Origin: Candidatus Bathyarchaeia archaeon
GTDB lineage: Archaea > Thermoproteota > CALKCG01 > B24
DNA length: 64,000 nucleotides
Reading direction: 5' to 3'
NCBI GenBank assembly: GCA_038870975.1
Contig: JAVZJD010000002.1
Span: forward strand, 32,001-96,000
Shown here: in pieces, positions 1 through 64,000 of the stretch
How positions within the stretch are numbered: the first letter of the stretch is position 1
How the letters are laid out: each line of letters begins with the position of its first letter
Translations under genes and position numbers: made by a program
Notes under the pieces: model-generated
Database searches by the model: none
Told to the model about the DNA's origin: nothing
Seen by the model: only the letters and a program-made list of their open reading frames with translations

Positions 1-4
1 AGCT

Positions 5-493
5 ATGGCTAAGGCTTTAGGCTGTACTAGGGCTGGGGTTATAGAGACTACTTTTAAGGATGAAACTGAGAGCGATTTGATAGGTGAACAGTGTGTACTA
101 GTTGGTGGTTTAATCGAGCTTATTATGAAGGGTTTTGAAGTACTGGTGGAGCTTGGGTATCCGCCTGAGCTTGCCTACTTTGAGGCGTGTAATGAGGCTA
201 AGCTCATAATGGACCTTATATACGAGCGGGGTATAACTGGTATGCTTCAGGCGGTTTCAGACACGGCTAAGCATGGAGGTTTAACTAGAGGACCGAGGGT
301 TTTAGACGAGAGGGTTAAAGAGAATATGCGTAGAGTGGCTGAAGAAGTTATAAGCGGTAAGTATGCTGAAGAGTGGGTTAAAGAGGATGCTGCTGGTAGG
401 CCGAATCTTAAGCGTCTCCTCATGGAGATTGAGCGGCATCCTCTTGAAGTCGTCGGTAGGAGTATACGTAGGATGGCTGGTATAGAAAAGTAG
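5..493 (+). CDS. ilvC: Ketol-acid reductoisomerase, C-terminal part (gene begins upstream of the window)
   Basis: IlvC C-terminal motifs [37 protein letters not shown]. Confidence 0.93.
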
Positions 494-523
494 AAATCGT
501 CCGGTTTTATTTTTCATTTTTAA

Positions 524-1579
524 ATGTCTGAGAGGCTTGCTTTAAAGGTTGATAAGCGTAGATCCAACGATTTGATTAAGCTTCTCAAGGTTATGGGGCT
601 TTTAAATGGAGATTTTAAGGTAAAACGTGTAGAAGACTATGTACTGGTTCCGATTTTGAGGAAGCCTACTGTTGAAGAATTGGAGGTGCTCAGCCGTTTT
701 GAGCCTGTTTTACAGGTGGGTGTTTTCGAGCCTAGGTTTAAAACGTCTAGTGTTAGAGAGGCTTTAAAGGGTTTAATCCCAGATGGTTTACTCGACTCGG
801 TTCCATCTTCAATGGATTTGATAGGTGAGGTTGCTATTGTGCAGGTTCAAGATGAGTTGAAGCCTTTCTTAAAGGCTATTGGAGAGGCTATTCTCAAAGT
901 CTATCCACGTATTAAAACGGTTCTAGTGAAGAGTAGCCCTATATCTGGGGTTTTCAGAGTTGGAGGCTATGAGGTTGTTGTAGGCTCTGGTGTGACTGAG
1001 ACTTTCTACAGGGAGCATGGGTGTGTATACCTTGTAGACCCTGTTAAAGTGTACGTAAGTCCAAGGTTGAGCTTTGAGCGTTTAAGGGTTGCTTCGATGG
1101 TTAAGCCCGGTGAGAACGTGTTAGACATGTTTACAGGTGTTGGATGTTATGCTATTTTAATCGCTAAGAGGGTTTTAAACTGTAAAGTCTACGCTGTTGA
1201 TTTAAACCCTTACGCTATTAAATACCTTAAGTATAATATTGAGAGGAATAGGGTTCAGGGTAGAGTTGTACCGATTGAAGGAGATGCATCTAAAGTCGTG
1301 GAGTCTGGTTTAAACGGGATGTTTGATAGGGTTATAATAGATAACCCTTCGAACGCTAGGGAGTTTCTAAGAGCTGCTTGCGATGCGCTTAAACAGACTG
1401 GTGGAGTTGTACACTACTACGAGTTCCGCCCAGAGGGTGATTTAATGGATAGGGTTTTAGAGGACTTCTACGAGAACGTTGAGAGGTTTGGAAGGTCTGT
1501 AAAGTCCTCTAACGTTAGAGTAGTTCGGGAGGTTGCTCCTAGAATATACCATGTGGTTGTAGACGCCTCTATCCAGTAG
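524..1579 (+). CDS. Trm5/TYW2 (Met10+) family SAM-dependent tRNA methyltransferase
   Basis: SSMDLIGEVAI, EHGCVY..VSPRLSFER, SAM motif VLDMFTGVG, DLNPYA, GVVHYY. Confidence 0.85.
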   Translation: MSERLALKVDKRRSNDLIKLLKVMGLLNGDFKVKRVEDYVLVPILRKPTVEELEVLSRFEPVLQVGVFEPRFKTSSVREALKGLIPDGLLDSVPSSMDLIGEVAIVQVQDELKPFLKAIGEAILKVYPRIKTVLVKSSPISGVFRVGGYEVVVGSGVTETFYREHGCVYLVDPVKVYVSPRLSFERLRVASMVKPGENVLDMFTGVGCYAILIAKRVLNCKVYAVDLNPYAIKYLKYNIERNRVQGRVVPIEGDASKVVESGLNGMFDRVIIDNPSNAREFLRAACDALKQTGGVVHYYEFRPEGDLMDRVLEDFYENVERFGRSVKSSNVRVVREVAPRIYHVVVDASIQ

Positions 1580-1600
1580 ACCATCCAAGGCTTGGTTATT

Positions 1601-2008
1601 CTACTCTTTAAACGCTTCCAGTGTGATGTGTACAACGGTGTCTGGGCTTTTTAAAAGCCGTAGGATTTCCCTAGGTAGGTCTGAGGCTGATGAATCGGCT
1701 TTAACCATGACGGTTCTTGGGCATACGTACTGGCTCTTCCTGAAGACCATAGATTTTACGTCTGTTAGAGTCATTTCTCTAGAGCCGTATCCTCTAACAG
1801 TCCACGTGAACGGTCCAGCTTCGAGCTTTAAGGTTACGACTGTACTTCCGCTTTTTAGAAGCTGTTTGAATTCTGGGCTTAAATCGTAGGCTGCTTTCGA
1901 AGCTGAAACGGCGATTATACAGTCTCCTCTCGGCGTTACATAGGGGTCTCTGGTGATTTCAAAAGTAGTCTTATGTTTAGCTGTTATGTTTGGGTGTCCC
2001 CTAGCCAC
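1601..2008 (-). CDS. DUF371 family protein
   Basis: ARGHPNITAKHKTTFEIT..TPRGDCII signature; frame stays open upstream (AREYVV), so the true start may be slightly earlier. Confidence 0.85.
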   Translation of the reverse strand: MARGHPNITAKHKTTFEITRDPYVTPRGDCIIAVSASKAAYDLSPEFKQLLKSGSTVVTLKLEAGPFTWTVRGYGSREMTLTDVKSMVFRKSQYVCPRTVMVKADSSASDLPREILRLLKSPDTVVHITLEAFKE

Positions 2009-2033
2009 TACGTACTCCCTAGCGTTGGAGATT

Positions 2034-2758
2034 CTACCACCATCCCCTCCATCCCTTCTTACCCCTTAAAGGTACGAATGCTACACCACCCAAGTGTACT
2101 GTTTCAACAGTTTCATCGCTACGCTTGTACGCTTTAACCAATTCTTGGAATCCACCTGGCGGTCCAATGGGTGCGACTATGAGACCGCCTACTTTAACCT
2201 GTTCGATTAGAGTGTCTGGGATCTCTGGGGCTGCGGCTGTAACGAGGATGCGGTCGTATGGTGCTTTTTCAGGATAGCCTAGAGAGCCGTCTCCATGTAT
2301 GACTGTGACTCTATCTGAGTATCCGCTTTTACGTACGTTTTCCTCAGCCATTCTGTAAAGCTCGAAGATTATTTCAACCGTCCAGACGTGTCCCCACTTC
2401 TCCCTAGGTTCATCAGACGGTGCGACTACTTCAGCTATTGTACAAGCGTGGTATCCTGAGCCGGCTCCAACCTCTAGAACTTTTAAACCCACTTCGAGTT
2501 CAAGCGCTTCATTCATTATACAGACCATGTTTCACCCCTCTAGCCTTCTGGCTAGAAGTGTGGTGCGGATATGGTTTGACCGTAGCCTATCGGTAGTGGT
2601 GTGTCGACGTAGGCGTATGGCTTTAAATATTCCGGTAGAAAGTTCTCCCTTGGGACTCTTCTAAACGCCTCTATGACTTTCTCCGTCTTGAGGATGCCTT
2701 CTCTAACGTAGATGTCTATCAACTTCTCCTTCTCTCTTTTAAAATCCTCAGAGGACAT
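2034..2758 (-). CDS. pcm: Protein-L-isoaspartate O-methyltransferase, two exons (2758-2560 and 2530-2034; 231 aa after splicing)
   Basis: Upstream ORF has [26 protein letters not shown]; downstream ORF has [45 protein letters not shown]. Removing 2531-2559 joins them in frame as SAPH-MV. Confidence 0.93.
2531..2559 (-). other. 29-nt bulge-helix-bulge (BHB) intron in pcm mRNA
   Basis: RNA: CACC-AC^A-CUUCUAGCC-AGAA-GGCUAGAGG-GGUG-AA^A; 4-bp central helix CACC/GGUG, two 3-nt bulges, 9-bp intron stem. Confidence 0.85.
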
Positions 2759-2790
2759 GTTTCCACTATTTAAATGGTTTACGTTTACTG

Positions 2791-4155
2791 TTAAACGTTT
2801 CCCATGCCTAACATCTTGTACTCTTGCACCAGCTTCCTAGCCTTCTCCAGCCACGTTGGGAATTCCTCCGGGTTCTCTGGGAAATTCTGGTAGTGTGTTT
2901 TAACTGTTTTCATGAGTTCAGATGTTTTTCTAAGCCTTATGACGAAGTTGAGCTTTCCTACTGAGCGTAGAAACCTAAGGGCTTTATCTGTGATTGTGAG
3001 TTTAACTTCACCGTATAGGCTGGCTTTTAAAACGTCTTCTTCAGCTATCAGCCTCCGGCTCATACCGTAGTTCAACTCTTCATCCGAAGCATTCTGGAGG
3101 AATACTCTGAAGACGTCTAGAGATGCCTGTTTAGAGCCGTATCCCCTCATGTATGCTACGTTGTAGCTCCAAAGACCCCTGTAGCTTACATCTCCCTTCT
3201 CTAAAGCCTTCGCGGCGGTTTCACCTGCGAGTTTTCCAGCTGTCATAGATGGTCCTATTCCACCTCCGTGGATCGGGTTTACTTGGCAGGCTGCATCACC
3301 TACCACTATTAAGCCGTTTGAAACCATGTTGTCTAGAGGTCTTCTCGTTGGGACGAAGGCTCCTCTTCCGTCTAAAACCTCAGCCTTTTTAAGCCATGGA
3401 AGCTTATCCTCTATGAACCTTGTGAAGTAGCTTTTAATCTCCATTTTGGCTTTTGAAGCTTGAACACCCAGCCCTATGTTGACCTTGTTTAAACCCTTCG
3501 GGAATAGCCAGAAGTATCCCCCTGGAGCGTACTCTTGGCTTAGGTATATGTAGCCGAACGTTCTATCTTCAATTTCGCCTTCTAAGGTTCTAACCTCTCT
3601 GTAGGCTATTTCAAGCTCTTCTCTTTCCACTGTTTTTTCAAAGCCAGGCGTATCTGGGGCTTTACTCCTGAGGACTGCGGATACACCTGAGGCGTCTATG
3701 AAAACCCTCCCCCTTAAAACTCCGCTTGAATTACGGCCTCTGACTTTAACGGCGACTATGTAGTTGTTTTCAACTACAGGTTCTAAAACGGTGGTTCTAT
3801 CCATAAGCTCTACGCCTGCGTTTAAAGCCTCTTTGAGAAGCCTCCCTCCGAATTCGCGTCTATCGACCATGAAGGCTTTAGCCCCTAGACCGTATATTCG
3901 GAATGAGGTTTCAAAGTCTGGTGAAACTACTTTAACGCCTTCAAGCTCCCAGCAGAGTTCGGAGCCTGTGGGGTATTTTAAGCCTATGTTGTCGAAGTGG
4001 TGTTTACCGACTGCGTCTCCACAGGCTTTAAGTCCTACGTTTTCAGATGGCTTAGACTCTAAGAGGCATACTCTTAAGCCTTTCTCAGCGGCTGTCTTTG
4101 CGGCTAGACATCCTCCTGTTCCAGCACCTACGACTACAACATCGTAGAGCTCCAT
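2791..4155 (-). CDS. Geranylgeranyl reductase family FAD-dependent oxidoreductase (digeranylgeranylglycerophospholipid reductase-like)
   Basis: [14 protein letters not shown] motif, [34 protein letters not shown]. Confidence 0.9.
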
Positions 4156-4171
4156 GTCTCTATATTATGCC

Positions 4172-4660
4172 TCATCTGGGAGATTTATGTTTTCTCAGTA
4201 GTCTACCGTCTTCGTCTATTTCACCTAGTTTCACTCTTGTGGAGGATATGGGTTTTCCATCTTCGGCTAAAACCATTGGAATCTTCACTATTTCAATGGT
4301 TTTCAAGCCCCGTGCTTCTCTAAGCCTGTTTATTTCCAAGGCTCTACTGTAGGTTTCATCGCTGACTACTATGGCTTCTACAGCCGGGTTGTATGCTGCT
4401 GGACCGTAGGGGTCTTCTATGGCTGTTATAATAGCTCTATCTTCCACTCGCATGTCTTCCAACAGCTTCTTAAGGCTTTCCAGTCTTTCAACGTAGGGTT
4501 TGACTTCATGGGCTTTCCCCATGCTTCTGGCAAATTTGTCTGTCGTAAGCCCTATGAGGACGTTATCTCCGAGGTTGAAAGCCGTAATTAGAAGCTCTCT
4601 ATGCCCCTTATGGATGGTGTCGAATGTACCTCCTAATGCGACGAGTCTGAATCTGCGCAT
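4172..4660 (-). CDS. coaD: Archaeal phosphopantetheine adenylyltransferase
   Basis: GGTFDTIHKGH (HxGH), IEDPYGPA, IVVSDET, EDGKPISSTRV. Confidence 0.9.
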   Translation of the reverse strand: MRRFRLVALGGTFDTIHKGHRELLITAFNLGDNVLIGLTTDKFARSMGKAHEVKPYVERLESLKKLLEDMRVEDRAIITAIEDPYGPAAYNPAVEAIVVSDETYSRALEINRLREARGLKTIEIVKIPMVLAEDGKPISSTRVKLGEIDEDGRLLRKHKSPR

Positions 4661-4693
4661 AGCTTCATGTAGTGTTTAAGAGAGTTTAAATAG

Positions 4694-5905
4694 TTAAGTA
4701 GTACTATTCGATGTAGTGGATTTTTCCAACCCTCTATGAGCCTGCATCAGTATTGCTAGTGCTACTGCTTGAGTTGAAACGGCGAATATCAGCGTTAAGA
4801 CTGGTTGTACGTTGAAGTCTATCATTAAGCCGTAGATGGCTCCGCTTGCTAGGAAGCCTACGCCGTAGGCTGCGTTGAAGATTCCATATGCCAATCCTCT
4901 TGAAGAGGTTTCTGTAAACGCTGAGACTGCTGCTCTGTATGTGGATTCTTGTACGCCTAAGACTACTCCGAAGAATATCGATGCGATTATTAGGGTTGTT
5001 AAGCCTGAGTTTAGCATCGTGAATACTGGTGGGAGTATTGAGAGTATGAAGGGTAGGGCTAGGATTTTAATGCCCAGTCTATCGTATAGGTATCCTGAGG
5101 TTAGGGCTGCTGGAGCGTCAATCCCCTGGATTAGAAGGTATATTAGTGGAACTATCCACTGCTGTTGCTCCGGCTGTAGTATGGCTGAGGCTTTGTACAG
5201 TATTAGCGATGCGGGGATTAAACCTACGGTGTTTAAAGTAACTGCTAGTGTGTAAACGTAGAATGGTTTTCTAAGGGCTTTATCGGCTTTTTTAACGTCT
5301 ACTGTAGGCTCCAGTACTGTTTTAGAGCCTATTCTCAAGTATGTGTATGTTAATGCTGCTATGAGTATTGTGAACGGTATTGTCAGTATGCTGAAGCTCA
5401 ACCTGTAGTTGTTTCCACTGTAGAGCATTAGCGTTGCCACTAGTAGTGGTCCTGCAACTGCTCCTACTTGGTCTAGGAATTCATGTATTCCGAATGCTTT
5501 ACCTGCCCCCATTCCTCTACTCACTATGGATATGATCGTGTCTCTAGAGGGTGATCTACAGGCTTTCCCAAGTCTTTCAAGCAGTACTAGGATTGCCGCT
5601 ATTTCCCATCCGTTTGCGAGGCCTAGAAGCGGTATGGAGGCTATAAGCCCATAGCCTATGAACATGAAGACCCAGTATGCTCTAGTGGTGTCCGCTAGGA
5701 AGCCGCTGATGAGTCTTGTAGCGTATCCTAGGAATTCTCCGAGTCCGCTGACGAGTCCTACGACGAATGCTGTAGCGCCTAGAAACTTCAGGAAGTCGGG
5801 TATTAGTCCTCTTGAGCCTTCGTATACTATGTCGCCCATTAGGCTTACTACTCCAAGGAGTAGGATGCTTACGTAGACGCTTCTCAATTCTATGGTGTGT
5901 TTCAC
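4694..5905 (-). CDS. MFS transporter
   Basis: About 12 hydrophobic segments, SGFLADTT motif A, LERLGKACRSPSRD; GTG 5905 preferred over TTG 5944 because a TATA-like CTTAAA lies between them. Confidence 0.85.
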   Translation of the reverse strand: MKHTIELRSVYVSILLLGVVSLMGDIVYEGSRGLIPDFLKFLGATAFVVGLVSGLGEFLGYATRLISGFLADTTRAYWVFMFIGYGLIASIPLLGLANGWEIAAILVLLERLGKACRSPSRDTIISIVSRGMGAGKAFGIHEFLDQVGAVAGPLLVATLMLYSGNNYRLSFSILTIPFTILIAALTYTYLRIGSKTVLEPTVDVKKADKALRKPFYVYTLAVTLNTVGLIPASLILYKASAILQPEQQQWIVPLIYLLIQGIDAPAALTSGYLYDRLGIKILALPFILSILPPVFTMLNSGLTTLIIASIFFGVVLGVQESTYRAAVSAFTETSSRGLAYGIFNAAYGVGFLASGAIYGLMIDFNVQPVLTLIFAVSTQAVALAILMQAHRGLEKSTTSNSTT

Positions 5906-6276
5906 GTTAGACCGCCAGTTTAAGCTAAGTATCGCATACTCCAACCATTAAAGTTTACTATTAAAGTTTAAACCTATTCTACGATATTTAGGGTTTGCCC
6001 TCTACTCTAATCGGTGGAAATACCTAGTCGACATCGCCTCCTTTATAACTTTAGGGTAAATATATAGGTGTAATTCAAATAGAAGGTGATAGTTCTTGTC
6101 CAAGAAAATAATACAACGCATGAGAACTTTCTCTTCCATATTCAGGAGATCAACACCAGAAGTAGTGAAAAAACAAGTTAAACTACCCTACACATTCAGA
6201 CCGATACTACCAGAGTATAAAATATATCGAAACATACTGGATTAAAGAACCCCTCTCAAAAATAACCATAGCCTCA

Positions 6277-7779
6277 ATGCCCGAGCTCGGCGGAGCATAC
6301 GGATACTTCATATCCGAAGTAGAACTTCTAGAAGAAGAGAGAAAAGTCACCGATAAACTCATAGACATGCTTTCATCAGAGCTAAAACCGCCAACGGTTG
6401 AAGAAGTAGACCTTAGAAAGCACGTACTAGCCGAAGCCGAAAGAATCATAGGCAAATACCGTTCAATGCTATCAGTAGCTAAAGAAAGCAAAGAAAAAGT
6501 ACTCTACTACGTCGAAAGAGACCTATTAGGCTTCGGACCGATACACGCAATGGTTTTAGACCCTAGGATTGAAGACATATCATGCGAAGGCGTAGGAGGA
6601 CCCGTATACGTATGGCATAGAGACTACGAAGGACTCCCCTCAAACCTAGTATTCTTAGACGCTAAATTCCTAGACGACCTAATAGTTAAACTCGCACACA
6701 TAGGCGGTAAACACGTTTCAACGGCATTCCCAATAGTCGACACCATGATATACGGTAAACACAGATTCGTAGCAACCTTCAAACGAGAAGTCACACCTAA
6801 AGGCTCTACATTCACGATAAGAAAATTCAGAGAAAAACCCCTATCGATAACCGAACTCGTAAAATCCCACACCGTAACCGCAAGAATAGCCGCATACTTC
6901 TGGCTCCTCCTCGAAAACAGAATGTCGATAATCATCATAGGGGGAACAGGAGCAGACAAAACAACACTTCTAAACGGACTAGCAAGCCTAATAAACCCAG
7001 CGATGAAAATATGCACAGTAGAAGAAATAGCAGAGTTAAACCTATCACATGAAAACTGGGTTCAATTCGTAAGCCGTGAAAGCTACGGCATCGGAGGCGC
7101 TGCTTCAAGCGCCATACCGCTATTCAGCCTTGTAAAGACAACACTCAGATACAGACCAGACTACATAGTCGTCGGTGAAGTAAGAGGAGAGGAAGCCTTC
7201 GTACTATTCCAAGCCTTAGCAACAGGACACGGCGGAATGTGCACACTACACGCTGAAGACGTAGACTATGCGATTAAAAAGCTTACAAGCCCACCTATGA
7301 ACGTAGCCGAAGTATACATACCTCTTATGAACGTAGTCGTAGAAGTCGAAAGAGTACATCTACCAAAGCCTGTAAGCGGAGCTACATTCGGAAGAAGAGT
7401 TAGAGAAGTATCCGAAATCATAAGCCACAAGGAGTTTCTAAAAGTCTTCTCATGGAACCCAATAACAGACGAATTCTCATCGAGGCTTGAGGAAAGCATA
7501 CTACTGAGGAAAATAGCCCTTAAAACAGGTAAAGACTTCCAAGACCTACTCGACGAAATAGACAAGAGAGAAGTAATAATCAGATGGATGGTTGAAAAGG
7601 GAATATTCCAAAACGAAGACGTAGCCAAAGTAATATCGCAATACTACATATCGCCAGATGCAATCTACAACGTAGCATCCATGGAGCTAGCAGTACCGAT
7701 AAAAATCAAACTACCTGCACTCGTGCAAATGGGTGAAAACCCATCAACGGAGAAGGAGGAAAGTCAAACCCCATCATAA
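6277..7779 (+). CDS. Type II/IV secretion (FlaI/VirB11-like) ATPase, probably degenerate
   Basis: DPRIEDISCEG, STFTIRKF, LRYRPDYIVVGEVRG, TGHGGMCTLHA; Walker A reads GGTGADKT; N-terminus from ATG 6120 appears frameshifted. Confidence 0.8.
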   Translation: MPELGGAYGYFISEVELLEEERKVTDKLIDMLSSELKPPTVEEVDLRKHVLAEAERIIGKYRSMLSVAKESKEKVLYYVERDLLGFGPIHAMVLDPRIEDISCEGVGGPVYVWHRDYEGLPSNLVFLDAKFLDDLIVKLAHIGGKHVSTAFPIVDTMIYGKHRFVATFKREVTPKGSTFTIRKFREKPLSITELVKSHTVTARIAAYFWLLLENRMSIIIIGGTGADKTTLLNGLASLINPAMKICTVEEIAELNLSHENWVQFVSRESYGIGGAASSAIPLFSLVKTTLRYRPDYIVVGEVRGEEAFVLFQALATGHGGMCTLHAEDVDYAIKKLTSPPMNVAEVYIPLMNVVVEVERVHLPKPVSGATFGRRVREVSEIISHKEFLKVFSWNPITDEFSSRLEESILLRKIALKTGKDFQDLLDEIDKREVIIRWMVEKGIFQNEDVAKVISQYYISPDAIYNVASMELAVPIKIKLPALVQMGENPSTEKEESQTPS

Positions 7780-7839
7780 CCCCCTCTTTTAAGAAAAACT
7801 TATCTCAAACAGTTAAACCCATTATATCATGATTGGAAA

Positions 7840-8757
7840 TTGTCAAGTACTAAACTGAAGGAAGAATTCCTAAAACTCCTAGAAACAGATAGAGAATTCA
7901 GATACCTCGTCATAAGCCATCTAGGACTAATAGAGCTAATAGAAGGGCAGAGGAAAATACTCGAAGAACTTAAAATCCTACACGAAAACCAGGAGAAACT
8001 ATGGGAGAATGCAAACAAGCTATGGGAAGAAGTTAAAAGCCTCAGAGAGGGGCAAGAGAAACTATGGATGGAGGTTAGACTTCTCAGAGAAGAACAGGAG
8101 AAGCTTTGGCAGGAGGTTAAGAACCTCAGAGAGGGACAGAACAAGCTTTGGGAAGAGGTTAAAAGTTTAAGGAAGGGCCAGGAAAAACTGTGGGAGAATC
8201 AGAACAAGCTATGGGAGGAAGTTAAAAGCCTTAGAGAGGGACAAGCGAAGTTGTGGGAGAATGCAAACAGACTATGGGAGGAAGTAAAACACCTCAGAGA
8301 AGGGCAGAACCGGCTATGGGAAAACCAGAACAGGCTCTGGAAAAGCCAGGAAAGAATGAGAGATGAGTTTAGATCTTGGACTATACAAGGATTCGGTGAA
8401 CTAGCAAAGTTTGCAGGGGTATCATTTAAAGAATTCGTTAGAAGCTTCCTAACTAAACACCTCAGAGAAATGGGCTTAATACCAGCAGATGGAGAATTGA
8501 AGAAAATAGTCATAGATGGGGAAGAGATAAACATCTTCTTTGAAAACCCACTTATAATTGGAGAAGTAACATCTAGCGTTGAAAGTATTGAAGAATTGGA
8601 AAAACTATTGAAGAGGGCGGAGCTTGCAAGGGAAAAGTACGGAAGAGAACCTATGAAATACCTAATCGCATTAACAGCCTCAGCCTCAATAGCCGATGAA
8701 ATTAAAGTGCGAGCTAAAATAAACAACGTAGAGCTAATCCTCGGAAAAATAAGTTGA
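7840..8757 (+). CDS. Heptad-repeat coiled-coil protein with C-terminal PD-(D/E)XK-like domain (DUF3782-like architecture)
   Basis: N-terminal LKEEFLKLLETDREFRY, 17 heptads, C-terminal EINI..IIGEVT. Confidence 0.75.
   Translation: MSSTKLKEEFLKLLETDREFRYLVISHLGLIELIEGQRKILEELKILHENQEKLWENANKLWEEVKSLREGQEKLWMEVRLLREEQEKLWQEVKNLREGQNKLWEEVKSLRKGQEKLWENQNKLWEEVKSLREGQAKLWENANRLWEEVKHLREGQNRLWENQNRLWKSQERMRDEFRSWTIQGFGELAKFAGVSFKEFVRSFLTKHLREMGLIPADGELKKIVIDGEEINIFFENPLIIGEVTSSVESIEELEKLLKRAELAREKYGREPMKYLIALTASASIADEIKVRAKINNVELILGKIS
7990..8346 (+). repeat. Coding tandem repeat: 17 units of 21 bp (11 xxxLWxx heptads such as QEKLWEE and 6 VKxLREG-type heptads)
   Basis: Directly visible in DNA and protein. 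Confidence 0.9.
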
Positions 8758-8880
8758 AATACAACACCTTGAAATAGAACAATAAAACATTCAACGTTTT
8801 AACCCATTTCTCACAGCGTATAGAGAGAAGAGTTAAATACTGCTACATTGTAAAGCGGACTTTAAAGGTGTCTTTCCCCC

Positions 8881-10173
8881 ATGTACGAAGAGATCCTTAA
8901 AATAGTTGAACAAATCCCCGTAGTAGATTCCCATGAACACCTCGCAATCCCAAGTAGCTATACAGCCCCCAGGGAGCCCATAGCCCTCCTACTGAGAGGC
9001 TACTTCCCAAGCGACCTACTTTCAGCAGGTATGTCTCCAAAAGAACTTCAAACCCTTCAAAACGATGAAGTACCCACTGAGGAGAAGTGGCCCATATTCA
9101 GAAAATACTGGGTTAAAACTGAGCATACAGCCTACGCTAGAGAAGTAAAGCATACTCTACGTATCTACGGCGAGGAAACCTTAAACTTGGAAAGCCTAAA
9201 AAGGCTCAGCCAGAAGATGAATAGACTCACAGGAGACCGAATCGTCGAATTCCTCGACTCTCTAAACATTAAAGCAGCTCTCGTCGATATACTCGGATCA
9301 TTGGACACATTGAAGCGCTTCCTCAAAGGCGAGGTCAAGCTACCGGAATGCTACAAGCCTCTAATACCGCTCCCAATATTTCATGAACCTGTAAGGTCTT
9401 TCTACAACATACAGAGTATAGCTGAAGTGGCAGGTAGAACTGTAACATGCTTAGACGAATTCCTAGAGGCCGTTAAAGAGATATTTAAACGTTTGAAAGA
9501 ATGCGGAGTGGTTGGTGTAAAAGACCAGAGTGCATACTACAGACGTATAGACTTCAACCTATCGAGAAGGGATGAAGCCGAGCGACTATTCAATAAATGC
9601 CTCAGAGACCCGAACAACAGCCTCGGCTGGCCTGAGGCAAAACCCTTAGACGACTTCCTATTCCACCAGTACATGAGGTATGCTAGAGAATTAAACCTAC
9701 CAGTTCAAATACACACAGGCCATATGGCTGGCATAAGAAACAGAGTAGATAAAGCCAACGCCGTGTACTTCATACGGGTTTTAGAACTACACCAGGATGT
9801 CAACTTCGACCTATTCCATGGAAACTGGCCCTACATGGGAGACCTACTATTCATAGCGAAAAACTATCCGAACGTGTACATAAACCTATGCTGGGTGAAC
9901 ATAATAGACCCAGTATACAGCGTAGAACTGCTGGAGAGAGCAGTAGTCACAATACCGCATAAGAAGATAAATGGGTTTGGAGGAGACTACTTCGCACCTG
10001 AAATACTACCAGCCCATCTATCTCAAGCCAGGGAAAACATAGCACGTGCACTATCAAACCTAGTATCGAGAGGATGGATTTCAAAAACAGAGGCCTTAAA
10101 CCTAGCGGCAGACTGGCTCTACAACAACCCCAACGAACTATTCAAACTGGGGTTGAAGCCCTACAGCCCTTAA
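8881..10173 (+). CDS. Amidohydrolase family protein
   Basis: VDSHEH, LPVQIHTG, FDLFHG, NYPNVY, GFGGDY. Confidence 0.85.
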   Translation: MYEEILKIVEQIPVVDSHEHLAIPSSYTAPREPIALLLRGYFPSDLLSAGMSPKELQTLQNDEVPTEEKWPIFRKYWVKTEHTAYAREVKHTLRIYGEETLNLESLKRLSQKMNRLTGDRIVEFLDSLNIKAALVDILGSLDTLKRFLKGEVKLPECYKPLIPLPIFHEPVRSFYNIQSIAEVAGRTVTCLDEFLEAVKEIFKRLKECGVVGVKDQSAYYRRIDFNLSRRDEAERLFNKCLRDPNNSLGWPEAKPLDDFLFHQYMRYARELNLPVQIHTGHMAGIRNRVDKANAVYFIRVLELHQDVNFDLFHGNWPYMGDLLFIAKNYPNVYINLCWVNIIDPVYSVELLERAVVTIPHKKINGFGGDYFAPEILPAHLSQARENIARALSNLVSRGWISKTEALNLAADWLYNNPNELFKLGLKPYSP

Positions 10174-10955
10174 ACCCCTAACGCCTCTCTAACCTCCCTC
10201 TTAAAATTCTCCCTATCCATGAATGAGGCTTTTATCGCCTTTCCATTAACAGCACACTGTGGAACCTGACCACGCTTCTCCACTTCTTCCACCTCCTCAA
10301 ACATATTTACCATTCTCACTGGAAGACCCGGCATAACCTCCCCTATCAAGTTTTTAATATGCTCAGCAAAGTACATACAGAATGGGCATGAAGGGTCATA
10401 GAAGATCAACCCTCTACCCTTATCCTCCGCCTGTGGAGTAAACACAGCCGTTTCAGGCTGGTAAACATACCCCTCCTCCATAGGGTAGTAGAGTAGAAAG
10501 GGTTCATCCTCTCTAACCTTTTTAAACCCCATCCTCAGGTAAAACTCATTCTGCGGATAATACCCGGGGACTTGAAAAGCCCATGTGACAAGAGCAAGTG
10601 GGAGCTTATAATCGAAGAATTCTCTAGGCTTTTTCACGTCTTCAATTAAAGCATTTAACAACGTCTTCCCAATACCCTTCCTCTGGTTCCGTCTATCTGG
10701 GACAAATATACAGGTTATCTCTAGAAGCCTCCTTTTAGGCTTAGGTTGATACTGTATTAAACCCACGGGTGTTGAATCTAAATAAGCCATTTTACCTATG
10801 CCTCCAAACACCTCTAACGACTTTCTCGCCCAAGCTCTTTTAACATTCGCGCCTTCGATAAAAACTCGTTCGCTTCTCTTCTCAGGTGGAATGCAAAGAC
10901 TTATTAGAGAATCAATATCTTCCAGTTCCACATCCTTTATCTTCCAAAACCCCAT
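10170..10955 (-). CDS. GNAT acetyltransferase with C-terminal thioredoxin-like (CPFC) domain
   Basis: ITCIFV..QRKGIGKTLL, FYLRMGF, DPSCPFC, AVNGK. Confidence 0.75.
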   Translation of the reverse strand: MGFWKIKDVELEDIDSLISLCIPPEKRSERVFIEGANVKRAWARKSLEVFGGIGKMAYLDSTPVGLIQYQPKPKRRLLEITCIFVPDRRNQRKGIGKTLLNALIEDVKKPREFFDYKLPLALVTWAFQVPGYYPQNEFYLRMGFKKVREDEPFLLYYPMEEGYVYQPETAVFTPQAEDKGRGLIFYDPSCPFCMYFAEHIKNLIGEVMPGLPVRMVNMFEEVEEVEKRGQVPQCAVNGKAIKASFMDRENFKREVREALGV

Positions 10956-11220
10956 TTAAAACCTCAGAACAATATCCTCTAAATGGTATAAAACATTTTG
11001 CTAAAAACTTAAAGTAAAATTGGATTTTAAGAAGGGAAAAGCGTTAAAAATGATTTAAAAATACAGCCGTTAAAGGTAGAAATATAGACGCCTGGTAAGT
11101 GCCGATTAATATTCTAATGAACCTATTCAAACTTGAGCAAGCATTCCTATAGCCCAAACAGACTTGATCGCTCAACCTTTATATAGCCGTGGGGGGTTTA
11201 ACTACAGTAGTGTACACTCC

Positions 11221-12000
11221 ATGGAGCTAAAGCTTCTCAAAGAAAAACTGCTAAACCTTCTAAAAGAAGATGAAGAATTCAGGTATGCTGTAGCAGGGCT
11301 CATAGGATTAGAAGAAATACTAAAGAGACTAGATAGGCATGAAGCTGAGCTTGTCAGACTTAGAGAAGACATGAACAAGGGGTTCGAGAAACATAGCGAA
11401 ATACTGAGTAGACATGAAGTTGAATTAATTAAACTAAGGGAAGATATGATGGAAGGCTTCAGAAGACATGATGAAATCTTAAGTAGGCATGAAGCCGAAC
11501 TGGTTAAACTAAGGGAAGATCTGTTGGAGGGGTTTAGAAGACACGATGAAATTTTAAGCAGACATCAAGCGGGGCTCGTTAAGCTTAGAGAAGATATGAT
11601 GGAGGGGTTCAACTTACTGAGGAGACACCTAGATGCCTTAGGCGCTAGATGGGGAATTTTAACTGAATCGGCATTCAGAAAGGGTCTTAAAGGAATCTTG
11701 GAGAGAGAACTAGGCTTAAAAGTTGAGAAATGGGTTAAATACGATCAGGAGGGTGAAGTCTTCGGATATCCAAGCCCCATAGACGTGGACGTAACCGTGA
11801 AAGATGGGAGAGAAATTCTAGTCGAGGTCAAATCTCACGTAGATAAAGCCGACGTCCGAATATTCGAAAGAAAGGTGAAATTCTACGAGAAAACCGAAGG
11901 AAGGAAACCATCAAGGCTGATAATAGTGACACCTTACGTAGACGACGATGCTTTAGAGCTGGCGAAACACTTGGGGATAGAAGTATACACGAACATCTAG
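11221..12000 (+). CDS. Coiled-coil repeat protein with PD-(D/E)XK nuclease domain (DUF3782-like)
   Basis: LLKEDEEFRYAVAGLIG, ALGARWG, IDVDV..ILVEVKS; ATG 11221 lies downstream of a TATA box. Confidence 0.85.
   Translation: MELKLLKEKLLNLLKEDEEFRYAVAGLIGLEEILKRLDRHEAELVRLREDMNKGFEKHSEILSRHEVELIKLREDMMEGFRRHDEILSRHEAELVKLREDLLEGFRRHDEILSRHQAGLVKLREDMMEGFNLLRRHLDALGARWGILTESAFRKGLKGILERELGLKVEKWVKYDQEGEVFGYPSPIDVDVTVKDGREILVEVKSHVDKADVRIFERKVKFYEKTEGRKPSRLIIVTPYVDDDALELAKHLGIEVYTNI
11335..11610 (+). repeat. Coding tandem repeat, about 3.7 units of 75 bp (RHEAELVKLREDMMEGFRRHDEILS)
   Basis: Directly visible in protein and DNA. Confidence 0.9.
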
Positions 12001-12274
12001 CAGTTTTAAGCGGTTATAATACTGCTCAATTCATGTCATACTTGTGGGATTCCATGAAGTTTTAGAGTCAATTACGTAGTTTAATTCCTAGGATGTTTAA
12101 AGCCACCTGTTTTGAAACAATTAGTGTCACCATCTCTATCTTCTGAGAAGACATATGTAATTCAACGTCTTTAATCGGCTACGCTTCAGTGGTTTTAGCC
12201 TAGCACTTCTAGGTAGTGAAACTACAGCTGAAAAGCTTAAATGGTCTTGGGATAAGTTCGTTATGGTGTGTTAG

Positions 12275-13210
12275 GTGGATGCTTTCAAGCTGAATAAGAG
12301 GTTAGGAAGAGGGGTTAACATACTCGGCTACGACCCGGTATGGAGGTCTAAGGATAGGGCACGTATGAAGGATGAGCATTTCAAACTCATAAGCGGTGCT
12401 GGCTTTAACAGTGTACGTATCGCACTCCACCCCCTCCGGGATGAAGCTATGAGTGAAGAATTTAAGCTTTCGAATAAGTGGTTGGAAGTTTTAGACTGGG
12501 CTATTGAACAATCCCTCAATAATGGTCTTGCGGCTATACTCGACTTTCACGAGTTTATAGCTATGGGTAAAGCTCCGCTAGAGAATAAGGATAAGTTCCT
12601 CTCCTTCTGGAAGCAGGTCGGTGAACGATACCGCGATTATCCAGATGAGGTTCTCTTTGAACTACTCAATGAACCGAACAGCAAATTGACACCAGAATTG
12701 TGGAATACCTTCCTTAAAGAAGCCCTCCAGCTGATCCGAGAGAGAAACCCCGAGAGAACCGTTATCATAGGACCCGCATACTGGAACAACATCAACCTTC
12801 TAGATAAGCTGACCCTTCCAGAAGACGATAGAAACATCATAGTAACCGTCCACTACTACGAGCCGATGGACTTTACACATCAAGGCGCTAAATGGGCTGG
12901 ACGGGAAAACAAAATCGGCGTAGAGTGGAGGGGAACGGATGAAGAGAAGAAAGCAATTATAAACTCTTTCAATAGAGCTCAGTCATGGGCGAAGGAACAT
13001 AATAGGCCGATATTCCTCGGAGAATTCGGAGTCTACGATAAAGCTCCAATGGAATCTAGAGTCCGATACTTAAGCTTCATCGCTAGACTTGCGGAAAGCA
13101 TGGGCTGGAGCTGGGCCTACTGGCAGTTCGACAGCGACTTCATATTGTACGATATACCGAACAATAGGTGGATAGAACCAGTATTAAACGCTCTAATTCC
13201 AAGAGGATAG
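12275..13210 (+). CDS. Glycoside hydrolase family 5 (endoglucanase-like), no signal peptide
   Basis: RGVNI, FELLNEP (acid/base), HYYEPMDFTHQGA, FLGEFG (nucleophile), WAYWQF. Confidence 0.92.
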   Translation: MDAFKLNKRLGRGVNILGYDPVWRSKDRARMKDEHFKLISGAGFNSVRIALHPLRDEAMSEEFKLSNKWLEVLDWAIEQSLNNGLAAILDFHEFIAMGKAPLENKDKFLSFWKQVGERYRDYPDEVLFELLNEPNSKLTPELWNTFLKEALQLIRERNPERTVIIGPAYWNNINLLDKLTLPEDDRNIIVTVHYYEPMDFTHQGAKWAGRENKIGVEWRGTDEEKKAIINSFNRAQSWAKEHNRPIFLGEFGVYDKAPMESRVRYLSFIARLAESMGWSWAYWQFDSDFILYDIPNNRWIEPVLNALIPRG

Positions 13211-13414
13211 CAATACCAGGTGAAATAACCACGAGGGGAAAAAGAGCACCAACAGATGGAGAAAGCAGTCTTTATGCCTCTCCCCTGCGAGTCGGTGAAG
13301 CTCACTTAACACTATTACTCCTCCAATAAGATTCCCCATGACCATAGTTTTTGGAAAACGTTGAGAAAATTCTTAAAAGTCAACGTGGATGATGTAATTT
13401 GAGAGGTTTTAAAG

Positions 13415-14071
13415 ATGATACGTGAAGACCATAGGAGACGTTTAACCGAAGAGTTTAAAAAGAAGTTGGAAAAACCCATTAGGCTCATCGTGTTCACGCA
13501 GGAAGTTGAATGTCCATTCTGTGCTCAAACAAGAAGCCTAATTGAAGAACTAGGCTCTCTGAGCGATAAAATAACCGTTGAAGTATACGACTTCATTAAA
13601 GACTCTAAAAAAGCTGAAGAATATGCAGTTGATAAGGTCCCAGCAGTAGCTATAGTTGGGGAAAAAGACTACGGTTTAAGATTCTACGGCCTACCATATG
13701 GATACGAGTTTCAAACACTCCTAGAGGCTTTATCCTATGTCTCAACGGGTAGGACAAACCTCTCAGAAGAATCTAAGAGGAAGCTGAAGACCTTGAAAAC
13801 AACAGTCCACATTCAAGTCTTCGTAACATTGACATGTCCCTACTGTCCATCTGTTGCAAGTCTAGCCTATAGATGCGCTGTGGAGAGCGACATGGTGAAA
13901 GCCGAAGTAGTAGATGTAAGCGAATTCCCACACCTCGCCTACAAATACGCGGTCATGGGCGTCCCCAAGACCATTATAAACGATAAAGTTGAATTCGTCG
14001 GAGCAGTACCAGAGAAACTATTCATAGACTACATTATGCTCGCCATAGGTAGCCCAGGATACATCCTCTAA
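13415..14071 (+). CDS. Protein disulfide oxidoreductase (two thioredoxin folds)
   Basis: CPFC and CPYC motifs, DKVPA, MGVPK. Confidence 0.9.
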   Translation: MIREDHRRRLTEEFKKKLEKPIRLIVFTQEVECPFCAQTRSLIEELGSLSDKITVEVYDFIKDSKKAEEYAVDKVPAVAIVGEKDYGLRFYGLPYGYEFQTLLEALSYVSTGRTNLSEESKRKLKTLKTTVHIQVFVTLTCPYCPSVASLAYRCAVESDMVKAEVVDVSEFPHLAYKYAVMGVPKTIINDKVEFVGAVPEKLFIDYIMLAIGSPGYIL

Positions 14072-14089
14072 AACGCCTACGGTGCAAGA

Positions 14090-14893
14090 TTGACCAGTAG
14101 AAGAGAACCCTTAAAACTAGTATTCATATACAGCGGTGAATTCGCAGAACGAGTCATAAGAAACCTCATAAACGACCCAAGCTTCTGTAAATCCTGCGGA
14201 TTATACTGCAACTCCTGCAAATACGGCTTATACAGCCATGTTCAGAACATACTAGCCGCGGTAAAGCTTCCAAACCCCTCAGACCTACCAGCGTTCATAG
14301 ATAAGCCCGAGGAGTATATGCCTAAATCAACCCCTAAAGCCGACATATGCGTAGCATCAGGCCTACATAAAGACCTACTGCTAGAACTACCACGTCACCT
14401 CAAAAAGACGGGTGTAAAAGCTTTAGTAGTTCCAGTGGAAGACTTCAATGAAGTACCAGCAGGCTTAAAGAGGCAAGTTGAAGAATACTGCTTAGAACTA
14501 GGCTTGGAAACGGCATTTCCCAAGCCTTTCTGCTCTTTAGAGCCCTCAGAAGATAAACCTCTAATCTCAAGATTCGTTGAAGAGCTTGGCGTAGGTAGAC
14601 CAAAGCTTGAGATATCCCTGGCCAGAAGAAGCGGGTATGAAATCATAGAGTATGCAATTGTCAAACGTAGTGCGCCGTGCGGCTCTACATGGTACGTAGC
14701 GAAAAAATTAACAAACGTTGAAACTAAGAGGGAAATCTTATACGACGCCATAGCTAGAGCCCACCACAGCTACCCATGCACGGCAACAATGAACATAGAC
14801 CCGGAAGCAAAAGAACCTATACTGCACTTAGGAGGCTACATAATAAGAGAAGAAGTTGAGAAAGCAATTGAGGGTGCTCTCCTCAGAACTTAA
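14090..14893 (+). CDS. DUF166 family protein
   Basis: FPKPFCSL, RSAPCGSTWYVA, HHSYPCTATM. Confidence 0.75.
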   Translation: MTSRREPLKLVFIYSGEFAERVIRNLINDPSFCKSCGLYCNSCKYGLYSHVQNILAAVKLPNPSDLPAFIDKPEEYMPKSTPKADICVASGLHKDLLLELPRHLKKTGVKALVVPVEDFNEVPAGLKRQVEEYCLELGLETAFPKPFCSLEPSEDKPLISRFVEELGVGRPKLEISLARRSGYEIIEYAIVKRSAPCGSTWYVAKKLTNVETKREILYDAIARAHHSYPCTATMNIDPEAKEPILHLGGYIIREEVEKAIEGALLRT

Positions 14894-14985
14894 TCTGATA
14901 GAGTAAAGGAAGTAACACATCAACCATTTTAAACGAAATATCCAGTAGATGGACCCGCTCTTAGCCTCTAAACAATAGCCCTATA

Positions 14986-15903
14986 CTATACCTTAATTTT
15001 AGAAAGGTATCTAAAAGCCGATAAAGCCGCTTTACATCCTTCTCCAGCTGCAACCACTATCTGCTTCTCCGGTACGTTTGTAACATCACCCGCTGCGAAA
15101 AGCCCTGGAAAACTAGTTTCACATGCACAATTCACAACTATCTCACCCCACTGATTTTTCAATACAAAATCGACTATCTCCGAGTTCGGAGTAGAGCCTA
15201 CTTCAATAAAAACCCCTTGAACTGGTAGGAAAAACTCCCTACCATCTTTCAACACTTTCATACCTTTAACCGTTTTATCTCCGGTTATTTCTAAGACGCG
15301 GGTGCTAGTCCATATACTAACTTTATCTGAAGCCTCAGCTTTCTCAACAAGTATTGGATCAGCTTTAAGCTTAGGCATAACTTCTATAAGATATACGTTG
15401 CTTGCAATCTTCATCAACTGTAAAACCGCTTCTAAACCTGAATTCCCCCCACCGACAACAGCCACATCCATTCCCTTAAACAATGGTCCATCGCAAGTAG
15501 CACAGTAGGAAACGCCTCTATTCTTGAAATCCCTTTCACCTGGAACGTTGAGCTCTTTAGCTCTTCTACCGGTTGCAATTATAACAGTTCTACCGAGATA
15601 AGTGGCATTATCTGTAATCACGTTAAAAAGCCCATTTTGAACGGCAACTTTACGAACCTCCTCTATTTTAAAGTCGAAGCTATACTGCGTTAAATGCTCA
15701 TAGAACTTAGCAGCCAATTCTTCACCTGTAATATACTGAAAACCAGTATAATTCTCGATAGTCGACGAAAACGTAACTTGACCACCCAGATTAACCGTAA
15801 GCACTAGAAAATCCATCCTTTTCCGAGCGGCGTAAATAGCCGCCGTTATTCCAGCGGGACCAGCACCCACGATTATCAAATCGTAAATATGTTCTGAACT
15901 CAT
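14986..15903 (-). CDS. trxB: Thioredoxin-disulfide reductase
   Basis: IVGAGPAG, GVSYCATCDG, VGGGNSG, FAAGDVT. Confidence 0.92.
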   Translation of the reverse strand: MSSEHIYDLIIVGAGPAGITAAIYAARKRMDFLVLTVNLGGQVTFSSTIENYTGFQYITGEELAAKFYEHLTQYSFDFKIEEVRKVAVQNGLFNVITDNATYLGRTVIIATGRRAKELNVPGERDFKNRGVSYCATCDGPLFKGMDVAVVGGGNSGLEAVLQLMKIASNVYLIEVMPKLKADPILVEKAEASDKVSIWTSTRVLEITGDKTVKGMKVLKDGREFFLPVQGVFIEVGSTPNSEIVDFVLKNQWGEIVVNCACETSFPGLFAAGDVTNVPEKQIVVAAGEGCKAALSAFRYLSKIKV

Positions 15904-16091
15904 TCAAGAGTTTCTACGGATTATCCTCCTAAATATTTTTCTACGTTATACTGCTATCTCCACGTAACTATAACAAATAGGGGTAAGCATAAGAAACATA
16001 CAATCACTAAACGCATCATCATACAGACTAGAATACCGTCAGAGTTAAATACTTAGAGAATTTTTAAAATCATTATGGGAGGCGTTTTCCT

Positions 16092-16424
16092 ATGGTTAAA
16101 AAGATGATCTACATAGGTAATGCGAAGAAAATACCAGTTGGAGAAGCTAGAAAATTCCTCTATCCAGTTGGTGATGAAAAAGGCACTGAGAGACCAGGTT
16201 TACTCATACATCTTGAAGATGGATTCGTAGCTTACGATGGATTATGTACGCATATGCAGGCTGAAGTCGAATGGAACCAATATACTGGAAAAATTTGGTG
16301 CACACTGCACGATGGCATGTACGACCCGAAAACCGGAAGACCATTCATGGGGATGCCTAAAGAACCATTAAAGAAAATAGAGTTAAAGATCGAAGAAAAC
16401 GGTGAAATTTTCGCTCTAATATAA
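16092..16424 (+). CDS. Rieske [2Fe-2S] ferredoxin
   Basis: CTH and CTLH ligand motifs, YDPKTG. Confidence 0.88.
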   Translation: MVKKMIYIGNAKKIPVGEARKFLYPVGDEKGTERPGLLIHLEDGFVAYDGLCTHMQAEVEWNQYTGKIWCTLHDGMYDPKTGRPFMGMPKEPLKKIELKIEENGEIFALI

Positions 16425-16454
16425 CACGTTAAAAACATTTCCCCATTTTCTCTT

Positions 16455-16874
16455 TTAAACCCTACATACAGTTTGAATATCCCCCTTTCTAAGCCTTTCA
16501 ACAAGGTTTAATACTCTATCTTTTATCAAATTCCTCACCTTTCTCGCTTCTTCCAACGGCATTCCCGCGGGGTCTGGAATATCCCACTCTTCAACATACT
16601 TGGTGTAAACCACTGGGCATAAAGAGCCACTGCATACGATTACAGCCATGTAGGCATTTTCCTGAAGCTCTCTAGTCATAAGTTGAGGCCTCTTACGGCT
16701 TATATCAATCCCCTCTTCAAGCATAAGCTTCACAGCATTCGGATGAACATTCTCAACCGGAGTTAAGCCTGCACTTACAGCCTTCCAATCCTCAGGTGCA
16801 TATGTATTAAAATATGCTTCAGCGATCTGACTTCTAAAACTATTCTCAACGCAGACGAAAAGTACAGTCTTCAA
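16455..16874 (-). CDS. arsC: Arsenate reductase, LMW-PTP fold, thioredoxin-coupled type
   Basis: CVENSFRSQIAEA P-loop, distal Cys pair VCSGSLCP, WDIPDP; acr3 nearby. Confidence 0.8.
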   Translation of the reverse strand: MKTVLFVCVENSFRSQIAEAYFNTYAPEDWKAVSAGLTPVENVHPNAVKLMLEEGIDISRKRPQLMTRELQENAYMAVIVCSGSLCPVVYTKYVEEWDIPDPAGMPLEEARKVRNLIKDRVLNLVERLRKGDIQTVCRV

Positions 16875-16955
16875 TTATACCATCTCTCTAGTATTCAGCT
16901 TAGATTTAAACTTTTAAGGCTAAAAATAAAATAAATAAATATTTCAGGTGAGGTT

Positions 16956-17498
16956 ATGCCACCGCATTGCGATACTATGGATGGTCCAGTTGTTACAGCT
17001 GCTAAAAAGGCTTTGGAAACGGGAAACGTCAACCTTATCCTCCCTTGGGTGCCGAAGAAAGCTGAAGAGGAATTGAAGAAGGCTTTTGAAAAGACCCTTC
17101 AAGTGAGAAAACTGAGTAAAGAAGCAGCTGAACTTGCAGACTACTGGTTTTTTGAAACAGCCGTACGGTTGCATAGGGAAGGCGAAGGAGCCCCATATAC
17201 TGGGCTTAAGCCAGCCGGGTTGGATTGGGGTTCTATTATACCGCGGGCGGATAAGGCAATTGAAAAAGGAAATCCAAAAGAAGTAGTAGATTTCATACTG
17301 CACACTGTTGAAGGGGAATTGCAGAGAAGGTTTAAACACGTCATGGAGAAGAAGAATTACGATGTGAATGATGTGGACGCTGCAAGAGATTATGTGCAAG
17401 CAATGCTTGGCTTTATCTTATATGCGCATCATCTATACGAGTACGTAAAGAGTGGAAAAGTATACAGTGAAGAAAGAATAGGTGGACACGTGCACTAG
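16956..17498 (+). CDS. DUF6448-like helical protein
   Basis: HCDTMDGPVV..LPWV..FFETAVRLHREGEGAPYTGLKPAG; GGTGAGG RBS. Confidence 0.7.
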   Translation: MPPHCDTMDGPVVTAAKKALETGNVNLILPWVPKKAEEELKKAFEKTLQVRKLSKEAAELADYWFFETAVRLHREGEGAPYTGLKPAGLDWGSIIPRADKAIEKGNPKEVVDFILHTVEGELQRRFKHVMEKKNYDVNDVDAARDYVQAMLGFILYAHHLYEYVKSGKVYSEERIGGHVH

Positions 17499-17662
17499 CT
17501 GTGAGACAATAATGAAAGGATGGCTAATAGAAAGCTGAAATTAAGCAAAATAAAAAGTGGGTTTATGACGATATTTATTTAGGATTGGTTCTCCTAGTTA
17601 GGGAAACCTTAGATCAAGCTGTTTTAACGGAATTAGCGAGGATTGGCAACTTTATCAGTTTG

Positions 17663-17678
17663 CCCGAATATATTCGGG
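17663..17678. promoter_or_regulatory. 16-bp perfect palindrome CCCGAATATATTCGGG directly upstream of BRE/TATA (probable activator site)
   Basis: Perfect inverted repeat abutting AAAGATTTAATTATATA upstream of the CDS at 17714. Confidence 0.65.
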
Positions 17679-17713
17679 AAAGATTTAATTATATATAACT
17701 CTGTTATATCAAT

Positions 17714-18496
17714 ATGGTGATTAAAATTGTAGGTAAAGAAGAGTTGAAAAAGATTCTCAGAGAGTTGAAGTCAGAGGAAGATTTAGCTAGAGTTGAAGAG
17801 GAAGCACGTCGGTTTTTACGAGATATAGACCCCGAAACATTATCCATTATTGAGCAAGAGCTCTTAGAGGAAGGCTTAAACTTCGAAGATTTAAGGAGGC
17901 TTTGCGAAATACACTTGAAAGCAATCACGATTAAAAGAGAAGAACCTGAAATTGGAGAAGAGCATCCAATAAGCATACTTAAGGCTGAACATGAAATCAT
18001 ATTGGACAACCTCAAGATATTAGAAGAGATAGTTAGTAAAGTAAAATCCGACATAGGCTTAGAGCAATTGAATGAAGAGTTTGAGAAACTAGAGCCAGTA
18101 GTAGCACTACTGCTTGAAGCTGAAAGTCACCATCAGAGGGAGGAGGAAGCACTATTCCCACGTTTAGAGAGGCAGGGAATTGCTGGACCGCCAAATATTA
18201 TGAGGATAGAACATGAAGACTTAAGAGCTAAGAAGAAGACTCTTAAAAGACTTTTAGACGAGCGTGCCACATTAGACCGTAACTACTTAACTGACAATGT
18301 GTATGAGTTAGGCAATTATATCGCTTCAACCCTAAGAGACCATATATACAAAGAAAACAACATACTCTATCCACTATCTCTAACAACAATACCTGAAAAT
18401 GAGTGGCGTAAAATCAAAGAGGAATTTGACGTTATTGGATACTGTTGCTTTACCCCAGGAATTAAAGCCTTAGGAGAGCACCGCCATGAAGTATGA
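17714..18496 (+). CDS. DUF438/hemerythrin domain protein
   Basis: IEQELL..LCEIH, HPISILKAEH, HHQREEEALFP, MRIEH, HIYKENNILYP. Confidence 0.85.
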   Translation: MVIKIVGKEELKKILRELKSEEDLARVEEEARRFLRDIDPETLSIIEQELLEEGLNFEDLRRLCEIHLKAITIKREEPEIGEEHPISILKAEHEIILDNLKILEEIVSKVKSDIGLEQLNEEFEKLEPVVALLLEAESHHQREEEALFPRLERQGIAGPPNIMRIEHEDLRAKKKTLKRLLDERATLDRNYLTDNVYELGNYIASTLRDHIYKENNILYPLSLTTIPENEWRKIKEEFDVIGYCCFTPGIKALGEHRHEV

Positions 18497-18731
18497 AAAA
18501 CAGTCTACTGTGGGCGATTATCTAATTGGTGATGGAATATTCACCGTGAGTAAAGAGGGAAATAGGGTAATTATTAAACTATATGCATGGTCGAAAAGGA
18601 GAGGAAAAGAGATAATTCGTCTACTCGATAGTAGAAGCGACACAGAGATACACATACATGACAGAGGATACATCTACGGAGAGAATAGTGAAGATAGAGC
18701 TGAAATAGCACAATCCTTCGCCAATACATGA
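18486..18731 (+). CDS. Hypothetical protein
   Basis: 81-aa ORF overlapping the upstream stop, GGAG RBS; no recognisable motif. Confidence 0.4.
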   Translation: MKYEKQSTVGDYLIGDGIFTVSKEGNRVIIKLYAWSKRRGKEIIRLLDSRSDTEIHIHDRGYIYGENSEDRAEIAQSFANT

Positions 18732-18744
18732 AGCAAATAGTTTT

Positions 18745-19380
18745 TCACGAATATTCGAAGTAGTATTCTAAGAGCCGTCTTATCCCCCTCCTCATTCTCT
18801 CAGAAAGCGTTGAAGAGCTGATTCCAAGCTTACGTGAAATATCCGATATAGTCGATTTTTTGGGATAATTGAAGAAACCCATTTCTAGAGCCATTCGTAA
18901 AGCCATCTCCTGCTTCTCAGTTAAGACTAAACCCCTCCCTCTAAATCTCTCCACTCCTAGTATTTTTGGCTCAAAACCAAGTTCCTCTAAAGTTGAAACT
19001 ATATCTTGCACTATTCTTGTGTTGGGAGAAACAAATATGTAAACAAGCCTACTACTTTCCACACTCCACGCTGCCGTCAGAAAAGCACCCTTTGAAACAA
19101 TAGTGTTACATACGTCGCATCCATCGGATTCAAACCATGCGATAGATTCCTTCCCTAACTTAATGCTACTCCGCATCTTCACATTACTACGTTTTAGAAT
19201 ATTAACGGATTGTTTTACCGGTATTCTCACTAGATGCCTAGTAATACCGCGCGGTAAACGCCTAATGTCAACCACTCTAAACTGGTGAATCCCTAAATCT
19301 TTAAATAGTTTCAATACTTTACACCGTTCATTTGCTATTTCAATAGAAATACGGTAGGGTAATTTTTCTCTATAAGCCAT
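18745..19380 (-). CDS. Bacterio-opsin activator-type (HTH_10) transcriptional regulator
   Basis: LTEKQEMALRMALEMGFFNYPKKSTISDISRKLGISSSTLSERMRRG; CxxC in the N-terminal domain. Confidence 0.88.
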   Translation of the reverse strand: MAYREKLPYRISIEIANERCKVLKLFKDLGIHQFRVVDIRRLPRGITRHLVRIPVKQSVNILKRSNVKMRSSIKLGKESIAWFESDGCDVCNTIVSKGAFLTAAWSVESSRLVYIFVSPNTRIVQDIVSTLEELGFEPKILGVERFRGRGLVLTEKQEMALRMALEMGFFNYPKKSTISDISRKLGISSSTLSERMRRGIRRLLEYYFEYS

Positions 19381-19514
19381 TTTTCAACCTCCCTCTAAAT
19401 ACTAACACCTCTTTCGATTTTCTTCACATCGTGCTTCTACTTAAAAAATAGGTGGATTAAAATTCTGAAGAAATGTTTACATACCAAATCCAGCATTTCT
19501 ATAGGTGTCGTCAC

Positions 19515-20816
19515 ATGTCAAACGCTATCGATAGAGGTAAGATTGAGGCTTTAAAGAGTATGTTGCTTAGTCTGCATAAGGGTGAATCTATAGAAGAGTT
19601 GAAGCGTAAGTTTAAGGGCGTCCTTGAAACTATTTCTCCCATTGAAATATCTCTGGTTGAGCAGGAGCTTGTTAGGGAAGGCGTATCCATCTCAGAGATA
19701 CTTAGGCTATGTGATTTACACGTAGAGCTCATCAGGGATACGTTACGCTCTAGTTTACTTATGGATGTGCCTAAAGGGCATCCCGTAAGCCTTATTTCTA
19801 GGGAAAATGAACATATTACTAAGCTTGCTGAAGCTTTAAACGTTTATGCTGGAGCTCTGAGTAAAGCCAGCTCAGGAGAAGCCGAAAGCCATCTAAAAGC
19901 TATCAGCAACATATTAGCCGAGCTGAGAAAATCTAGATTGCATTATAGAAAGATTCAGATGTTAATATTTCCATATCTTGAGAGGAGGGGTATAACAGCT
20001 ATTCCAAGGGTTTTATGGGGCAGAGAAGACCAGATAATTGTTAAACTTAGGGAACTATCCACGCTTGTGGAGAAAGAGTTAACTCATCCTAAAGAATACC
20101 CCAATATAGCTGAAAAAGCAATGGAGGTTTCTAGGGAGATATCTGACCTCATTTTCAGGGAGGAGAGGATTTTACTACCAGCAGTATGGATTCTTCTATC
20201 TGAGGGGGAGTGGGTGGCTATACATGAAGCCGCTAAAGATATAGGGTATCTAATACCCATCGACGTAGAGTGGGCATCTAGAGCTAAGCCACTACTACCG
20301 TATGAAGTTAACGGGGTCGTTACACGAGAGCAGGTTGAAAGTCTTCCACAAGAGTTTAAATTCGCTGCTTTAGCCCCGGACACGTACGAAGTTAGGTCTG
20401 AAGAGGATCTAGAGTTTGAAACAGGCTTCCTGAGTAAAGATGAAGTTGAAGCCATATTTAGGCATCTACCAATCGAGGTGACGTATGCCGATGTCAATGA
20501 TAGGGTTACATTCTTCTCCCAAAGCATCTTTAGAAAGGGATTCGCTAGAACAAAAACAATTATCGGCAGGAGACTTGGATATTGCCATCCACCTAGACTT
20601 GAACATTTCGTTAAAAGCAACGTTGACGATCTTAAAGCTGGAAAATCGGATTATAAGGAGTATTGGACTAAGCTTGGAGATAGAACAATTAGGGTCATCA
20701 TAGCCGCAGTTAGAGATAAAGATGGGAAGTATCTTGGGACTCTAGAGATTGTTGAAGACCTAACCGAAATAGTGAATAATCCAGATGAGATTAAGGGGAA
20801 GATAGTTACCCTATAA
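19515..20816 (+). CDS. DUF438 + hemerythrin-like + PAS domain protein
   Basis: VEQELVREG..LCDLH, GHPV, HYRKIQMLIFP, LPIEVTYAD..CHPP; ATG 19515 has an AGGTG RBS. Confidence 0.85.
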   Translation: MSNAIDRGKIEALKSMLLSLHKGESIEELKRKFKGVLETISPIEISLVEQELVREGVSISEILRLCDLHVELIRDTLRSSLLMDVPKGHPVSLISRENEHITKLAEALNVYAGALSKASSGEAESHLKAISNILAELRKSRLHYRKIQMLIFPYLERRGITAIPRVLWGREDQIIVKLRELSTLVEKELTHPKEYPNIAEKAMEVSREISDLIFREERILLPAVWILLSEGEWVAIHEAAKDIGYLIPIDVEWASRAKPLLPYEVNGVVTREQVESLPQEFKFAALAPDTYEVRSEEDLEFETGFLSKDEVEAIFRHLPIEVTYADVNDRVTFFSQSIFRKGFARTKTIIGRRLGYCHPPRLEHFVKSNVDDLKAGKSDYKEYWTKLGDRTIRVIIAAVRDKDGKYLGTLEIVEDLTEIVNNPDEIKGKIVTL

Positions 20817-20958
20817 ATACGATCTCAGTATTTGGGTTTAGCCATAGGTATGCAATTCCACCCATCAAGAGGAAATCGTCAAAGTAGCTTATATAGGTAG
20901 GACTAACGCGGAGAGAAGCCACCTAGAAAGGCCGTGAAATAAGGGAATTAAAAATCTT

Positions 20959-21138
20959 CTACTGGTAGTTGGTAGAGTCATACATTCGAACAGCATGACT
21001 TGTAATCTCTAAAGAACAGGAATAATACTTAGAGCAGAACTCCTCACATTTTTCAGCCCAAGTCTCCTCTCTATAGGCGAGACTACACTCTTCACAAATG
21101 TATAAGGACTCACCTTTCCTCTCTACCCTCTTCACCAT
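20959..21138 (-). CDS. 59-aa Cys-rich metal-binding protein (absent from the ORF track)
   Basis: MVKRVERKGESLYICEECSLAYREETWAEKCEEFCSKYYSCSLEITSHAVRMYDSTNYQ; GAGG RBS, starts 23 bp after the acr3 stop. Confidence 0.75.
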   Translation of the reverse strand: MVKRVERKGESLYICEECSLAYREETWAEKCEEFCSKYYSCSLEITSHAVRMYDSTNYQ

Positions 21139-21161
21139 GATAGTTAGACGCCTCCTACCAA

Positions 21162-22184
21162 TTAAGAATCTACGCTAGAGAAATATTTTCTGGTTTTTAA
21201 GGCTATTTTCACGAATGTCAGCATAGACGGGACCTCCCATAATGGGCCGACTACTGTTGCTAAGGCTGCCTCTGAACTAGCACCGAAAACGACTGTAGCT
21301 GTTGCTATGGCAACCTCAAATTGAGTACCTGAGCTTATAAAAGCGATGGTTGAGGCATCTTTATAATTGAATTTTAAGAGCCAAGGTATAATGTAGAAAA
21401 GGGAGGACATAATAAAGAAATGTAGTAGCAATGGTATTGAAACCAAGCCTACTAAAAGAGGCTGATCAGCAATCGCTCCACCCTTTAAGGAGAAAAGCAT
21501 TATAACAGTAATTAGTAAAGCTAGAGCCGCAGTATTCCCTATAAGTGGGCGAAATTTGTTATCAAACCACTCTTCCCCCTTTCTTGAGACGAGAATTTTT
21601 CGCGACATTTGCCCTGTAATTAATGGTAGACCGACAAACAGAATCACACTCTTTGTAATTAGTGTTATTGGAACTGGTATTCCTCCGATTCTGAGGTAGA
21701 AAGCTGCAAGAGGTGCATAAAGTATTAGAGTCGATAAAGCATTTATCGCGGTTATCACGATACCTTTAGCTACGTCGCCCTGCGCCAGTAGAATCCAGAA
21801 TAAAACCATCCCGGTGCATGGCGCTATTCCAAGCAGAATAACACCAGACGCGTATCCTGGATAGCTACTTAAGAATAAGTGTGCCAGTAGAGCCATGAGC
21901 GCTGGGGCGACAGCCCAATTACCTATTAACGTAAGGATTGTGGGTTTGGGAGACTTAGCAGCTTTCACTATCTCCTCAAACTTTATGTTCACCATTGTTG
22001 GATACATTAGGAGGAAGAGACATACCCCCATGGGAATCGATATATCCCAAACCTGAAGAGACCCAATCCATAAACCTAACTCTGGAAAGAACCTACCTAA
22101 TAGAAAGCCGGCAATCATGCTAAGAACAACCCACAGCGTAAGGTATTTTTCAAATGAACCTAAAACTGTTCGACTTTCAGACAT
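21162..22184 (-). CDS. acr3: Arsenite efflux transporter Acr3
   Basis: EKYLTLWV, LMYPTM, GIAPCTGMV, FEVAIATA, LATVVGPLWEVP. Confidence 0.92.
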   Translation of the reverse strand: MSESRTVLGSFEKYLTLWVVLSMIAGFLLGRFFPELGLWIGSLQVWDISIPMGVCLFLLMYPTMVNIKFEEIVKAAKSPKPTILTLIGNWAVAPALMALLAHLFLSSYPGYASGVILLGIAPCTGMVLFWILLAQGDVAKGIVITAINALSTLILYAPLAAFYLRIGGIPVPITLITKSVILFVGLPLITGQMSRKILVSRKGEEWFDNKFRPLIGNTAALALLITVIMLFSLKGGAIADQPLLVGLVSIPLLLHFFIMSSLFYIIPWLLKFNYKDASTIAFISSGTQFEVAIATATVVFGASSEAALATVVGPLWEVPSMLTFVKIALKTRKYFSSVDS

Positions 22185-22211
22185 GCTTGCCTCCTCTACT
22201 GACCATCCGTT

Positions 22212-23447
22212 TTAATGGGTCTCCTTAACTTTATCCGCAAGCAATCTGCCAATCTCTACAACCCGTTTAAGAATCTCTTCAGTAGGTGGACCGTTCACCT
22301 CTAACACATCGACAACCTCAACCTTAAACTGTCCAAGCAACTCTTGCATATGTTTCACCGCACTCCCACCCCAGCCGTAAGAGCTTAAGAATACGGCGTA
22401 CTTTGTCGGTGGACGTAAAACCCTCATGAGATATGCAACATAAACAGCCAACGGATGAGCACCGCCTAAAACAGTTGAACCACCTAAAACAACAGCTCTA
22501 GAGTCTACAAGGTCTTTAATAAGGTCTCCAACATCGGTCACCGTTAAATTGTGAAGAACCACTTCAATACCTTCCCCAGCGAGTACCTCAGCCATCTGCT
22601 CAGCCATATGCTTAGTACTATCCCACATACTCACATAAATTATCGACACCTTTCGCTTAGTTTCACCATTCACCCACTTCCTATAAGCATCTAGAATGAC
22701 CTCAGGCTTCCTATGAATAGGTCCGTGGCTCGGAGCTATCACTTTAACGTCTAAGTCCTTCAACTTTTCCAACCCCCTCTGTGCCATGGCTCTAAAAGGC
22801 ATCATTATCTCACCCCAATACTTTTGAGCATGTATGAGTAGATCTTCAACATCATCGCCATAGATTCCCTCAGCTAAGTGAGAGCCGAAGAAATCGCATG
22901 AAAAAAGTATTCCATCCTCTTCAACGTAGGTAAACATCGTTTCGGGCCAGTGAAGCATAGGCGCCTCTATAAAACGTAGAGTTTTCCCACCGAGGCTTAA
23001 CCTCTCTTGATCGGCAACCATCTTCATCCTCTCCTCTGAAACATTGTAAAAAATTCGAGCCATTTTTACCCCTCTACTTGTCGCTACAAGCTTAGCCTTC
23101 GTAGCGACCTTCATCAGATATGGTATAGCACCCGCATGATCGGGCTCAGCATGATTCATCACAATATATTCTATTTCCCCGGGATCTACTAGACTACGGA
23201 TCTTTCTTTCAAGCTCTCGCTCGAAACCTGGGTTCACCGTATCTATTAACGCATTCTTCTCTTCCCCCAGCACAAGATAGGCATTATAAGACGTTCCTCT
23301 TGGAAGAGGAATTAAAGCATCGAAAAGCCTACGGTTCCAGTCTTTTACACCAACCCAGTAGACGTTTCTTGAAATCCTAAAAACGTTCCCCTCAATCGTA
23401 TAATCATCACCACATACTGTAGTGGATGAAAACAGGTATTTAAGCAT
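22212..23447 (-). CDS. fprA: Flavodiiron protein (FprA family O2/NO reductase)
   Basis: GTSYNAY, NHAEPDH, LHWPE, SCDFFG, APSHG, flavodoxin YVSMWDST; exact start uncertain. Confidence 0.9.
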   Translation of the reverse strand: MLKYLFSSTTVCGDDYTIEGNVFRISRNVYWVGVKDWNRRLFDALIPLPRGTSYNAYLVLGEEKNALIDTVNPGFERELERKIRSLVDPGEIEYIVMNHAEPDHAGAIPYLMKVATKAKLVATSRGVKMARIFYNVSEERMKMVADQERLSLGGKTLRFIEAPMLHWPETMFTYVEEDGILFSCDFFGSHLAEGIYGDDVEDLLIHAQKYWGEIMMPFRAMAQRGLEKLKDLDVKVIAPSHGPIHRKPEVILDAYRKWVNGETKRKVSIIYVSMWDSTKHMAEQMAEVLAGEGIEVVLHNLTVTDVGDLIKDLVDSRAVVLGGSTVLGGAHPLAVYVAYLMRVLRPPTKYAVFLSSYGWGGSAVKHMQELLGQFKVEVVDVLEVNGPPTEEILKRVVEIGRLLADKVKETH

Positions 23448-23778
23448 GATTTAATACATGTAGATGAAGAGTTAAAGGAAGTAATCATAGATGGATAGGA
23501 GATAACATTTTTCCCTAGATTTTTCTGGTTTTCAAGGCTTTATTCGTCGGTTTAAAGTTTATCGAGAAATTGAAACTACTCCTTGATGGCATCGGAGTTG
23601 ACGTGCATAATTGGCTAGTGTCTTTCACCCAGCAGATTTTTTAAAGACTCTGGGGCAAGTAAACATTTGTTTCATCATAGAGGTGAAGTAGAATAAACCT
23701 CACCTGTTTTCAGTTGATGAAAGCATATTTCTGAAGATTATGGGCTTAGCAGTACATTCTCTTTGGGCGTTTGACCAG

Positions 23779-24267
23779 TTAAACGGTAGACCTTTTAATC
23801 TTAGGAAGAGTTTCAATAGTAAACTTGGCGATTTGTTCTTTTGTAAGTCCGTACTCCCCATTCAACTTACTTATTTTACCCTGTTTAAACATAGATGCAA
23901 GAGTATTATAGACTGTTTTCAAGGCTTTATTCGTTGTTTTAGCGAGCTCAGACGGTGTCAAAGACTCTTTACTCAGTTTTCCAAGTCTAAAACCTAAGTA
24001 GGCTCCTACTAAGCTCAGCATTATAGCGTCTTCAGCGGATAAATCCGTTCTCTTAAGAACTACTCCATTATCTGTTACTTGGAGAAATTCAGAACATTCT
24101 CTGATAAGCGTGTCAAAGTTGGGCTCGAAGACTATTTTCGAAATCGCCTCATAAGACGGGTATACTTTAGAAAGCCATTCAAAGAAAGCCCTTAAAACAA
24201 CGTCAGACTCGCCTTTGAAAGTTGCTTCTAAAGAGCCTATTTTAACATTCAACTCTATACTACTCAA
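23779..24267 (-). CDS. Winged-helix protein, paralog 4
   Basis: N-terminal IELNVKIGSLEATFKG; C-terminal LTPSELAKTTNKALKTVYNTLASMFKQGKI..YGLT; TTG after GGTGA. Confidence 0.75.
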   Translation of the reverse strand: MSSIELNVKIGSLEATFKGESDVVLRAFFEWLSKVYPSYEAISKIVFEPNFDTLIRECSEFLQVTDNGVVLKRTDLSAEDAIMLSLVGAYLGFRLGKLSKESLTPSELAKTTNKALKTVYNTLASMFKQGKISKLNGEYGLTKEQIAKFTIETLPKIKRSTV

Positions 24268-24757
24268 CAAGTTCACCTTTAAGCCTAGGTGCAACTTCAC
24301 TTATGAAGTACTTCAACCCCTTCGAAGTAATCCTATATTCGCCTCTTTCCACCTTCTCGACAAGATAACCATTCTGAAGCTCACTAAGTCTAGCGCTGAT
24401 AGAACTTTTAGATTTACCCAATCTTCCAGAGATCTCTTCAAGTGAAAGTGAAGCCTTATCGGATTTGCCGAATAGGTAGGCGAGATATTTAACGATCAAA
24501 ACTAGTAGACAGCCTTCGAAAATAGTCAACTTCTTCATATCGGCTAAAACAGTGGGTTCAGGATGTACTGTAACTAAATCCTTTAAACCCTTGGAGACCT
24601 CCTCTAAATCCAAGCTTAGAGTCAAATTTTTCACAAGGCTGAAAGTCGGATAGACGTCTGATATGAATTTGATAAGACTTCTCAAAACCTGCTCGGCATC
24701 CCCTGAAAACTCCAACTCTCCACCCTGGAATGAGACTTTAACTTTAACCTCGCTCAT
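24260..24757 (-). CDS. Winged-helix protein, paralog 3
   Basis: VKVKVSFQGGELEFSG; LSLEEISGRLGKSKSSISARLSELQNGYLVEKVERGEYRIT. Confidence 0.8.
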   Translation of the reverse strand: MSEVKVKVSFQGGELEFSGDAEQVLRSLIKFISDVYPTFSLVKNLTLSLDLEEVSKGLKDLVTVHPEPTVLADMKKLTIFEGCLLVLIVKYLAYLFGKSDKASLSLEEISGRLGKSKSSISARLSELQNGYLVEKVERGEYRITSKGLKYFISEVAPRLKGELVE

Positions 24758-25302
24758 AACATTCCTCCCCTAATCTTTGGGATAATCATCTTCTCAACCC
24801 ACATTTGACCTTGAGCTGAAAGCTTCCACACGACATCCTTCGGGTCAGGCTTGAAAACTCTACCCGATTCAGCCATCTCCTTAAGTCTAGCTGACACGTT
24901 TGAAACCTTAAAGCCCGAATTCTGCAAAAGTAGAGCTATAGTTTTAGGGTCAGACTTCTGCTCTTTAAATGCATAAAGTAGCAAACCTATAGCTTCATAC
25001 TGGCTTAACTTAGCCTTCTCCGAAGCCACTATCAAAGGACCGTCAACGCTCCACTCAATCAAACCCTCTAATAGGTTAGATGTCTGTGGAGCCTTTTCAG
25101 CAGCCTCGAAATGCTTGAACGTAGAAGGCTGAAAATCCTCTACAGTCAAACTACTTTTAAGTAACTCCTTAAAACCCATTGAAGAAGCTTCTTCTAAAGC
25201 CGTTTTAACAAGGCTGAGCTTTTCACGGAGTTCTTCAACCGTTGAAAACTCAAACTCTAGAGAGCCAAACCAAGACCGGAAGATCGCTTTTACTCCGCTC
25301 AT
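24754..25302 (-). CDS. Winged-helix protein, paralog 2
   Basis: VKAIFRSWFGSLEFEF; VSARLKEMAESGRVFK..WKLSAQG. Confidence 0.75.
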   Translation of the reverse strand: MSGVKAIFRSWFGSLEFEFSTVEELREKLSLVKTALEEASSMGFKELLKSSLTVEDFQPSTFKHFEAAEKAPQTSNLLEGLIEWSVDGPLIVASEKAKLSQYEAIGLLLYAFKEQKSDPKTIALLLQNSGFKVSNVSARLKEMAESGRVFKPDPKDVVWKLSAQGQMWVEKMIIPKIRGGML

Positions 25303-25390
25303 ATCTGTAGAAAAGATTAGATAAACCAGTATATAAATCTATTCAAAAAATCCTTTAAAATTCCCATATTTAAAAACACTTACATAACCT

Positions 25391-25489
25391 TTTTACCATA
25401 ATTTTCACGGATAAAAAAGGCGTGGTAAAATATTTAGGAATAAACTAGGAAAATTTTATTTAAATTCTACATGGTTTTATCCATAAAAC
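25391..25489. promoter_or_regulatory. Cluster of inverted repeats in the AT-rich spacer of the wHTH locus
   Basis: TTTTACCA/TGGTAAAA (25391-25430), GTTTTATCCATAAAAC (25474-25489), related TTTTCACGGATAAAA (25402-25416). Confidence 0.4.
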
Positions 25490-25526
25490 AGTTAATATTT
25501 CCTCCATTGAATACTTAAGTGAAAAC

Positions 25527-25931
25527 TCACAAACTTGGAGGCTTCTTCTGAATATACACGTATTTACCCTTTCTACCGCCTCTATACAGTATATCGCTTC
25601 TAACTAAATCAGCTAAAGTATGCGCAACAGCAGTCCTATCGTAGTGGAAGCCACGTTTACTGAGCTCTTCATGAACATCGCTGAGCGTCCTCCCAGTACT
25701 AAACCATCCGGTCCTCCAAAGATTGAGTAGAACACCCCTGCAAGTTGATGGAGTGGGCTCTTTAACAATTTCAAACTCAGGCTTACTAAGCTCTCTATCC
25801 AGTAGAGAGACGTTTTGAAATGCACTTAGAAATTCTTCAACAGTCTTCTTAAGCTGGTCTTCTCTACACTCAATCTCTGCTTCGACTCCTTGATACTTTA
25901 ACTTTATCCTGACTTTTCTATCGGATTCCAT
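25527..25931 (-). CDS. Winged-helix protein, paralog 1
   Basis: VRIKLKYQGVEAEIEC; GWFSTGRTLSDVHEELSKRG..VAHTLADLVRSDILYRGGRKGKYVY; ATG 25931 preferred as start. Confidence 0.75.
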   Translation of the reverse strand: MESDRKVRIKLKYQGVEAEIECREDQLKKTVEEFLSAFQNVSLLDRELSKPEFEIVKEPTPSTCRGVLLNLWRTGWFSTGRTLSDVHEELSKRGFHYDRTAVAHTLADLVRSDILYRGGRKGKYVYIQKKPPSL

Positions 25932-26008
25932 ATTCAACCACTTTGTTGATTGAACAATCAACAACAACACTTATAAGGGAGTACATCTACATATAGAGTG
26001 GTGATTGC

Positions 26009-27157
26009 ATGGATATAAACATTTCCCCCTCAACAAATCACTCTAAGGATGACCCTCAAAGTCTCCCATGGCTTAAAGAAATGCCCTACGTAAAACTCTA
26101 CCAAGAACTCGTCGACACAGGTACAGAGCTACTTCTCAATAGGCTTAAAACATATAGAAAAGAAGTTTACAAACTGGTAGATGAAGTCAAAAACAGGTTA
26201 AAAATATATAAAGCTGTTTACGACAAAGATGGACCTGCTTCTTCTAGAATAATCGGAGTAGATGCAGGGAGAAACGGAACAGAGTACAAATTCGCATACA
26301 TACCCCTATATGGAGCTATTGCGGTTCTAGTTGAAAACTGGGAGATTGTAGATGAACCACTGTGTGTAACAGGACCACCGGACGTATGGGCTTCAGAATT
26401 AGACCCAGATAAGCGTGAAAGTCTTCTACACATGGCTTTGGAATACCACGTAGCTACTAGAGCCGTAGAAAAGTGGAAACCAGACTATCTTCTACTTGAT
26501 GGGGGGATAGTACTCAACCCTAAACTCTACCCAGATTTCCAAGTTTCACCACAGTATGAAGGAGACTTCTACTTCACAGTCATTACTGTCCTCGAACTTT
26601 TAAATACCTGTAGGAAACTCCACGTTCCAGTTTTAGGCTTCGTTAAGCGTACACATATGAACTTCTACTCTTCATTCATGAGGAACAGTCAGATTAGAGA
26701 CTCAACACTGATGAACTTCATACTTAAAGAAGGCGAATACTCTGAACCCTTCAAAGTTGAAAACATAGTGGCTGAATCCTACAGAACTGTGGCTGAAAGC
26801 CTAAAATACGATAAAAGCCTTCCAGTCATATACTCAAGTTACATAAAGACGAGTTCAGCCCCGTTCAGAGTGGAGGTTCCAATGTTCTGTTTAAACAAAC
26901 TCGGAGAATTGATGTCCATCGTCTACACTATGGCAGGCTTCGACGGTATTCCATATCCTATACATGAAGCAGATAGGCTTTCAAGGATAACTAGACCAAC
27001 TTCGAACATACACTCTTTAGTACTCTACTCTAAAGCCTTAGAACTCGTCGAAAGCGGAGAAATGGAGCTTAAAGACCTAGACCTCCTAATGCTCGAGTAT
27101 GGTGAAAGCTGGACGTTAAACGGCAATCTTGAAGAACTTAGAGGTGGCGACGTTTGA
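26009..27157 (+). CDS. NurA-family nuclease
   Basis: IIGVDAG, LLLDGG, GFVKR, PFRVE, GIPYPIHEADRLSRI. Confidence 0.85.
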   Translation: MDINISPSTNHSKDDPQSLPWLKEMPYVKLYQELVDTGTELLLNRLKTYRKEVYKLVDEVKNRLKIYKAVYDKDGPASSRIIGVDAGRNGTEYKFAYIPLYGAIAVLVENWEIVDEPLCVTGPPDVWASELDPDKRESLLHMALEYHVATRAVEKWKPDYLLLDGGIVLNPKLYPDFQVSPQYEGDFYFTVITVLELLNTCRKLHVPVLGFVKRTHMNFYSSFMRNSQIRDSTLMNFILKEGEYSEPFKVENIVAESYRTVAESLKYDKSLPVIYSSYIKTSSAPFRVEVPMFCLNKLGELMSIVYTMAGFDGIPYPIHEADRLSRITRPTSNIHSLVLYSKALELVESGEMELKDLDLLMLEYGESWTLNGNLEELRGGDV

Positions 27158-28698
27158 AACAGATAGGCTACATACTGTCAGGTTGCGACCAAAGTAAAAT
27201 ATCTTTCGTAGTCATGGAGGATACCAGAGTCTACGTAAACAACTACTACTTCATAAACCATCCTTCAAGCTCAGCGGGAGAATTCAACCCAGTTTTACTG
27301 AGAGTCTATAAGATAACACCTTATAACCCTGAAATGACGATAGGAAGCTTCGGACCTATAGCTGGTAAAAAAGGTGAAAAAGCATACTACGGTAAAAAAC
27401 TCGAATATCTAGTAGCTTGGGCTGAAGTCTTAGGTTACATATCTTGGGATGGCAAATGGAGAAGACTCGAATGTAGTCCCAATACTTGGGACTCAATCTA
27501 CGAACCCACATACGAAGAACTAGAAGGATTCTTCATAAAACTCTCAAGCAAAAGCTTAACGGACAGAACAGACTTCCCAATAGCCATAGGCAGACACAGG
27601 GGTTTAAACATACCATTCCACCTAGATTTAAACGCCATAGCCAAAGGACATATTTTTGTCGCTGGAATGACTCGAAGCGGCAAGAGTACTTTTGTCTTAA
27701 ACCTTATAGCTAGAGCTCTTGAAAACGATTTAAAGCCTAGATTTATAATATTTGATAGAAGGTGCGAGTATTCCCTCCTGTCAAAATATGGAGCCACAGT
27801 ACTCCCATACCTCAGCTTCGTACCTAAAACCGAGTTGATCTCTCCAAGCCTTATAGTGTCTAGGCTTGGCTTAGATCCGAATAAGGCTGAAGGGAAGCTT
27901 CTATGTGAAGCTTTAAACTCCATGAGAGCTGACGGCTCCGATTTAACTACTAAAAACGTACTAAGAAGATGCGTAGAACTCTCCCCATACTTGGTTTCAA
28001 GAGGCAGGGATTCAATTCTATCTAAGATTAGATGGATTCTTGAGAAGCGCGGAGACACAGTATTCACGGAGGAGCATAAGCCTTTAAACATCTTAGAAGT
28101 GCTTTACGATAAACCAGCTGTAATCGTAGACTTCTCAGTCGATGCCAACATTGAAGACCAACAGCTTACCGCTAAATACTTGATACGCGAGGTTGTAAAC
28201 CACGCTATTAAGTGTAGAGCTACTGGAGATTTTGCCACAATATTTGTAATAGAAGAAGCACAGTACTTCGTACCTGAGAGAGGACTTAAAATAGAGGTTG
28301 GAAACCCTGAGAAAACAGGAGTAGATAAACAACTAATAGAAGCAATAAGTCAAGCTGGAGGATACAACGTAGGCTTTATAATAGTTACACAGAGACCTGC
28401 TTACATTTCAAAGTCAATAATATCACAGTGTAATACGATAGCGGCCTTCAGGCTTATGGCTGGCAACGACCAAGAAGCAATCATAAAATACTCTGAATAC
28501 GGAAGTGAAAGAATGAGCGACTACCTACCTGGACTGGCGGATCATGAAGCCCTCATATGGGGTATGGCGTCGCCAGTACCATTCCCAGTCACAGTAGAGA
28601 TAGATGTTAAGGACTATCCGTCTAAAACAGGAGTGACGGCTAAAGTATCATGGGAGAGGATGAACCTTAAAACATCAAACCTTAAAATCCAACATTGA
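27154..28698 (+). CDS. HerA-family ATPase (HAS-barrel + FtsK/HerA fold)
   Basis: HIFVAGMTRSGKST (Walker A), FVIEEAQ (Walker B), IVTQRP, SQCNT; start overlaps the NurA-like stop. Confidence 0.88.
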   Translation: MKQIGYILSGCDQSKISFVVMEDTRVYVNNYYFINHPSSSAGEFNPVLLRVYKITPYNPEMTIGSFGPIAGKKGEKAYYGKKLEYLVAWAEVLGYISWDGKWRRLECSPNTWDSIYEPTYEELEGFFIKLSSKSLTDRTDFPIAIGRHRGLNIPFHLDLNAIAKGHIFVAGMTRSGKSTFVLNLIARALENDLKPRFIIFDRRCEYSLLSKYGATVLPYLSFVPKTELISPSLIVSRLGLDPNKAEGKLLCEALNSMRADGSDLTTKNVLRRCVELSPYLVSRGRDSILSKIRWILEKRGDTVFTEEHKPLNILEVLYDKPAVIVDFSVDANIEDQQLTAKYLIREVVNHAIKCRATGDFATIFVIEEAQYFVPERGLKIEVGNPEKTGVDKQLIEAISQAGGYNVGFIIVTQRPAYISKSIISQCNTIAAFRLMAGNDQEAIIKYSEYGSERMSDYLPGLADHEALIWGMASPVPFPVTVEIDVKDYPSKTGVTAKVSWERMNLKTSNLKIQH

Positions 28699-28848
28699 TA
28701 TTTACCTAGAACTACTTTTGTTGCAGTACCATTAAGAGAGCTAAACTAAGCTTCATCATAATACAGAGAAAGTAAATTAGAATTCCACAGTTTGACGTAA
28801 GATTCTTAGAGTTCTACAAGTAAAGTCTTTATATTTTCCATTCAAAAG

Positions 28849-28941
28849 AAAATTCACCTGAGGAAGCTTGAAGAGGCCCGAAAAGAGATGGTGGAAGATT
28901 CAGGCATAAGCCTCGAAGACCTCATTGAAGAGATAGGCTGA
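28849..28941 (+). pseudogene. Antitoxin C-terminal remnant
   Basis: KIHLRKLEEARKEMVEDSGISLEDLIEEIG* ends 6 bp before the RelE-like gene; N-terminal part not found. Confidence 0.5.
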
Positions 28942-28947
28942 CAATAA

Positions 28948-29198
28948 ATGTTTCAAGTAATCGTATCTCAAAGAGCCAGAAACTCCCTGAGCACTACAAA
29001 AGAAGGATTATTGAGCTACTCTTAATTTTTCGTGAAAATCCGGTTCCAGCCGAATATTATGACGTAAAAAAGCTTAAAGGATGCGCAGATATTTATAGAG
29101 TTAGAATCGGCGATATTCGAGTGATCTACGAAATATTATGGGACCTTAATATGGTTCATGTATTACTAGTTGAATGGAGAGAAAGAGCCTACCCTTAA
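28948..29198 (+). pseudogene. RelE/ParE family toxin, frameshifted
   Basis: MFQVIVSQRAR, then a shift near 28980 into LPEHYKRRII..DVKKLKG..YRVRIGDIRVIYEI..RERAYP*. Confidence 0.8.
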
Positions 29199-29239
29199 AC
29201 AAAAAGGAGGGGTTTGCGGGAGATATCACCAAGTAGTCG

Positions 29240-29651
29240 TTGGTTCAAATGCATCTGAAAATCGCTTCTATGCTATTAGATTTTGGTATTCCAGTTACAA
29301 ACATTAATAACCAGACGCTTGACGTATCTGGTAGAATCATGGTTTACGATAACAAGATAAAGGGTAATGGACTTAGGGTTTATGAGTTTATGCGGATACT
29401 ATTCTCTAACGAATCATGGATATAGATAGGAGTCCGTAGATGGCGCTAAAACAACTATGAATGATGGCAGAGGCAGGTTCACGGAGCTGAAATACTACTA
29501 CGGCGGATCATGGTCGAGTTGGAACGCTATAAAGTTTACAAATGGAAGTGGAAAAGCAGGTATGGAGTATCCACCGGACCCACCATACCGTGCTAAAGCC
29601 TTAGATACTAATGGGCTTATAACGTGGGGAGGCTACGATGCAGACCCCTGA
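29240..29651 (+). pseudogene. Fragmented gene remnant, possibly a secreted beta-rich protein
   Basis: Short broken ORFs ending FTELKYYYGGSWSSW..PPDPPYRA. Confidence 0.3.
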
Positions 29652-29795
29652 GAAAGCTGGCTACTAGCTACGGATAAGTAGCGCTTATGGTCTAGATGCT
29701 CAACACTTGCAAATAGCATTTTTCTCTGTTAGTATGGTAGAAAGGAATTTAAAAAAGTTAATAGGCACTCTACAAGCAGTGCCTACTCCAATAAA

Positions 29796-30797
29796 TCAAA
29801 GTGGGAGTGTAATGGGTCTACCTTCTTCGGCGGATTTAACGGCGGCAAGTGTTACTTCAAGTGTTCTAACGCCTTCAGATATGGGTGTTCTAGTGGCTCT
29901 ATCTTCTAAAACAGCATTTATCAAGTCGAGCTCAGCCATCCTCATAGTATCTCTGAAGGGTTCGGCAAACTCCTCCACACTAAAAGGTGTCTTCGTACTC
30001 CAGTGGATCTTTAACCGATTCGGGTCTTCAGATTCAAGCATAGCATCCCAACCCACTATACTCCACTTCAAGCCCCAAGTGTAAGGTGAAGCCCCTATAG
30101 TCGCCGTTACTACGCCTACTGCGCCTGATGAGAATCTTAAAATAACTCCGCTTACGTCTTCAATAGTCATCCCTTCAACGTCCTTGTAGAATAGTCTATC
30201 CATTTCGGCATAGACGCGTTTAACATCTCCGCAAAGCCACACTATAATATCGTACAGGTGTGTAGACTGTTCAACAATCTGTCCTCCGCTTTTAGATCTA
30301 TCTATCCACCAGTCTTTACGTATAAATCTACACCAGTATTTTCCAGAGGCCAGCCCTATAGAGCCTAAACTATTAGACTCGATAAGGCTCTTAGCTTTCT
30401 CAACACCAGCCCCAAACCTCGACTGGTAGCCAACCTGACTTTTTACACCATACTTTTCAACGGCTTTAGCCATCTCCCTCGCAAGCTTAATATCTAAAGC
30501 TATAGGCTTCTCAATGTATATGTTTACACAGTTTTCAGCGGCAACCATGACTTCATCGCTGTGAGCGAAAGGCGGCAAACATATAAATACTACGTCCAAT
30601 TTGGCTTTTTCAAGCATAGTCCGCCAATCTTCATAAACCTCACCACCGTAGGTTGAAGCGAAACGCTCAGCTCTAGAACGTACAATGTCGCTGAAAGCCT
30701 TAAATTCTACATTTTTAATGTTCGAAAGACTTCTAGCATGGGCTTCAGCAATACCACCGCATCCTATAAACCCGACAGCTAAACGTCTCATCAACAA
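29796..30797 (-). CDS. Gfo/Idh/MocA family oxidoreductase
   Basis: GFIGCGGIA, EKPIA, SGGQIVEQSTHLYD. Confidence 0.9.
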   Translation of the reverse strand: MLMRRLAVGFIGCGGIAEAHARSLSNIKNVEFKAFSDIVRSRAERFASTYGGEVYEDWRTMLEKAKLDVVFICLPPFAHSDEVMVAAENCVNIYIEKPIALDIKLAREMAKAVEKYGVKSQVGYQSRFGAGVEKAKSLIESNSLGSIGLASGKYWCRFIRKDWWIDRSKSGGQIVEQSTHLYDIIVWLCGDVKRVYAEMDRLFYKDVEGMTIEDVSGVILRFSSGAVGVVTATIGASPYTWGLKWSIVGWDAMLESEDPNRLKIHWSTKTPFSVEEFAEPFRDTMRMAELDLINAVLEDRATRTPISEGVRTLEVTLAAVKSAEEGRPITLPL

Positions 30798-30887
30798 TCC
30801 CCCACCTTATAACATGCCAACTGTTTAAATACTTAACCTCTACAAGTTTAACACATCTCCAGCTTCTTAGAAGAGTTTACGAATGCT

Positions 30888-32030
30888 TCACTTCTCAAAA
30901 AGCAGGAGTGGAACAATCGTTAAAATCGCTAAGATGGAAGATGCATAGAATACAGAAGAAGGGCCTAAGCTACTTCATAGCAAGCCAGCTATCATACTGG
31001 CTAGAGAGAAGCCAAGCCTCACAGCAGTTTGTCGAAAACCCATACCTATACTCCACTTAGAACTCGGTATAGCCATAGTTACAAGCGTTGCTGAAGCAGG
31101 CCAAGTAGCCGAGTATAACCCATAGGAGATTGCGTAGATCGTCGTGAATAAATTTAAATCTCTAACAAACGGTAGAAACGCATAGAGAGGAATCATTAAT
31201 AGAATACATAGTTGAAGAAACCTCTTCAAATCCATCTTCTTCAAAACATAGGCTGCACTGAGCTGAGATACAAGCGTCGCCAATCCAATAATTGAAAACA
31301 TGAAGCCCACTTGAGTAGTGGAAGCATTAAACCTCTCGGAAGCATATATGGAGAGGAGGGAATTGCTCACACCAACTGTAAGAGAAATGAGCATGTGAAA
31401 TACAACGAGCAGGCTCATGGTTCTCAAAAGCCTCCTAAAGCTCCAACCTTCCCCGCCGCCTCCATTTTTACTCAGACTCTTAACCTCCTTCATCATCCAG
31501 GCTGGAGCTAAGCACAGGGCCATTGCAATAGAGGCTATTATAAAAACAGGCATCCACCCATAGTTGTCTACGATAGCCCCAGCCAAAACAGGTGCCGTCA
31601 AAGTACCTAAAGGCCAAGCAACGTTCATAAGCCCGTAAATACTGGCTCTATTCTCCAATAGACTGATCTCCGCTATGTAAACCATACGGGCGGGTATGAA
31701 AACTGTAAAAGAAACTGTATATATGATGATAAGTGGAGAAAGCTGAACCCAGTTTTTCACAACAGTGTAGAGTAAGACAGATATTGATGAGAAGATTATG
31801 CTTAAGATTATGACCTTCTTATTCCCATATTTTTCAGCGATTAAACTACTCGGTATGATTAAAGCCGTAGCTGTAAAGCCTGAAATCGAGAGTATAACAC
31901 CAACTTCTACGATCGAAGCCCCCAATCTCTGAATAAAAAGAGGCTGAAGAGGTATGATCAATTCTGAGGCTAATGCTATCCCTAGGTTAACTATGAAAAG
32001 AGCGTATAGGCTTTTCTTAGGATTCTCCAA
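30888..32030 (-). pseudogene. MFS transporter with an in-frame TGA (30975-30977) before the last TM helix
   Basis: Frame continues after the TGA as SSLGPSSVFYASSILAILTIVPLLLFEK*. Confidence 0.7.
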
Positions 32031-32311
32031 TTACCTCGTCATCGCCCCCTTCAGATAATTCTCAGAGCCGTTAAATCTTTCAACAAAGGGCTATTAAATG
32101 CTACTCTTACAGCCGTCCATACTCTTCCAAAAGAATTATGATACTGTGTACTCACTATGAGCATCAACAGGTTAAAGCAGAGCCGTCTAAAACTTAGAAG
32201 AGCCGTCGGTTTGGAGAGGATATTTAAGGTCCGATCATAAGACCGTGTTTAGAAGCTGTACTGGAAGAAGTAAAAAAGTATAATAACAGGGTTTCTGCAG
32301 AAAGAAAAGAC

Positions 32312-33538
32312 GTGGATGTAATAAGTTTAAGATTTTCAGACATAAATGGAACTTTGAAGGAAGTCATAATTTCCGAAAAGCTTTTTGAAAAAGCAAACGT
32401 CGAAGGTATATGGTTTGACGGTTCTTCGATAGAGGGCTTTGCAAGACGTTTTGAAAGCGATATGCGGCTTATCCCCGACACTTCTTCAAGCTACACGATT
32501 AACGGTGTTAAATCATACTTCTGTGAAGTTTACAAGGCAGGTCAGCCGTTCGCTGGAGACCCCCGCATAGTCTTAAAAAGATTCTTACGCAAAGCCGAGG
32601 AAAACTACAGGGTTAAACTAGTCGTGGCAGGTGAGCTTGAATTCTACCTTCTTAGAAATGGTGAAGCAATAGATACTGGAGGATACTTCGACGTATCTCC
32701 GAGGGATAAAGCCAATCTTGTTAAAATTCGAATCGCTGAGAAGCTTACAGAAGCAGGGATAGAATGGAGTAGTGGACACCATGAGGTCGGGCCTGGTCAA
32801 AACGAAATAGACATACTTCACGATTATGCTGTAAATACTGCTGATAAAATACTCTTGACGAAAAATATAATCAAACTCATATCTGAATCTGAGGGGCTGA
32901 AGGCCGTTTTCATGCCTAAGCCATTCTATGGTATGCCTGGGAACGGCATGCATATACACTTAAGCCTCTGGAGTGGAAATGAAAACCTCTTCTACGATGA
33001 GAAGGGTCTCTATAGGCTTTCAGATTTCGCTATGAAGTTTATAGCTGGAATCTTTGAACATGCAGGAGCTATAACAGCCGTAGCAAATCCCACGATAAAC
33101 TCCTATAAGAGGCTTGGAGAATTTGAAGCACCTAAGTACGTTTACTGGGGTATGAAGAATAGAGATGCGTTAATAAGAGTTCCAGAATTCATCAGTAAGA
33201 ATTCAGCTAGGATAGAGTATAGAGCTTCAGACCCCTCTGCAAACCCCTACCTACTCTTCACAGCTCTGCTTGTAGCTGGTTTAGACGGCGTTGATAGGAA
33301 TCTGGAACCTCCAGAGCCCATTGAAACAGACATATATGAAAGTGGGCTATATAAGAGTCTGCCAACATTACCTTCAACACTGAAGGAATCTCTAGAAGCG
33401 CTTAGAAGAGACTCCGTTATACACAGTAGTTTAGGTGAGGCTGGTGAAAACCTCATAAACCTCAAATTGAAAGAATGGGAAGAGTACACCTGTAGGAAAA
33501 TAACAGATTGGGAAAGGGAGAAATACATCGACGTGTAG
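32312..33538 (+). CDS. glnA: Glutamine synthetase family protein
   Basis: FDGSSIEGF, GELEFY, HHEVGPGQNEI, FMPKP, GNGMHIHLS, NSYKRL, IEYRASDPSANPY. Confidence 0.9.
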   Translation: MDVISLRFSDINGTLKEVIISEKLFEKANVEGIWFDGSSIEGFARRFESDMRLIPDTSSSYTINGVKSYFCEVYKAGQPFAGDPRIVLKRFLRKAEENYRVKLVVAGELEFYLLRNGEAIDTGGYFDVSPRDKANLVKIRIAEKLTEAGIEWSSGHHEVGPGQNEIDILHDYAVNTADKILLTKNIIKLISESEGLKAVFMPKPFYGMPGNGMHIHLSLWSGNENLFYDEKGLYRLSDFAMKFIAGIFEHAGAITAVANPTINSYKRLGEFEAPKYVYWGMKNRDALIRVPEFISKNSARIEYRASDPSANPYLLFTALLVAGLDGVDRNLEPPEPIETDIYESGLYKSLPTLPSTLKESLEALRRDSVIHSSLGEAGENLINLKLKEWEEYTCRKITDWEREKYIDV

Positions 33539-33580
33539 GCTTCACAGTAATAGAGTTTAGATCAGTGTTACGTAGCTTCT

Positions 33581-34951
33581 TCACCTTTTGAGGAGAAGTA
33601 CAATAATGCCAATCGTAATAACTACCCCTACTAACAATAGGATGAGTTGAGAGTAATCTCTCCTCCAAACAGCATGTATCTCTCTATGCTCATCAACGTA
33701 TACTTCAATAGTCCTCTCATCAACTATTCTATCTTCGGGTTTAAGTCCTTCGAAGTGGTCGAATACGTTTAAAACTAGAAAGCCAGTTCTCAACTTGCTT
33801 AATTTCACGGTAGCGTATGTACCCTTATGGTACCATCCAGATCCTAAGGCATCACCATAATCGGTGATTACAGAGACGTAATACATATCCTCTTTCGGAA
33901 TCAATGCGTTTAAGAGTTCTTCTCTCCACCTCCCTCTTACAGGATCGTAAACTCCGAAACCAGCGCAGAATTCCCAGTAGCACCAGGCAATATTCCTCTT
34001 TTCAGCTTCTCTAGCTACGAAATAAGTCCATCTAATCCTAGAATTAATATCCGCTTTACTATACGCTCCGAATTCTCCGAGGAGGAGTGTGATATTACCA
34101 TGCTTTATAGACCATTGAACCGCTATATCTAATTCATCTCTAATCTGTTTCTTTTCAGCCTCAGTTCCAAGCCACCTCCTTCCAACAGGTGGAGAAGGAT
34201 TAACCCACTCAGCACCCTGATGTGTAAATTCAAAGGGTGTGTAGAAGTGGAATGTAACTATTATATTCTCATCGCCTTCAGGTATCTTCAGATCTCTAAG
34301 CCTATAAACGCTATTCCAATCCACCGGGCCTACTACGATCTTCCTCGTAGGGTTTGTCTCCCTTATGATTTTAATTGTATCCGTAAGGAGTTCATTCCAT
34401 ATTTCGCTAGTTAAAGCTCCACTGGGCTCATTGAGCAATTCAAAATACAGGTTTTCAGGATAATCCTCGTAGTGTTCAGCTATCTGCCTCCATAGGGCTA
34501 TGAAACGCTCTCTATGTTTTACAGGATCCTGCATAATCTCCTCATAGTGATGGATGTTTATTATAACTATTAGGCTCTGCTCTAAAGCCTTATTCACAAC
34601 GTGATCAACTCTTGCGAAGAAGCTTTCATCAATCTTATAGGGTGGATTTTGATCCGCGTGAGCTGACCATCTTATCGGAATTCTAACTGTGTCAAACCCC
34701 GCCTCTCTTATTATACTGAGGTACTCATCTCTTATGTAGACACCCCACTCTCCTTCTCTAGGGGCTTCCAATGCATTCCCGATGTTTATCCCCCTACGCA
34801 TATAAACTCCAGTCTGCTCTCCACTTTCAGCAAATGAATAGGTGCAACGATTAAATTCCAAAGATACAACATAAGAGACCAGTAGAATAAAAATTGCTAG
34901 GTGAATTCTACAATACTTCAAAATACCACCTCTACAGTCTCTATTTTCCAA
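33581..34951 (-). CDS. Secreted, C-terminally membrane-anchored GH5 glycoside hydrolase
   Basis: N-terminal hydrophobic signal, RGINIGNALEAP, FELLNEP, FTHQGAEW, LGEFG, C-terminal TM + KR. Confidence 0.92.
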   Translation of the reverse strand: MENRDCRGGILKYCRIHLAIFILLVSYVVSLEFNRCTYSFAESGEQTGVYMRRGINIGNALEAPREGEWGVYIRDEYLSIIREAGFDTVRIPIRWSAHADQNPPYKIDESFFARVDHVVNKALEQSLIVIINIHHYEEIMQDPVKHRERFIALWRQIAEHYEDYPENLYFELLNEPSGALTSEIWNELLTDTIKIIRETNPTRKIVVGPVDWNSVYRLRDLKIPEGDENIIVTFHFYTPFEFTHQGAEWVNPSPPVGRRWLGTEAEKKQIRDELDIAVQWSIKHGNITLLLGEFGAYSKADINSRIRWTYFVAREAEKRNIAWCYWEFCAGFGVYDPVRGRWREELLNALIPKEDMYYVSVITDYGDALGSGWYHKGTYATVKLSKLRTGFLVLNVFDHFEGLKPEDRIVDERTIEVYVDEHREIHAVWRRDYSQLILLLVGVVITIGIIVLLLKR

Positions 34952-35015
34952 CGAGTTTAATTAACCTTAAGGAGGTTTTCATAGCGGGTCTTTATATCTG
35001 CTAGGAAACTGGGCA

Positions 35016-36167
35016 TCATATCTTAGATTTAACACGTAACATAACGAATATCGCGGTTATTATCCATGAAATCGCCGAAGCTATTGCGAATGTTATTCTA
35101 GACTCATAGAGCATATACTCCTCTCTAGTCATTATCTGAAATCTCCGATGATCGGTTCTTGCTGTGGAAAACGGTCTAAATACTTCTTCAATCTCAACTC
35201 CACGGACCTCTATATAGGCCGGGTCGTTAACACCTAATCCTCTCTCCGCGGCCATTTTAAGCGTTGGAATAAGCCTCGGATTAAAGCCCATTATGAGTGC
35301 AGCTATCGAATCGGTAGCTACGGGGTCTTTTCCAATAATAATTAAACCCATATTTACAGGCGTTCCCTGTGTTGGACCCAACCCCTCCATAGCTACTATC
35401 CCATCTATTATCGTGAGGTTTATCGGTCTAATGGTAGCTAAATCCGTTATCGGCGCAGCCATATAGGTTCCTCCAAGCCTATTATCAGCCTCATGTAGCC
35501 TCCATTTTGGACTACCGTAAACCGACGACGGTGGAATCCCTATAAGGTTTTTCAAACCAAGTGTTACAACAGCATCACTATGAGTCTTTAAACATGCTAG
35601 TGAGATGAAGAAGTCGATTTCAAATAACCGCTTGTTTAAAGTTATGTTTTGAAGAGCTCTACCGTTAGGTACAGTTACGTTAACGAATTCTCCAACGTTT
35701 AAATCGACTAATTCGACTCCACTACTTAAGGCTACATCTAAGAGCCCTAGTATTCTAAGGTTTTCCAGCGTATTCCCTTCTCCGCTCCCCTCTGCTACTG
35801 CGATCTGAGAAGAACCCATAGACTTAAGTAGGTTTATTAAGGCTCTCAGAGTTTCCGGGTGGGTTGTCGCAGGTGGAGTGTGAGCTCCGACTACATTGGG
35901 TTTAATCATAATCTTATAACCGGGTTTTATATAGTCCTCTAAATTGAGGAGATGGAAAGCCTCACTTAAAGCTTCATATACGTTCGTCCTCTCAGCTTTA
36001 ACGACTGCTACAACGGCTTTACTCTCCCCTCTGAATTTGAGGTCTCTGAGGGCTTCATCGGGGTTTTTAGCCGTATATGCATATATAGTGAGAGCTGTAA
36101 ATATACAGGATATTGAAAGGAATATGATTATAAGCAGTCTACTAAAACCATACGGCATATCCTTCAA
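35016..36167 (-). CDS. DUF362 family protein with N- and C-terminal TM helices
   Basis: IKPNVV, TTHPE, LKTH..TLGLKNLIG, IDGIVAMEGLGP, DPVATD. Confidence 0.85.
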   Translation of the reverse strand: MKDMPYGFSRLLIIIFLSISCIFTALTIYAYTAKNPDEALRDLKFRGESKAVVAVVKAERTNVYEALSEAFHLLNLEDYIKPGYKIMIKPNVVGAHTPPATTHPETLRALINLLKSMGSSQIAVAEGSGEGNTLENLRILGLLDVALSSGVELVDLNVGEFVNVTVPNGRALQNITLNKRLFEIDFFISLACLKTHSDAVVTLGLKNLIGIPPSSVYGSPKWRLHEADNRLGGTYMAAPITDLATIRPINLTIIDGIVAMEGLGPTQGTPVNMGLIIIGKDPVATDSIAALIMGFNPRLIPTLKMAAERGLGVNDPAYIEVRGVEIEEVFRPFSTARTDHRRFQIMTREEYMLYESRITFAIASAISWIITAIFVMLRVKSKI

Positions 36168-37323
36168 AAAGTATAATCTGCAACATCACTTTAAAGGTTT
36201 CGTAGCAATCTATACGGCGGGTTTTACTCAAACTTTCATAGCTACTCTCAATTACACTATGATGATTATTTGGCTGGGTTCTTCAAACGGAGGATTATGT
36301 CCTGCTCTATCGATGGGACGAGCCGTATATTATGCTTGGCTCCTCTTAATATCGTATGATGCTACCGAATTGGTATTCAAGCCGATTTTAAGTCTTATAT
36401 CAGATAGATTTGGATGGAGGATTGCAATAATCCTATCAACTACCTCTCAAATACTTTCATCGGCCGTTCTAATTGGAGGTGAATTCCAAAATCTTCTATC
36501 ATCAAGAATTCTCCAAGGGATAGCTTCTTCGATATCACCTACTCTCATGGTTTTAACATCCAATCTAACCGACGACGGTGAACGCTACGTAGGTGTTTAC
36601 ATGGGTTTTAGGGGTTTAGGCTATCTATTGGTACCGCTATTAACGGCTGTTATGAAAGATCCGAGTAGACATTTCATAGCAACCATCACATCTATTCTAG
36701 CATTTTTACAGATAGCTCCATTAACTGTAAAAGTAGATTTAAAGTTTAGAAAAATGGATGTGTTTGATCTCAATATAGCTTTCCAGAGGAATACGTATCT
36801 GTTGTTTCTACTGACTGTATTGGCGTCTGTACTCATGGGTGTTAGATTCACATTAATACCTATAACTATGATTAAACGGGGGTTTACAACGCAAATCGTT
36901 AGTATGATTTTAACCTTAGGCTTCTTAATATGTATTATAGGTCAAGCGTCATCGGGGGTTTTAATCGAAAGTAAACATCTAATACCTTTAGCCTCCTCAG
37001 GCTTCATACTATCTACAGTAGGATTGATATACATACTTTTCGCAGTAAACCTCCTCGAACTACTGATCATATCTCTAACGGTAACTCTAGGGTCTGGTTT
37101 AGCATTACTATCGACGAATACATTGCTTACAAGAGAAGCTCGGAAGACGAATATAACTTCCACCCTAGGCTTAAACGGATTAGCACAGAGTATGGGGGAG
37201 CTCATAGGGTTGATCGTTGTCGCCCGGTTCTCGGAGATTAACTTCGATATAGCGTTAATACTAATCGTAATGTTTACGCTAGCTGGATTTATCATCTCCC
37301 TCTTTTTAAGAGGGAAATACTAG
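36124..37323 (+). CDS. MFS transporter (start uncertain)
   Basis: ISDRFGWR motif A, SRILQGI, about 12 TM; the ORF-track start at 35944 overlaps the DUF362 gene. Confidence 0.75.
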   Translation: MIISSLLKPYGISFKKYNLQHHFKGFVAIYTAGFTQTFIATLNYTMMIIWLGSSNGGLCPALSMGRAVYYAWLLLISYDATELVFKPILSLISDRFGWRIAIILSTTSQILSSAVLIGGEFQNLLSSRILQGIASSISPTLMVLTSNLTDDGERYVGVYMGFRGLGYLLVPLLTAVMKDPSRHFIATITSILAFLQIAPLTVKVDLKFRKMDVFDLNIAFQRNTYLLFLLTVLASVLMGVRFTLIPITMIKRGFTTQIVSMILTLGFLICIIGQASSGVLIESKHLIPLASSGFILSTVGLIYILFAVNLLELLIISLTVTLGSGLALLSTNTLLTREARKTNITSTLGLNGLAQSMGELIGLIVVARFSEINFDIALILIVMFTLAGFIISLFLRGKY

Positions 37324-37439
37324 GGCGTTCGCTAAAAGCCTCTAACAGAATTTAAAGGTAATCTCCGTTTACTGCGTTAAATAAAAATCTACCCGATTAT
37401 TCATCATAGCTTTGATGGATTAAAATTTATACCTCTATA

Positions 37440-39071
37440 TCAAGTTATTGGAAGTATAAATAGGGGGGATGTTGTTAGAGTTAACTCATATATGCCATCT
37501 TCACACTCGCAGAATTCCTTTAAACCATATAGCTTCACAACTTCGAGCTTCTTAGCTTGTATATTCAATCTAATCGTATGTTTACGTCCAGTAGTCCAGC
37601 ATACGTATTTTTCAACACCCTGCTTATTTTCAAAAACTAGAATATAGTCGTTTCCATCTTCGGTTTGAACCCTCCCTCTAAAGTAGAATCCATCAAGTTG
37701 CGATATGAGAGTATATATAGCGTAGTACGCTGGTTTGATAAAGTACATCGGTCTTCCGTAGACCGATTTAAGCCCTTCATAGTCTGCTATTACACCAAAA
37801 TTATGTTCAGAGTCTTGAATACTAATCCCATCATCTTTCCAGTCGTAGAATACGCTTATATTAACACCATTCATAATGTTTACTAGGAACATTCTAACCG
37901 CGTACTCTGCCTGAGTCGTAATAGAGACCCTATTACCGTATGAGCCGCTAGTACAATAGCCCCATTCACTTGAAATTATAGGTTTAGAAGGAAATCCGTA
38001 TAGGGATAGAATCTCCTTCAACCTAGCGTAGTCTAAACCAACAGTTTCAGGGTTTGTACTCCTGTATGGGTGGATGGAAACGGCATCTACAAACTCCAAC
38101 ATACCCGATTTAAAGGTTTCTTCTAAAAACTTTAAATCGAAGCCACTTATACCAGGGGCTACTAGTTTAACGCCACCTACTTCCTCAGCAACCAAATGGA
38201 CAGCCTTCAATAGTCGAATGTAATCCTCTGGGTTGGGCTTAGGTCTCCAAAATTGAGCCAGATTAGGCTCATTCCAAAGCTCCCATATGATATCTTCACC
38301 TTTAAACTCTCTAAAAGATTCCAATGTAAACCTTGAAAAAGCCCCTCTGCCAGTGTCAGTATATGGTGCTAAACCTTCATCGTAGTATTGATTTCCATAG
38401 TCGAGTATGAAGAGAACCGTTATGTTCCGTTCTCTTAAAGCATCCACAAGCTTCTTGTATTCTCTAAAATTGTAGACGCCTCTTTCTCTTTCCACTTCAC
38501 TCCATAGAAAATCCATTCTAATCAAGTTTATACCAGCATACTTCATCATATCTAAATCTAATTCCCTAGGGGTTATGAAGTGTATGTTCACTCCAAACTT
38601 GTAGATAGTTTCCGAAAACTCCCGTCTCTCAATAACGGCGAGCAACCAAGGGTAGCATTCAAAGTTGTACTTAGGGTTTTCCGAAACCCCGTTAAACGTC
38701 CTCCCATAAAAGTGGCACTCCAAGAGATAGAGCATCGGCTCTAGAAGACTAGTATTTAAAGCCACTGCATATACCCTACTCTCCATAGCTTTAACTTTTA
38801 AACTAGACACTCTAACAGGTCTAGATGGATCGTCCATAGGCTTCAGGTAGATTTCAAAGGTGCCATCGCCGAGTGTAGGATTAGAAACCTTAAAGTACAT
38901 TTTCGCTTCTTCACCCTTTATAAACCAATTCTTAGCAGTGGTATCTGTACCCACGTAGACCAATTCTACAGACGGTTTAACAACGGACAGAATACTCACC
39001 GTAACGATTAGAATAGAAGTTGCAAGTACTAGTATCTTTATCGTCCGCCTTTTAAGGTGGGATTTATCCAA
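37440..39071 (-). CDS. Membrane-tethered clan GH-A glycoside hydrolase (GH39/GH5-like)
   Basis: N-terminal TM, RMDFLWSEVE, WELWNEPN, VSIHPY, ISSEWGY, EHNFG. Confidence 0.8.
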   Translation of the reverse strand: MDKSHLKRRTIKILVLATSILIVTVSILSVVKPSVELVYVGTDTTAKNWFIKGEEAKMYFKVSNPTLGDGTFEIYLKPMDDPSRPVRVSSLKVKAMESRVYAVALNTSLLEPMLYLLECHFYGRTFNGVSENPKYNFECYPWLLAVIERREFSETIYKFGVNIHFITPRELDLDMMKYAGINLIRMDFLWSEVERERGVYNFREYKKLVDALRERNITVLFILDYGNQYYDEGLAPYTDTGRGAFSRFTLESFREFKGEDIIWELWNEPNLAQFWRPKPNPEDYIRLLKAVHLVAEEVGGVKLVAPGISGFDLKFLEETFKSGMLEFVDAVSIHPYRSTNPETVGLDYARLKEILSLYGFPSKPIISSEWGYCTSGSYGNRVSITTQAEYAVRMFLVNIMNGVNISVFYDWKDDGISIQDSEHNFGVIADYEGLKSVYGRPMYFIKPAYYAIYTLISQLDGFYFRGRVQTEDGNDYILVFENKQGVEKYVCWTTGRKHTIRLNIQAKKLEVVKLYGLKEFCECEDGIYELTLTTSPLFILPIT

Positions 39072-39123
39072 GGAGGATATCCAATTAACATTCTATTTGG
39101 GCTCTTCAGATCGGTATAGAGAG

Positions 39124-40263
39124 TTAGTAGGATTGAATTTTCAACTCAACTCTATACTCTTCAATCTTATCTTCTCTCACTTTAACCCCTAAGCCAGGTT
39201 TATCGGGTACTTTCACTTTAGCACCTTCAAACTCTAAACCATCTACTAAGAGGCTTTCAAGGAACTGTGGACCGTTTATATCGATCGGCGCTACTATGGG
39301 TAGGGTACTGAATAGATGTACGGAAGCAGTAAAACCGACACCACTTTCAGTCATGCCGCTGGCGAACAAGTCTACACCTACAGCCTCGGCTAAAGCAGAT
39401 ATCTTAAGATTGCCCATAATCCCAGATTTAGCCAGCTTTAAAACGATTAAATCTAATGCGTTAGCAGATATCAGTTTAACCAGATCATAGTGGCTAAAAA
39501 TGGACTCATCTACGGCTACTGGTATAGGGCTTTTTGAAATAATACGTTTAAGCCCTTCATAATCCCATGTTGGAACAGGCTGTTCGAGACATATTATCCT
39601 ATTGCTCATATCCGCTATAAGGTCTAGAAGCCTCCTTATGGAGAAGCTCGTATAAGCCTGATTGGCATCAGCCCATATCGTTGCATCTGGAACGGCCTCG
39701 CTGACGACTTTAAGCCTCTTTGCGTCTTCAGCAGGGTCACCCATAATCTTAACCTTAAAACACCTATAGCCTTTTGAAGCCATTTCCCTAGCGTAATCGG
39801 CCATAGCCTCAGGAGCACCGCTCATCATAGCTGAAAGCTCGACGTAGTCCGTTATCTTTCCACCTAAAAGCCTATGAATCGGTTGACCCGTTATCTTACC
39901 CATTACGTCGAATAAAGCCGTTTCGACAGCCGATTTAACGAATGGCTGGCCTGAGCTTACAACTGGAGTTAACAGTTTATCGAGCTTCTTCAGGATTAGG
40001 TTCAAACTGAATGGGTCCATACCTTTCAAAGCTGGAGCAATGTACTTCACAAGAGACGTATACGCAGACTCTAGTGTTTCATACATCCAAGTATGCATTA
40101 GTCTAGCCTCACCCCAGCCAATAGTACCGTCTGAAGTTTCAATTTTAACGTACAAGTGTTCTCCAGGTATACCCGGTTTACCTACGACGCCTCTAGAGAG
40201 TATGAAAGGCCTAATATACGGTATTTTGAGCGGATATGCCTCAATGCTTTTTATCGTAGACAT
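39124..40263 (-). CDS. Mandelate racemase/muconate lactonizing enzyme (enolase superfamily)
   Basis: GWGEA, FKVK, ADANQAY, LEQP, AVDES. Confidence 0.88.
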   Translation of the reverse strand: MSTIKSIEAYPLKIPYIRPFILSRGVVGKPGIPGEHLYVKIETSDGTIGWGEARLMHTWMYETLESAYTSLVKYIAPALKGMDPFSLNLILKKLDKLLTPVVSSGQPFVKSAVETALFDVMGKITGQPIHRLLGGKITDYVELSAMMSGAPEAMADYAREMASKGYRCFKVKIMGDPAEDAKRLKVVSEAVPDATIWADANQAYTSFSIRRLLDLIADMSNRIICLEQPVPTWDYEGLKRIISKSPIPVAVDESIFSHYDLVKLISANALDLIVLKLAKSGIMGNLKISALAEAVGVDLFASGMTESGVGFTASVHLFSTLPIVAPIDINGPQFLESLLVDGLEFEGAKVKVPDKPGLGVKVREDKIEEYRVELKIQSY

Positions 40264-40304
40264 GGGAACACGTTTTAAAATCAGACCGCCGACTATTTAA
40301 GCAT

Positions 40305-42065
40305 TCAATAGCTGCTTTGAATCAGAGGTCTAATATTCTCAGCATATATACTTGTAACTTCTGATAATATTAAGCCCTCTAAGTCTCTCACCGGGTCGTT
40401 GACTGGGTACACGTTTATATATGGAGCCTTAACCAGAGCCTTAACCTCCTCTGGGTAGTCCCAGTCCTTTATGTAGAATACCGATATTCTATGTCCCCTA
40501 TTTCCAAACGCTTTAAGGTCTTCCAAAGCCTCTTTGAAATTCTGCCATCCACCGTCCGTGATAACTACTACAAAGCACTGTTCTCTGGCAATGTTTAAAA
40601 GTTTGCCTATAGTCTTAGTAGGCATTATCGTCAATTCTCTAAACTTCGACGAGAGTACCAGCTCCTTAAAATCGTCATCTACACTCCAATCAGCCACTAC
40701 ATGGTTTGTTGAGAAATTTACAACGGCTGTATTCCCACCAGCCCATTTAGCACTTAAATACGCTATGAAGCCTGCAATGGAAACCTTATCCAATATATTG
40801 CTCATACTGTAGCTCGTATCCAGAACAACCAGCACAGACGGTATGATATTCGTATGCAACTCACCGCCTCTACCAGCAGCCCTCATGTGCCATTTAACCG
40901 TTGTAACCTCCGGTATCATAGGGCCTTCATCTAGACTCGCCTCTATGTCTAAAGACTCTATGTCATCTTCAACATACCACTCCTCAGGATAGCTCTGTAT
41001 AATCCACGTCGGCTTAACCTCCCCCCTTGAAGCCAAGTACGTTATTAGAATGTTTTCAGCCCTAGCTCTATACCAGAGTCTCCTCCACAAGAGGTCTTTA
41101 ATGTCTAAAGGCATTTTCTCGAGGAGTTTACCGATGGAAGTGGGCAGTGTAAACTTTCCATGTCCTCTTCCAGCAGCCGCTTTATAGGCTTTACCGGGTT
41201 CTTTAGACGTATAGATGTGTTCTGCCTCTTCAGATTTACGTAGCGCGTCTCTGATTTTATCAGAAATTTTTTTAACGTCTTCCTCTCCCATCCTCGGCTT
41301 TATCCAGACTTCGTAGAAGGTTTTAGCATCTCTCTCGTTTTCAATGTTACTTAAGACTTGACTTATTCTTTTCACGGAGTCTGGATAGGCATCTTCAATA
41401 AGCGGAATATATCTTAACCCTAGTCTATCATTAGAAGGCTTCTTCAAAGTCCGCTTATTCTCCTGCATCTCTGCTCTTAAGAGGACGGCTGATATTGCCT
41501 TAATCTTACTCACCCAAGACTTAGGAGGCTTTATAGAGTCTGCCAACAATCTGCCTAGTATCTCCACCTCATCGTCTACAGGCTTATAGATTAAATCTGG
41601 GTAAAACTCCCTGTAAACCGCAAAAATCAGCTGCTCTAAACCTACTGGTTTACATCTGCTAAGATTATCACGTAAGTGATACGGCGTCTCATCGTATCTA
41701 TTCTTAAGATATATGCAGTCTACTTGGAAGTCTGAAAACATCGCCACAGCCGTATAAGCCAACCTACTATCCCGAAGAATGCTATAAGCTATTTTCTGCA
41801 AATAGTAGGCTGTTTTAGCATCGTAAGGGCAGTAGTGCATATGGGCTAGTGTATGTCTTAAAAGCCACAACAGTAGACGATATGGGTCTTTAGATTTGCT
41901 TAAAAGAACAGGGTTTACATTTAACTCTCCGTTTAAAACTTTCACGGGAATGTTCAACTTATCATTCAGTTTGAACTGAAGAGGTGGGAAGAACAATTCA
42001 GATTTAACTTTGGCGAAGACTTCCTTCATCGTTGAAGGGTCTATTTGGACAGTTTTTACCTCCAT
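40305..42065 (-). CDS. VWA domain protein (MoxR partner) with N-terminal HxxxH region
   Basis: MIDAS VLDTSYSM and ITDGG; RHTLAHMHYCP. Confidence 0.75.
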   Translation of the reverse strand: MEVKTVQIDPSTMKEVFAKVKSELFFPPLQFKLNDKLNIPVKVLNGELNVNPVLLSKSKDPYRLLLWLLRHTLAHMHYCPYDAKTAYYLQKIAYSILRDSRLAYTAVAMFSDFQVDCIYLKNRYDETPYHLRDNLSRCKPVGLEQLIFAVYREFYPDLIYKPVDDEVEILGRLLADSIKPPKSWVSKIKAISAVLLRAEMQENKRTLKKPSNDRLGLRYIPLIEDAYPDSVKRISQVLSNIENERDAKTFYEVWIKPRMGEEDVKKISDKIRDALRKSEEAEHIYTSKEPGKAYKAAAGRGHGKFTLPTSIGKLLEKMPLDIKDLLWRRLWYRARAENILITYLASRGEVKPTWIIQSYPEEWYVEDDIESLDIEASLDEGPMIPEVTTVKWHMRAAGRGGELHTNIIPSVLVVLDTSYSMSNILDKVSIAGFIAYLSAKWAGGNTAVVNFSTNHVVADWSVDDDFKELVLSSKFRELTIMPTKTIGKLLNIAREQCFVVVITDGGWQNFKEALEDLKAFGNRGHRISVFYIKDWDYPEEVKALVKAPYINVYPVNDPVRDLEGLILSEVTSIYAENIRPLIQSSY

Positions 42066-43258
42066 CTTAAATACACTCCTAAGGTATCTTCTTCTCTAAG
42101 TATACCCTCTTTAACCCAAGTCTTCTCAAGCTTCATAAGCTCCTCTGCGAAAATTGGATCTTCAACAGCTACTTCCCTTGCGTATGTATACAATCCCCTG
42201 TCGAAACCGTTCATAAGCTTACTGAGTATAAGCCACTGTCTCCTATTAACTCTCTCATCCATTTTCACTTTTTCACGCATCAGTAGTTCTCTTAAATCAT
42301 TTAGAAGACTTCTAGTTTTAACGAGGTTCATTCTATGTGGAAAAACCCATAAGCTAAGCGATAACGCATCTTCTGGACTGGCTTTACCTTCAAGCCAACT
42401 TTTAGCTTTAACGAGTTGCGTTAAGACTATGGTAGACCTTTCACTAGGCGGGTCTTTAATATTGCTACATACGTCTTTAAGGAAATGGCACCCCTCACAT
42501 AGTATGGGAGGCTTCACTTCGGAGTGCTCTCTACCTCTAACGCAAGCCTGGAAATCTCTAACAAGCATGTTGATAAGCCCCACGGTTTCGCTGTCGAGCT
42601 CTACCTCCTCTACCTCCCTTCTTATGCTTTGAAGCTCTTCAAACGTTAGAACCTGAGGCATAGATTCTACAAGCTCACCCTCATAGCTCTCCAAGAGAGA
42701 TTGAAGTTTAAACTTATCGCTTAAACTGAGAGAGCTCAAGTATACGCATATGTCGAATCTATCGTAGAACGGAGGTGGATGTATGAAAGTAGTTGGGTCT
42801 GCTGGATTCTCATTAGCGAGAAGGACGTAGTCTCCAACTTTAACCCGCTGTCCATACGCCCAAACTTCTCCGAATTGCATCATATGGTGGATGTTGGAGG
42901 TCGTATAAGGATTCAACCTATTGACTTCATCTATACCCTTACCTTTAGCCTGTACAAACGCAGCCCACAGGACTTTTTCAACACCTTCCTTCTCAAGCGA
43001 GGGTATGTGAAGTCTACCGACAACTTCTCCTCGTTTAACCTCTGAAGCGCCAGATATAACTACGTAGTCTTCTCCAGTTATCCCTCTGAGTATTAAAAGC
43101 ATGAGTGTAGACTTTCCAACACCTCTCTGAGCTCTTATAAGGGTTGAGCTTCTCCTATGGAGTTGGTTTAAAATAACGATGTCTACTACTTCTTCATTCC
43201 CTACGAACCTAGCTTTCACTTCTTCTTTAAGTTTTAAAACCGATTTTTTAAGGCTCAA
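42056..43258 (-). CDS. MoxR-family AAA+ ATPase
   Basis: RGVGKST, IDEVNR, LANENP, FYDRF; TTG 43258 after GGAGG, coupled to the upstream stop. Confidence 0.85.
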   Translation of the reverse strand: MSLKKSVLKLKEEVKARFVGNEEVVDIVILNQLHRRSSTLIRAQRGVGKSTLMLLILRGITGEDYVVISGASEVKRGEVVGRLHIPSLEKEGVEKVLWAAFVQAKGKGIDEVNRLNPYTTSNIHHMMQFGEVWAYGQRVKVGDYVLLANENPADPTTFIHPPPFYDRFDICVYLSSLSLSDKFKLQSLLESYEGELVESMPQVLTFEELQSIRREVEEVELDSETVGLINMLVRDFQACVRGREHSEVKPPILCEGCHFLKDVCSNIKDPPSERSTIVLTQLVKAKSWLEGKASPEDALSLSLWVFPHRMNLVKTRSLLNDLRELLMREKVKMDERVNRRQWLILSKLMNGFDRGLYTYAREVAVEDPIFAEELMKLEKTWVKEGILREEDTLGVYLRWR

Positions 43259-43617
43259 AACTGTATACCTCCAACACGACTCATAACAACGGTAACCACT
43301 AAGATCATTAGAAGAATTATGCAAATTGTCTTCCACATTCTATTAGATTTACGAAGCTTAAGAACTTTATAGTCTAAAAGCTTAATGTGCTCTCTAATAT
43401 TGTTAAGCTCTCTTGAGGTTAAGACAACCGGTTCTGATGCGACTTGGTCTAAAAATGGAGATTCAAGGTATCGAGGTAGCTTCTCAGCATCCTCTTCCTT
43501 AACATCCCTATAGTTCCAAGAGAGCTTAGACTTATCATATGAAACGGAGGCTTTCCTAGATTCTTCGTTGAGAAAGTCCTTAAAATAATCTTTGGTTTTT
43601 TTCATCTTTATTAACAT
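43255..43617 (-). CDS. Hypothetical protein with C-terminal TM helix
   Basis: Short coiled coil followed by ICIILLMILVVTVVM; stop overlaps the MoxR start. Confidence 0.65.
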   Translation of the reverse strand: MLIKMKKTKDYFKDFLNEESRKASVSYDKSKLSWNYRDVKEEDAEKLPRYLESPFLDQVASEPVVLTSRELNNIREHIKLLDYKVLKLRKSNRMWKTICIILLMILVVTVVMSRVGGIQF

Positions 43618-43711
43618 TTAACTATCCTTAAATCGTAGGTAAAAACCTTTCCCAAAAAATCAACATCTTAGTTTTAACTCTTAAATACAACGGTTCGATT
43701 AACTTAAACCG

Positions 43712-45058
43712 GTGTTCGCTGTGAAAAACACGGAAGAGTTGATGAAAGATGCTGAAAACCTTATAAAAGATTGGAAGAAAGACCACTACGCATTCGGATG
43801 TAACGTTTTAAACACAGTAGGGAAGTTCGCAGGAGAGTTCGGTAGAAAGACACTAATAGTTGGAAGTAGTTCCAGCTGGGCCCAAAAGCCGATGGAAGAT
43901 ATAGTTAAAAGCCTCGGAGAGAATGGTTTATCCTACGTAAAAGTCGCAGGTGCTAGACCAAACACCCCACGTGAAGATGTCTATAGAATAGCTCTTCAAA
44001 TCTCAATGTACAAGCCAGATGTTATAGTGGCCTTCGGTGGAGGAAGTACACTGGACGCGGTTAAAGCCTCCAATATTCTAGCAACTTTTGCACCGCATGA
44101 GGTGGAGAAGTTTCTAAACGTATCTTGGAGTGAGGCATGTACAATAGAACCATACTTTGGAACTGGAATTGTAAGTAAAATGAAGGAGGCAACAGGTAGG
44201 GATTTAACGCCATTGGTGGCTGTTCAAGCTGCTTCAAGCTCAGGCTCACATTTAACGAAATACTCAAACGTGACAGACCCAGTGGCTGGTCAGAAGAAAC
44301 TCATAGTAGATGAAGCAATAACACCTAAACGTGCAGTTTTCGACTATACTGTAACGCTTACAACTTCCGAAAGCCTCACGATTGATGGAGGGTTAGACGG
44401 CTTATCCCACCTATGGGAGGTTTTCATGGGTGCCTCTGGAAAGCCGTACTTTGAAAAAGCAAAGCGTCTTGTGGAAGTAGGTGTTAGACTCATAGTCAGA
44501 GGTTTTAAGAACCTAAAAGCCGACTGGATGAACCTTAACGCTCGAGTCGGATTAGGCCTCGGCACGGACTTGGGAGGCTATGCTATTATGATAGGGGGTA
44601 CAAGCGGTCCACACTTAGGAAGCTTCTCACTAGTTGATGTTTTAACACATGGAAGAGCGTGCGGCATTCTAAACATATACTACACAGTTTTCTTCTCACC
44701 GGTTATCCAAGAACAGCTTAAAACGCTTGCACTTATCTTAAAAGAAGAGAATTTCATAGAGGAAGACGCCTCTAGTTTTGAAGGCTTAAACCTAGGCATG
44801 GCTGTTGCTAAAGGTTTAACACGGCTCTTAACGTTTCTAAGAGTACCCACTTCGCTCGCAGATGCAGGAGCTAGTGAGAGCCACATAGTGAGAATGCTTA
44901 ATGCTGCTAAAGACCCGGCGCTTAGAATGAAGCTGTTAAACATGCCAATCCCCCTAAACCCAGAGAAGGGCGATGTGGAAAAATACATGAAGCCCCTTCT
45001 ACTCGCAGCCTTCAAAGGTAGAATAGAAGACGTTAAAATAATGGAAGAATACGCTTAA
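43712..45058 (+). CDS. Iron-containing alcohol dehydrogenase family protein
   Basis: GARPN, AFGGGSTLDAVKA, DGLSH, PH..THGRACG. Confidence 0.85.
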   Translation: MFAVKNTEELMKDAENLIKDWKKDHYAFGCNVLNTVGKFAGEFGRKTLIVGSSSSWAQKPMEDIVKSLGENGLSYVKVAGARPNTPREDVYRIALQISMYKPDVIVAFGGGSTLDAVKASNILATFAPHEVEKFLNVSWSEACTIEPYFGTGIVSKMKEATGRDLTPLVAVQAASSSGSHLTKYSNVTDPVAGQKKLIVDEAITPKRAVFDYTVTLTTSESLTIDGGLDGLSHLWEVFMGASGKPYFEKAKRLVEVGVRLIVRGFKNLKADWMNLNARVGLGLGTDLGGYAIMIGGTSGPHLGSFSLVDVLTHGRACGILNIYYTVFFSPVIQEQLKTLALILKEENFIEEDASSFEGLNLGMAVAKGLTRLLTFLRVPTSLADAGASESHIVRMLNAAKDPALRMKLLNMPIPLNPEKGDVEKYMKPLLLAAFKGRIEDVKIMEEYA

Positions 45059-46068
45059 ATCATTTTCACAGCCTTTAAGGGTTTTACGTTCAACACGTCT
45101 AAATTCACCAGGTAGGGTGGCATCTCACCCCTAAGCACCGAAACTATATTTAAAGCCGCTATTTCAGCCATTTTAGACCTAGCCTCTACCGTGGCACTGG
45201 CTATATGAGGCGCTAAAACGATATTTGAAAGCTTCAAAAGAGGATTATCTTCTTCAATAGGCTCTTTTTCGAATACGTCTAAAGCCGCTCCGGCAATCCA
45301 GCCTTCCCCAAGCGCTCTAGCGAGTGCACGCGTATCCACAACGGCGCCCCTCGCAGTATTTATGAGAAAAGCGCTCTTCTTCATCAATCTAAGTTCTCTC
45401 TCACTTATTAAATGATAGGTTTCCTTCGTCAGAGGCACGTGTATCGTTACAAAATCTGATTCACGTAGAAGCTCTTCAAGAGACTTATACTCTACGTTAA
45501 GCCTCTTCTCAACATCTAAAGGAGGACGTTGGACATCATAATACATTACCTTCATGTTGAATCCTTTAGCTCTCTCAGCAACAGCCATACCTATACGCCC
45601 CAAACCTATTATCCCCAGAGTTTTACCGTAGACTGAACAGCCTAGTAGAAGCATGGGGGACCAAGCTATCTTCCACCTACCGCTTCTAACGTAATTGTCA
45701 GCTTCAACAATCCTCCTAGCTGCTCCAAGAAGTAGAGCCCAAGTGAAATCCGCAACAGCATCCGTCAATACGCCAGGCGTATTCGTCACGTATATCCCTC
45801 TTCTAGTTGCTTCTTCAACATCTATGTGATCATAGCCTACACTATAGGTGCTAATTACACGTAGATCCAACGCTGCACTTATAACTTCACTATCAATAGA
45901 ATCTGTAAGCAGACATAGTAAGGCATGTTTATCCTTCACTCGGTTGATCAAATCTTCTTTAGATGGAGGTTCATCCCTCGGATTCACCTCTACTTCACAG
46001 TACTCTCTCAAGATATCTAAAGCAGGCGAAGGCAAAATTCGGGTTACAAATACTCTAGGTTTAACCAT
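45055..46068 (-). CDS. gyaR: Glyoxylate reductase / D-2-hydroxyacid dehydrogenase
   Basis: VGYDHID, NTPGVLT, GLGRIG, INTARG, LDVFEKEP, PHIASAT. Confidence 0.85.
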   Translation of the reverse strand: MVKPRVFVTRILPSPALDILREYCEVEVNPRDEPPSKEDLINRVKDKHALLCLLTDSIDSEVISAALDLRVISTYSVGYDHIDVEEATRRGIYVTNTPGVLTDAVADFTWALLLGAARRIVEADNYVRSGRWKIAWSPMLLLGCSVYGKTLGIIGLGRIGMAVAERAKGFNMKVMYYDVQRPPLDVEKRLNVEYKSLEELLRESDFVTIHVPLTKETYHLISERELRLMKKSAFLINTARGAVVDTRALARALGEGWIAGAALDVFEKEPIEEDNPLLKLSNIVLAPHIASATVEARSKMAEIAALNIVSVLRGEMPPYLVNLDVLNVKPLKAVKMI

Positions 46069-46117
46069 AAAATCATCCCTTGAGCTTCAAAAAATATAAG
46101 GAAGGTTGCAGGTAAGT

Positions 46118-47620
46118 TTACTTCTTGGGTATACGCTCCCAGATTGGTGGTATCCTTCTCTCAGATTCGGGTCCAAGAACTATCGGCGTCACTCCAGCCA
46201 TCTCACAGAGATATATTAATGGGCGGACTACGTTTCCAGCGACACCTAATATATGATTACATGGAAATATTGACGTAAACTCCTCGAAGCTACAGTGTAA
46301 TTTAGCGTGTACATGAGGCCATGTTGGGTTTGTCTGCTCATTCAGAGCTTTGCGTTCTTCAGGTGGAAGCTCAACGGCCTCACCTAAGACTATCACCATG
46401 TAAAGCTTATCCTCCCATAAACCTAATCTTGCAAATGTTATTTCGCCTGGGGCAGCATCAAACTCTACAGAGGCTCCGCCAGCCTTGAAATAGTATTCTA
46501 AAGCTGGATGGAGAGTCACTTTATTCAAATTCTCCCTTGGATCCATGCTTCTGGAGGCGTACCAACTCGCATGGTTTCCAGAGTTGCAGAAGTCCCATAT
46601 ATCTCTATCCGGGTGGTACAGTCTAACGTCCATAAACAATACAGGTAGTCCACCACTAATGTACTTTAGAAGTTGCATAGTTACTGCTGCTAAAGAATCA
46701 GCTTCAGTAGCACAAACTGTGGTCTCTTTAAACCCGTTCCAATCGTATGGGTCGTTCATAAGCATTTCAGCCACATCTCCAATGCAAACGTACTCAGTTA
46801 ATTCTCGCTGTCCTTTCAACCCGCAGAAGTCGAAGCCTTTCTCCTTATTAACCATTCTCATGGCTAAGTAGAGCCTAATCTGAGTCTTTAAAGTTTCACG
46901 TGTAAGCATCTTACCATCATACTTTATACGGTCTCCCAGAAGCTCTTCAAACCACTTCAGCCCCTTTTCAACCTCCTTCTCATCAACCTCCTCCATCTTT
47001 TTCACTAAAAGCAACTGGTCTATTTGACGTGCTGTTACTCCAAAAGTCTTTATTATCGGAACTAAGTGGAAGTATCCGGTCTCCATTCCCATCGAATGTC
47101 CACCGTACATTCCGTAGACCTCATTCTGAATAACAGTGTATGCTTGCGCGGCTCGGACCCAGTCTATAACCTTAGCCCTAGTCTCAGGGTCTTCTATGTC
47201 GCCTATTATACGGTGTGTTCTAAGACCTACTTGACGTAGAGCTCCATCCGTCGCTAGAAGTCCAACGTTCCCAGGGAACTTACCACTATTGTTTGAAAGA
47301 CATAGTATAGGCTTATCTCTACCGACTGTATTTATAAAAGGCCATACGAAGAATGGGAAATTCCACACGTAGAAACATAAAATCACCTGCTTACAATTTG
47401 CCCTAGCAATTTCTTCGCCCACTTTCTGCGCCGACCTCACAGATCTTATAAGCTCAGAGCCTACAACCACTTCAGGCGAAGACCCATCTATGTTTTTAAC
47501 GCCTCTCTTTATGACGTCAGCCCACTTGTATAGGATATCCATACACTCCGAGTAGTACTGACGGTGTACATGCTCTCTCTCGTCGACAAACATCACCATA
47601 CCTATGGGTGTAGTACGCAT
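46118..47620 (-). CDS. L-fucose/D-arabinose isomerase family protein
   Basis: GHSMGM, KGQRELTE, LMNDPYDWNG, CATEAD, CNSG, WPH, NH. Confidence 0.82.
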   Translation of the reverse strand: MRTTPIGMVMFVDEREHVHRQYYSECMDILYKWADVIKRGVKNIDGSSPEVVVGSELIRSVRSAQKVGEEIARANCKQVILCFYVWNFPFFVWPFINTVGRDKPILCLSNNSGKFPGNVGLLATDGALRQVGLRTHRIIGDIEDPETRAKVIDWVRAAQAYTVIQNEVYGMYGGHSMGMETGYFHLVPIIKTFGVTARQIDQLLLVKKMEEVDEKEVEKGLKWFEELLGDRIKYDGKMLTRETLKTQIRLYLAMRMVNKEKGFDFCGLKGQRELTEYVCIGDVAEMLMNDPYDWNGFKETTVCATEADSLAAVTMQLLKYISGGLPVLFMDVRLYHPDRDIWDFCNSGNHASWYASRSMDPRENLNKVTLHPALEYYFKAGGASVEFDAAPGEITFARLGLWEDKLYMVIVLGEAVELPPEERKALNEQTNPTWPHVHAKLHCSFEEFTSIFPCNHILGVAGNVVRPLIYLCEMAGVTPIVLGPESERRIPPIWERIPKK

Positions 47621-47673
47621 AATACCACAATTCTAAATTGAAGATGGAGAGTTAAAAAGCATTACGTTTAAAA

Positions 47674-48546
47674 CTACGTCCCAATGTGTACGTTTTCAGC
47701 AATCTTTTTTAACGTCGCTAAAGCTGAGAGAGAAGCTAGAAAACTTGTCTTCGGGTTTTCCGGTGTAGGCTTATTCTCTGTTACACAGCATAGTCTGCCA
47801 AATTCTCCCTCAACGACTACTTCGTGTACGTTTCCCGAAATCCGTGGATCTGCGATTATTTTAACTTTGACTTTTTCAGGCCCTATGGAGGCTAAGCTTA
47901 GAGTAGCAGCTACGTTTATCGAAGATGGGAACAGTTTACAGGCTTCTACAGCTGGTCCCTCATACAATACTAGTGGCTCCTCTAGATCGGTTAAATTCAA
48001 TCCCTTAGACTTAACGTAGGGATTGTCTATGAAAACTCTAGGAGGCTTCCTAGAGGTAAGAGTGACGGAACTGATTCCACCAATTCCAGCTGCTTTAACG
48101 GCATCTAAGCCAGCTATAGCACCTGAGGGTATTAAAACCTCGACTTTTCTACGTGAAGCAGCCTCCCTAAGCCTCTCATAAAGCTCTAAATCAGCTAGAG
48201 CACCTACGCTCATAATCATGAGGTTTTTTCCAGCTTCAATTATAGGTAAACCGTATTCTCTCACGGCTTCTTGACTGGCGGCTTCAACGACAAGCTCTAC
48301 ATCTCCCTCCAAAATCTCCGATATGTCCAGTGCAATCTTAGGCTTATGTTTTAAAGAATCTACCAGCTTCCTAGCCTTCTCAATATCCTTATCATATAAT
48401 ATTTTAAGCTTCAAACCATCTAATAGACTGCTGTCGAGTGCTTTAGCCACATAGCTCCCTATGGCTCCACAACCTATAATTGCGACACCTATAGATCTAG
48501 ATGAGGCATCTACCGTATACCTGCCACCTGTCTTAGACATCAACAA
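47674..48546 (-). CDS. nadX: L-aspartate dehydrogenase
   Basis: IIGCGAIG, VEAAS, MSVGAL, SGAIAGLD, NVAATL, NPKTS; divergent from nadC. Confidence 0.9.
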   Translation of the reverse strand: MLMSKTGGRYTVDASSRSIGVAIIGCGAIGSYVAKALDSSLLDGLKLKILYDKDIEKARKLVDSLKHKPKIALDISEILEGDVELVVEAASQEAVREYGLPIIEAGKNLMIMSVGALADLELYERLREAASRRKVEVLIPSGAIAGLDAVKAAGIGGISSVTLTSRKPPRVFIDNPYVKSKGLNLTDLEEPLVLYEGPAVEACKLFPSSINVAATLSLASIGPEKVKVKIIADPRISGNVHEVVVEGEFGRLCCVTENKPTPENPKTSFLASLSALATLKKIAENVHIGT

Positions 48547-48610
48547 GGCTTAATTTAACTTTTCCGCTTAAATACATCTTTAAATCACCAGAAGTCTTAC
48601 TAGACTAACG

Positions 48611-49510
48611 GTGGACTGTTTGACTATACATTTGACCATTGAACAACTCCTACGGTTTTTAGAGGAGGATTTAGGCTTTGGAGATATCACGTCTGAGCTT
48701 CTAATACCGAAGGATTTGAAAGCTAAAGGTGTGATCGTTGCAAAGGAGAATGGGGTTGTAGCAGGCGTTGAAGAGGCCGAAATGCTGTTTAAACACTTCG
48801 GTGTAGATGTGAAGATTAACCGTAGAGATGGAGATGCCGTTAATCCTGGAGATGTAATATTAGAGGTTGAAGGAAAGGCGCGGAGCATACTCATGGTTGA
48901 ACGTACAGTTTTAAACATAATGATGCGTATGAGTGGCATAGCGACTGAAACTAGAAACCTCGTAGAGAAGGTCAGAAGAGCCGGTTTAAACGTTAGAATC
49001 GCGGCTACACGTAAAACAGCCCCAGGTTTAAGAGCCCTCGATAAGAAGGCCGTTATACTTGGAGGAGGCGAGCCACATAGGCTCCGATTAGATGATGCTG
49101 TTCTCATTAAAGACAACCACATAACCCTCGTAGGTTCTGTTAGAGAAGCCGTTCAACGGGCCAGAGAAAACATAAGCTTCATAAAAAAGGTCGAGGTTGA
49201 AGCCAAAACGGTAAGCGAAGCCTTAGAAGCCTCTGAAAGTGGAGCAGACATATTGATGCTCGACAATATGAAGCCTGAGCAGATTCGAGAGGTCATCCAA
49301 CGTTTGAAAGATAAGGGCTTATACGGCAGGGTTCTACTAGAAGCATCTGGTGGTATAAACCCAACAAATATACTGGAGTATGCATCTACGGGGGTTCACG
49401 TGATTTCACTCGGATATTTAACGCATTCAGCTAAAGCACTGGATATGAGTCTTGAAATAACTGCGAAATACGTAGAAACCAACAATTGCAAATCAGAAAA
49501 CAATAAATAA
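48611..49510 (+). CDS. nadC: Nicotinate-nucleotide pyrophosphorylase (carboxylating)
   Basis: EDLGFGDITS, TRKTAPG, HR, LIKDNH, EVE, MLDNM, EASGGI. Confidence 0.95.
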   Translation: MDCLTIHLTIEQLLRFLEEDLGFGDITSELLIPKDLKAKGVIVAKENGVVAGVEEAEMLFKHFGVDVKINRRDGDAVNPGDVILEVEGKARSILMVERTVLNIMMRMSGIATETRNLVEKVRRAGLNVRIAATRKTAPGLRALDKKAVILGGGEPHRLRLDDAVLIKDNHITLVGSVREAVQRARENISFIKKVEVEAKTVSEALEASESGADILMLDNMKPEQIREVIQRLKDKGLYGRVLLEASGGINPTNILEYASTGVHVISLGYLTHSAKALDMSLEITAKYVETNNCKSENNK

Positions 49511-49535
49511 AGGAAATGCTTTCTTCAAATTTTGA

Positions 49536-49609
49536 GGGCCCGTAGCTCAGCCAGGTAGAGCGACAGGCTCATAACCTGTTGGTCGGGGGTTCGAATCCCT
49601 CCGGGCCCA
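49536..49609 (+). tRNA. tRNA with CAT anticodon, most likely tRNA-Ile2 (C34 modified to agmatidine in archaea)
   Basis: Cloverleaf: GGGCCCG/CGGGCCC acceptor stem, ACAGG-CT-CAT-AA-CCTGT, TTCGAAT; the acceptor stem resembles archaeal tRNA-Ile, not initiator Met. Confidence 0.9.
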
Positions 49610-49615
49610 CCCCCT

Positions 49616-50683
49616 TTAAGGAGGTTTTAGAAGGCTCCAGAATTCCTTTGGAAGCCTAATATCATATCTCCCTGGTTTTTCAACTGGTAGTTCACCACTC
49701 TTTATCATCGCAAACAGTGGGTTTTCTAGTGTTTGAAGAGGCATACGTATGAGACTTCTTGAGCGACTAGATTCGTATATTGCCATCATTATCTCCATAT
49801 CTATCCTAGATTGGTAGCCGCTACTCCTATGCATACTGACTTTACCTTCAACCCAGTCTATCAGCTGTGAAAACTCTGTTGTTTTATCTTCTAAAGGCTT
49901 AAGTTTGTCCCACCCTTCTGATGATAAAACTTTAGCCTCTTCATCTGTTGCGACGAGTAAACCTTCTGTGCACTCTAATATCACGTGAAACCACTCTAAT
50001 TTATGCGTAATAGGAGTATCCACTTCGATCAGGAGTTTCACTCCGTCTTTAAAGGAGACTAGGCCTACGCATCGGTCTTCTATCGGTATACCCCTTTCAT
50101 ACCTATCCGTTTTCCGTTCAATCTGCCCTATAACCCACTCAGGCTCAGGGTCTCCAAGCCAAAATCTAACTGTGTTTACCAGGTGAGAACCGTTGTTTAA
50201 AAGCCCATCTTCTCTCCTCCCATGTGCCAATATAGGCCTACCAAGTATCCCCTTTGAAAGAAACTCCTTAACGGATAAATGGACTGGGTGAAATCTACGC
50301 TGATGCCTAACCGCCAATTTAACACCATACTTATCACAGGCTTCAACCATCATATTGGCTTCGCTTAGGCTCACAGCCATAGGCTTTTCACATAAAACAC
50401 CTTTAACATCGGATTCGGCGGCTTTAACGGTTATCTCAGCGTGTGTTTGAGCCCACGTACAAACGCTCACAAAATCTAAATCCTCATTTTTAAACATCTC
50501 CACATAGTCTCTGTAAAACCTTCTTATGCCGAATTTACCTGCTAAAGTCTCTGCCCTAGCCAAATCTATATCTGCAACTGCAACTACTTCAGCAGAACCT
50601 GTGCTAAGCCAGCCTTGAATATGGCTCGAAGCAATACCCCCGCATCCTACAATTCCAACTGTGTATTTAGCCACTGCCGTCAC
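49616..50683 (-). CDS. Gfo/Idh/MocA family oxidoreductase
   Basis: GIVGCGGIA, CEKPMA, LLNNGSH. Confidence 0.88.
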   Translation of the reverse strand: MTAVAKYTVGIVGCGGIASSHIQGWLSTGSAEVVAVADIDLARAETLAGKFGIRRFYRDYVEMFKNEDLDFVSVCTWAQTHAEITVKAAESDVKGVLCEKPMAVSLSEANMMVEACDKYGVKLAVRHQRRFHPVHLSVKEFLSKGILGRPILAHGRREDGLLNNGSHLVNTVRFWLGDPEPEWVIGQIERKTDRYERGIPIEDRCVGLVSFKDGVKLLIEVDTPITHKLEWFHVILECTEGLLVATDEEAKVLSSEGWDKLKPLEDKTTEFSQLIDWVEGKVSMHRSSGYQSRIDMEIMMAIYESSRSRSLIRMPLQTLENPLFAMIKSGELPVEKPGRYDIRLPKEFWSLLKPP

Positions 50684-50753
50684 CTAGACTTGAAGAACGT
50701 AAAGTGTCTATATAAAGGTCTTTTTTAGGATAAAATAAGAGGAAGATTTACCT

Positions 50754-51551
50754 TTACAGAAACCGCTGAAGAAGCCGCTCTACATTCCTATGTAGAATAT
50801 TATGGCGTTCTTCATCAGTTATCCTAGAGAAGATCACACAACCTATTCCATAGTGTGGGTCAAACCAAGGCAAATCTGTGCCGAACAGTATCTTCTCAGA
50901 CCCAGCTCCTTTAACCATCCATTCTATTACGCCGTTCACAGCGTAAGCTGCGGTTAACTCTAGGTAGACGTTTGGATAGTCCCGTGCCACTTGGATAGCC
51001 TTCTCCCACTCTCCATAGCCTGAATGCCCCATTAGAAATATGACGTTCGGATATTTGACGGCTATTTTCTCGACGAGCGCTGGGGAATCGTAGGGGCTAT
51101 AACCCCAGGTGTGAAGTAGCACTATCAATCTATTTTCATCAGCATATTTTAAAGCGTTTTCATACCTCGGACTAGTTATAGGATGCTTATGGTAATCTGA
51201 CAGAAATTTAAATCCAACAAACCCCTCGAGCTCTGAGAACCTTCTTATCTCATTAGGTATTTCTTCTGGGTAATTTGGATTTATAACCCAGTATGCTCTA
51301 AATCTATCTGGATACTTTCTCACAACATCAACCATTTTGATATTCTCTCTACTGTCTATCAGAGCCGCATGAGAACTTGAGATGGCTATTTTCACGCCGC
51401 ATCTATCCATAGTACGTATCATATCTTCAGGTGAAGGATTTGGAAAGTATATACCTTGGTATGGTCCTAGGTGCGTATGCACATCTATCACGGGGCAAGA
51501 CCTGCTCTTCCCCTCATCCATAAACTCTCTAACTATTTGAGAAGATATCAT
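50754..51551 (-). CDS. Amidohydrolase family protein
   Basis: IDVHTH, GFK, LLH, MGHSG, ILFGTDLP. Confidence 0.88.
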   Translation of the reverse strand: MISSQIVREFMDEGKSRSCPVIDVHTHLGPYQGIYFPNPSPEDMIRTMDRCGVKIAISSSHAALIDSRENIKMVDVVRKYPDRFRAYWVINPNYPEEIPNEIRRFSELEGFVGFKFLSDYHKHPITSPRYENALKYADENRLIVLLHTWGYSPYDSPALVEKIAVKYPNVIFLMGHSGYGEWEKAIQVARDYPNVYLELTAAYAVNGVIEWMVKGAGSEKILFGTDLPWFDPHYGIGCVIFSRITDEERHNILHRNVERLLQRFL

Positions 51552-52348
51552 ATCCTCACCCTCCTGAGTATACGTCTAATGTTACCCGAGGCTATCATCC
51601 CCCTCTCTTTGCTCGTTATATCTGCTTGAGCCAACATTAGAATAGGTCCACCTGGGTTCCACCAAGGATAGCCCGTGCCAAATAAGAGTCTTTCTGCACC
51701 GTATTTTGCACAGAAGTCGCTTATACCACCATCCAATTCATACCTTGAAATGTCTAAGTACAGATTCTCATACTTCTCAATTAACGGTCTGAAAAACCTA
51801 TCCTGACCCCAACTTCCGTGCTCTGTTACTACGAGTGTTAAATCCGGAGCATCAGACAGTATCTGCTCGATTAAATACCAGCCAGATATTCCCCCGCAGG
51901 ATTCGTTAATTGAGATGAATAGTGGAATATTCCCCTCGATCATAAAGTCGTAGAGTGATCCCAAGGCCGTTCTAGTCATTAGAAACTTATGCTCTGAAGG
52001 AAATGCTCTAAAAGCCTTTATTCTGTTGAGCTTCATCTTTTCAAGTAAATCTTCGAAAGACCCCATCTCTCCAGTTTGCGGTGGGAGTATTGCAAAAACC
52101 CCATAAAGCCTACCAATACCTTTAATTTCACTTGCGAGTATTTCATTTCCTACAACGGGTGAATCATCACGTTGTCTTGAATGGAAGACTAAGGCTTCTT
52201 TAATACCGTAGAAATCCATCTCCTCCAATAGTTCTTTAGCGCTTTCAGCATACCTAATCGGTCTAATCATAGGTCTACCGAAACACGCATTACAATCGAA
52301 AAACTCCAATCGAGTCAACCCTCGTCTGTCCATTATATGTATCGACAT
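51548..52348 (-). CDS. Amidohydrolase-fold protein with degenerate metal site
   Basis: FDCNACFG in place of DxHxH, LYLDIS, LLFGTGYP; true start may be 52333 or 52309. Confidence 0.75.
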   Translation of the reverse strand: MSIHIMDRRGLTRLEFFDCNACFGRPMIRPIRYAESAKELLEEMDFYGIKEALVFHSRQRDDSPVVGNEILASEIKGIGRLYGVFAILPPQTGEMGSFEDLLEKMKLNRIKAFRAFPSEHKFLMTRTALGSLYDFMIEGNIPLFISINESCGGISGWYLIEQILSDAPDLTLVVTEHGSWGQDRFFRPLIEKYENLYLDISRYELDGGISDFCAKYGAERLLFGTGYPWWNPGGPILMLAQADITSKERGMIASGNIRRILRRVRI

Positions 52349-52397
52349 TTAAAACTTTTCACCTTAGAATGTTTAAAACGTAGAACAATCATCGAGA

Positions 52398-53216
52398 TTA
52401 GGGTTTTCTACCTTTAACAAGATATGCCGACGTGAACAACGCTATGGCTACTATTGCTATTGCACCGCTAGTAGGGATATTAAAGTAGAGTGAGAAAGCT
52501 ACCCCTCCGAGTCCTGATGTGAGGGCTATTAATAGAGATAGTATAAACATGGTTTCTACAGAACGTGTTAGAAACCTCGAAGTAGCGGCTGGAACCACTA
52601 GGAGTACGACGGATAGTAGGACACCGATGGTTTTAGCGACTACAGCAACAGTTACAGCTGAAACAGCGAAAAGTAGTAAATCGTATAATCCTACTCTAAG
52701 TCCGAAGGCTTCGGAGGTTTCAGAGTCGAAGCAGATATATAGAAATTCCCTGTAGAATAGAATGGTGACTATAATTGCCACGGTTGAAGCAACGGCTAGG
52801 CTGAGTACTTCTAAGTTTGAGAGTAATAGAAGGTCGCTTACTAAGTAACCGTCTACAAGCATCTTCTTATCTATTGGTAGATAGCTCCTTACGACCGCGT
52901 ATACCGTTACGCTTAAAGCTAATGTAAAACTCAACATAACGCCTAAAGCCTGAGGGCCACTTCTCCCAGCGCGTGATATGAAGATAGAAGTCATTACACA
53001 GAATAGTATTACGAATAGGAATGGATCTAAAACACCGGGGAGAATAATCTGAATTAAAACGCCTATTGCCGCACCGCCTAAAGCTGCGTGTGAAACTTCA
53101 GGCGTTATATACAGGGCCCCCCTTAGGAGCATTAAAGTTGAAACTATAGCTGAGAACGATGCGAATACTACTCCTAAAATCGCCTTCAAAATAAACGGCT
53201 CAAGCATGTCTATCAC
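52398..53216 (-). CDS. Zn/Mn ABC transporter permease
   Basis: VSHAALGG, CFDSETSEAFGL, IGVLL..VPAA. Confidence 0.9.
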   Translation of the reverse strand: MIDMLEPFILKAILGVVFASFSAIVSTLMLLRGALYITPEVSHAALGGAAIGVLIQIILPGVLDPFLFVILFCVMTSIFISRAGRSGPQALGVMLSFTLALSVTVYAVVRSYLPIDKKMLVDGYLVSDLLLLSNLEVLSLAVASTVAIIVTILFYREFLYICFDSETSEAFGLRVGLYDLLLFAVSAVTVAVVAKTIGVLLSVVLLVVPAATSRFLTRSVETMFILSLLIALTSGLGGVAFSLYFNIPTSGAIAIVAIALFTSAYLVKGRKP

Positions 53217-53919
53217 CTAGAATCACCATACGTTTACCCTCCCTCTCTACAGTTTTAACACACGGATAAGTGTTCTTCAAAATATCCTCGTTTAAAACGT
53301 TACTCGGCTCTCCGTAAACGCATACAGTCCTATTTAAAACGAGAATTTTATCCGCTAACTCCACTATAGGGTCGAATTCGTGCTCTACGATGACTATACT
53401 CCTCCCATTTTCTTTAAGAGATTTAAAAATGTTGAGCAGTTTCTCTTGACTTTCAACATCCAATCCTGCAAATACTTCATCTAGAAATAGAATCTGCGGG
53501 TTGGATGCTAATGCTCTAGATATTAAAACCCTCCTCTGTTGTCCTCCACTGAGCTCATTGAACGGGACATCCCAGTAGTCATACATGCCCATGTATTCTA
53601 AAGCCTCCTTAGCTTTTTCAAAATCCTCTCTGGAGACAACCCTTGGAAAACGCTTCTTAAGCAGTATCCCCATTAAGACGACTTCACCGACTTTCAAAGG
53701 GACTTCATAAGATATCCTATCCTTCTGAGGAACATAACCAGAAAGCATCCTCAACTTCAAACCATCTGTGAGAGTATTTAAACCTAAAATTTCTACAGAG
53801 CCTTTAAGCGGTTTAATAATTCCGAGCATCAATTTTATCAAGGTTGTTTTACCAGCACCATTCGGCCCGACGATCATTAAAACCGACGGCTTCTCGACTT
53901 CAAAACTTACACTATCCAA
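53200..53919 (-). CDS. Zn/Mn ABC transporter ATP-binding protein
   Basis: GPNGAGKTT, GYVPQ, LSGGQQRR, LFLDE; homology extends upstream of the ORF start (PVISLKDVTV). Confidence 0.92.
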   Translation of the reverse strand: MDSVSFEVEKPSVLMIVGPNGAGKTTLIKLMLGIIKPLKGSVEILGLNTLTDGLKLRMLSGYVPQKDRISYEVPLKVGEVVLMGILLKKRFPRVVSREDFEKAKEALEYMGMYDYWDVPFNELSGGQQRRVLISRALASNPQILFLDEVFAGLDVESQEKLLNIFKSLKENGRSIVIVEHEFDPIVELADKILVLNRTVCVYGEPSNVLNEDILKNTYPCVKTVEREGKRMVILGDRHA

Positions 53920-53963
53920 TACTATACGTTCTCCAAGTTTAACCGTAACGTCTTTCAGAGATA

Positions 53964-54992
53964 TTACTGGGCCGTTCGTCTTCTCACACTCCGAATCAAT
54001 ATGATGGTTTCAATCACCACCACGAATAACGCTAGAATCGCCGTCAGAAAGTAGATGTTAAATCCGCTTGAAGACGACCTCCGGTTTGTTAGAAGAGCAT
54101 TGTAAACTTGCCCAGCGTTGTAGTACATGACGGAATCGTATTGATCTAAACCGTTGGATGAAATAGTTAAGACATACGCAATTGAACAGCCAGTTTCCTC
54201 AGATAACTCCCTGAGGGCGTTTTGAACACTGCTCATCGAGAGGGCGACATCCGAGACCAATATACAAGCGTATTCTCCGGATTTAAACCCATCATACACC
54301 TTCATTAGAGTCTCAGGTTTTATAGTCTCTTCTTCACCCTTCAAGACTATACTGACCTGTAAGCCCATGGCCTCTGCAATGTATTGTTCACTGTAAAAGC
54401 CTACTACAACTTTCTTATTGAGTTGTCCGTACTTCTCCGAAAGCTTCGCAAGAGCATCTTTAAGTTTTAAAATTCTTTTCTCAAATAGAATATAGTTCTG
54501 CGTAAACTCTTCGGAGTATTCAGGTTTGATTGTTGAAAGTTTATCTTTCAATGCTTCAGCTATCACTATAGCATTATCTGGCAGAAGCCAGAACCCGTGG
54601 ATATTCTTCTCACCTTCAATATCAAGTATCCTAATCCCATTCAACTCTAACAGGTTTATAGATGTTAGACTTGGTTGAATACTTCTCTCTTCTGAAACCC
54701 TCTCAACAAGCTTCTTCTCCCAATCCATATGTCCAGTTATGACGATTAAATCGGAATTTAAGACTTCCCGAATAATACTGGACGTTAGAGTAAAACTGTG
54801 GGGTTCTACTTCTCCCGATGCTATCGAATAGATTTCACCTTTATCCCCTAATATTGGCGAGATAATAGTCTTTAAAATATCCAACGTAACAGCTACCCTG
54901 ATCTTCGCATCCCGCTGAGCTAAACACGAAGACAGGTTTAAACCCACCAGAGCAACAGCTATAGCTACGATTGGTACTTCCTTACGCAACAC
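53964..54992 (-). CDS. Zn/Mn ABC transporter substrate-binding protein with C-terminal membrane anchor
   Basis: Signal peptide, EPHSF, NIHGFWLLP, C-terminal TM. Confidence 0.88.
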   Translation of the reverse strand: MLRKEVPIVAIAVALVGLNLSSCLAQRDAKIRVAVTLDILKTIISPILGDKGEIYSIASGEVEPHSFTLTSSIIREVLNSDLIVITGHMDWEKKLVERVSEERSIQPSLTSINLLELNGIRILDIEGEKNIHGFWLLPDNAIVIAEALKDKLSTIKPEYSEEFTQNYILFEKRILKLKDALAKLSEKYGQLNKKVVVGFYSEQYIAEAMGLQVSIVLKGEEETIKPETLMKVYDGFKSGEYACILVSDVALSMSSVQNALRELSEETGCSIAYVLTISSNGLDQYDSVMYYNAGQVYNALLTNRRSSSSGFNIYFLTAILALFVVVIETIILIRSVRRRTAQ

Positions 54993-55426
54993 TCATCCCC
55001 TCTAGGGATACGCTCATTATGAGGACATTTTTCAGGATGTCCCATGATACTACACATAGAATCGACAACCTCTTCTGAAAGATACAGCTCGATTCTACGC
55101 GCACACTTACATGCGTCTTTTAAGCTTATTGAGAGGAACCTGTAAGCATAAGTTTCGAAAACCCTGTGGTTCCTAAGGATTCTATCGACCTCTCTAACAC
55201 CAGCCTCCGAAAGACTAACACCTTTCCAAGGCCTCCTCTTAAGCATACCTTTACCGTAGAGCTTCTTAAGAGTCTCACTGGCAGTTGCACATGAAACCCC
55301 CACAGCTTCAGCTACTTCAAGGGTTCCAACACTCTCTCTACCAGAGAGTAATCTAAAAATAGTCTTGAGGTATTCCGCTTCTTTCTCGGTTAAAGTCTTT
55401 GATCGACTTCTCCTAGATTTAGGCAC
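54965..55426 (-). CDS. DtxR/MntR family metal-dependent repressor
   Basis: EYLKTIF, HTH, RNHRVFE, GHPEKCPH..IP. Confidence 0.9.
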   Translation of the reverse strand: MPKSRRSRSKTLTEKEAEYLKTIFRLLSGRESVGTLEVAEAVGVSCATASETLKKLYGKGMLKRRPWKGVSLSEAGVREVDRILRNHRVFETYAYRFLSISLKDACKCARRIELYLSEEVVDSMCSIMGHPEKCPHNERIPRGDECCVRKYQS

Positions 55427-55452
55427 AACCTAATTTAGGTTTAACCTAAATT
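55419..55452. promoter_or_regulatory. Two tandem DtxR/MntR-type operators TTAGG-N5-CCTAA
   Basis: TTAGGCACAACCTAA (55419-55433, over the GTG start) and perfect palindrome AATTTAGGTT-T-AACCTAAATT (55432-55452) next to the TATA box. Confidence 0.8.
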
Positions 55453-55599
55453 TAAACATATCTTAGAAACCCCTCACTAGAAGACCCCTAGGATATTGGA
55501 CTTTAAAATGAAAATGGGAAAATGAATTTAAATCCATGATAAGTTGAATCGTAGAAGAAGCATCGGTCTAACTTCAACATCCTCCTTCAAAACCCTCTA

Positions 55600-56547
55600 C
55601 TATAGGTATAAGTCAAACCAAGTCTTTGCCAGTACGAGGAAGTTAGGAGTGTATGCGTGAGTCTGACCGTGGAATTCAATAATAGCCCTAGTACTTGGTA
55701 GCTTCTCATACAGTGAGAATATTAGATCATATGGACATATATCGTCCCGTTCTCCTGCTGTCAGAAGTACTGGATGTCTCATCCTAGGCGCATGGGCTAT
55801 CGTATCTACAAAGCCTAAAGTGTGGAAGCACTTTTTAAACCCATCTGCATCCTTCGGTAGACGTGCAAACACCATATCGTATGCTATTGAACGCTTCTCC
55901 TTCAAAAATTCTCTTGGAAAATTCGTTAGAAATGGTACATCTGCAGCAACGGCTCCTACAATACCCTCATCTGAAAGAATACTACCGAGTATTAACGAAG
56001 CTCCACCGCCTTGGCTAGTCCCATAAAAGCCAATCTTCCTATCGACTTCATTCTGTTTCTGAAGCCAACGTAAGGCTATTATAGCGTCTTGAAACCACAA
56101 ACGATATCCATACTTCTTCGGGTTTTCAAGGTTAAGATAGATGACTCTAGCTAAACCATCGGCTTCTCTCCACTCTCTATTTCCAAAGCCCTCAGGGCCA
56201 CAATACCCCCTCGGGTTGATGTGGAGAACATGGTATCCATTATGCACTAGACTCGGATGTACCGATACTTCAGTTCCATAGCCGGGTAAATGTATCAGAG
56301 CCTTACGGACACCAGGCCTTGGACACTTCTGCCATAGACACCAGAAGGGCTTCCCATCTAAACCCATAAATTTAAGCCAGACTCCGCCTCCAATATGGTA
56401 GTCACAGGGGTTTGGATAAACCCTCTGAGTTTGATCTATTACTTCTTCAGGTTTAATGGATTCAGGGATTTCACAGACGGCCTCTCTCCAGTAGTCTTCA
56501 ACTTCATCAAGTGAAGGATAAAAACTCAACAATTCCTGCAAATCCAT
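55600..56547 (-). CDS. Acetylxylan esterase (CE7-like alpha/beta hydrolase)
   Basis: HLPGYG, GTSQGGG nucleophile elbow, ADVPFL, DDICP, late His. Confidence 0.82.
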   Translation of the reverse strand: MDLQELLSFYPSLDEVEDYWREAVCEIPESIKPEEVIDQTQRVYPNPCDYHIGGGVWLKFMGLDGKPFWCLWQKCPRPGVRKALIHLPGYGTEVSVHPSLVHNGYHVLHINPRGYCGPEGFGNREWREADGLARVIYLNLENPKKYGYRLWFQDAIIALRWLQKQNEVDRKIGFYGTSQGGGASLILGSILSDEGIVGAVAADVPFLTNFPREFLKEKRSIAYDMVFARLPKDADGFKKCFHTLGFVDTIAHAPRMRHPVLLTAGERDDICPYDLIFSLYEKLPSTRAIIEFHGQTHAYTPNFLVLAKTWFDLYL

Positions 56548-56811
56548 ATACTACATATGAACTGAGAAGTTCCTTTTCTAATTTACGGTCTAACACGATT
56601 CTACTTACCTATGAAATCGGGCTAAAACATAATACATACAGCTGGAGGCTTCACATGGGATGGGAAGAAGATACTCACATGGAATAAGGTAGTCTGGATT
56701 CTACTCGTCTTAGCGACAACAGCTTTAATAGTATTGGATGTAATATTCTAGTGGAAGAATGCCTACAATAGAATCGACTAGACGGCTTAGGAAGTAGCTA
56801 TCGGAAGTACT

Positions 56812-57015
56812 CTATGGAATTTTTACGTGTTTGAATTTCTCGCTGGCTTGTTCTCCACTCACGCCCCAGTTCTCCTTTGGAATTTCATGTACTATTACTT
56901 CAACAGCTTCTGAAGGTATACCCAGCTCAGTGAAGACTTTAGTTATTCCCGCTATAGTCTTCTTCTTAGCTTCGTTGGAGAAACCGCTCCAAACATACAC
57001 GTGTACAACAGGCAT
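56812..57015 (-). CDS. 4-oxalocrotonate tautomerase family protein
   Basis: N-terminal Pro (MPVV), VIVHEIPKENWGVSG; GAGG RBS. Confidence 0.9.
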   Translation of the reverse strand: MPVVHVYVWSGFSNEAKKKTIAGITKVFTELGIPSEAVEVIVHEIPKENWGVSGEQASEKFKHVKIP

Positions 57016-57192
57016 AATTTAACCTCGGTCTTTCAATCTTAAAACTCTTATGCAACATGTAAAACGTTTAGAATGGAATTGATCTGGCAGCCGGAATTTA
57101 ATTTGAAACCAGAGAGTCAGTAGATGTATTGAAATACGATAACATTTTAAAACATCCTTTCCTCTTCTACCATCTTAAAAGCTTGTGAAGCT

Positions 57193-57792
57193 ATGGGTCT
57201 CCAGAGGAGTAAAGTAGTAGTTTTACTTTCGTCTTAATATTCTATCCCATTGGGGTCTATTTACACCCGTTAATGCCTGAGGAAATGGTTAGTGAAGTCG
57301 ATGGGTGTCTTCCTAAATTCTGGCCTCTTTTCATACTTCCATTTATTTTCACCGGAATCGCTCTACTGTTTATAGCAATACCTAAAGGATAATATTGAGA
57401 GTTTTAGGAGATACTACGATGGATTCACGGTCATATTCTCCCTATTCTTCTCCATATACTCAGAAGTTATCCTATGGAATTTAGGAATCCAAATAAGTCC
57501 TTTGATACCAATCCCAATAGGTATTGGACTCTTACTCTTCTATACTGGTATCCTATGTGAAAATGCTAAGAAGAATTGGTTTATTGGGATAAGAACGCAT
57601 TGGACTTTAAGTAGCGATAGAGTATGGGAGACAACGCATAAACTTGGCGGTAAACTATTCAAAACCACTGGTGTAATAGGTATTCTAGGAGTTTTCATCT
57701 GAGAATATGCGTTAATTCTAATCCTTGCTTCAACACTATCGGTTTCAGTTTATACAATCATCTACTCATACTTTGACATTAGAGAGAGCTAA
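57193..57792 (+). pseudogene. SdpI family membrane protein, pseudogene
   Basis: NWFIGIRTHWTLSSDRVWETTHKLGGKLF; 5' half broken across frames, in-frame TGA at 57700. Confidence 0.75.
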
Positions 57793-58058
57793 AGCAGAAG
57801 ACCAAGTAACATATCAGTCGGCTTTACTATTCTCTTTTCTCTACGTGAAGAGAAAACTCAAATTCACCAGTAAAATTTCCTAGAGACCGTATGAGACTTT
57901 TAGATTTAAGTTTCCTATAGAACTAGCTAGAAAGGTTATAGCGGAAATCCTATTGTCAAAATGAGATTTCGATCGAAGATAACTGATAGCGATTAGCCTA
58001 CATAAAAAGCCGTATAAAGCTACCTAATACGTGTTGTAAATAAGCAAACTATTCCATT

Positions 58059-59039
58059 CTAAACTTTATTGAACTCTTCTAGTAGCCACTTTTTAAACTC
58101 CTCGAATGAGCTGAATATCTTCGAGGTATTCGGTCTCATCCAGACGCTGGAGTAATCGACCTCCTGCCCCCACCAGTACCTACTGTGAAGATATCTAGCT
58201 TCATCTACTGGAATAAACTTTATCTTATCCCCCTCAACCGTTATGGGATCCCAATCGACTATAGCCACTAGGTCGCCGCCACCACCCAGTAGGACGCAGC
58301 CGTGTCCTCCCCCCACCGTCGTCGATAGGTAGGCTACTGGGAGCCTCCTACCGGTTATATCGGAATAGATGTAATATAAAGCGGTTAAAACGACGGCGTA
58401 GCTCCAGCAGAGACCTCTACGCTGTCTGAAGCTCAGTACAACCGACCACTCATAAATCTTTATAAACGGTCCATTTGAATAAAAGAGATGCTCCGCTAAA
58501 TCGAAATAACTATCACCCACCTCAGTTGTAAAATAATTACCTCCACCTATGTTGATGGATAGTAGTGGTATTAATGGAGTTGACGCCTCTTCATCTATGG
58601 TGAAGGCATCTCTCCAAGCCCTATATATCCTGTAGAGGTCTGACTTAAAGTCCTCTTCAGTTCCATCCCACCCTCCAGTAGCGTCCATCACAAATTCAAC
58701 CATCTCTCTATCGTAGGCGAAGTAGTATTTCTCCGCAAACTCCTCCTTCTCCATCAGCGTGAAGTTTCCGAGAACTACGAGTTTACCGTTCAAATACATC
58801 AACGCTGCCTCCAGCTCTCTATTCGCCTCAAGAACTCTATGATAGCTCGCGTTAAGCGCTTCAACAGTTGTCTCCAATTCCTTCAGCCGACCGTATAGAG
58901 TTTCATGTAGTATCTCCAACTGCTGAAGCTCCATCCTAAGCTGTCTATTCTCAGAGAGCAGAACGTAAGACGTATACACACTGAAGATTGTAAGTCCAGC
59001 CAACAATAGTACTAGCCCTTTCCATACCCTAGGGCTCAC
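58059..59039 (-). CDS. Membrane-anchored coiled-coil protein with transglutaminase-like (Cys-His-Asp) domain
   Basis: N-terminal TM, heptad stalk, RGLCWSYA, GHGCV, IVDWD. Confidence 0.65.
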   Translation of the reverse strand: MSPRVWKGLVLLLAGLTIFSVYTSYVLLSENRQLRMELQQLEILHETLYGRLKELETTVEALNASYHRVLEANRELEAALMYLNGKLVVLGNFTLMEKEEFAEKYYFAYDREMVEFVMDATGGWDGTEEDFKSDLYRIYRAWRDAFTIDEEASTPLIPLLSINIGGGNYFTTEVGDSYFDLAEHLFYSNGPFIKIYEWSVVLSFRQRRGLCWSYAVVLTALYYIYSDITGRRLPVAYLSTTVGGGHGCVLLGGGGDLVAIVDWDPITVEGDKIKFIPVDEARYLHSRYWWGQEVDYSSVWMRPNTSKIFSSFEEFKKWLLEEFNKV

Positions 59040-59991
59040 AATAGAAGCACCTCATAAACTATGAATACACCTGCGCATATAAGCCTTACATACAAACCAT
59101 ACGAAGCTTCATCAAACTCAATTTTAGACGAAACACATACGCTAGATGGCGTCAATTTACATAATATCGATACACAACATGAACCATGTGGAGAACTAGA
59201 GAAGATGTCCAGGTTTTTCTTTCAGTTCCTTAAAATCGTCTATCCCAAGGCTCTTTAAGAGTTTATCAGCCATAGTGTTCCAGTCGCTCTGGCTATAATC
59301 GATAAATAAGACTGCATGGTATTCCTCATTATAGGAAGATTCGTAAGCGACTTCAATGACGGTAGTTTCTTAAACATATATGCCGGGGATCCATATAGCC
59401 TTCTTTGTCAACCTTACTAAAGTCAGCGTTTATGAAGGCTACGTCGATGAGCGCATCAAAAAGTCCTCAACAGCTGAATATAAAGGTTTTCTGTCTTCAA
59501 GATGAGTTGGCTCACCAGCAAGGATATCAGCCAACTCATCTCTACTCTTTACAATATTAAATTTGATTTTAATATTAAAAAGCTGAGAGAAGAACAGAAG
59601 AAGACAGAGAAAGAAGAGAGATGGGTTAGTGGGGTTGGGGCATTTACAGGCTCTTTGGCGTAGATTCTAACTGAGCATTTACCCTCAGGGTGCTCTATGA
59701 TGTTATATGTGGCGAGCTTCTTCCTTCTAAAAAATCTGTAAGCACTCCATGGAGACGTCGCTTACACTCACCATAAGTGCCCTTAATGAAACTTTGAAGC
59801 GACTAAAAATACCTATCAATAGGATTGAGTGTTGGTGCAGGGTTAGATTCAATTAAAAATGTGGCAAAAACCCGTGTGAGTTCAAACCGAAAAGAAAAAT
59901 AAAAAAACCAATGCAAAAACAAAGCAAGAATCAAGCCCATTTCTCACTCAAAAACAGCCTAAAAATAAGCCCAAAATGAGCAAAACTATGA

Positions 59992-60098
59992 TGCGGGGGG
60001 TGGGATTTGAACCCACGAAGGGCTACCCCACAGCGGCTCTGAGGATAATATTTTTCCTCCTCAGCGCTGCGCCTTAGGCCATGCTTGGCTACCCCCGC
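59992..60098 (-). tRNA. tRNA-Leu(GAG) with 22-nt intron at position 37/38 (60037-60058)
   Basis: GCGGGGG/CCCCCGC acceptor stem, CAGCG-CT-GAG-G, BHB CUGA-GGA/UCAG-AGC, long variable arm, A discriminator. Confidence 0.93.
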
Positions 60099-60194
60099 TC
60101 CATTAATTATAAATGGCTCTTCCTCTTTTTAAATTTAGCTCCATTTTAATTCCTTAAACTTATATATCTGCGGTTTGATTCTTAAAGGGTATAT

Positions 60195-60767
60195 ATGGAG
60201 TTCGATTTAACCCCTCTTCTAACGTCTTTTACGCTAGTTTTCCTAGCTGAGCTTGGGGATAAAACTCAAATATGTACGATTATGCTGTCTTCAAGGTCTT
60301 CAGCAGTCTCAGTTTTCTCTGGTGCTATGACTGCCTTCTTCGTAGTTGATGGTTTAAGCGCATTATTGGGCGGTGAGCTACTTCGCCTCCTGCCTAGAAG
60401 TATAGTCGGTTTAGCCGCTGGTTTAATCTTTATACTGTTCGGTTTACTCTCTCTTCTCCGTAAAGAGGGGGAGGAGGTTTTCGATAAAGCCGAAACATCG
60501 TTCTTTAAAACCTTCTCCTTTGTTTCGCTTATGGAGCTTGGAGATAAAACCCAAATGGCTTCAATACTCTTAGCAGCTCAATTTGAAAATCCACTTATGG
60601 TTCTAACAGGTATTATGTTAGCCTTCAGCCTTATAACTGGCATCGGCGTTTTACTCGGCAGTAGAATCTTAAGGCTTGTAAAGGGTAGTTACTTGAAAAT
60701 AGGCACGTCTATAGTATTCATACTGTTCGGCTTTATCTTAATTTTAGAATCGCTATCAGCATTTTGA
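60195..60767 (+). CDS. TMEM165/GDT1 (UPF0016) family Mn2+/Ca2+ transporter
   Basis: Two ELGDKTQ motifs, 6 TM. Confidence 0.92.
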   Translation: MEFDLTPLLTSFTLVFLAELGDKTQICTIMLSSRSSAVSVFSGAMTAFFVVDGLSALLGGELLRLLPRSIVGLAAGLIFILFGLLSLLRKEGEEVFDKAETSFFKTFSFVSLMELGDKTQMASILLAAQFENPLMVLTGIMLAFSLITGIGVLLGSRILRLVKGSYLKIGTSIVFILFGFILILESLSAF

Positions 60768-60822
60768 GTTTAAACATTAATATTGAAGCTACGTTTTATT
60801 CAAAATATCATGGTGACTAGGA

Positions 60823-61923
60823 GTGAGAGTTAAATTCCGCCATTCCCTCATAGACCCTAAAACTATTGGAACATGCAACTCCATATGTTTAGTAGGGGAT
60901 ATTAACGGCGATGGTTTCGTAGACGTTGTAATAGGCAATTTCACTGAATCTCCATCTGAAGAAGGCTACTTAGTCTGGTATGAGTATCCGGGATGGAAGA
61001 GACATATAGTGGCTAGAGCGAATTTAGAGGCGGGTGGGGTGTTAGTTGATGTTAATCATGATGAATGTGTAGATATTGTAGCTGGTCAACCGTACTATGG
61101 GCGTGAATTATACTGGTTTGAGAATCCCCCGGATCCTACGGACAACTGGATTAGACGTGTAATAGATAATAGTTTTCAGAAGTACCATGATCAAGCCGTT
61201 GGAGATGTGGATGGTGATGGTGAAGATGAAATACTCGTCGCCTCGCAGATTAGCAGGGTTCTAGTCTACTACGATATTCCTCCTGATCCAACAGTTTCAC
61301 CTTGGCCGGAGGAATACAGGCATCTAATATGCGATGATATTTGCGTTGAAGGTCTTGCAATAGCTGATTTAGATGATGACGGTTTAAATGAAGTTGTTGC
61401 CGGACCCAACGTATTTAAACCTCAGCCAGGTTTGAAAGGCAAGTGGTCTAGGAGAATACTGAGGGAATTCCACGCTAGAACCTACGGTGGGATAGTATTC
61501 TCTGAGACTAGAGTTCAAGTTGCCGATATAAATGAAGACGGTATCTTAGATATCGTTATGAGTGAAGCTGAAAGCGACATCGGTAGACTGGCTTGGTTTG
61601 AAGGTCCAGACTACAAGATACACATTTTAAATGAAAGCCTTTTCCACCCACACAGTCTAGCTGTAGCAGACTTCGACGGAGATAGCCATATAGACATATT
61701 CGTAGGTGAAATGCACCTTGGAAGAAATCCAAATCCAAGGCTTCTAGTGTATTTAAATGACGGTGGAGGCTTCTTCAGGGAATGCTTCGTAGTAGACGAA
61801 GGCACTGGTACTCATGAGGCTAAGGTGGCGGATGTAGGGAATACTGGTAAACCTTCTATAGTTGGTAAGCCCTTTAAACCTAAAACTCAAGTAGACCTAT
61901 GGGAGAACATCACAGGTCTATAG
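60823..61923 (+). CDS. FG-GAP/VCBS repeat beta-propeller protein
   Basis: Repeated DxxxDGxxD loops (GDINGDGFVD, GDVDGDGEDE, ADINEDGILD, ADFDGDSHID); no signal peptide. Confidence 0.85.
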   Translation: MRVKFRHSLIDPKTIGTCNSICLVGDINGDGFVDVVIGNFTESPSEEGYLVWYEYPGWKRHIVARANLEAGGVLVDVNHDECVDIVAGQPYYGRELYWFENPPDPTDNWIRRVIDNSFQKYHDQAVGDVDGDGEDEILVASQISRVLVYYDIPPDPTVSPWPEEYRHLICDDICVEGLAIADLDDDGLNEVVAGPNVFKPQPGLKGKWSRRILREFHARTYGGIVFSETRVQVADINEDGILDIVMSEAESDIGRLAWFEGPDYKIHILNESLFHPHSLAVADFDGDSHIDIFVGEMHLGRNPNPRLLVYLNDGGGFFRECFVVDEGTGTHEAKVADVGNTGKPSIVGKPFKPKTQVDLWENITGL

Positions 61924-62117
61924 GTCTACCAAGGTTGTTGTTCAGGCTTCAATTTGACGACTCTTTCAGTAGCTGACATTAACAGGAAGGCGTTACACCA
62001 GCCAGCAGTATACGTGCTTAGATGTCGAGACTAATTTCAAACCAGCAAATGGAGGAGTCTTTATAAAAAACCATTGGTTGTCTATTGAAACGGTCTTTTT
62101 GCAGTTTAAATAGAGTA

Positions 62118-62498
62118 TTAGCTTTTTAACCACCTGTAGACCGTCTTTAAAGGTATGTTAAACTCCTCTGAAATCCGCCTCACATCGTATCCTTTATCTT
62201 TAAGCTCTTGAACCAGTTTTCTGTATTTCCTTCTCTCAGCTTTGCTAAACCTAGATTTATTTTTAAAGACCACCCTACCGTCATTGCCGAATAATGATAA
62301 TGCAAGGGTAAAAGCCTTAATGTAATTACTCTCCCTATTCACATAGCCGATTAGCTCAACACGATAGCCTTCTGCTATGTAGCTTCGCAACTGGTTTAAA
62401 ACATACTCTATGGAGTTCAGGTTTACATTTGAAGCAAACCTAACCTCTACTAGCCTATTCTCAGGTTTAACTTCAACTGAATACTTAACGTTGGACAT
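62118..62498 (-). CDS. Protein with C-terminal helix-turn-helix (putative regulator)
   Basis: GYDVRRISEEFNIPLKTVYRWL. Confidence 0.8.
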   Translation of the reverse strand: MSNVKYSVEVKPENRLVEVRFASNVNLNSIEYVLNQLRSYIAEGYRVELIGYVNRESNYIKAFTLALSLFGNDGRVVFKNKSRFSKAERRKYRKLVQELKDKGYDVRRISEEFNIPLKTVYRWLKS

Positions 62499-62549
62499 TC
62501 TTCAGACACCACTGTTGAATAAACTAACCCTAAAACCTCGCAGGTTCTC

Positions 62550-62636
62550 TTATAAACTTTTCTCATTTTTAATATTTCTTATAATGAGAAAAGTTTATAA
62601 ACCCCTTCTCATATTGTAGAAAATTGAAAATGAGAA
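62550..62636. promoter_or_regulatory. Back-to-back identical promoters with two TTCTCAT-N17-ATGAGAA sites
   Basis: Perfect 18-bp inverted repeat 62550-62567/62583-62600, each arm containing BRE+TATA (GAAAAGTTTATAA); sites at 62560-62590 and 62606-62636. Confidence 0.75.
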
Positions 62637-62655
62637 TAGAAAGAGGTGGTGGAGA

Positions 62656-62730
62656 ATGATTTGGAGGGCAATCAAAGTGTCGATGACTAGACATATAATA
62701 ACTGACCGAGGTCCTCCAATGAGGTTATAA
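62656..62730 (+). CDS. 24-aa micropeptide MIWRAIKVSMTRHIITDRGPPMRL
   Basis: Own TATA box, GAGGTG RBS, T7 tract after the stop. Confidence 0.55.
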   Translation: MIWRAIKVSMTRHIITDRGPPMRL

Positions 62731-62734
62731 CTGC

Positions 62735-62741
62735 TTTTTTT
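62735..62741 (+). terminator. Oligo-T terminator
   Basis: T7 tract 4 bp after the micropeptide stop. Confidence 0.45.
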
Positions 62742-62761
62742 GGGGAAATCGTTTAAACTCT

Positions 62762-63757
62762 TCATATCCCTCTTATCTTCTTGACGGCTTCAACCATAGC
62801 CTTCCAAGCACTTCCAGGGTCTTCACATGAGAGTTCAGACCCTTCTTCTGCTCTAAAACTCCAAGTAGCTATGGCATCTGCTCCAAGCTCTACTGCTTTA
62901 ATAACACTCTTGTAAACGTCTAACTCGCGTCCTTTTGGAATCTTTATAAGCTCCACCCATATTTGGCTCTTCAAATTGGCCTTTCTAGACACCTCTAAAG
63001 CCCTGTTAACCCACTCTGTAAACCATTCAAAGGATCTATTGCCCCAAATCCAATATGGATCTGTTGAAAATACGTCTAGATTTTTAAGGTTTAAAACAGG
63101 GTTCCAAGAGTATATTCCGTGCATACCTGTATGTTCAGGCATAAGGCACAGTATGTTTAAAAGCCTTCTATCAAGCTTTTTGACTTCAAATGTAAGTTCA
63201 TTTAAAAGGTTGAACAATGAATTCTGCCTAAACTTTTTAACATCATCGGTTAAACTGCCAGGCATATCATACCCATACTCTTCGTGGAAAGTTCTTCTGC
63301 AAATCGAGCATCTACAAGTCCAAACCTCAGGCCAACCCTTGGGCACTACTAGGGAAGGCTCATCCCAGAATATGCCGTCAGGTTTGAGTCTATTGACTAT
63401 TTCTCTGACGCTATTCTTAAGCCAAGCCCTGTATTCTGGATTGTTTGGGCATCCCCTGATTGGGTAAATATGCCCGTTGCTATCTACTTCACACCAATCA
63501 GGGTTACTCGGCACCGCTATGCTAAAATGTCCTGGTACGAAAAACCCGAAACCATGTACATCCACAAACACTTTCAAACCGATGCGGTGCGCTCTATCGA
63601 CTACTGTCTTTTTAGCGTTGACCATGCTAGGCCACTCATACTCGTTAACACAAAGCGTTATTGAGGTAAAACCAGCCTCATAAATCTCCTTTAAATCATC
63701 CTCAACATGGCTGGGATAAGGGCATCCATAGTAGGCTACACTAACATCCCAAACCAA
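62762..63757 (-). CDS. Putative glycoside hydrolase-like TIM-barrel protein
   Basis: CPNNPEYR, DGIFWDEP, CRCSICR Cys cluster, DVFSTDPY (GH42-like pattern). Confidence 0.6.
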   Translation of the reverse strand: MVWDVSVAYYGCPYPSHVEDDLKEIYEAGFTSITLCVNEYEWPSMVNAKKTVVDRAHRIGLKVFVDVHGFGFFVPGHFSIAVPSNPDWCEVDSNGHIYPIRGCPNNPEYRAWLKNSVREIVNRLKPDGIFWDEPSLVVPKGWPEVWTCRCSICRRTFHEEYGYDMPGSLTDDVKKFRQNSLFNLLNELTFEVKKLDRRLLNILCLMPEHTGMHGIYSWNPVLNLKNLDVFSTDPYWIWGNRSFEWFTEWVNRALEVSRKANLKSQIWVELIKIPKGRELDVYKSVIKAVELGADAIATWSFRAEEGSELSCEDPGSAWKAMVEAVKKIRGI

Positions 63758-64000
63758 AATTTCACACCCCTTACAATAGTTACAGGTTCAAGCTTTAAAA
63801 CAATTCTTACACACGTCTACTAGACAGTATTCCACTATTAAGACTACTAGCCACTAAAGACCCGTCGGTATTGACCTATTCGTTAAAAAGCCTCTACTTC
63901 GTAGAAGGACTTGGGAATTCTCCATAATGATACAATGGAAAAATTACTCGACTTAAATTTAAATAGGGTACAGTATTCTAAACGTCTCCATTTTATGGAA

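Follow-up and report, generated by a model that had tools for sequence, protein, structure and literature searches.

The stretch of DNA analysed here, called the window throughout, comprises 64,000 nt and corresponds to positions C2:32001-96000 of the metagenome-assembled genome (MAG) of a Bathyarchaeia archaeon from a hot spring, which has 1.85 Mb, consists of two contigs (C1 and C2) and is 93% complete. Near the start of the window, on the minus strand, the pcm gene for protein-L-isoaspartate O-methyltransferase appears as two open reading frames of 68 and 164 aa lying in different frames (Table 1). In profile searches, the first ORF matches positions 2-60 of the Pfam family PCMT and the second one positions 61-209; for the full-length NCBIfam model NF010549 the corresponding stretches are 4-64 and 65-214. 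Since both profiles continue directly from one ORF into the other (60 to 61 and 64 to 65), the break sits between adjacent profile positions, inside the invariant SAPHM motif; the interrupted codon is that of the histidine, within the most conserved motif of the family. The 29 nt of the insert shift the frame by 2, besides bringing in an in-frame TAG, and from the reading frames a 68-aa fragment is the sole product that the exon-1 frame of an unspliced mRNA would give. A search of the genome revealed only one true pcm. The first-pass annotation of this DNA had read pcm as split inside a conserved motif by an insert carrying an in-frame TAG, and both ORFs and the TAG were indeed recovered where it had placed them.

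Table 1. Coordinates of the pcm locus, of its predicted BHB elements and of other BHB-type inserts in the same genome (window positions unless a contig is given)
Feature	Position	Strand	Description
pcm N-terminal ORF	2552..2758	-	68 aa; ORF list
pcm C-terminal ORF	2034..2528	-	164 aa; starts MVCIMNEA; other frame
pcm exon 1	2560..2758	-	ATG at 2758; 66 codons plus C2560, first base of the His codon
pcm exon 2	2034..2530	-	AC of the His codon, then ATG from 2528; stop 2034-2036
BHB intron (predicted)	2531..2559	-	29 nt; in-frame TAG 2554-2552; BHB rule applied blindly, MFE fold
Central 4-bp helix, 5' strand CACC	2562..2565	-	exon 1 Ala and Pro codons; pairs with 2533-2536 (MFE fold)
Central 4-bp helix, 3' strand GGUG	2533..2536	-	intron-internal; MFE fold, covariation
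5' bulge ACA	2559..2561	-	unpaired in MFE fold; predicted cut between C2560 and A2559
3' bulge AAA	2530..2532	-	unpaired in MFE fold; predicted cut between A2531 and A2530
Inner helix h' and loop	2537..2558	-	CUUCUAGCC (2558-2550) with GGCUAGAGG (2545-2537), 9 bp including one G-U; AGAA loop 2549-2546
Outer pair G2566-C2529	2529..2566	-	single conserved pair closing the motif; relaxed BHB, minimal outer helix
tRNA-Leu(GAG)	59992-60098	-	Rfam tRNA, 45.3 bits; 22-nt BHB intron 60037-60058
aEF-2 insert	C1:642258-642288 (L127:359-389)	+	31 nt, 21 codons in; UUCG/CGAA, bulges AAA and AAA, 9-bp stem
AmmeMemoRadiSam-type radical-SAM insert	C1:783508-783537 (L128:409-438)	+	30 nt, in frame, with stop
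cbf5 intron	C2:281640-281656 (L129:1341-1357)	-	17 nt; loop-type motif scan

Structure of the insert and predicted junction

At the structural level, an unconstrained MFE fold of the minus strand between window positions 2515 and 2585 coincides with the proposed BHB motif (-26.6 kcal/mol, z = -4.4), and none of 200 shuffled sequences folded as well. Two 3-nt bulges lie on opposite strands with a 4-bp helix between them, and the elements follow one another in the canonical orientation: outer pair, 4-bp helix, bulge, inner helix, loop, inner helix, 4-bp helix, bulge and outer pair. Of the flanking helices, the inner one has 9 bp, and the outer one is reduced to an invariant G-C pair, joined by another pair in 23/65 relatives, so that exon-exon pairing amounts to 1-2 contiguous bp among the 65 elements compared below. 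The motif fits the relaxed HBh' form rather than the strict hBHBh' one. The geometry proposed earlier (CACC/GGUG, ACA, AAA, 9-bp stem and tetraloop) came out of the fold unchanged. Its exon-side pairing stood in part: the G-C pair is present in 65/65 elements, whereas the distal ACCAU/AUGGU helix, perfect in this genome, is not conserved, its middle pair occurring in 23/65 relatives and without compensation.

When the BHB rule is applied, excision of 2559..2531 produces GCA CCA C-AC AUG GUC (A-P-H-M-V, the hyphen marking the junction) and a predicted junction in which ...ATATCCGCACCAC is followed by ACATGGTCTG..., giving a protein of 66+1+164 = 231 aa. The 231-aa Pcm announced by the first-pass annotation was reproduced in this way, with the family models unbroken across the junction, and the genome-wide BHB scan described below independently recovers the element as C2:34531-34559.

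A stable hairpin beside a stop codon that comes soon after a potential take-off codon is also what translational recoding would use, with ribosomes either bypassing the 29 nt, as in phage T4 gene 60, or shifting frame. Nevertheless, the only landing codon for tRNA-His (CAU, 2529-2527) is out of the exon-2 frame and leads within a few codons to a stop, no take-off/landing pair exists in relatives whose bulge is UCU or ACU, and bypass requires no BHB geometry. Recoding is accordingly judged most improbable.

Same-site elements in relatives and selection on both exons

The interruption is not restricted to this genome. The PCMT profile is split at the same position in 5/5 same-genus genomes, in both same-family genomes and in five same-order genomes, as well as in two more distant genomes of the phylum (G023 and G028) and in a third (G035), where a 30-nt in-frame insert leaves a single profile match with one internal TGA. 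Conversely, pcm is uninterrupted in one family of the same order (f4) and in most other members of the phylum. Blind application of the BHB rule to the junctions of 16 relatives always yielded ...SAPHMV... with an open frame. The same was observed among 80 named Bathyarchaeia loci, about 59 of which carry the element and about 21 of which are contiguous: excision from the former also restored ...SAPHMV... and an open frame in every case. Among named records, the closest ones are MAGs from hot springs that carry the label Candidatus Bathyarchaeia or Bathyarchaeota. An assembly or sequencing artefact, for which the only ground is that the genome is a MAG in 2 contigs, is refuted by the presence of homologous inserts in dozens of independent assemblies from different studies, and its probability is practically nil.

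Altogether, a comparison set of 65 distinct same-site elements was obtained from several families of Bathyarchaeia; the sequences are related, so that the counts that follow overstate independent events. The elements measure 23-35 nt and fall into all three mod-3 length classes (28, 25 and 12), and every one of them blocks the pcm ORF, the 12 in-frame inserts by a stop (12/12) and the other 53 by a frameshift. The register of the central helix is the same in 65/65 elements, in the form of CGCC/GGCG (52), CACC/GGUG (10) or CGCC/GGUG (2), with a C.A mismatch in a single one (L114). Between CGCC/GGCG and CACC/GGUG both strands have changed, the Ala codon going synonymously from GCG to GCA and the intron from C to U to match, and the two CGCC/GGUG elements represent the G-U intermediate. 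The 5' bulge has 3 nt in 65/65 elements (ACA in 57, UCU in 5, ACU in 3), and the 3' bulge reads AAA in 44, AGA in 12, AUA in 7 and ACA in 2. Inner pairs 1-3 are formed in all 65 with 3-6 pair types, and the outer closing pair is G-C in 65/65. Of the modelled pairs, 98% are formed, a value that falls to 21-45% if the 3' strand is displaced by 1-3 nt. Given the variable lengths, the presence of all frame classes and the blocking of the ORF by every element, what is conserved, as judged by sequence comparison, is an RNA shape with single-base register, while sequence, length and frame vary. The alignment of pcm from relatives proposed by the first-pass annotation has in this way returned same-site inserts with covarying helices, and the predicted structure is backed by compensatory changes, the events being fewer than the counts because the sequences are related.

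The exon side of the motif seems to bear its mark as well. The junction His codon, whose C pairs with the G of the Ala codon, is CAC in 65/65 intron-bearing genes and CAT in 8/21 intron-free ones, and the third position of the Pro codon, where the bulge begins, is A or U in all intron-bearing genes and any base in intron-free genes. This is suggestive of constraint on synonymous sites within the motif, with the reservation that the sequences are related.

These observations bear on whether the insert might simply be retained, the 68-aa and 164-aa polypeptides assembling into an active Pcm with the second one started at the AUG after the insert. This AUG lies two bases past the insert, the 3' end of the insert in this genus (GAGGGGUGAAAC-AUG) resembles a Shine-Dalgarno site, and the 164-aa product is reported as a protein by public gene callers. 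However, a Shine-Dalgarno-like motif precedes the exon-2 AUG in only 13/65 elements, and the AUG is the Met of the invariant HM motif, present in intron-free genes too. Moreover, the exon-1 frame ends variably, 4-19 codons past the Ala codon, adding junk residues, the break falls inside the most conserved motif of the family, and a split gene requires neither a 4-bp helix nor exact 3-nt bulges nor compensatory changes. Such a two-polypeptide enzyme is considered improbable.

Both parts of the gene are under purifying selection. Between the window pcm and five other intron-bearing genes of the genus, dN/dS is 0.04-0.10 for exon 1 and 0.05-0.07 for exon 2, with dS around 1. In agreement with the earlier argument that two intact halves speak against decay, these values, together with an interruption shared, at an identical codon, by 65 distinct sequences of several families and with the single-copy state of pcm, refute the idea of a pseudogene inactivated by a small insertion, which the in-frame stop and the frameshift would otherwise evoke and which retains only a very slight probability. 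In a tree built on 162 columns of pcm, the intron-bearing genes constitute the backbone and the intron-free ones are nested in several places; parsimony counts 12 changes, only 2 of them being required by well-supported branches. The pattern is compatible with an old gain followed by repeated precise losses, which is as much as a short and weak tree supports.

Public RNA and protein records were also inspected. No contig of the metatranscriptome sets X1 and X2, which hold short contigs only, bridges the spliced pcm junction, and in two hot-spring metatranscriptome raw-read runs (X3 and X4), of which about 3% each was read, no reads fell on the stretch, so that these runs provide no test. One X1 contig (record 2; 271 nt, about 98% identical with 6 differences and 2 unaligned letters) aligns to 2262-2530 and ends exactly where exon 2 is predicted to begin (base 2530). 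Its end could reflect an assembly branch between spliced and unspliced molecules or strain variation of the intron, and it is not counted as evidence. In a collection of 5.8 billion proteins no full-length Pcm of the genus was found; the sole genus-level cluster corresponds to the 164-aa exon-2 product, and the 12 full-length matches, 62-70% identical to the compared loci, belong to intron-free lineages. Among the best 120 relatives of the product of window positions 2037-2528 (minus strand), about 105 are exon-2-only calls of 156-166 aa. Many exon-2-only calls are named protein-L-isoaspartate O-methyltransferase. From this proportion it follows that Pcm, and other genes split likewise, would be systematically mis-annotated as truncated or missing, a situation that distorts metabolic and completeness inferences in an abundant and uncultured lineage.

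Splicing enzymes and further inserts in the genome

Regarding the machinery, the genome search identified two genes of the EndA family, located at C1:251.5 kb and C1:270.2 kb. The first paralog (186 aa) is close to the alpha chains, the catalytic ones, in the heterotetrameric enzymes of the crenarchaea S. tokodaii, A. pernix and P. aerophilum (E 1e-36 to 1e-45) and retains Tyr, His and Lys where they are expected. The second (185 aa) is divergent, matches structural beta chains too and has a Pro at the catalytic His position. The catalytic positions are those we take to apply from the M. jannaschii enzyme. One alignment, read with these assumed positions, suggests that paralog 2 would be the structural beta subunit of a heteromer, and the occurrence of two paralogs likewise suggests an enzyme of the two-subunit type. 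The type matters because the outer helix of the pcm motif consists of one invariant G-C pair plus an occasional second one. Two-subunit EndA is reported to accept relaxed BHB motifs for cleavage and has been connected with the splicing of cbf5 mRNA (PMC5829648; reportedly also a 2006 study by Yoshinari). A profile search also detected RtcB in the genome. As a separate observation, the RtcB gene (L123/L124; C1:62226-65000, minus strand) is an open frame of 986 aa in which two segments, separated by about 1.4 kb, match Pfam positions 1-50 and 49-426. This arrangement is suggestive of an intein within the very RNA ligase that would join these exons.

The tRNA-Leu(GAG) gene of the window, missed by ARAGORN and found by Rfam, contains an intron after position 37 with a CUGA/UCAG helix and GGA and AGC bulges, in the same order of elements as in pcm. 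The claims of the first-pass annotation that a tRNA-Leu intron of the window shares the geometry and that the cell has the splicing machinery both hold: a 3-nt bulge, 4-bp helix and 3-nt bulge were read in that intron, and two EndA paralogs and RtcB are encoded in the genome.

It can accordingly be asked what EndA would do with the pcm transcript. In the proposed mechanism, the CACC of the exon 1 Ala-Pro codons would pair in the pre-mRNA with GGUG at the 3' end of the intron, flanked by the two 3-nt bulges and the 9-bp hairpin. EndA would cut after the second base of each bulge, and RtcB would ligate exon 1, ending in a 2',3'-cyclic phosphate, to exon 2 with its 5'-OH. Ligation would rebuild the His codon, as C plus AC, of SAPHMV, and with it the 231-aa protein-L-isoaspartate O-methyltransferase. 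Cleavage might also take place and lead to no productive ligation, EndA cutting the pcm mRNA to destroy or process it, for example into a nearly leaderless exon-2 RNA; the exon-holding outer helix is minimal, and a cut exon 2 would begin with AC-AUG, like a leaderless mRNA. Against this, ligation according to the rule restores the motif and the frame in 65/65 elements whatever the length of the intron, exons 1 and 2 are under equally strong purifying selection, which is hard to explain if exon 1 does not contribute, RtcB is present in the genome, and cbf5 introns of the same type are reported to be spliced in Crenarchaeota (PMC2738675). Cleavage of a purely destructive or processing kind consequently appears to have little probability.

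Taken together, the continuity of the profiles, the same-codon motif with its compensatory changes, the purifying selection acting on exons 1 and 2 and the genes for the enzymes favor splicing: positions 2531-2559 (minus strand) very probably constitute a tRNA-type BHB intron in the pcm coding sequence, spliced by EndA and RtcB, with cleavage and ligation in vivo being what we infer from sequence comparison. The first-pass proposal of an EndA/RtcB-type intron is thereby supported by the 65 elements, the selection and the enzymes. Its corollary that protein repair depends on tRNA splicing fits the copy number, since with a sole pcm in the genome Pcm synthesis would depend on the tRNA-splicing enzymes.

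Further mRNA inserts of this type were sought by scanning the whole genome for BHB motifs that, once excised according to the rule, would leave two abutting open frames fused. The first scan returned 1791 ORF-joining BHB-like matches, nearly all due to chance, and tightening left 39, among which motif continuity was observed in pcm, in aEF-2 and in a radical-SAM gene; a loop-type scan added cbf5. Full-length family models run on without interruption over the breaks in aEF-2, the radical-SAM gene and cbf5. This is the outcome of the search of split ORFs that had been suggested at first pass. Other candidates of the scan were rejected as neighbouring genes by their junction peptides, such as an EtfA-like ORF at C1:916463 and a HypE-like one at C1:741131.

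The aEF-2 gene is the only copy in the genome, and excision of its insert joins ...KELIR to NIGIIAHVDHGKTT, exon 2 starting at model position 21. The insert occurs in 16/23 genomes in which the gene was found, with a length of 26 to about 49 nt and a central helix that covaries among relatives (UUCG/CGAA, UCCG/CGGA, UUCG/CGAG). It is present in family f4, where the pcm intron is absent. Excision from the radical-SAM gene joins ...NPIE to KKPLYHFYPG, with TIGR04337 matched over positions 5-58 and 60-330; that insert is found in 13 genomes, with covariation between AGAG/CUCU and CGAG/CUCG. The cbf5 intron displays an 8-bp outer helix (7-8 bp), a CUCU/GGAG central helix and a loop in place of the inner helix. 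Its excision joins GHGGTL to DPPATG, the full-length model covering positions 2-66 and 68-319, and the codon of the catalytic Asp sits on the junction. The aEF-2, radical-SAM and cbf5 cases, being independent, greatly raise the likelihood that mRNAs are routine substrates of the endonuclease in this lineage.

Two other interrupted genes came to notice. An FkbM-type methyltransferase gene (C2:632195-632236, minus strand) has an apparent in-frame TAG just before a ...FDLVKIDVEGAE motif; its element was discarded as a false BHB candidate of the scan, and the TAG could indicate a pseudogene, a recoded stop or a sequencing error. In a same-order genome (G008, contig C9; L024:1471-2223, plus strand), a divergent second PIMT-like paralog is interrupted in frame by an insert that includes two stops and has a repeated YRDIVMVLG segment at its flanks, at a site that differs from the pcm intron site.

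Relation to known splicing systems

The cbf5 pre-mRNA intron of Crenarchaeota (Desulfurococcales and Sulfolobales) was reportedly described by Watanabe in 2002 and by Yoshinari in 2006. Splicing of this intron was shown experimentally in Crenarchaeota (Yokobori 2009, PMC2738675), in a paper according to which splicing of other archaeal pre-mRNAs was then unconfirmed (PMC2738675). The same survey found no cbf5 intron in Thermoproteales, Thaumarchaeota and Korarchaeum (PMC2738675), so that a cbf5 intron in Bathyarchaeia bears on when the cbf5 intron arose. Since 2002 the searchable literature names only cbf5 as a BHB-spliced archaeal coding sequence, as do recent reviews, and a 2025 EndA structure paper cites only cbf5 papers for mRNA introns. 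A full-text search of the literature found no paper joining isoaspartyl methyltransferase with BHB and none on Bathyarchaeota mRNA introns, in line with the first-pass annotation, which knew of no intron in pcm. There is strong support for pcm as a new host of an already known type of element, its splicing being deduced from comparison. A second host gene across many Bathyarchaeia would mean that mRNA splicing by the tRNA machinery is not confined to one gene, a conclusion strengthened by the similar aEF-2, radical-SAM and cbf5 introns in the same genome. Furthermore, pcm offers a testable system in which to study the processing by EndA and RtcB of a substrate whose exons hardly pair with each other, and the possible regulatory use of splicing in archaeal mRNAs.

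The closest parallel is the crenarchaeal cbf5 intron. In both systems a short BHB intron within a coding sequence interrupts a codon of an invariant motif, the lengths are both frame-keeping and frame-shifting, the distribution is patchy and consistent with one gain and repeated precise losses, and the hosts have a two-subunit endonuclease of broad specificity, as presumed for the present genome. Like a cbf5-type intron, the pcm element lies in a coding sequence, disrupts an essential motif and has to be removed; it differs in its host gene, a protein-repair methyltransferase instead of cbf5, and in its lineage, Bathyarchaeia. The cbf5 intron of this genome does occupy the published cbf5 position, at the catalytic Asp codon. 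The architectures also differ, since a strong inner hairpin characterizes the pcm intron, whose outer helix is nearly absent, whereas the cbf5 intron of the same genome has a 7-8-bp outer helix and a loop inside. Finally, cbf5 splicing was demonstrated by experiment in Crenarchaeota, and that of pcm is predicted. With the archaeal tRNA and rRNA BHB introns processed by EndA and RtcB, the pcm element shares the 3-nt bulge, 4-bp helix and 3-nt bulge and the cleavage rule; unlike them, it resides in an mRNA, where no tRNA body holds the exons and the outer helix is limited to 1-2 bp.

Outside the archaea, splicing of HAC1 and XBP1 mRNAs by the IRE1/RtcB system also removes a small intron independently of the spliceosome, with RtcB-type ligation in metazoa and a change of frame. 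The splicing proposed for pcm would likewise involve the removal of an mRNA intron by protein enzymes, RtcB-type ligation and an altered frame; the eukaryotic system differs in that the endonuclease is IRE1 and the signal consists of two stem-loops, and in that it is regulatory (a comparison drawn partly from PMC13149111). That pcm splicing acts as a regulatory switch, as the first-pass annotation had suggested, is speculation. In a broader version, the pcm intron would belong to a set of Bathyarchaeia mRNA mini-introns, comprising in this genome at least those of pcm, aEF-2, the radical-SAM gene and cbf5, whose splicing by EndA and RtcB may be rate-limiting or regulated. This is a tentative and rather doubtful proposal; if true, it would tie translation capacity, protein repair and rRNA modification to the state of the RNA-splicing and RNA-repair machinery, and the set would constitute an archaeal counterpart of the mRNA splicing controlled by IRE1 and RtcB.

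Follow-up and report, generated by a model that had tools for sequence, protein, structure and literature searches.

The locus lies within a 64-kb window (the whole stretch of DNA that was analysed) whose flanks carry metabolic genes. It comprises four small genes, W1 to W4, encoding winged helix-turn-helix (wHTH) proteins, beside an overlapping pair encoding a NurA-like nuclease and a HerA-like ATPase, NurA2 and HerA2 (Table 1). The six open reading frames of the initial annotation were recovered at the same positions, as was the arrangement it had described: start and stop codons overlap in the W2-W3-W4 series (4 nt between W2 and W3; 41 nt between W3 and W4 if W4 starts at its GTG, 8 nt if it starts at the TTG), the start of herA2 overlaps the stop of nurA2 by 4 nt, and W1 stands head-to-head with nurA2 around a symmetric TATA. 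The decayed toxin-antitoxin pair placed immediately downstream of herA2 could also be recognized, by translation only, as a frameshifted RelE/ParE-like remnant (28810-29198). With respect to the start of NurA2, the alignment with homologues of other families begins only at residue ~22.

Table 1. Genes and control elements of the locus, with positions in the 64-kb window
Feature	Positions	Strand	Description
W4	23779-24300	-	173-aa ORF, last in the W2-W3-W4 operon; beta-beta-alpha module plus winged helix; alternative TTG start at 24267 (about 162 aa), the start favoured among orthologues
W3	24260-24757	-	165 aa; beta-hairpin plus helix N-module, MarR/PadR-like winged helix with flanking helices
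W2	24754-25302	-	182-aa paralogue, heads the W2-W3-W4 operon
Non-coding gap 5' of W2	25303-25526		224 bp, AT-rich; presumed W2-W4 promoter region
W1	25527-25931 (from ATG)	-	134 aa; a GTG at 25970 would give a longer protein
Divergent W1/nurA control region	25932-26008		77 bp, ATG to ATG
Palindrome TTGTTGATTG-AA-CAATCAACAA	25943-25964		22 bp
Symmetric TATA CTTATAAG	25970-25977
Third W-box TGGTGATTG	25999-26007		abuts the nurA ATG
NurA2	26009-27157	+	382-aa NurA-family nuclease, T2 type; translation could instead begin at M25 (26081)
HerA2	27154-28698	+	514-aa HerA/FtsK-superfamily ATPase, T2 clade

The relatedness of the four wHTH proteins was evaluated by profile-profile comparison (hhalign). 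W3 and W4 matched along their full length (E 2e-39), W2 matched W3 over the C-terminal ~105 residues (E 4e-15) and W4 with an E of 3e-6, and W1 matched W4 (E 1.7e-6, 90% probability, 119 columns) and W3 (E 1.7e-3), while W1 and W2 showed no significant similarity to each other. Judged from these E-values, W2, W3 and W4 are certainly paralogues, whereas W1 is related to them more remotely; the common family proposed previously stands. In the AlphaFold models of both W1 (pLDDT 74) and W3 (pLDDT 87.9), an N-module made of a beta-hairpin and a helix precedes a winged helix at the C-terminus; in W1 the hairpin spans residues 6-23, the helix 24-39 and, after a disordered linker, the wHTH 64-128. Seventeen residues are invariant among W1 orthologues, mostly within the wHTH (GYHYDRTAVxHxLxDLV), and W1 is annotated as hypothetical in every source that names it. 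The N-terminal strand-strand-helix and the wHTH are likewise conserved among W2 orthologues, with an insertion of ~25 aa following the N-module in the host genus; W2 had no match in Pfam, PADLOC or NCBIfam. Five genera of the order have a W4 orthologue at the corresponding place.

Of W3, only the C-terminal 95 residues (71-165) superposed on MarR, BldR, AF1382 and the archaeal DNA-spreading adaptor AspA (VIA-align Z 10.7-9.5), and the W3 profile matched the winged helices of CooA, IdeR-like proteins and AspA (AspA E 4e-4). In the predicted structure this domain is a MarR/PadR-like wHTH. The likeness to MarR/PadR autoregulators and AspA has its limits, however, since all Pfam wHTH matches of W3 were below threshold, W1 lacks dimerization helices of the MarR kind, and the beta-beta-alpha N-module with its linker found no structural match when whole models were searched. 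The W proteins are a dedicated, undescribed family in which a beta-beta-alpha N-module is joined to a winged helix.

Both enzymes retain the features of their families, as had been noted at the outset. NurA2 matched the whole Pfam NurA profile (65.2 bits, cut-off 21; 8.4e-18) and HerA2 the DUF87/HerA profile (47.8 bits, cut-off 23.2; 2.6e-12), and among solved structures HerA2 is most closely related to HerA chains (E 2e-12 to 4e-8). The acidic residues D85, E137, D164 and D322 of NurA2, and Walker A (G171..G176-K177), Walker B (E367-E368) and R414 of HerA2, are conserved in at least 90% of 16-17 homologues. NurA2 was found in 16/16 other genomes of the order, and HerA2 orthologues include inteins. 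The families, the adjacent overlapping genes and the conserved catalytic residues are those of the canonical HerA-NurA end-resection complex of Sulfolobus and Pyrococcus (herA-mre11-rad50-nurA). To our knowledge, after a literature search, dedicated wHTH partner genes have not been described for that complex. In contrast to it, the window pair stands apart from mre11-rad50, as the initial annotation had claimed: a canonical nurA-herA-mre11-rad50 operon is located about 65 kb away (C2:119968-126599), and therefore NurA2-HerA2 is an extra pair. Furthermore, the scores against the NCBIfam repair equivalogs are far below the cut-offs (HerA2 47.7 vs 970; NurA2 21.9 vs 400), and the HerA tree resolved three clades (SH-aLRT 96 for T2, 100 for TW and 94 for the canonical one), with HerA2 in T2 and thus apart from canonical HerA.

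W1 is present in 121/401 sampled Thermoproteota genomes and in 417 stretches of public species-level genomes of Bathyarchaeia and Nitrososphaeria. Some families carry it almost throughout (24/24, 15/15 and 16/17 genomes), and, Bathyarchaeia and Nitrososphaeria-type lineages apart, few of the sampled families have it (e.g. 2/57, 0/23, 0/17 and 0/16). It is divergent to a NurA-HerA pair in 13/13 loci of the order, in 20/20 loci from 13 further families and in 71 of the 72 species-level loci for which 1.5 kb or more of upstream sequence was available, although such counts overstate the support because related genomes are not independent. The usual neighbours are the housekeeping genes gatE, ogg and an rsmB-like gene, and W3/W4-type genes, where not adjacent, persist elsewhere in the genome. 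In one genome (G042) a single operon was observed, W2-W3-W4-W1'-nurW-herW-nurA2-herA2-mre11-like-rad50-like, whose HerA and Rad50 genes are the only ones of that genome; there the T2 pair lies directly upstream of the mre11- and rad50-like genes, a further likeness to the canonical complex. Since conservation of the linkage reaches well past the host genome, which has its canonical operon elsewhere, the functional six-gene module put forward in the initial annotation is a fair reading.

The HerA usually found next to W1 belongs to the TW clade, whereas HerA2 belongs to T2; the two types share about 20% identity. No TW pair or TW HerA was found in 17/17 genomes of the order. Because of both results, the enzyme pair has been exchanged for another with W1 and its control DNA left in place, an observation that we hold to be new. 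The retention of W1 and the control DNA through a change of clade fits W1 acting on DNA and not on one enzyme surface.

The control region supports the same direction of thought. Across six genomes from two genera, the palindrome arms are invariant and the 2-bp spacer varies (AA, AG, TT), and no second copy of the 22-bp palindrome exists in the 1.85-Mb genome when up to 4 mismatches are allowed. TGKTGATTG sites number 25 in the genome, 3 of them inside 65 bp of the control region; by rough scaling about 35 would be expected, so that single W-boxes are not enriched genome-wide. Sequence inspection revealed no W-box in the 224-bp gap upstream of W2, which in other families of the order is filled by an unrelated ~230-aa gene, and T2 pairs without W neighbours also lack the W-box. 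When 70 W1-nurA spacers from other species were compared, related blocks or conserved 8-mers occurred in 39-58 of them. Nitrososphaeria-type loci have a different spacer motif (TTGCGCAA-type), and therefore one universal operator is not established. A divergent gene with a palindromic operator is the layout typical of MarR/PadR-type regulators. As far as sequence can tell, W1 is most likely an operator-binding regulator, and a good candidate for one, because a unique palindrome and a third box surround one TATA.

We consider it reasonably probable, and the best explanation of the locus, that this is a DNA-processing module in which W1 controls its own gene and nurA2-herA2. W1, probably a dimer, would bind the palindrome and the third W-box around the single TATA and so govern both transcription units, perhaps by repression. 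NurA2, a predicted active nuclease, and HerA2, a predicted hexameric ATPase, would form a machine for unwinding and resecting DNA ends in repair or in replication-associated processing. The translationally coupled paralogues W2-W4 may be further DNA-binding partners, either co-regulators or adaptors. Thus, of the scheme in which a hetero-oligomeric wHTH complex loads or targets the helicase-nuclease, the module is kept, while the operator makes transcriptional control by W1 the first reading.

A distinctly less probable, though serious, alternative is that the W proteins belong physically to the NurA-HerA machine, as subunits or adaptors. W1 might associate through the beta-beta-alpha modules into a homo- or hetero-oligomer, dock on HerA or NurA and load the translocase-nuclease or aim it at particular DNA, by analogy with FtsK. 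Such a role would be compatible with W1 autoregulating too. Several observations speak for it and against simple autoregulation: at least four orthologous groups of these paralogues are retained across classes, more than such a circuit needs; W1, with 45-50% identity between classes, by far exceeds its presumed target enzymes in conservation and also exceeds ordinary local regulators; the W genes accompany both TW and T2 enzymes; and in four lineages they form co-directional W2-W3-W4-W1'-nurA-herA operons, in one case with a start overlapping nurA by 4 bp. In addition, protein P0141 (479 aa) begins with a DUF87/HerA-type P-loop domain (39.4 bits against a cut-off of 23.2; E 4e-7 to 2e-4 to HerA structures) and ends in a W1-type wHTH (E 1e-22), as do P0128, P0162, P0192 and P0140. 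Direct coupling, as by a loader or adaptor, is hinted at by such rare fusions only. The fusions have the layout of FtsK, a motor of the FtsK-HerA superfamily whose C-terminal winged-helix gamma domain reads KOPS sites and steers the motor; the likeness of W1 to that domain is an analogy only. Here, unlike in FtsK, the wHTH comes as a protein of its own that has an oligomerization-like N-module, and no genome-wide oriented motif was found, the W-box occurring outside the promoter no more often than expected by chance. Moreover, the ATPases of the fusions are short, resemble packaging ATPases and are not HerA2 orthologues, they sit amid small unannotated ORFs resembling a mobile element, and a word-based search, weak evidence in itself, found no fused form of 278-2000 aa. 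The sole strong W-box cluster of the genome is W1's own promoter. W1 kept 45-54% identity while its neighbouring enzymes were replaced, which is hard to reconcile with a tight, specific protein interface.

Defence had been offered as one purpose of the module; an anti-virus system with HerA-NurA as effector and the wHTH proteins as sensors or regulators is unlikely. HerA2 does score best against the PADLOC and NCBIfam 'anti-phage HerA' models (100 and 72 bits) and, among solved structures, against HerA chains of the defence type, those of the bacterial anti-phage systems Sir2-HerA and DUF4297-HerA, which likewise combine a HerA-type hexameric ATPase with a nuclease-type effector; the toxin-antitoxin remnant also adjoins herA2. 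However, the NCBIfam score is far under the equivalog cut-off (72 vs 800), NurA2, W1 and W2 had no match in PADLOC, which also found no effector of the Sir2 or DUF4297 type, the partner being NurA, and no system-specific defence model was matched. No W1 homologue appeared in phage or plasmid collections, and the module had no link to phages, plasmids or CRISPR. Its distribution already weakly refutes defence: the module is near-universal within whole families and syntenic, not patchy, in a stable housekeeping neighbourhood, linked in G042 to mre11/rad50-like genes and flanked in the window by metabolic ones.

It is very improbable that ordinary, unrelated wHTH regulators merely adjoin a spare NurA-HerA pair, even though wHTH genes are common and the C-terminal domain of W3 has a generic MarR/PadR-like fold; the conserved linkage, across classes and two enzyme clades, refutes chance adjacency.

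Least credible of all is a CRISPR-associated pair serving spacer acquisition, as in the nurA-csm6-herA genes beside arrays in Thermoproteales. In its favour, W3 matches Csa3/CARF-wHTH models, weakly and through the wHTH only; against it, the 64-kb window contains no CRISPR-like repeat array, the genome's only Cas1 match is about 390 kb away, and no csm6 separates the overlapping nurA2 and herA2. Thermoproteales provide a precedent for three or more vertically inherited nurA-herA pairs per genome, with the repair operon as only one of them, and paralogous pairs with CRISPR linkage are described in Pyrobaculum and relatives (Bernick et al. 2012, PMC3396285). The genomes examined here are similar in holding up to four pairs, and differ in the wHTH paralogue set, which is absent from the part of that account consulted.

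The locus is thus best explained as a vertically inherited chromosomal DNA-processing module, with a second pair beside the canonical repair operon. Since the W1-NurA-HerA partnership recurs in hundreds of archaeal species, ammonia oxidizers included, the module marks an unstudied housekeeping DNA-processing pathway and not a defence island.

The six open reading frames named in the initial annotation were all found in place (see table): four genes for small beta-beta-alpha plus winged-helix proteins (W1 to W4) and, on the opposite strand, a NurA-HerA pair that we call NurA2 and HerA2. The junctions W2/W3 and NurA/HerA each overlap by 4 nt, and the W3/W4 overlap is 8-41 nt, depending on the start chosen for W4; overlaps at these junctions had been proposed from the outset. 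The W1 and nurA start codons are separated by 77 bp containing the TATA element CTTATAAG (25970-25977), as had also been described. A 27-nt direct repeat (93% identical, 20 nt exact) has one copy in the non-coding gap downstream of W4 (23528-23554) and the other inside the W4 coding sequence (23915-23941). The first 22-25 codons of NurA2 (26009-26081) can be aligned within a single family of the order (f1) only, and they overlap DNA that matches a second TATA-like box and a CAACAA element in the order's other families; the true start may be M25 (ATG at 26081). As regards the decayed toxin-antitoxin pair reported downstream, a putative RelE/ParE-like remnant can be read in translation at 28810-29198. 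The toxin body (…YRVRIGDIRVIYEI…VHVLLVEWRERAY) has an open frame only if no start codon is required; the likely ATG (28948) belongs to a different frame and meets a stop after 25 codons. A short frame resembling an antitoxin stands upstream.

Coordinates of the W-NurA2-HerA2 locus (window positions) and of related features in other loci
Feature	Position	Strand	Basis or remark
W4	23779-24300	minus	ORF
W3	24260-24757	minus	ORF
W2	24754-25302	minus	ORF
Gap between W2 and W1			224 bp, AT-rich
W1	25527-25931 (counted from its ATG)	minus	ORF
NurA-family protein, 382 aa	26009-27157	plus	Pfam NurA
HerA-family ATPase, 514 aa	27154-28698	plus	Pfam DUF87/HerA
Hairpin in W1'-nurA2 gap	L101:9660-9790	minus	
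Hairpin in W1'-nurA2 gap	L105:6215-6320	plus	
Hairpin in W1'-nurA2 gap	L106:7985-8090	minus	
Hairpin in W1'-nurA2 gap	L098 near 5770		
f19 metallophosphoesterase	L097:6218-6916		
f19 metallophosphoesterase	L098:8746-9432		
f19 metallophosphoesterase	L099:8668-9327		

Both enzymes belong to the families assigned to them. NurA2 scored 65.2 bits against Pfam PF09376 (cut-off 21), covering profile positions 3-254 of 254, and residues D85 (GVDAG), E137, D164-G165 (LLLDGG) and A321-D322 are conserved at 90% or more in 16 homologues of its clade, T2. Since no solved chain in the PDB truly matched NurA2 in sequence, its acidic residues were assigned to the active sites of solved NurA proteins by motif resemblance only. 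HerA2 reached 47.8 bits against PF01935 (DUF87/HerA; cut-off 23.2) and is matched by solved HerA chains at E 2e-12 to 4e-8; in PHROGs, its matches to packaging-ATPase/FtsK-like families are generic. The motifs GMTRSGKS (Walker A), VIEEA (Walker B EE) and TQRP (arginine finger) are conserved, so that the reported retention of catalytic motifs holds for the pair in an alignment of 16-17 homologues. Some HerA2 orthologues are interrupted by inteins, in the same genus (L037:9133-12288) and in another family of the order (L046:9094-13293), as well as in L045 and L047. One of them, with a LAGLIDADG domain, sits at about residue 168-173, just before Walker A, and the L046 protein has a second one near residue 415-422; HerA2 of the window is intein-free. 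Inteins are typically found in conserved replication and repair proteins.

The pair is a second one in this genome. A canonical nurA-herA-mre11-rad50 operon, the existence of which had been set as a check, was found on the same contig (C2:119968-126599), about 65 kb from the window's pair, and its Rad50, Mre11 and HerA score strongly against their families; mre11 and rad50 are absent from the W-NurA2-HerA2 locus. In a six-frame HMM search of the whole genome, the only NurA genes were these two and the only W genes the four of the locus. Against the repair equivalogs, HerA2 scored 47.7 bits (NF040819, cut-off 970) and NurA2 21.9 bits (NF041033, cut-off 400); the canonical paralogues likewise fall below the NCBIfam repair cut-offs, though they score far higher (231 bits). 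An additional nurA-herA pair is not new in itself, because Thermoproteales keep at least three vertically inherited pairs, according to a published study (PMC3396285). The novelty lies in the W partners of the extra pair.

None of the four W proteins reached a curated family at cut-off in Pfam, PADLOC or NCBIfam. The best winged helix-turn-helix (wHTH) matches in Pfam were sub-threshold (HTH_24, 17.2 bits with a cut-off of 21.9; TrmB, 15.2 with a cut-off of 25.6), and W1 and W2 had no match to any wHTH family there. Profile-profile comparison bears out the paralogy first suggested for the set: W3 and W4 are paralogues over their full length (E 2e-39), W2 has its C-terminal half in common with them (E 4e-15), and W1 is a more distant member (E 1.7e-6 to W4 over 119 columns). 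The proposed N-terminal module and C-terminal wHTH are present in both structural models. That of W1 (pLDDT 74) consists of a beta-hairpin and helix, a disordered linker and a winged helix, and that of W3 (pLDDT 87.9) of a W1-like N-module, additional helices and a winged helix flanked by helices. In a wide VIA-align comparison, which covered only the wHTH half of W3, residues 71-165 superposed on many MarR and PadR chains (Z 10.7-9.0) and on AspA (Z about 10). Foldseek searches of the PDB with the W1 and W3 models returned nothing at E of 0.001 or lower; the W1 wHTH had weak matches (E > 0.01) to Fur, BlaI and ScpB-type winged-helix domains, and the N-module was matchless when the whole models were searched. 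Against PDB sequences, the W1 profile found nothing and the W3 profile generic wHTH proteins only; W3 also matched a wHTH regulator in PHROGs, again generically. A complex prediction of W2, W3 and W4 with W1 as partner, run without controls, scored 0.01, a value that carries no weight for or against a complex. Taken as a family, the W proteins combine an N-terminal hairpin-helix, a linker, a C-terminal wHTH and linkage to NurA-HerA. In the literature on NurA/HerA with a winged helix, or on these enzymes in Thaumarchaeota or Bathyarchaeota, we found the module undescribed, an absence that is no proof of novelty. Elsewhere on the contig, a 104-aa ORF (C2:136384-136705) gave very weak W3/W4 profile matches (E 0.004-0.008); it ends 7 nt before one of the seven TTGKTGATTG boxes of the genome.

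The linkage between W genes and enzymes, for which the initial annotation had asked for a neighbourhood survey, is conserved far beyond this genome. NurA2 is present in 16 of the 16 other genomes of the order (47-90% identity), and W1 in all 17, the window's own included; in 13 loci from six genera W1 stands divergently next to NurA2-HerA2, and five of these genera have W2-W4-type genes after it. The names that homologues carry put the organism among the Bathyarchaeia. Across the phylum, a profile search found W1 in 121 of 401 sampled genomes, where it fills whole families (24/24, 15/15 and 16/17 genomes). In all of the 20 loci from 13 further families, W1 lies head-to-head with a NurA-like gene (about 350 aa) and a HerA-like gene (about 485 aa), and one to three further W genes are usually close by. 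In a one-genome-per-species collection, the profile matched 417 stretches, titled Bathyarchaeia/Bathyarchaeota and Nitrososphaerales/Nitrososphaeria/Thaumarchaeota, and the same divergent arrangement was observed in 71 of the 72 species-level loci whose upstream DNA extends for 1.5 kb or more. W3/W4-type genes that are not adjacent were located elsewhere in the same genome, and genomes with the W1-linked pair also carry the canonical nurA...rad50 operon. Candidate extra W genes beside W1 in apparently W-poor loci proved to be outside the W family. In the order's other families, W1 and W2 are split by a gene of about 230 aa without Pfam match (ThiI in one genus); it is not related to the genes that follow T2 elsewhere.

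The spacer between W1 and nurA contains a perfect 10-2-10 palindrome, TTGTTGATTG-AA-CAATCAACAA (25943-25964), six bases from the TATA element, and a third copy of its box (the W-box), TGGTGATTG (25999-26007), which abuts the nurA start codon. The arms are invariant in six genomes of two genera, with AA, AG or TT as the central bases, and the DNA past the TATA element diverges among the same six. No second copy of the palindrome occurs in the 1.85-Mb genome with up to four mismatches allowed, and three of the 25 genomic TGKTGATTG sites fall within a 65-bp stretch of this spacer. A KOPS-like genome-wide signal was dropped, because single W-boxes are not enriched across the genome. Bathyarchaeia loci with TW, the HerA/NurA clade usually found beside W1 (genes nurW-herW), have the blocks TTGGTGAATCTTGGTGATTGAACAA and CATGCACAACA in common. 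Of 70 spacers (about 175 bp), 39-58 contain the component 8-mers, which are present in fewer loci across some 8 kb of surrounding DNA. Nitrososphaeria-type spacers show a related TTGCGCAA-type element beside the TATA, and the box is absent from T2 pairs without W neighbours.

In the HerA tree, TW (SH-aLRT 100), T2 with the window's HerA2 (96) and canonical HerA (94) form separate clades, and the TW and T2 pairs have only about 20% identity. T2 was found in 31 of 401 genomes: the window's own, the other 16 of its order and scattered other families. TW-type HerA was not found in the 17 genomes of the order, the window's included; the best matches there were to canonical HerA (55-65 bits), against E of about 1e-200 for true TW members. 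Since no TW HerA was detected in the order and T2 stands beside W1, the enzyme pair has been replaced by one of another clade under retained W1 and control DNA.

Both clades have W-gene associates elsewhere. Genome G182 and two genomes of family f23 carry W2-W3-W4-W1'-nurA2-herA2 in one direction (W1' being a co-directional W1-type gene). In genome G042 (locus L102, G042:C1:29000-45000), a co-directional string of ten genes (3653-14221, minus strand) reads W2-W3-W4-W1'-nurW-herW-nurA2-herA2, followed by a Mre11-like metallophosphoesterase (402 aa) and a Rad50-like protein (694 aa), and holds the only HerA-type and Rad50-type genes of that 98%-complete genome. The window's layout would follow if an ancestral tandem like this one had lost nurW-herW. 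Where the operons are co-directional, W1' and nurA2 are 75-100 bp apart, and this gap has a conserved hairpin-forming element (TAACGCACC…GGTGCGGCGG), followed by a second hairpin in two loci; it may be a site of RNA-level control or processing. In family f19, the T2 pair lacks W neighbours and is followed by a conserved calcineurin-type metallophosphoesterase of 220-230 aa; in one genome of this family (G056), a third HerA-like gene and a 390-aa gene without Pfam match precede the pair.

What do the W proteins do? W1 probably acts as a regulator at its own promoter. The operator evidence and the fact that W1 outlasted the exchange of the neighbouring enzymes both favour action on DNA. Archaeal start sites have a TATA box centred about 26 nt upstream. 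With this spacing, both divergent start sites would fall on or beside a W-box, and a bound W1 dimer could then close both promoters. The two points on operator and exchange weigh against the other reading, in which the W proteins are adaptors of the NurA-HerA machine; we consider it possible, if rather on the unlikely side, and the two models are not exclusive. In its favour, four or more W orthologous groups have been retained, and in some lineages the W genes share one operon with the enzymes. Fusions are the single line of evidence that a W1-type domain can be coupled directly to a HerA-type motor. A word-based search for longer fused W1 relatives found none; when 1.84 billion representative proteins were searched exhaustively with the W1 profile, 1002 matched at E of 0.001 or lower (121 at 1e-10 or lower), and five long proteins with a C-terminal W1-type winged helix came to light. 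Protein P0141 begins with a P-loop domain of the DUF87/HerA type that passes the Pfam cut-off, and solved HerA chains are among its matches; its relative P0128 has a weaker DUF87 match, below cut-off, and a Walker A motif. Both resemble packaging ATPases (PHROG 2666), the fused proteins being 479-550 aa long, and their layout is that of FtsK, a motor with a C-terminal winged helix. P0128 (L196:6001-7500) lies among many small unannotated ORFs, in what looks like a virus or an integrated element.

A wider form of the adaptor reading, which we regard as doubtful, would make the W proteins loader or adaptor subunits that read sequence for HerA-type translocases. W1 would correspond to the FtsK gamma domain but act in trans, and together with NurA-HerA the W set would form a chromosome-processing machine hitherto unrecognised. 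If so, this machine could serve in repair, in replication restart or in the resolution of chromosomes, and it would be common to Bathyarchaeia and ammonia-oxidising archaea and modular enough for the enzyme pair to be exchanged in one lineage with the adaptors kept.

The module of the initial annotation and its conservation stand; the hetero-oligomeric loading complex proposed there is conjectural, and the role in anti-phage defence that it entertained is unlikely. HerA2 scored 72 bits against the anti-phage HerA model NF042943 (cut-off 800) and matched generic HerA models only in PADLOC, where NurA2, W1 and W2 had no match; W1 has no relatives in phage or plasmid collections. The distribution is that of whole families rather than the patchy one of mobile islands, and the neighbours across lineages are housekeeping genes (gatE; in loci of Nitrososphaeria type, one string also includes ogg and the genes of an rsmB-like methyltransferase and a PUA protein). 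A CRISPR-associated nurA-csm6-herA cluster was rejected, as nurA and herA overlap here, the 64-kb window has no CRISPR array, and Cas1 is about 390 kb away.

The locus is thus a HerA-NurA system whose partner family and control element are undescribed. The end-resection step of recombination has its archaeal counterpart in HerA-NurA, and the finding bears on why archaea keep several paralogous nurA-herA pairs: here, an extra pair has a conserved control element and a conserved set of undescribed, predicted DNA-binding proteins of its own. The set is shared by two groups that dominate ecologically, Bathyarchaeia and the ammonia-oxidising Nitrososphaeria, and some of these organisms are culturable. 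A defined putative operator, four small soluble proteins and two enzymes offer a concrete handle on the function of a non-canonical HerA-NurA machine and on its control or targeting, and the swap of the enzyme pair under a kept W1 and operator amounts to a natural experiment on how modular the system is.
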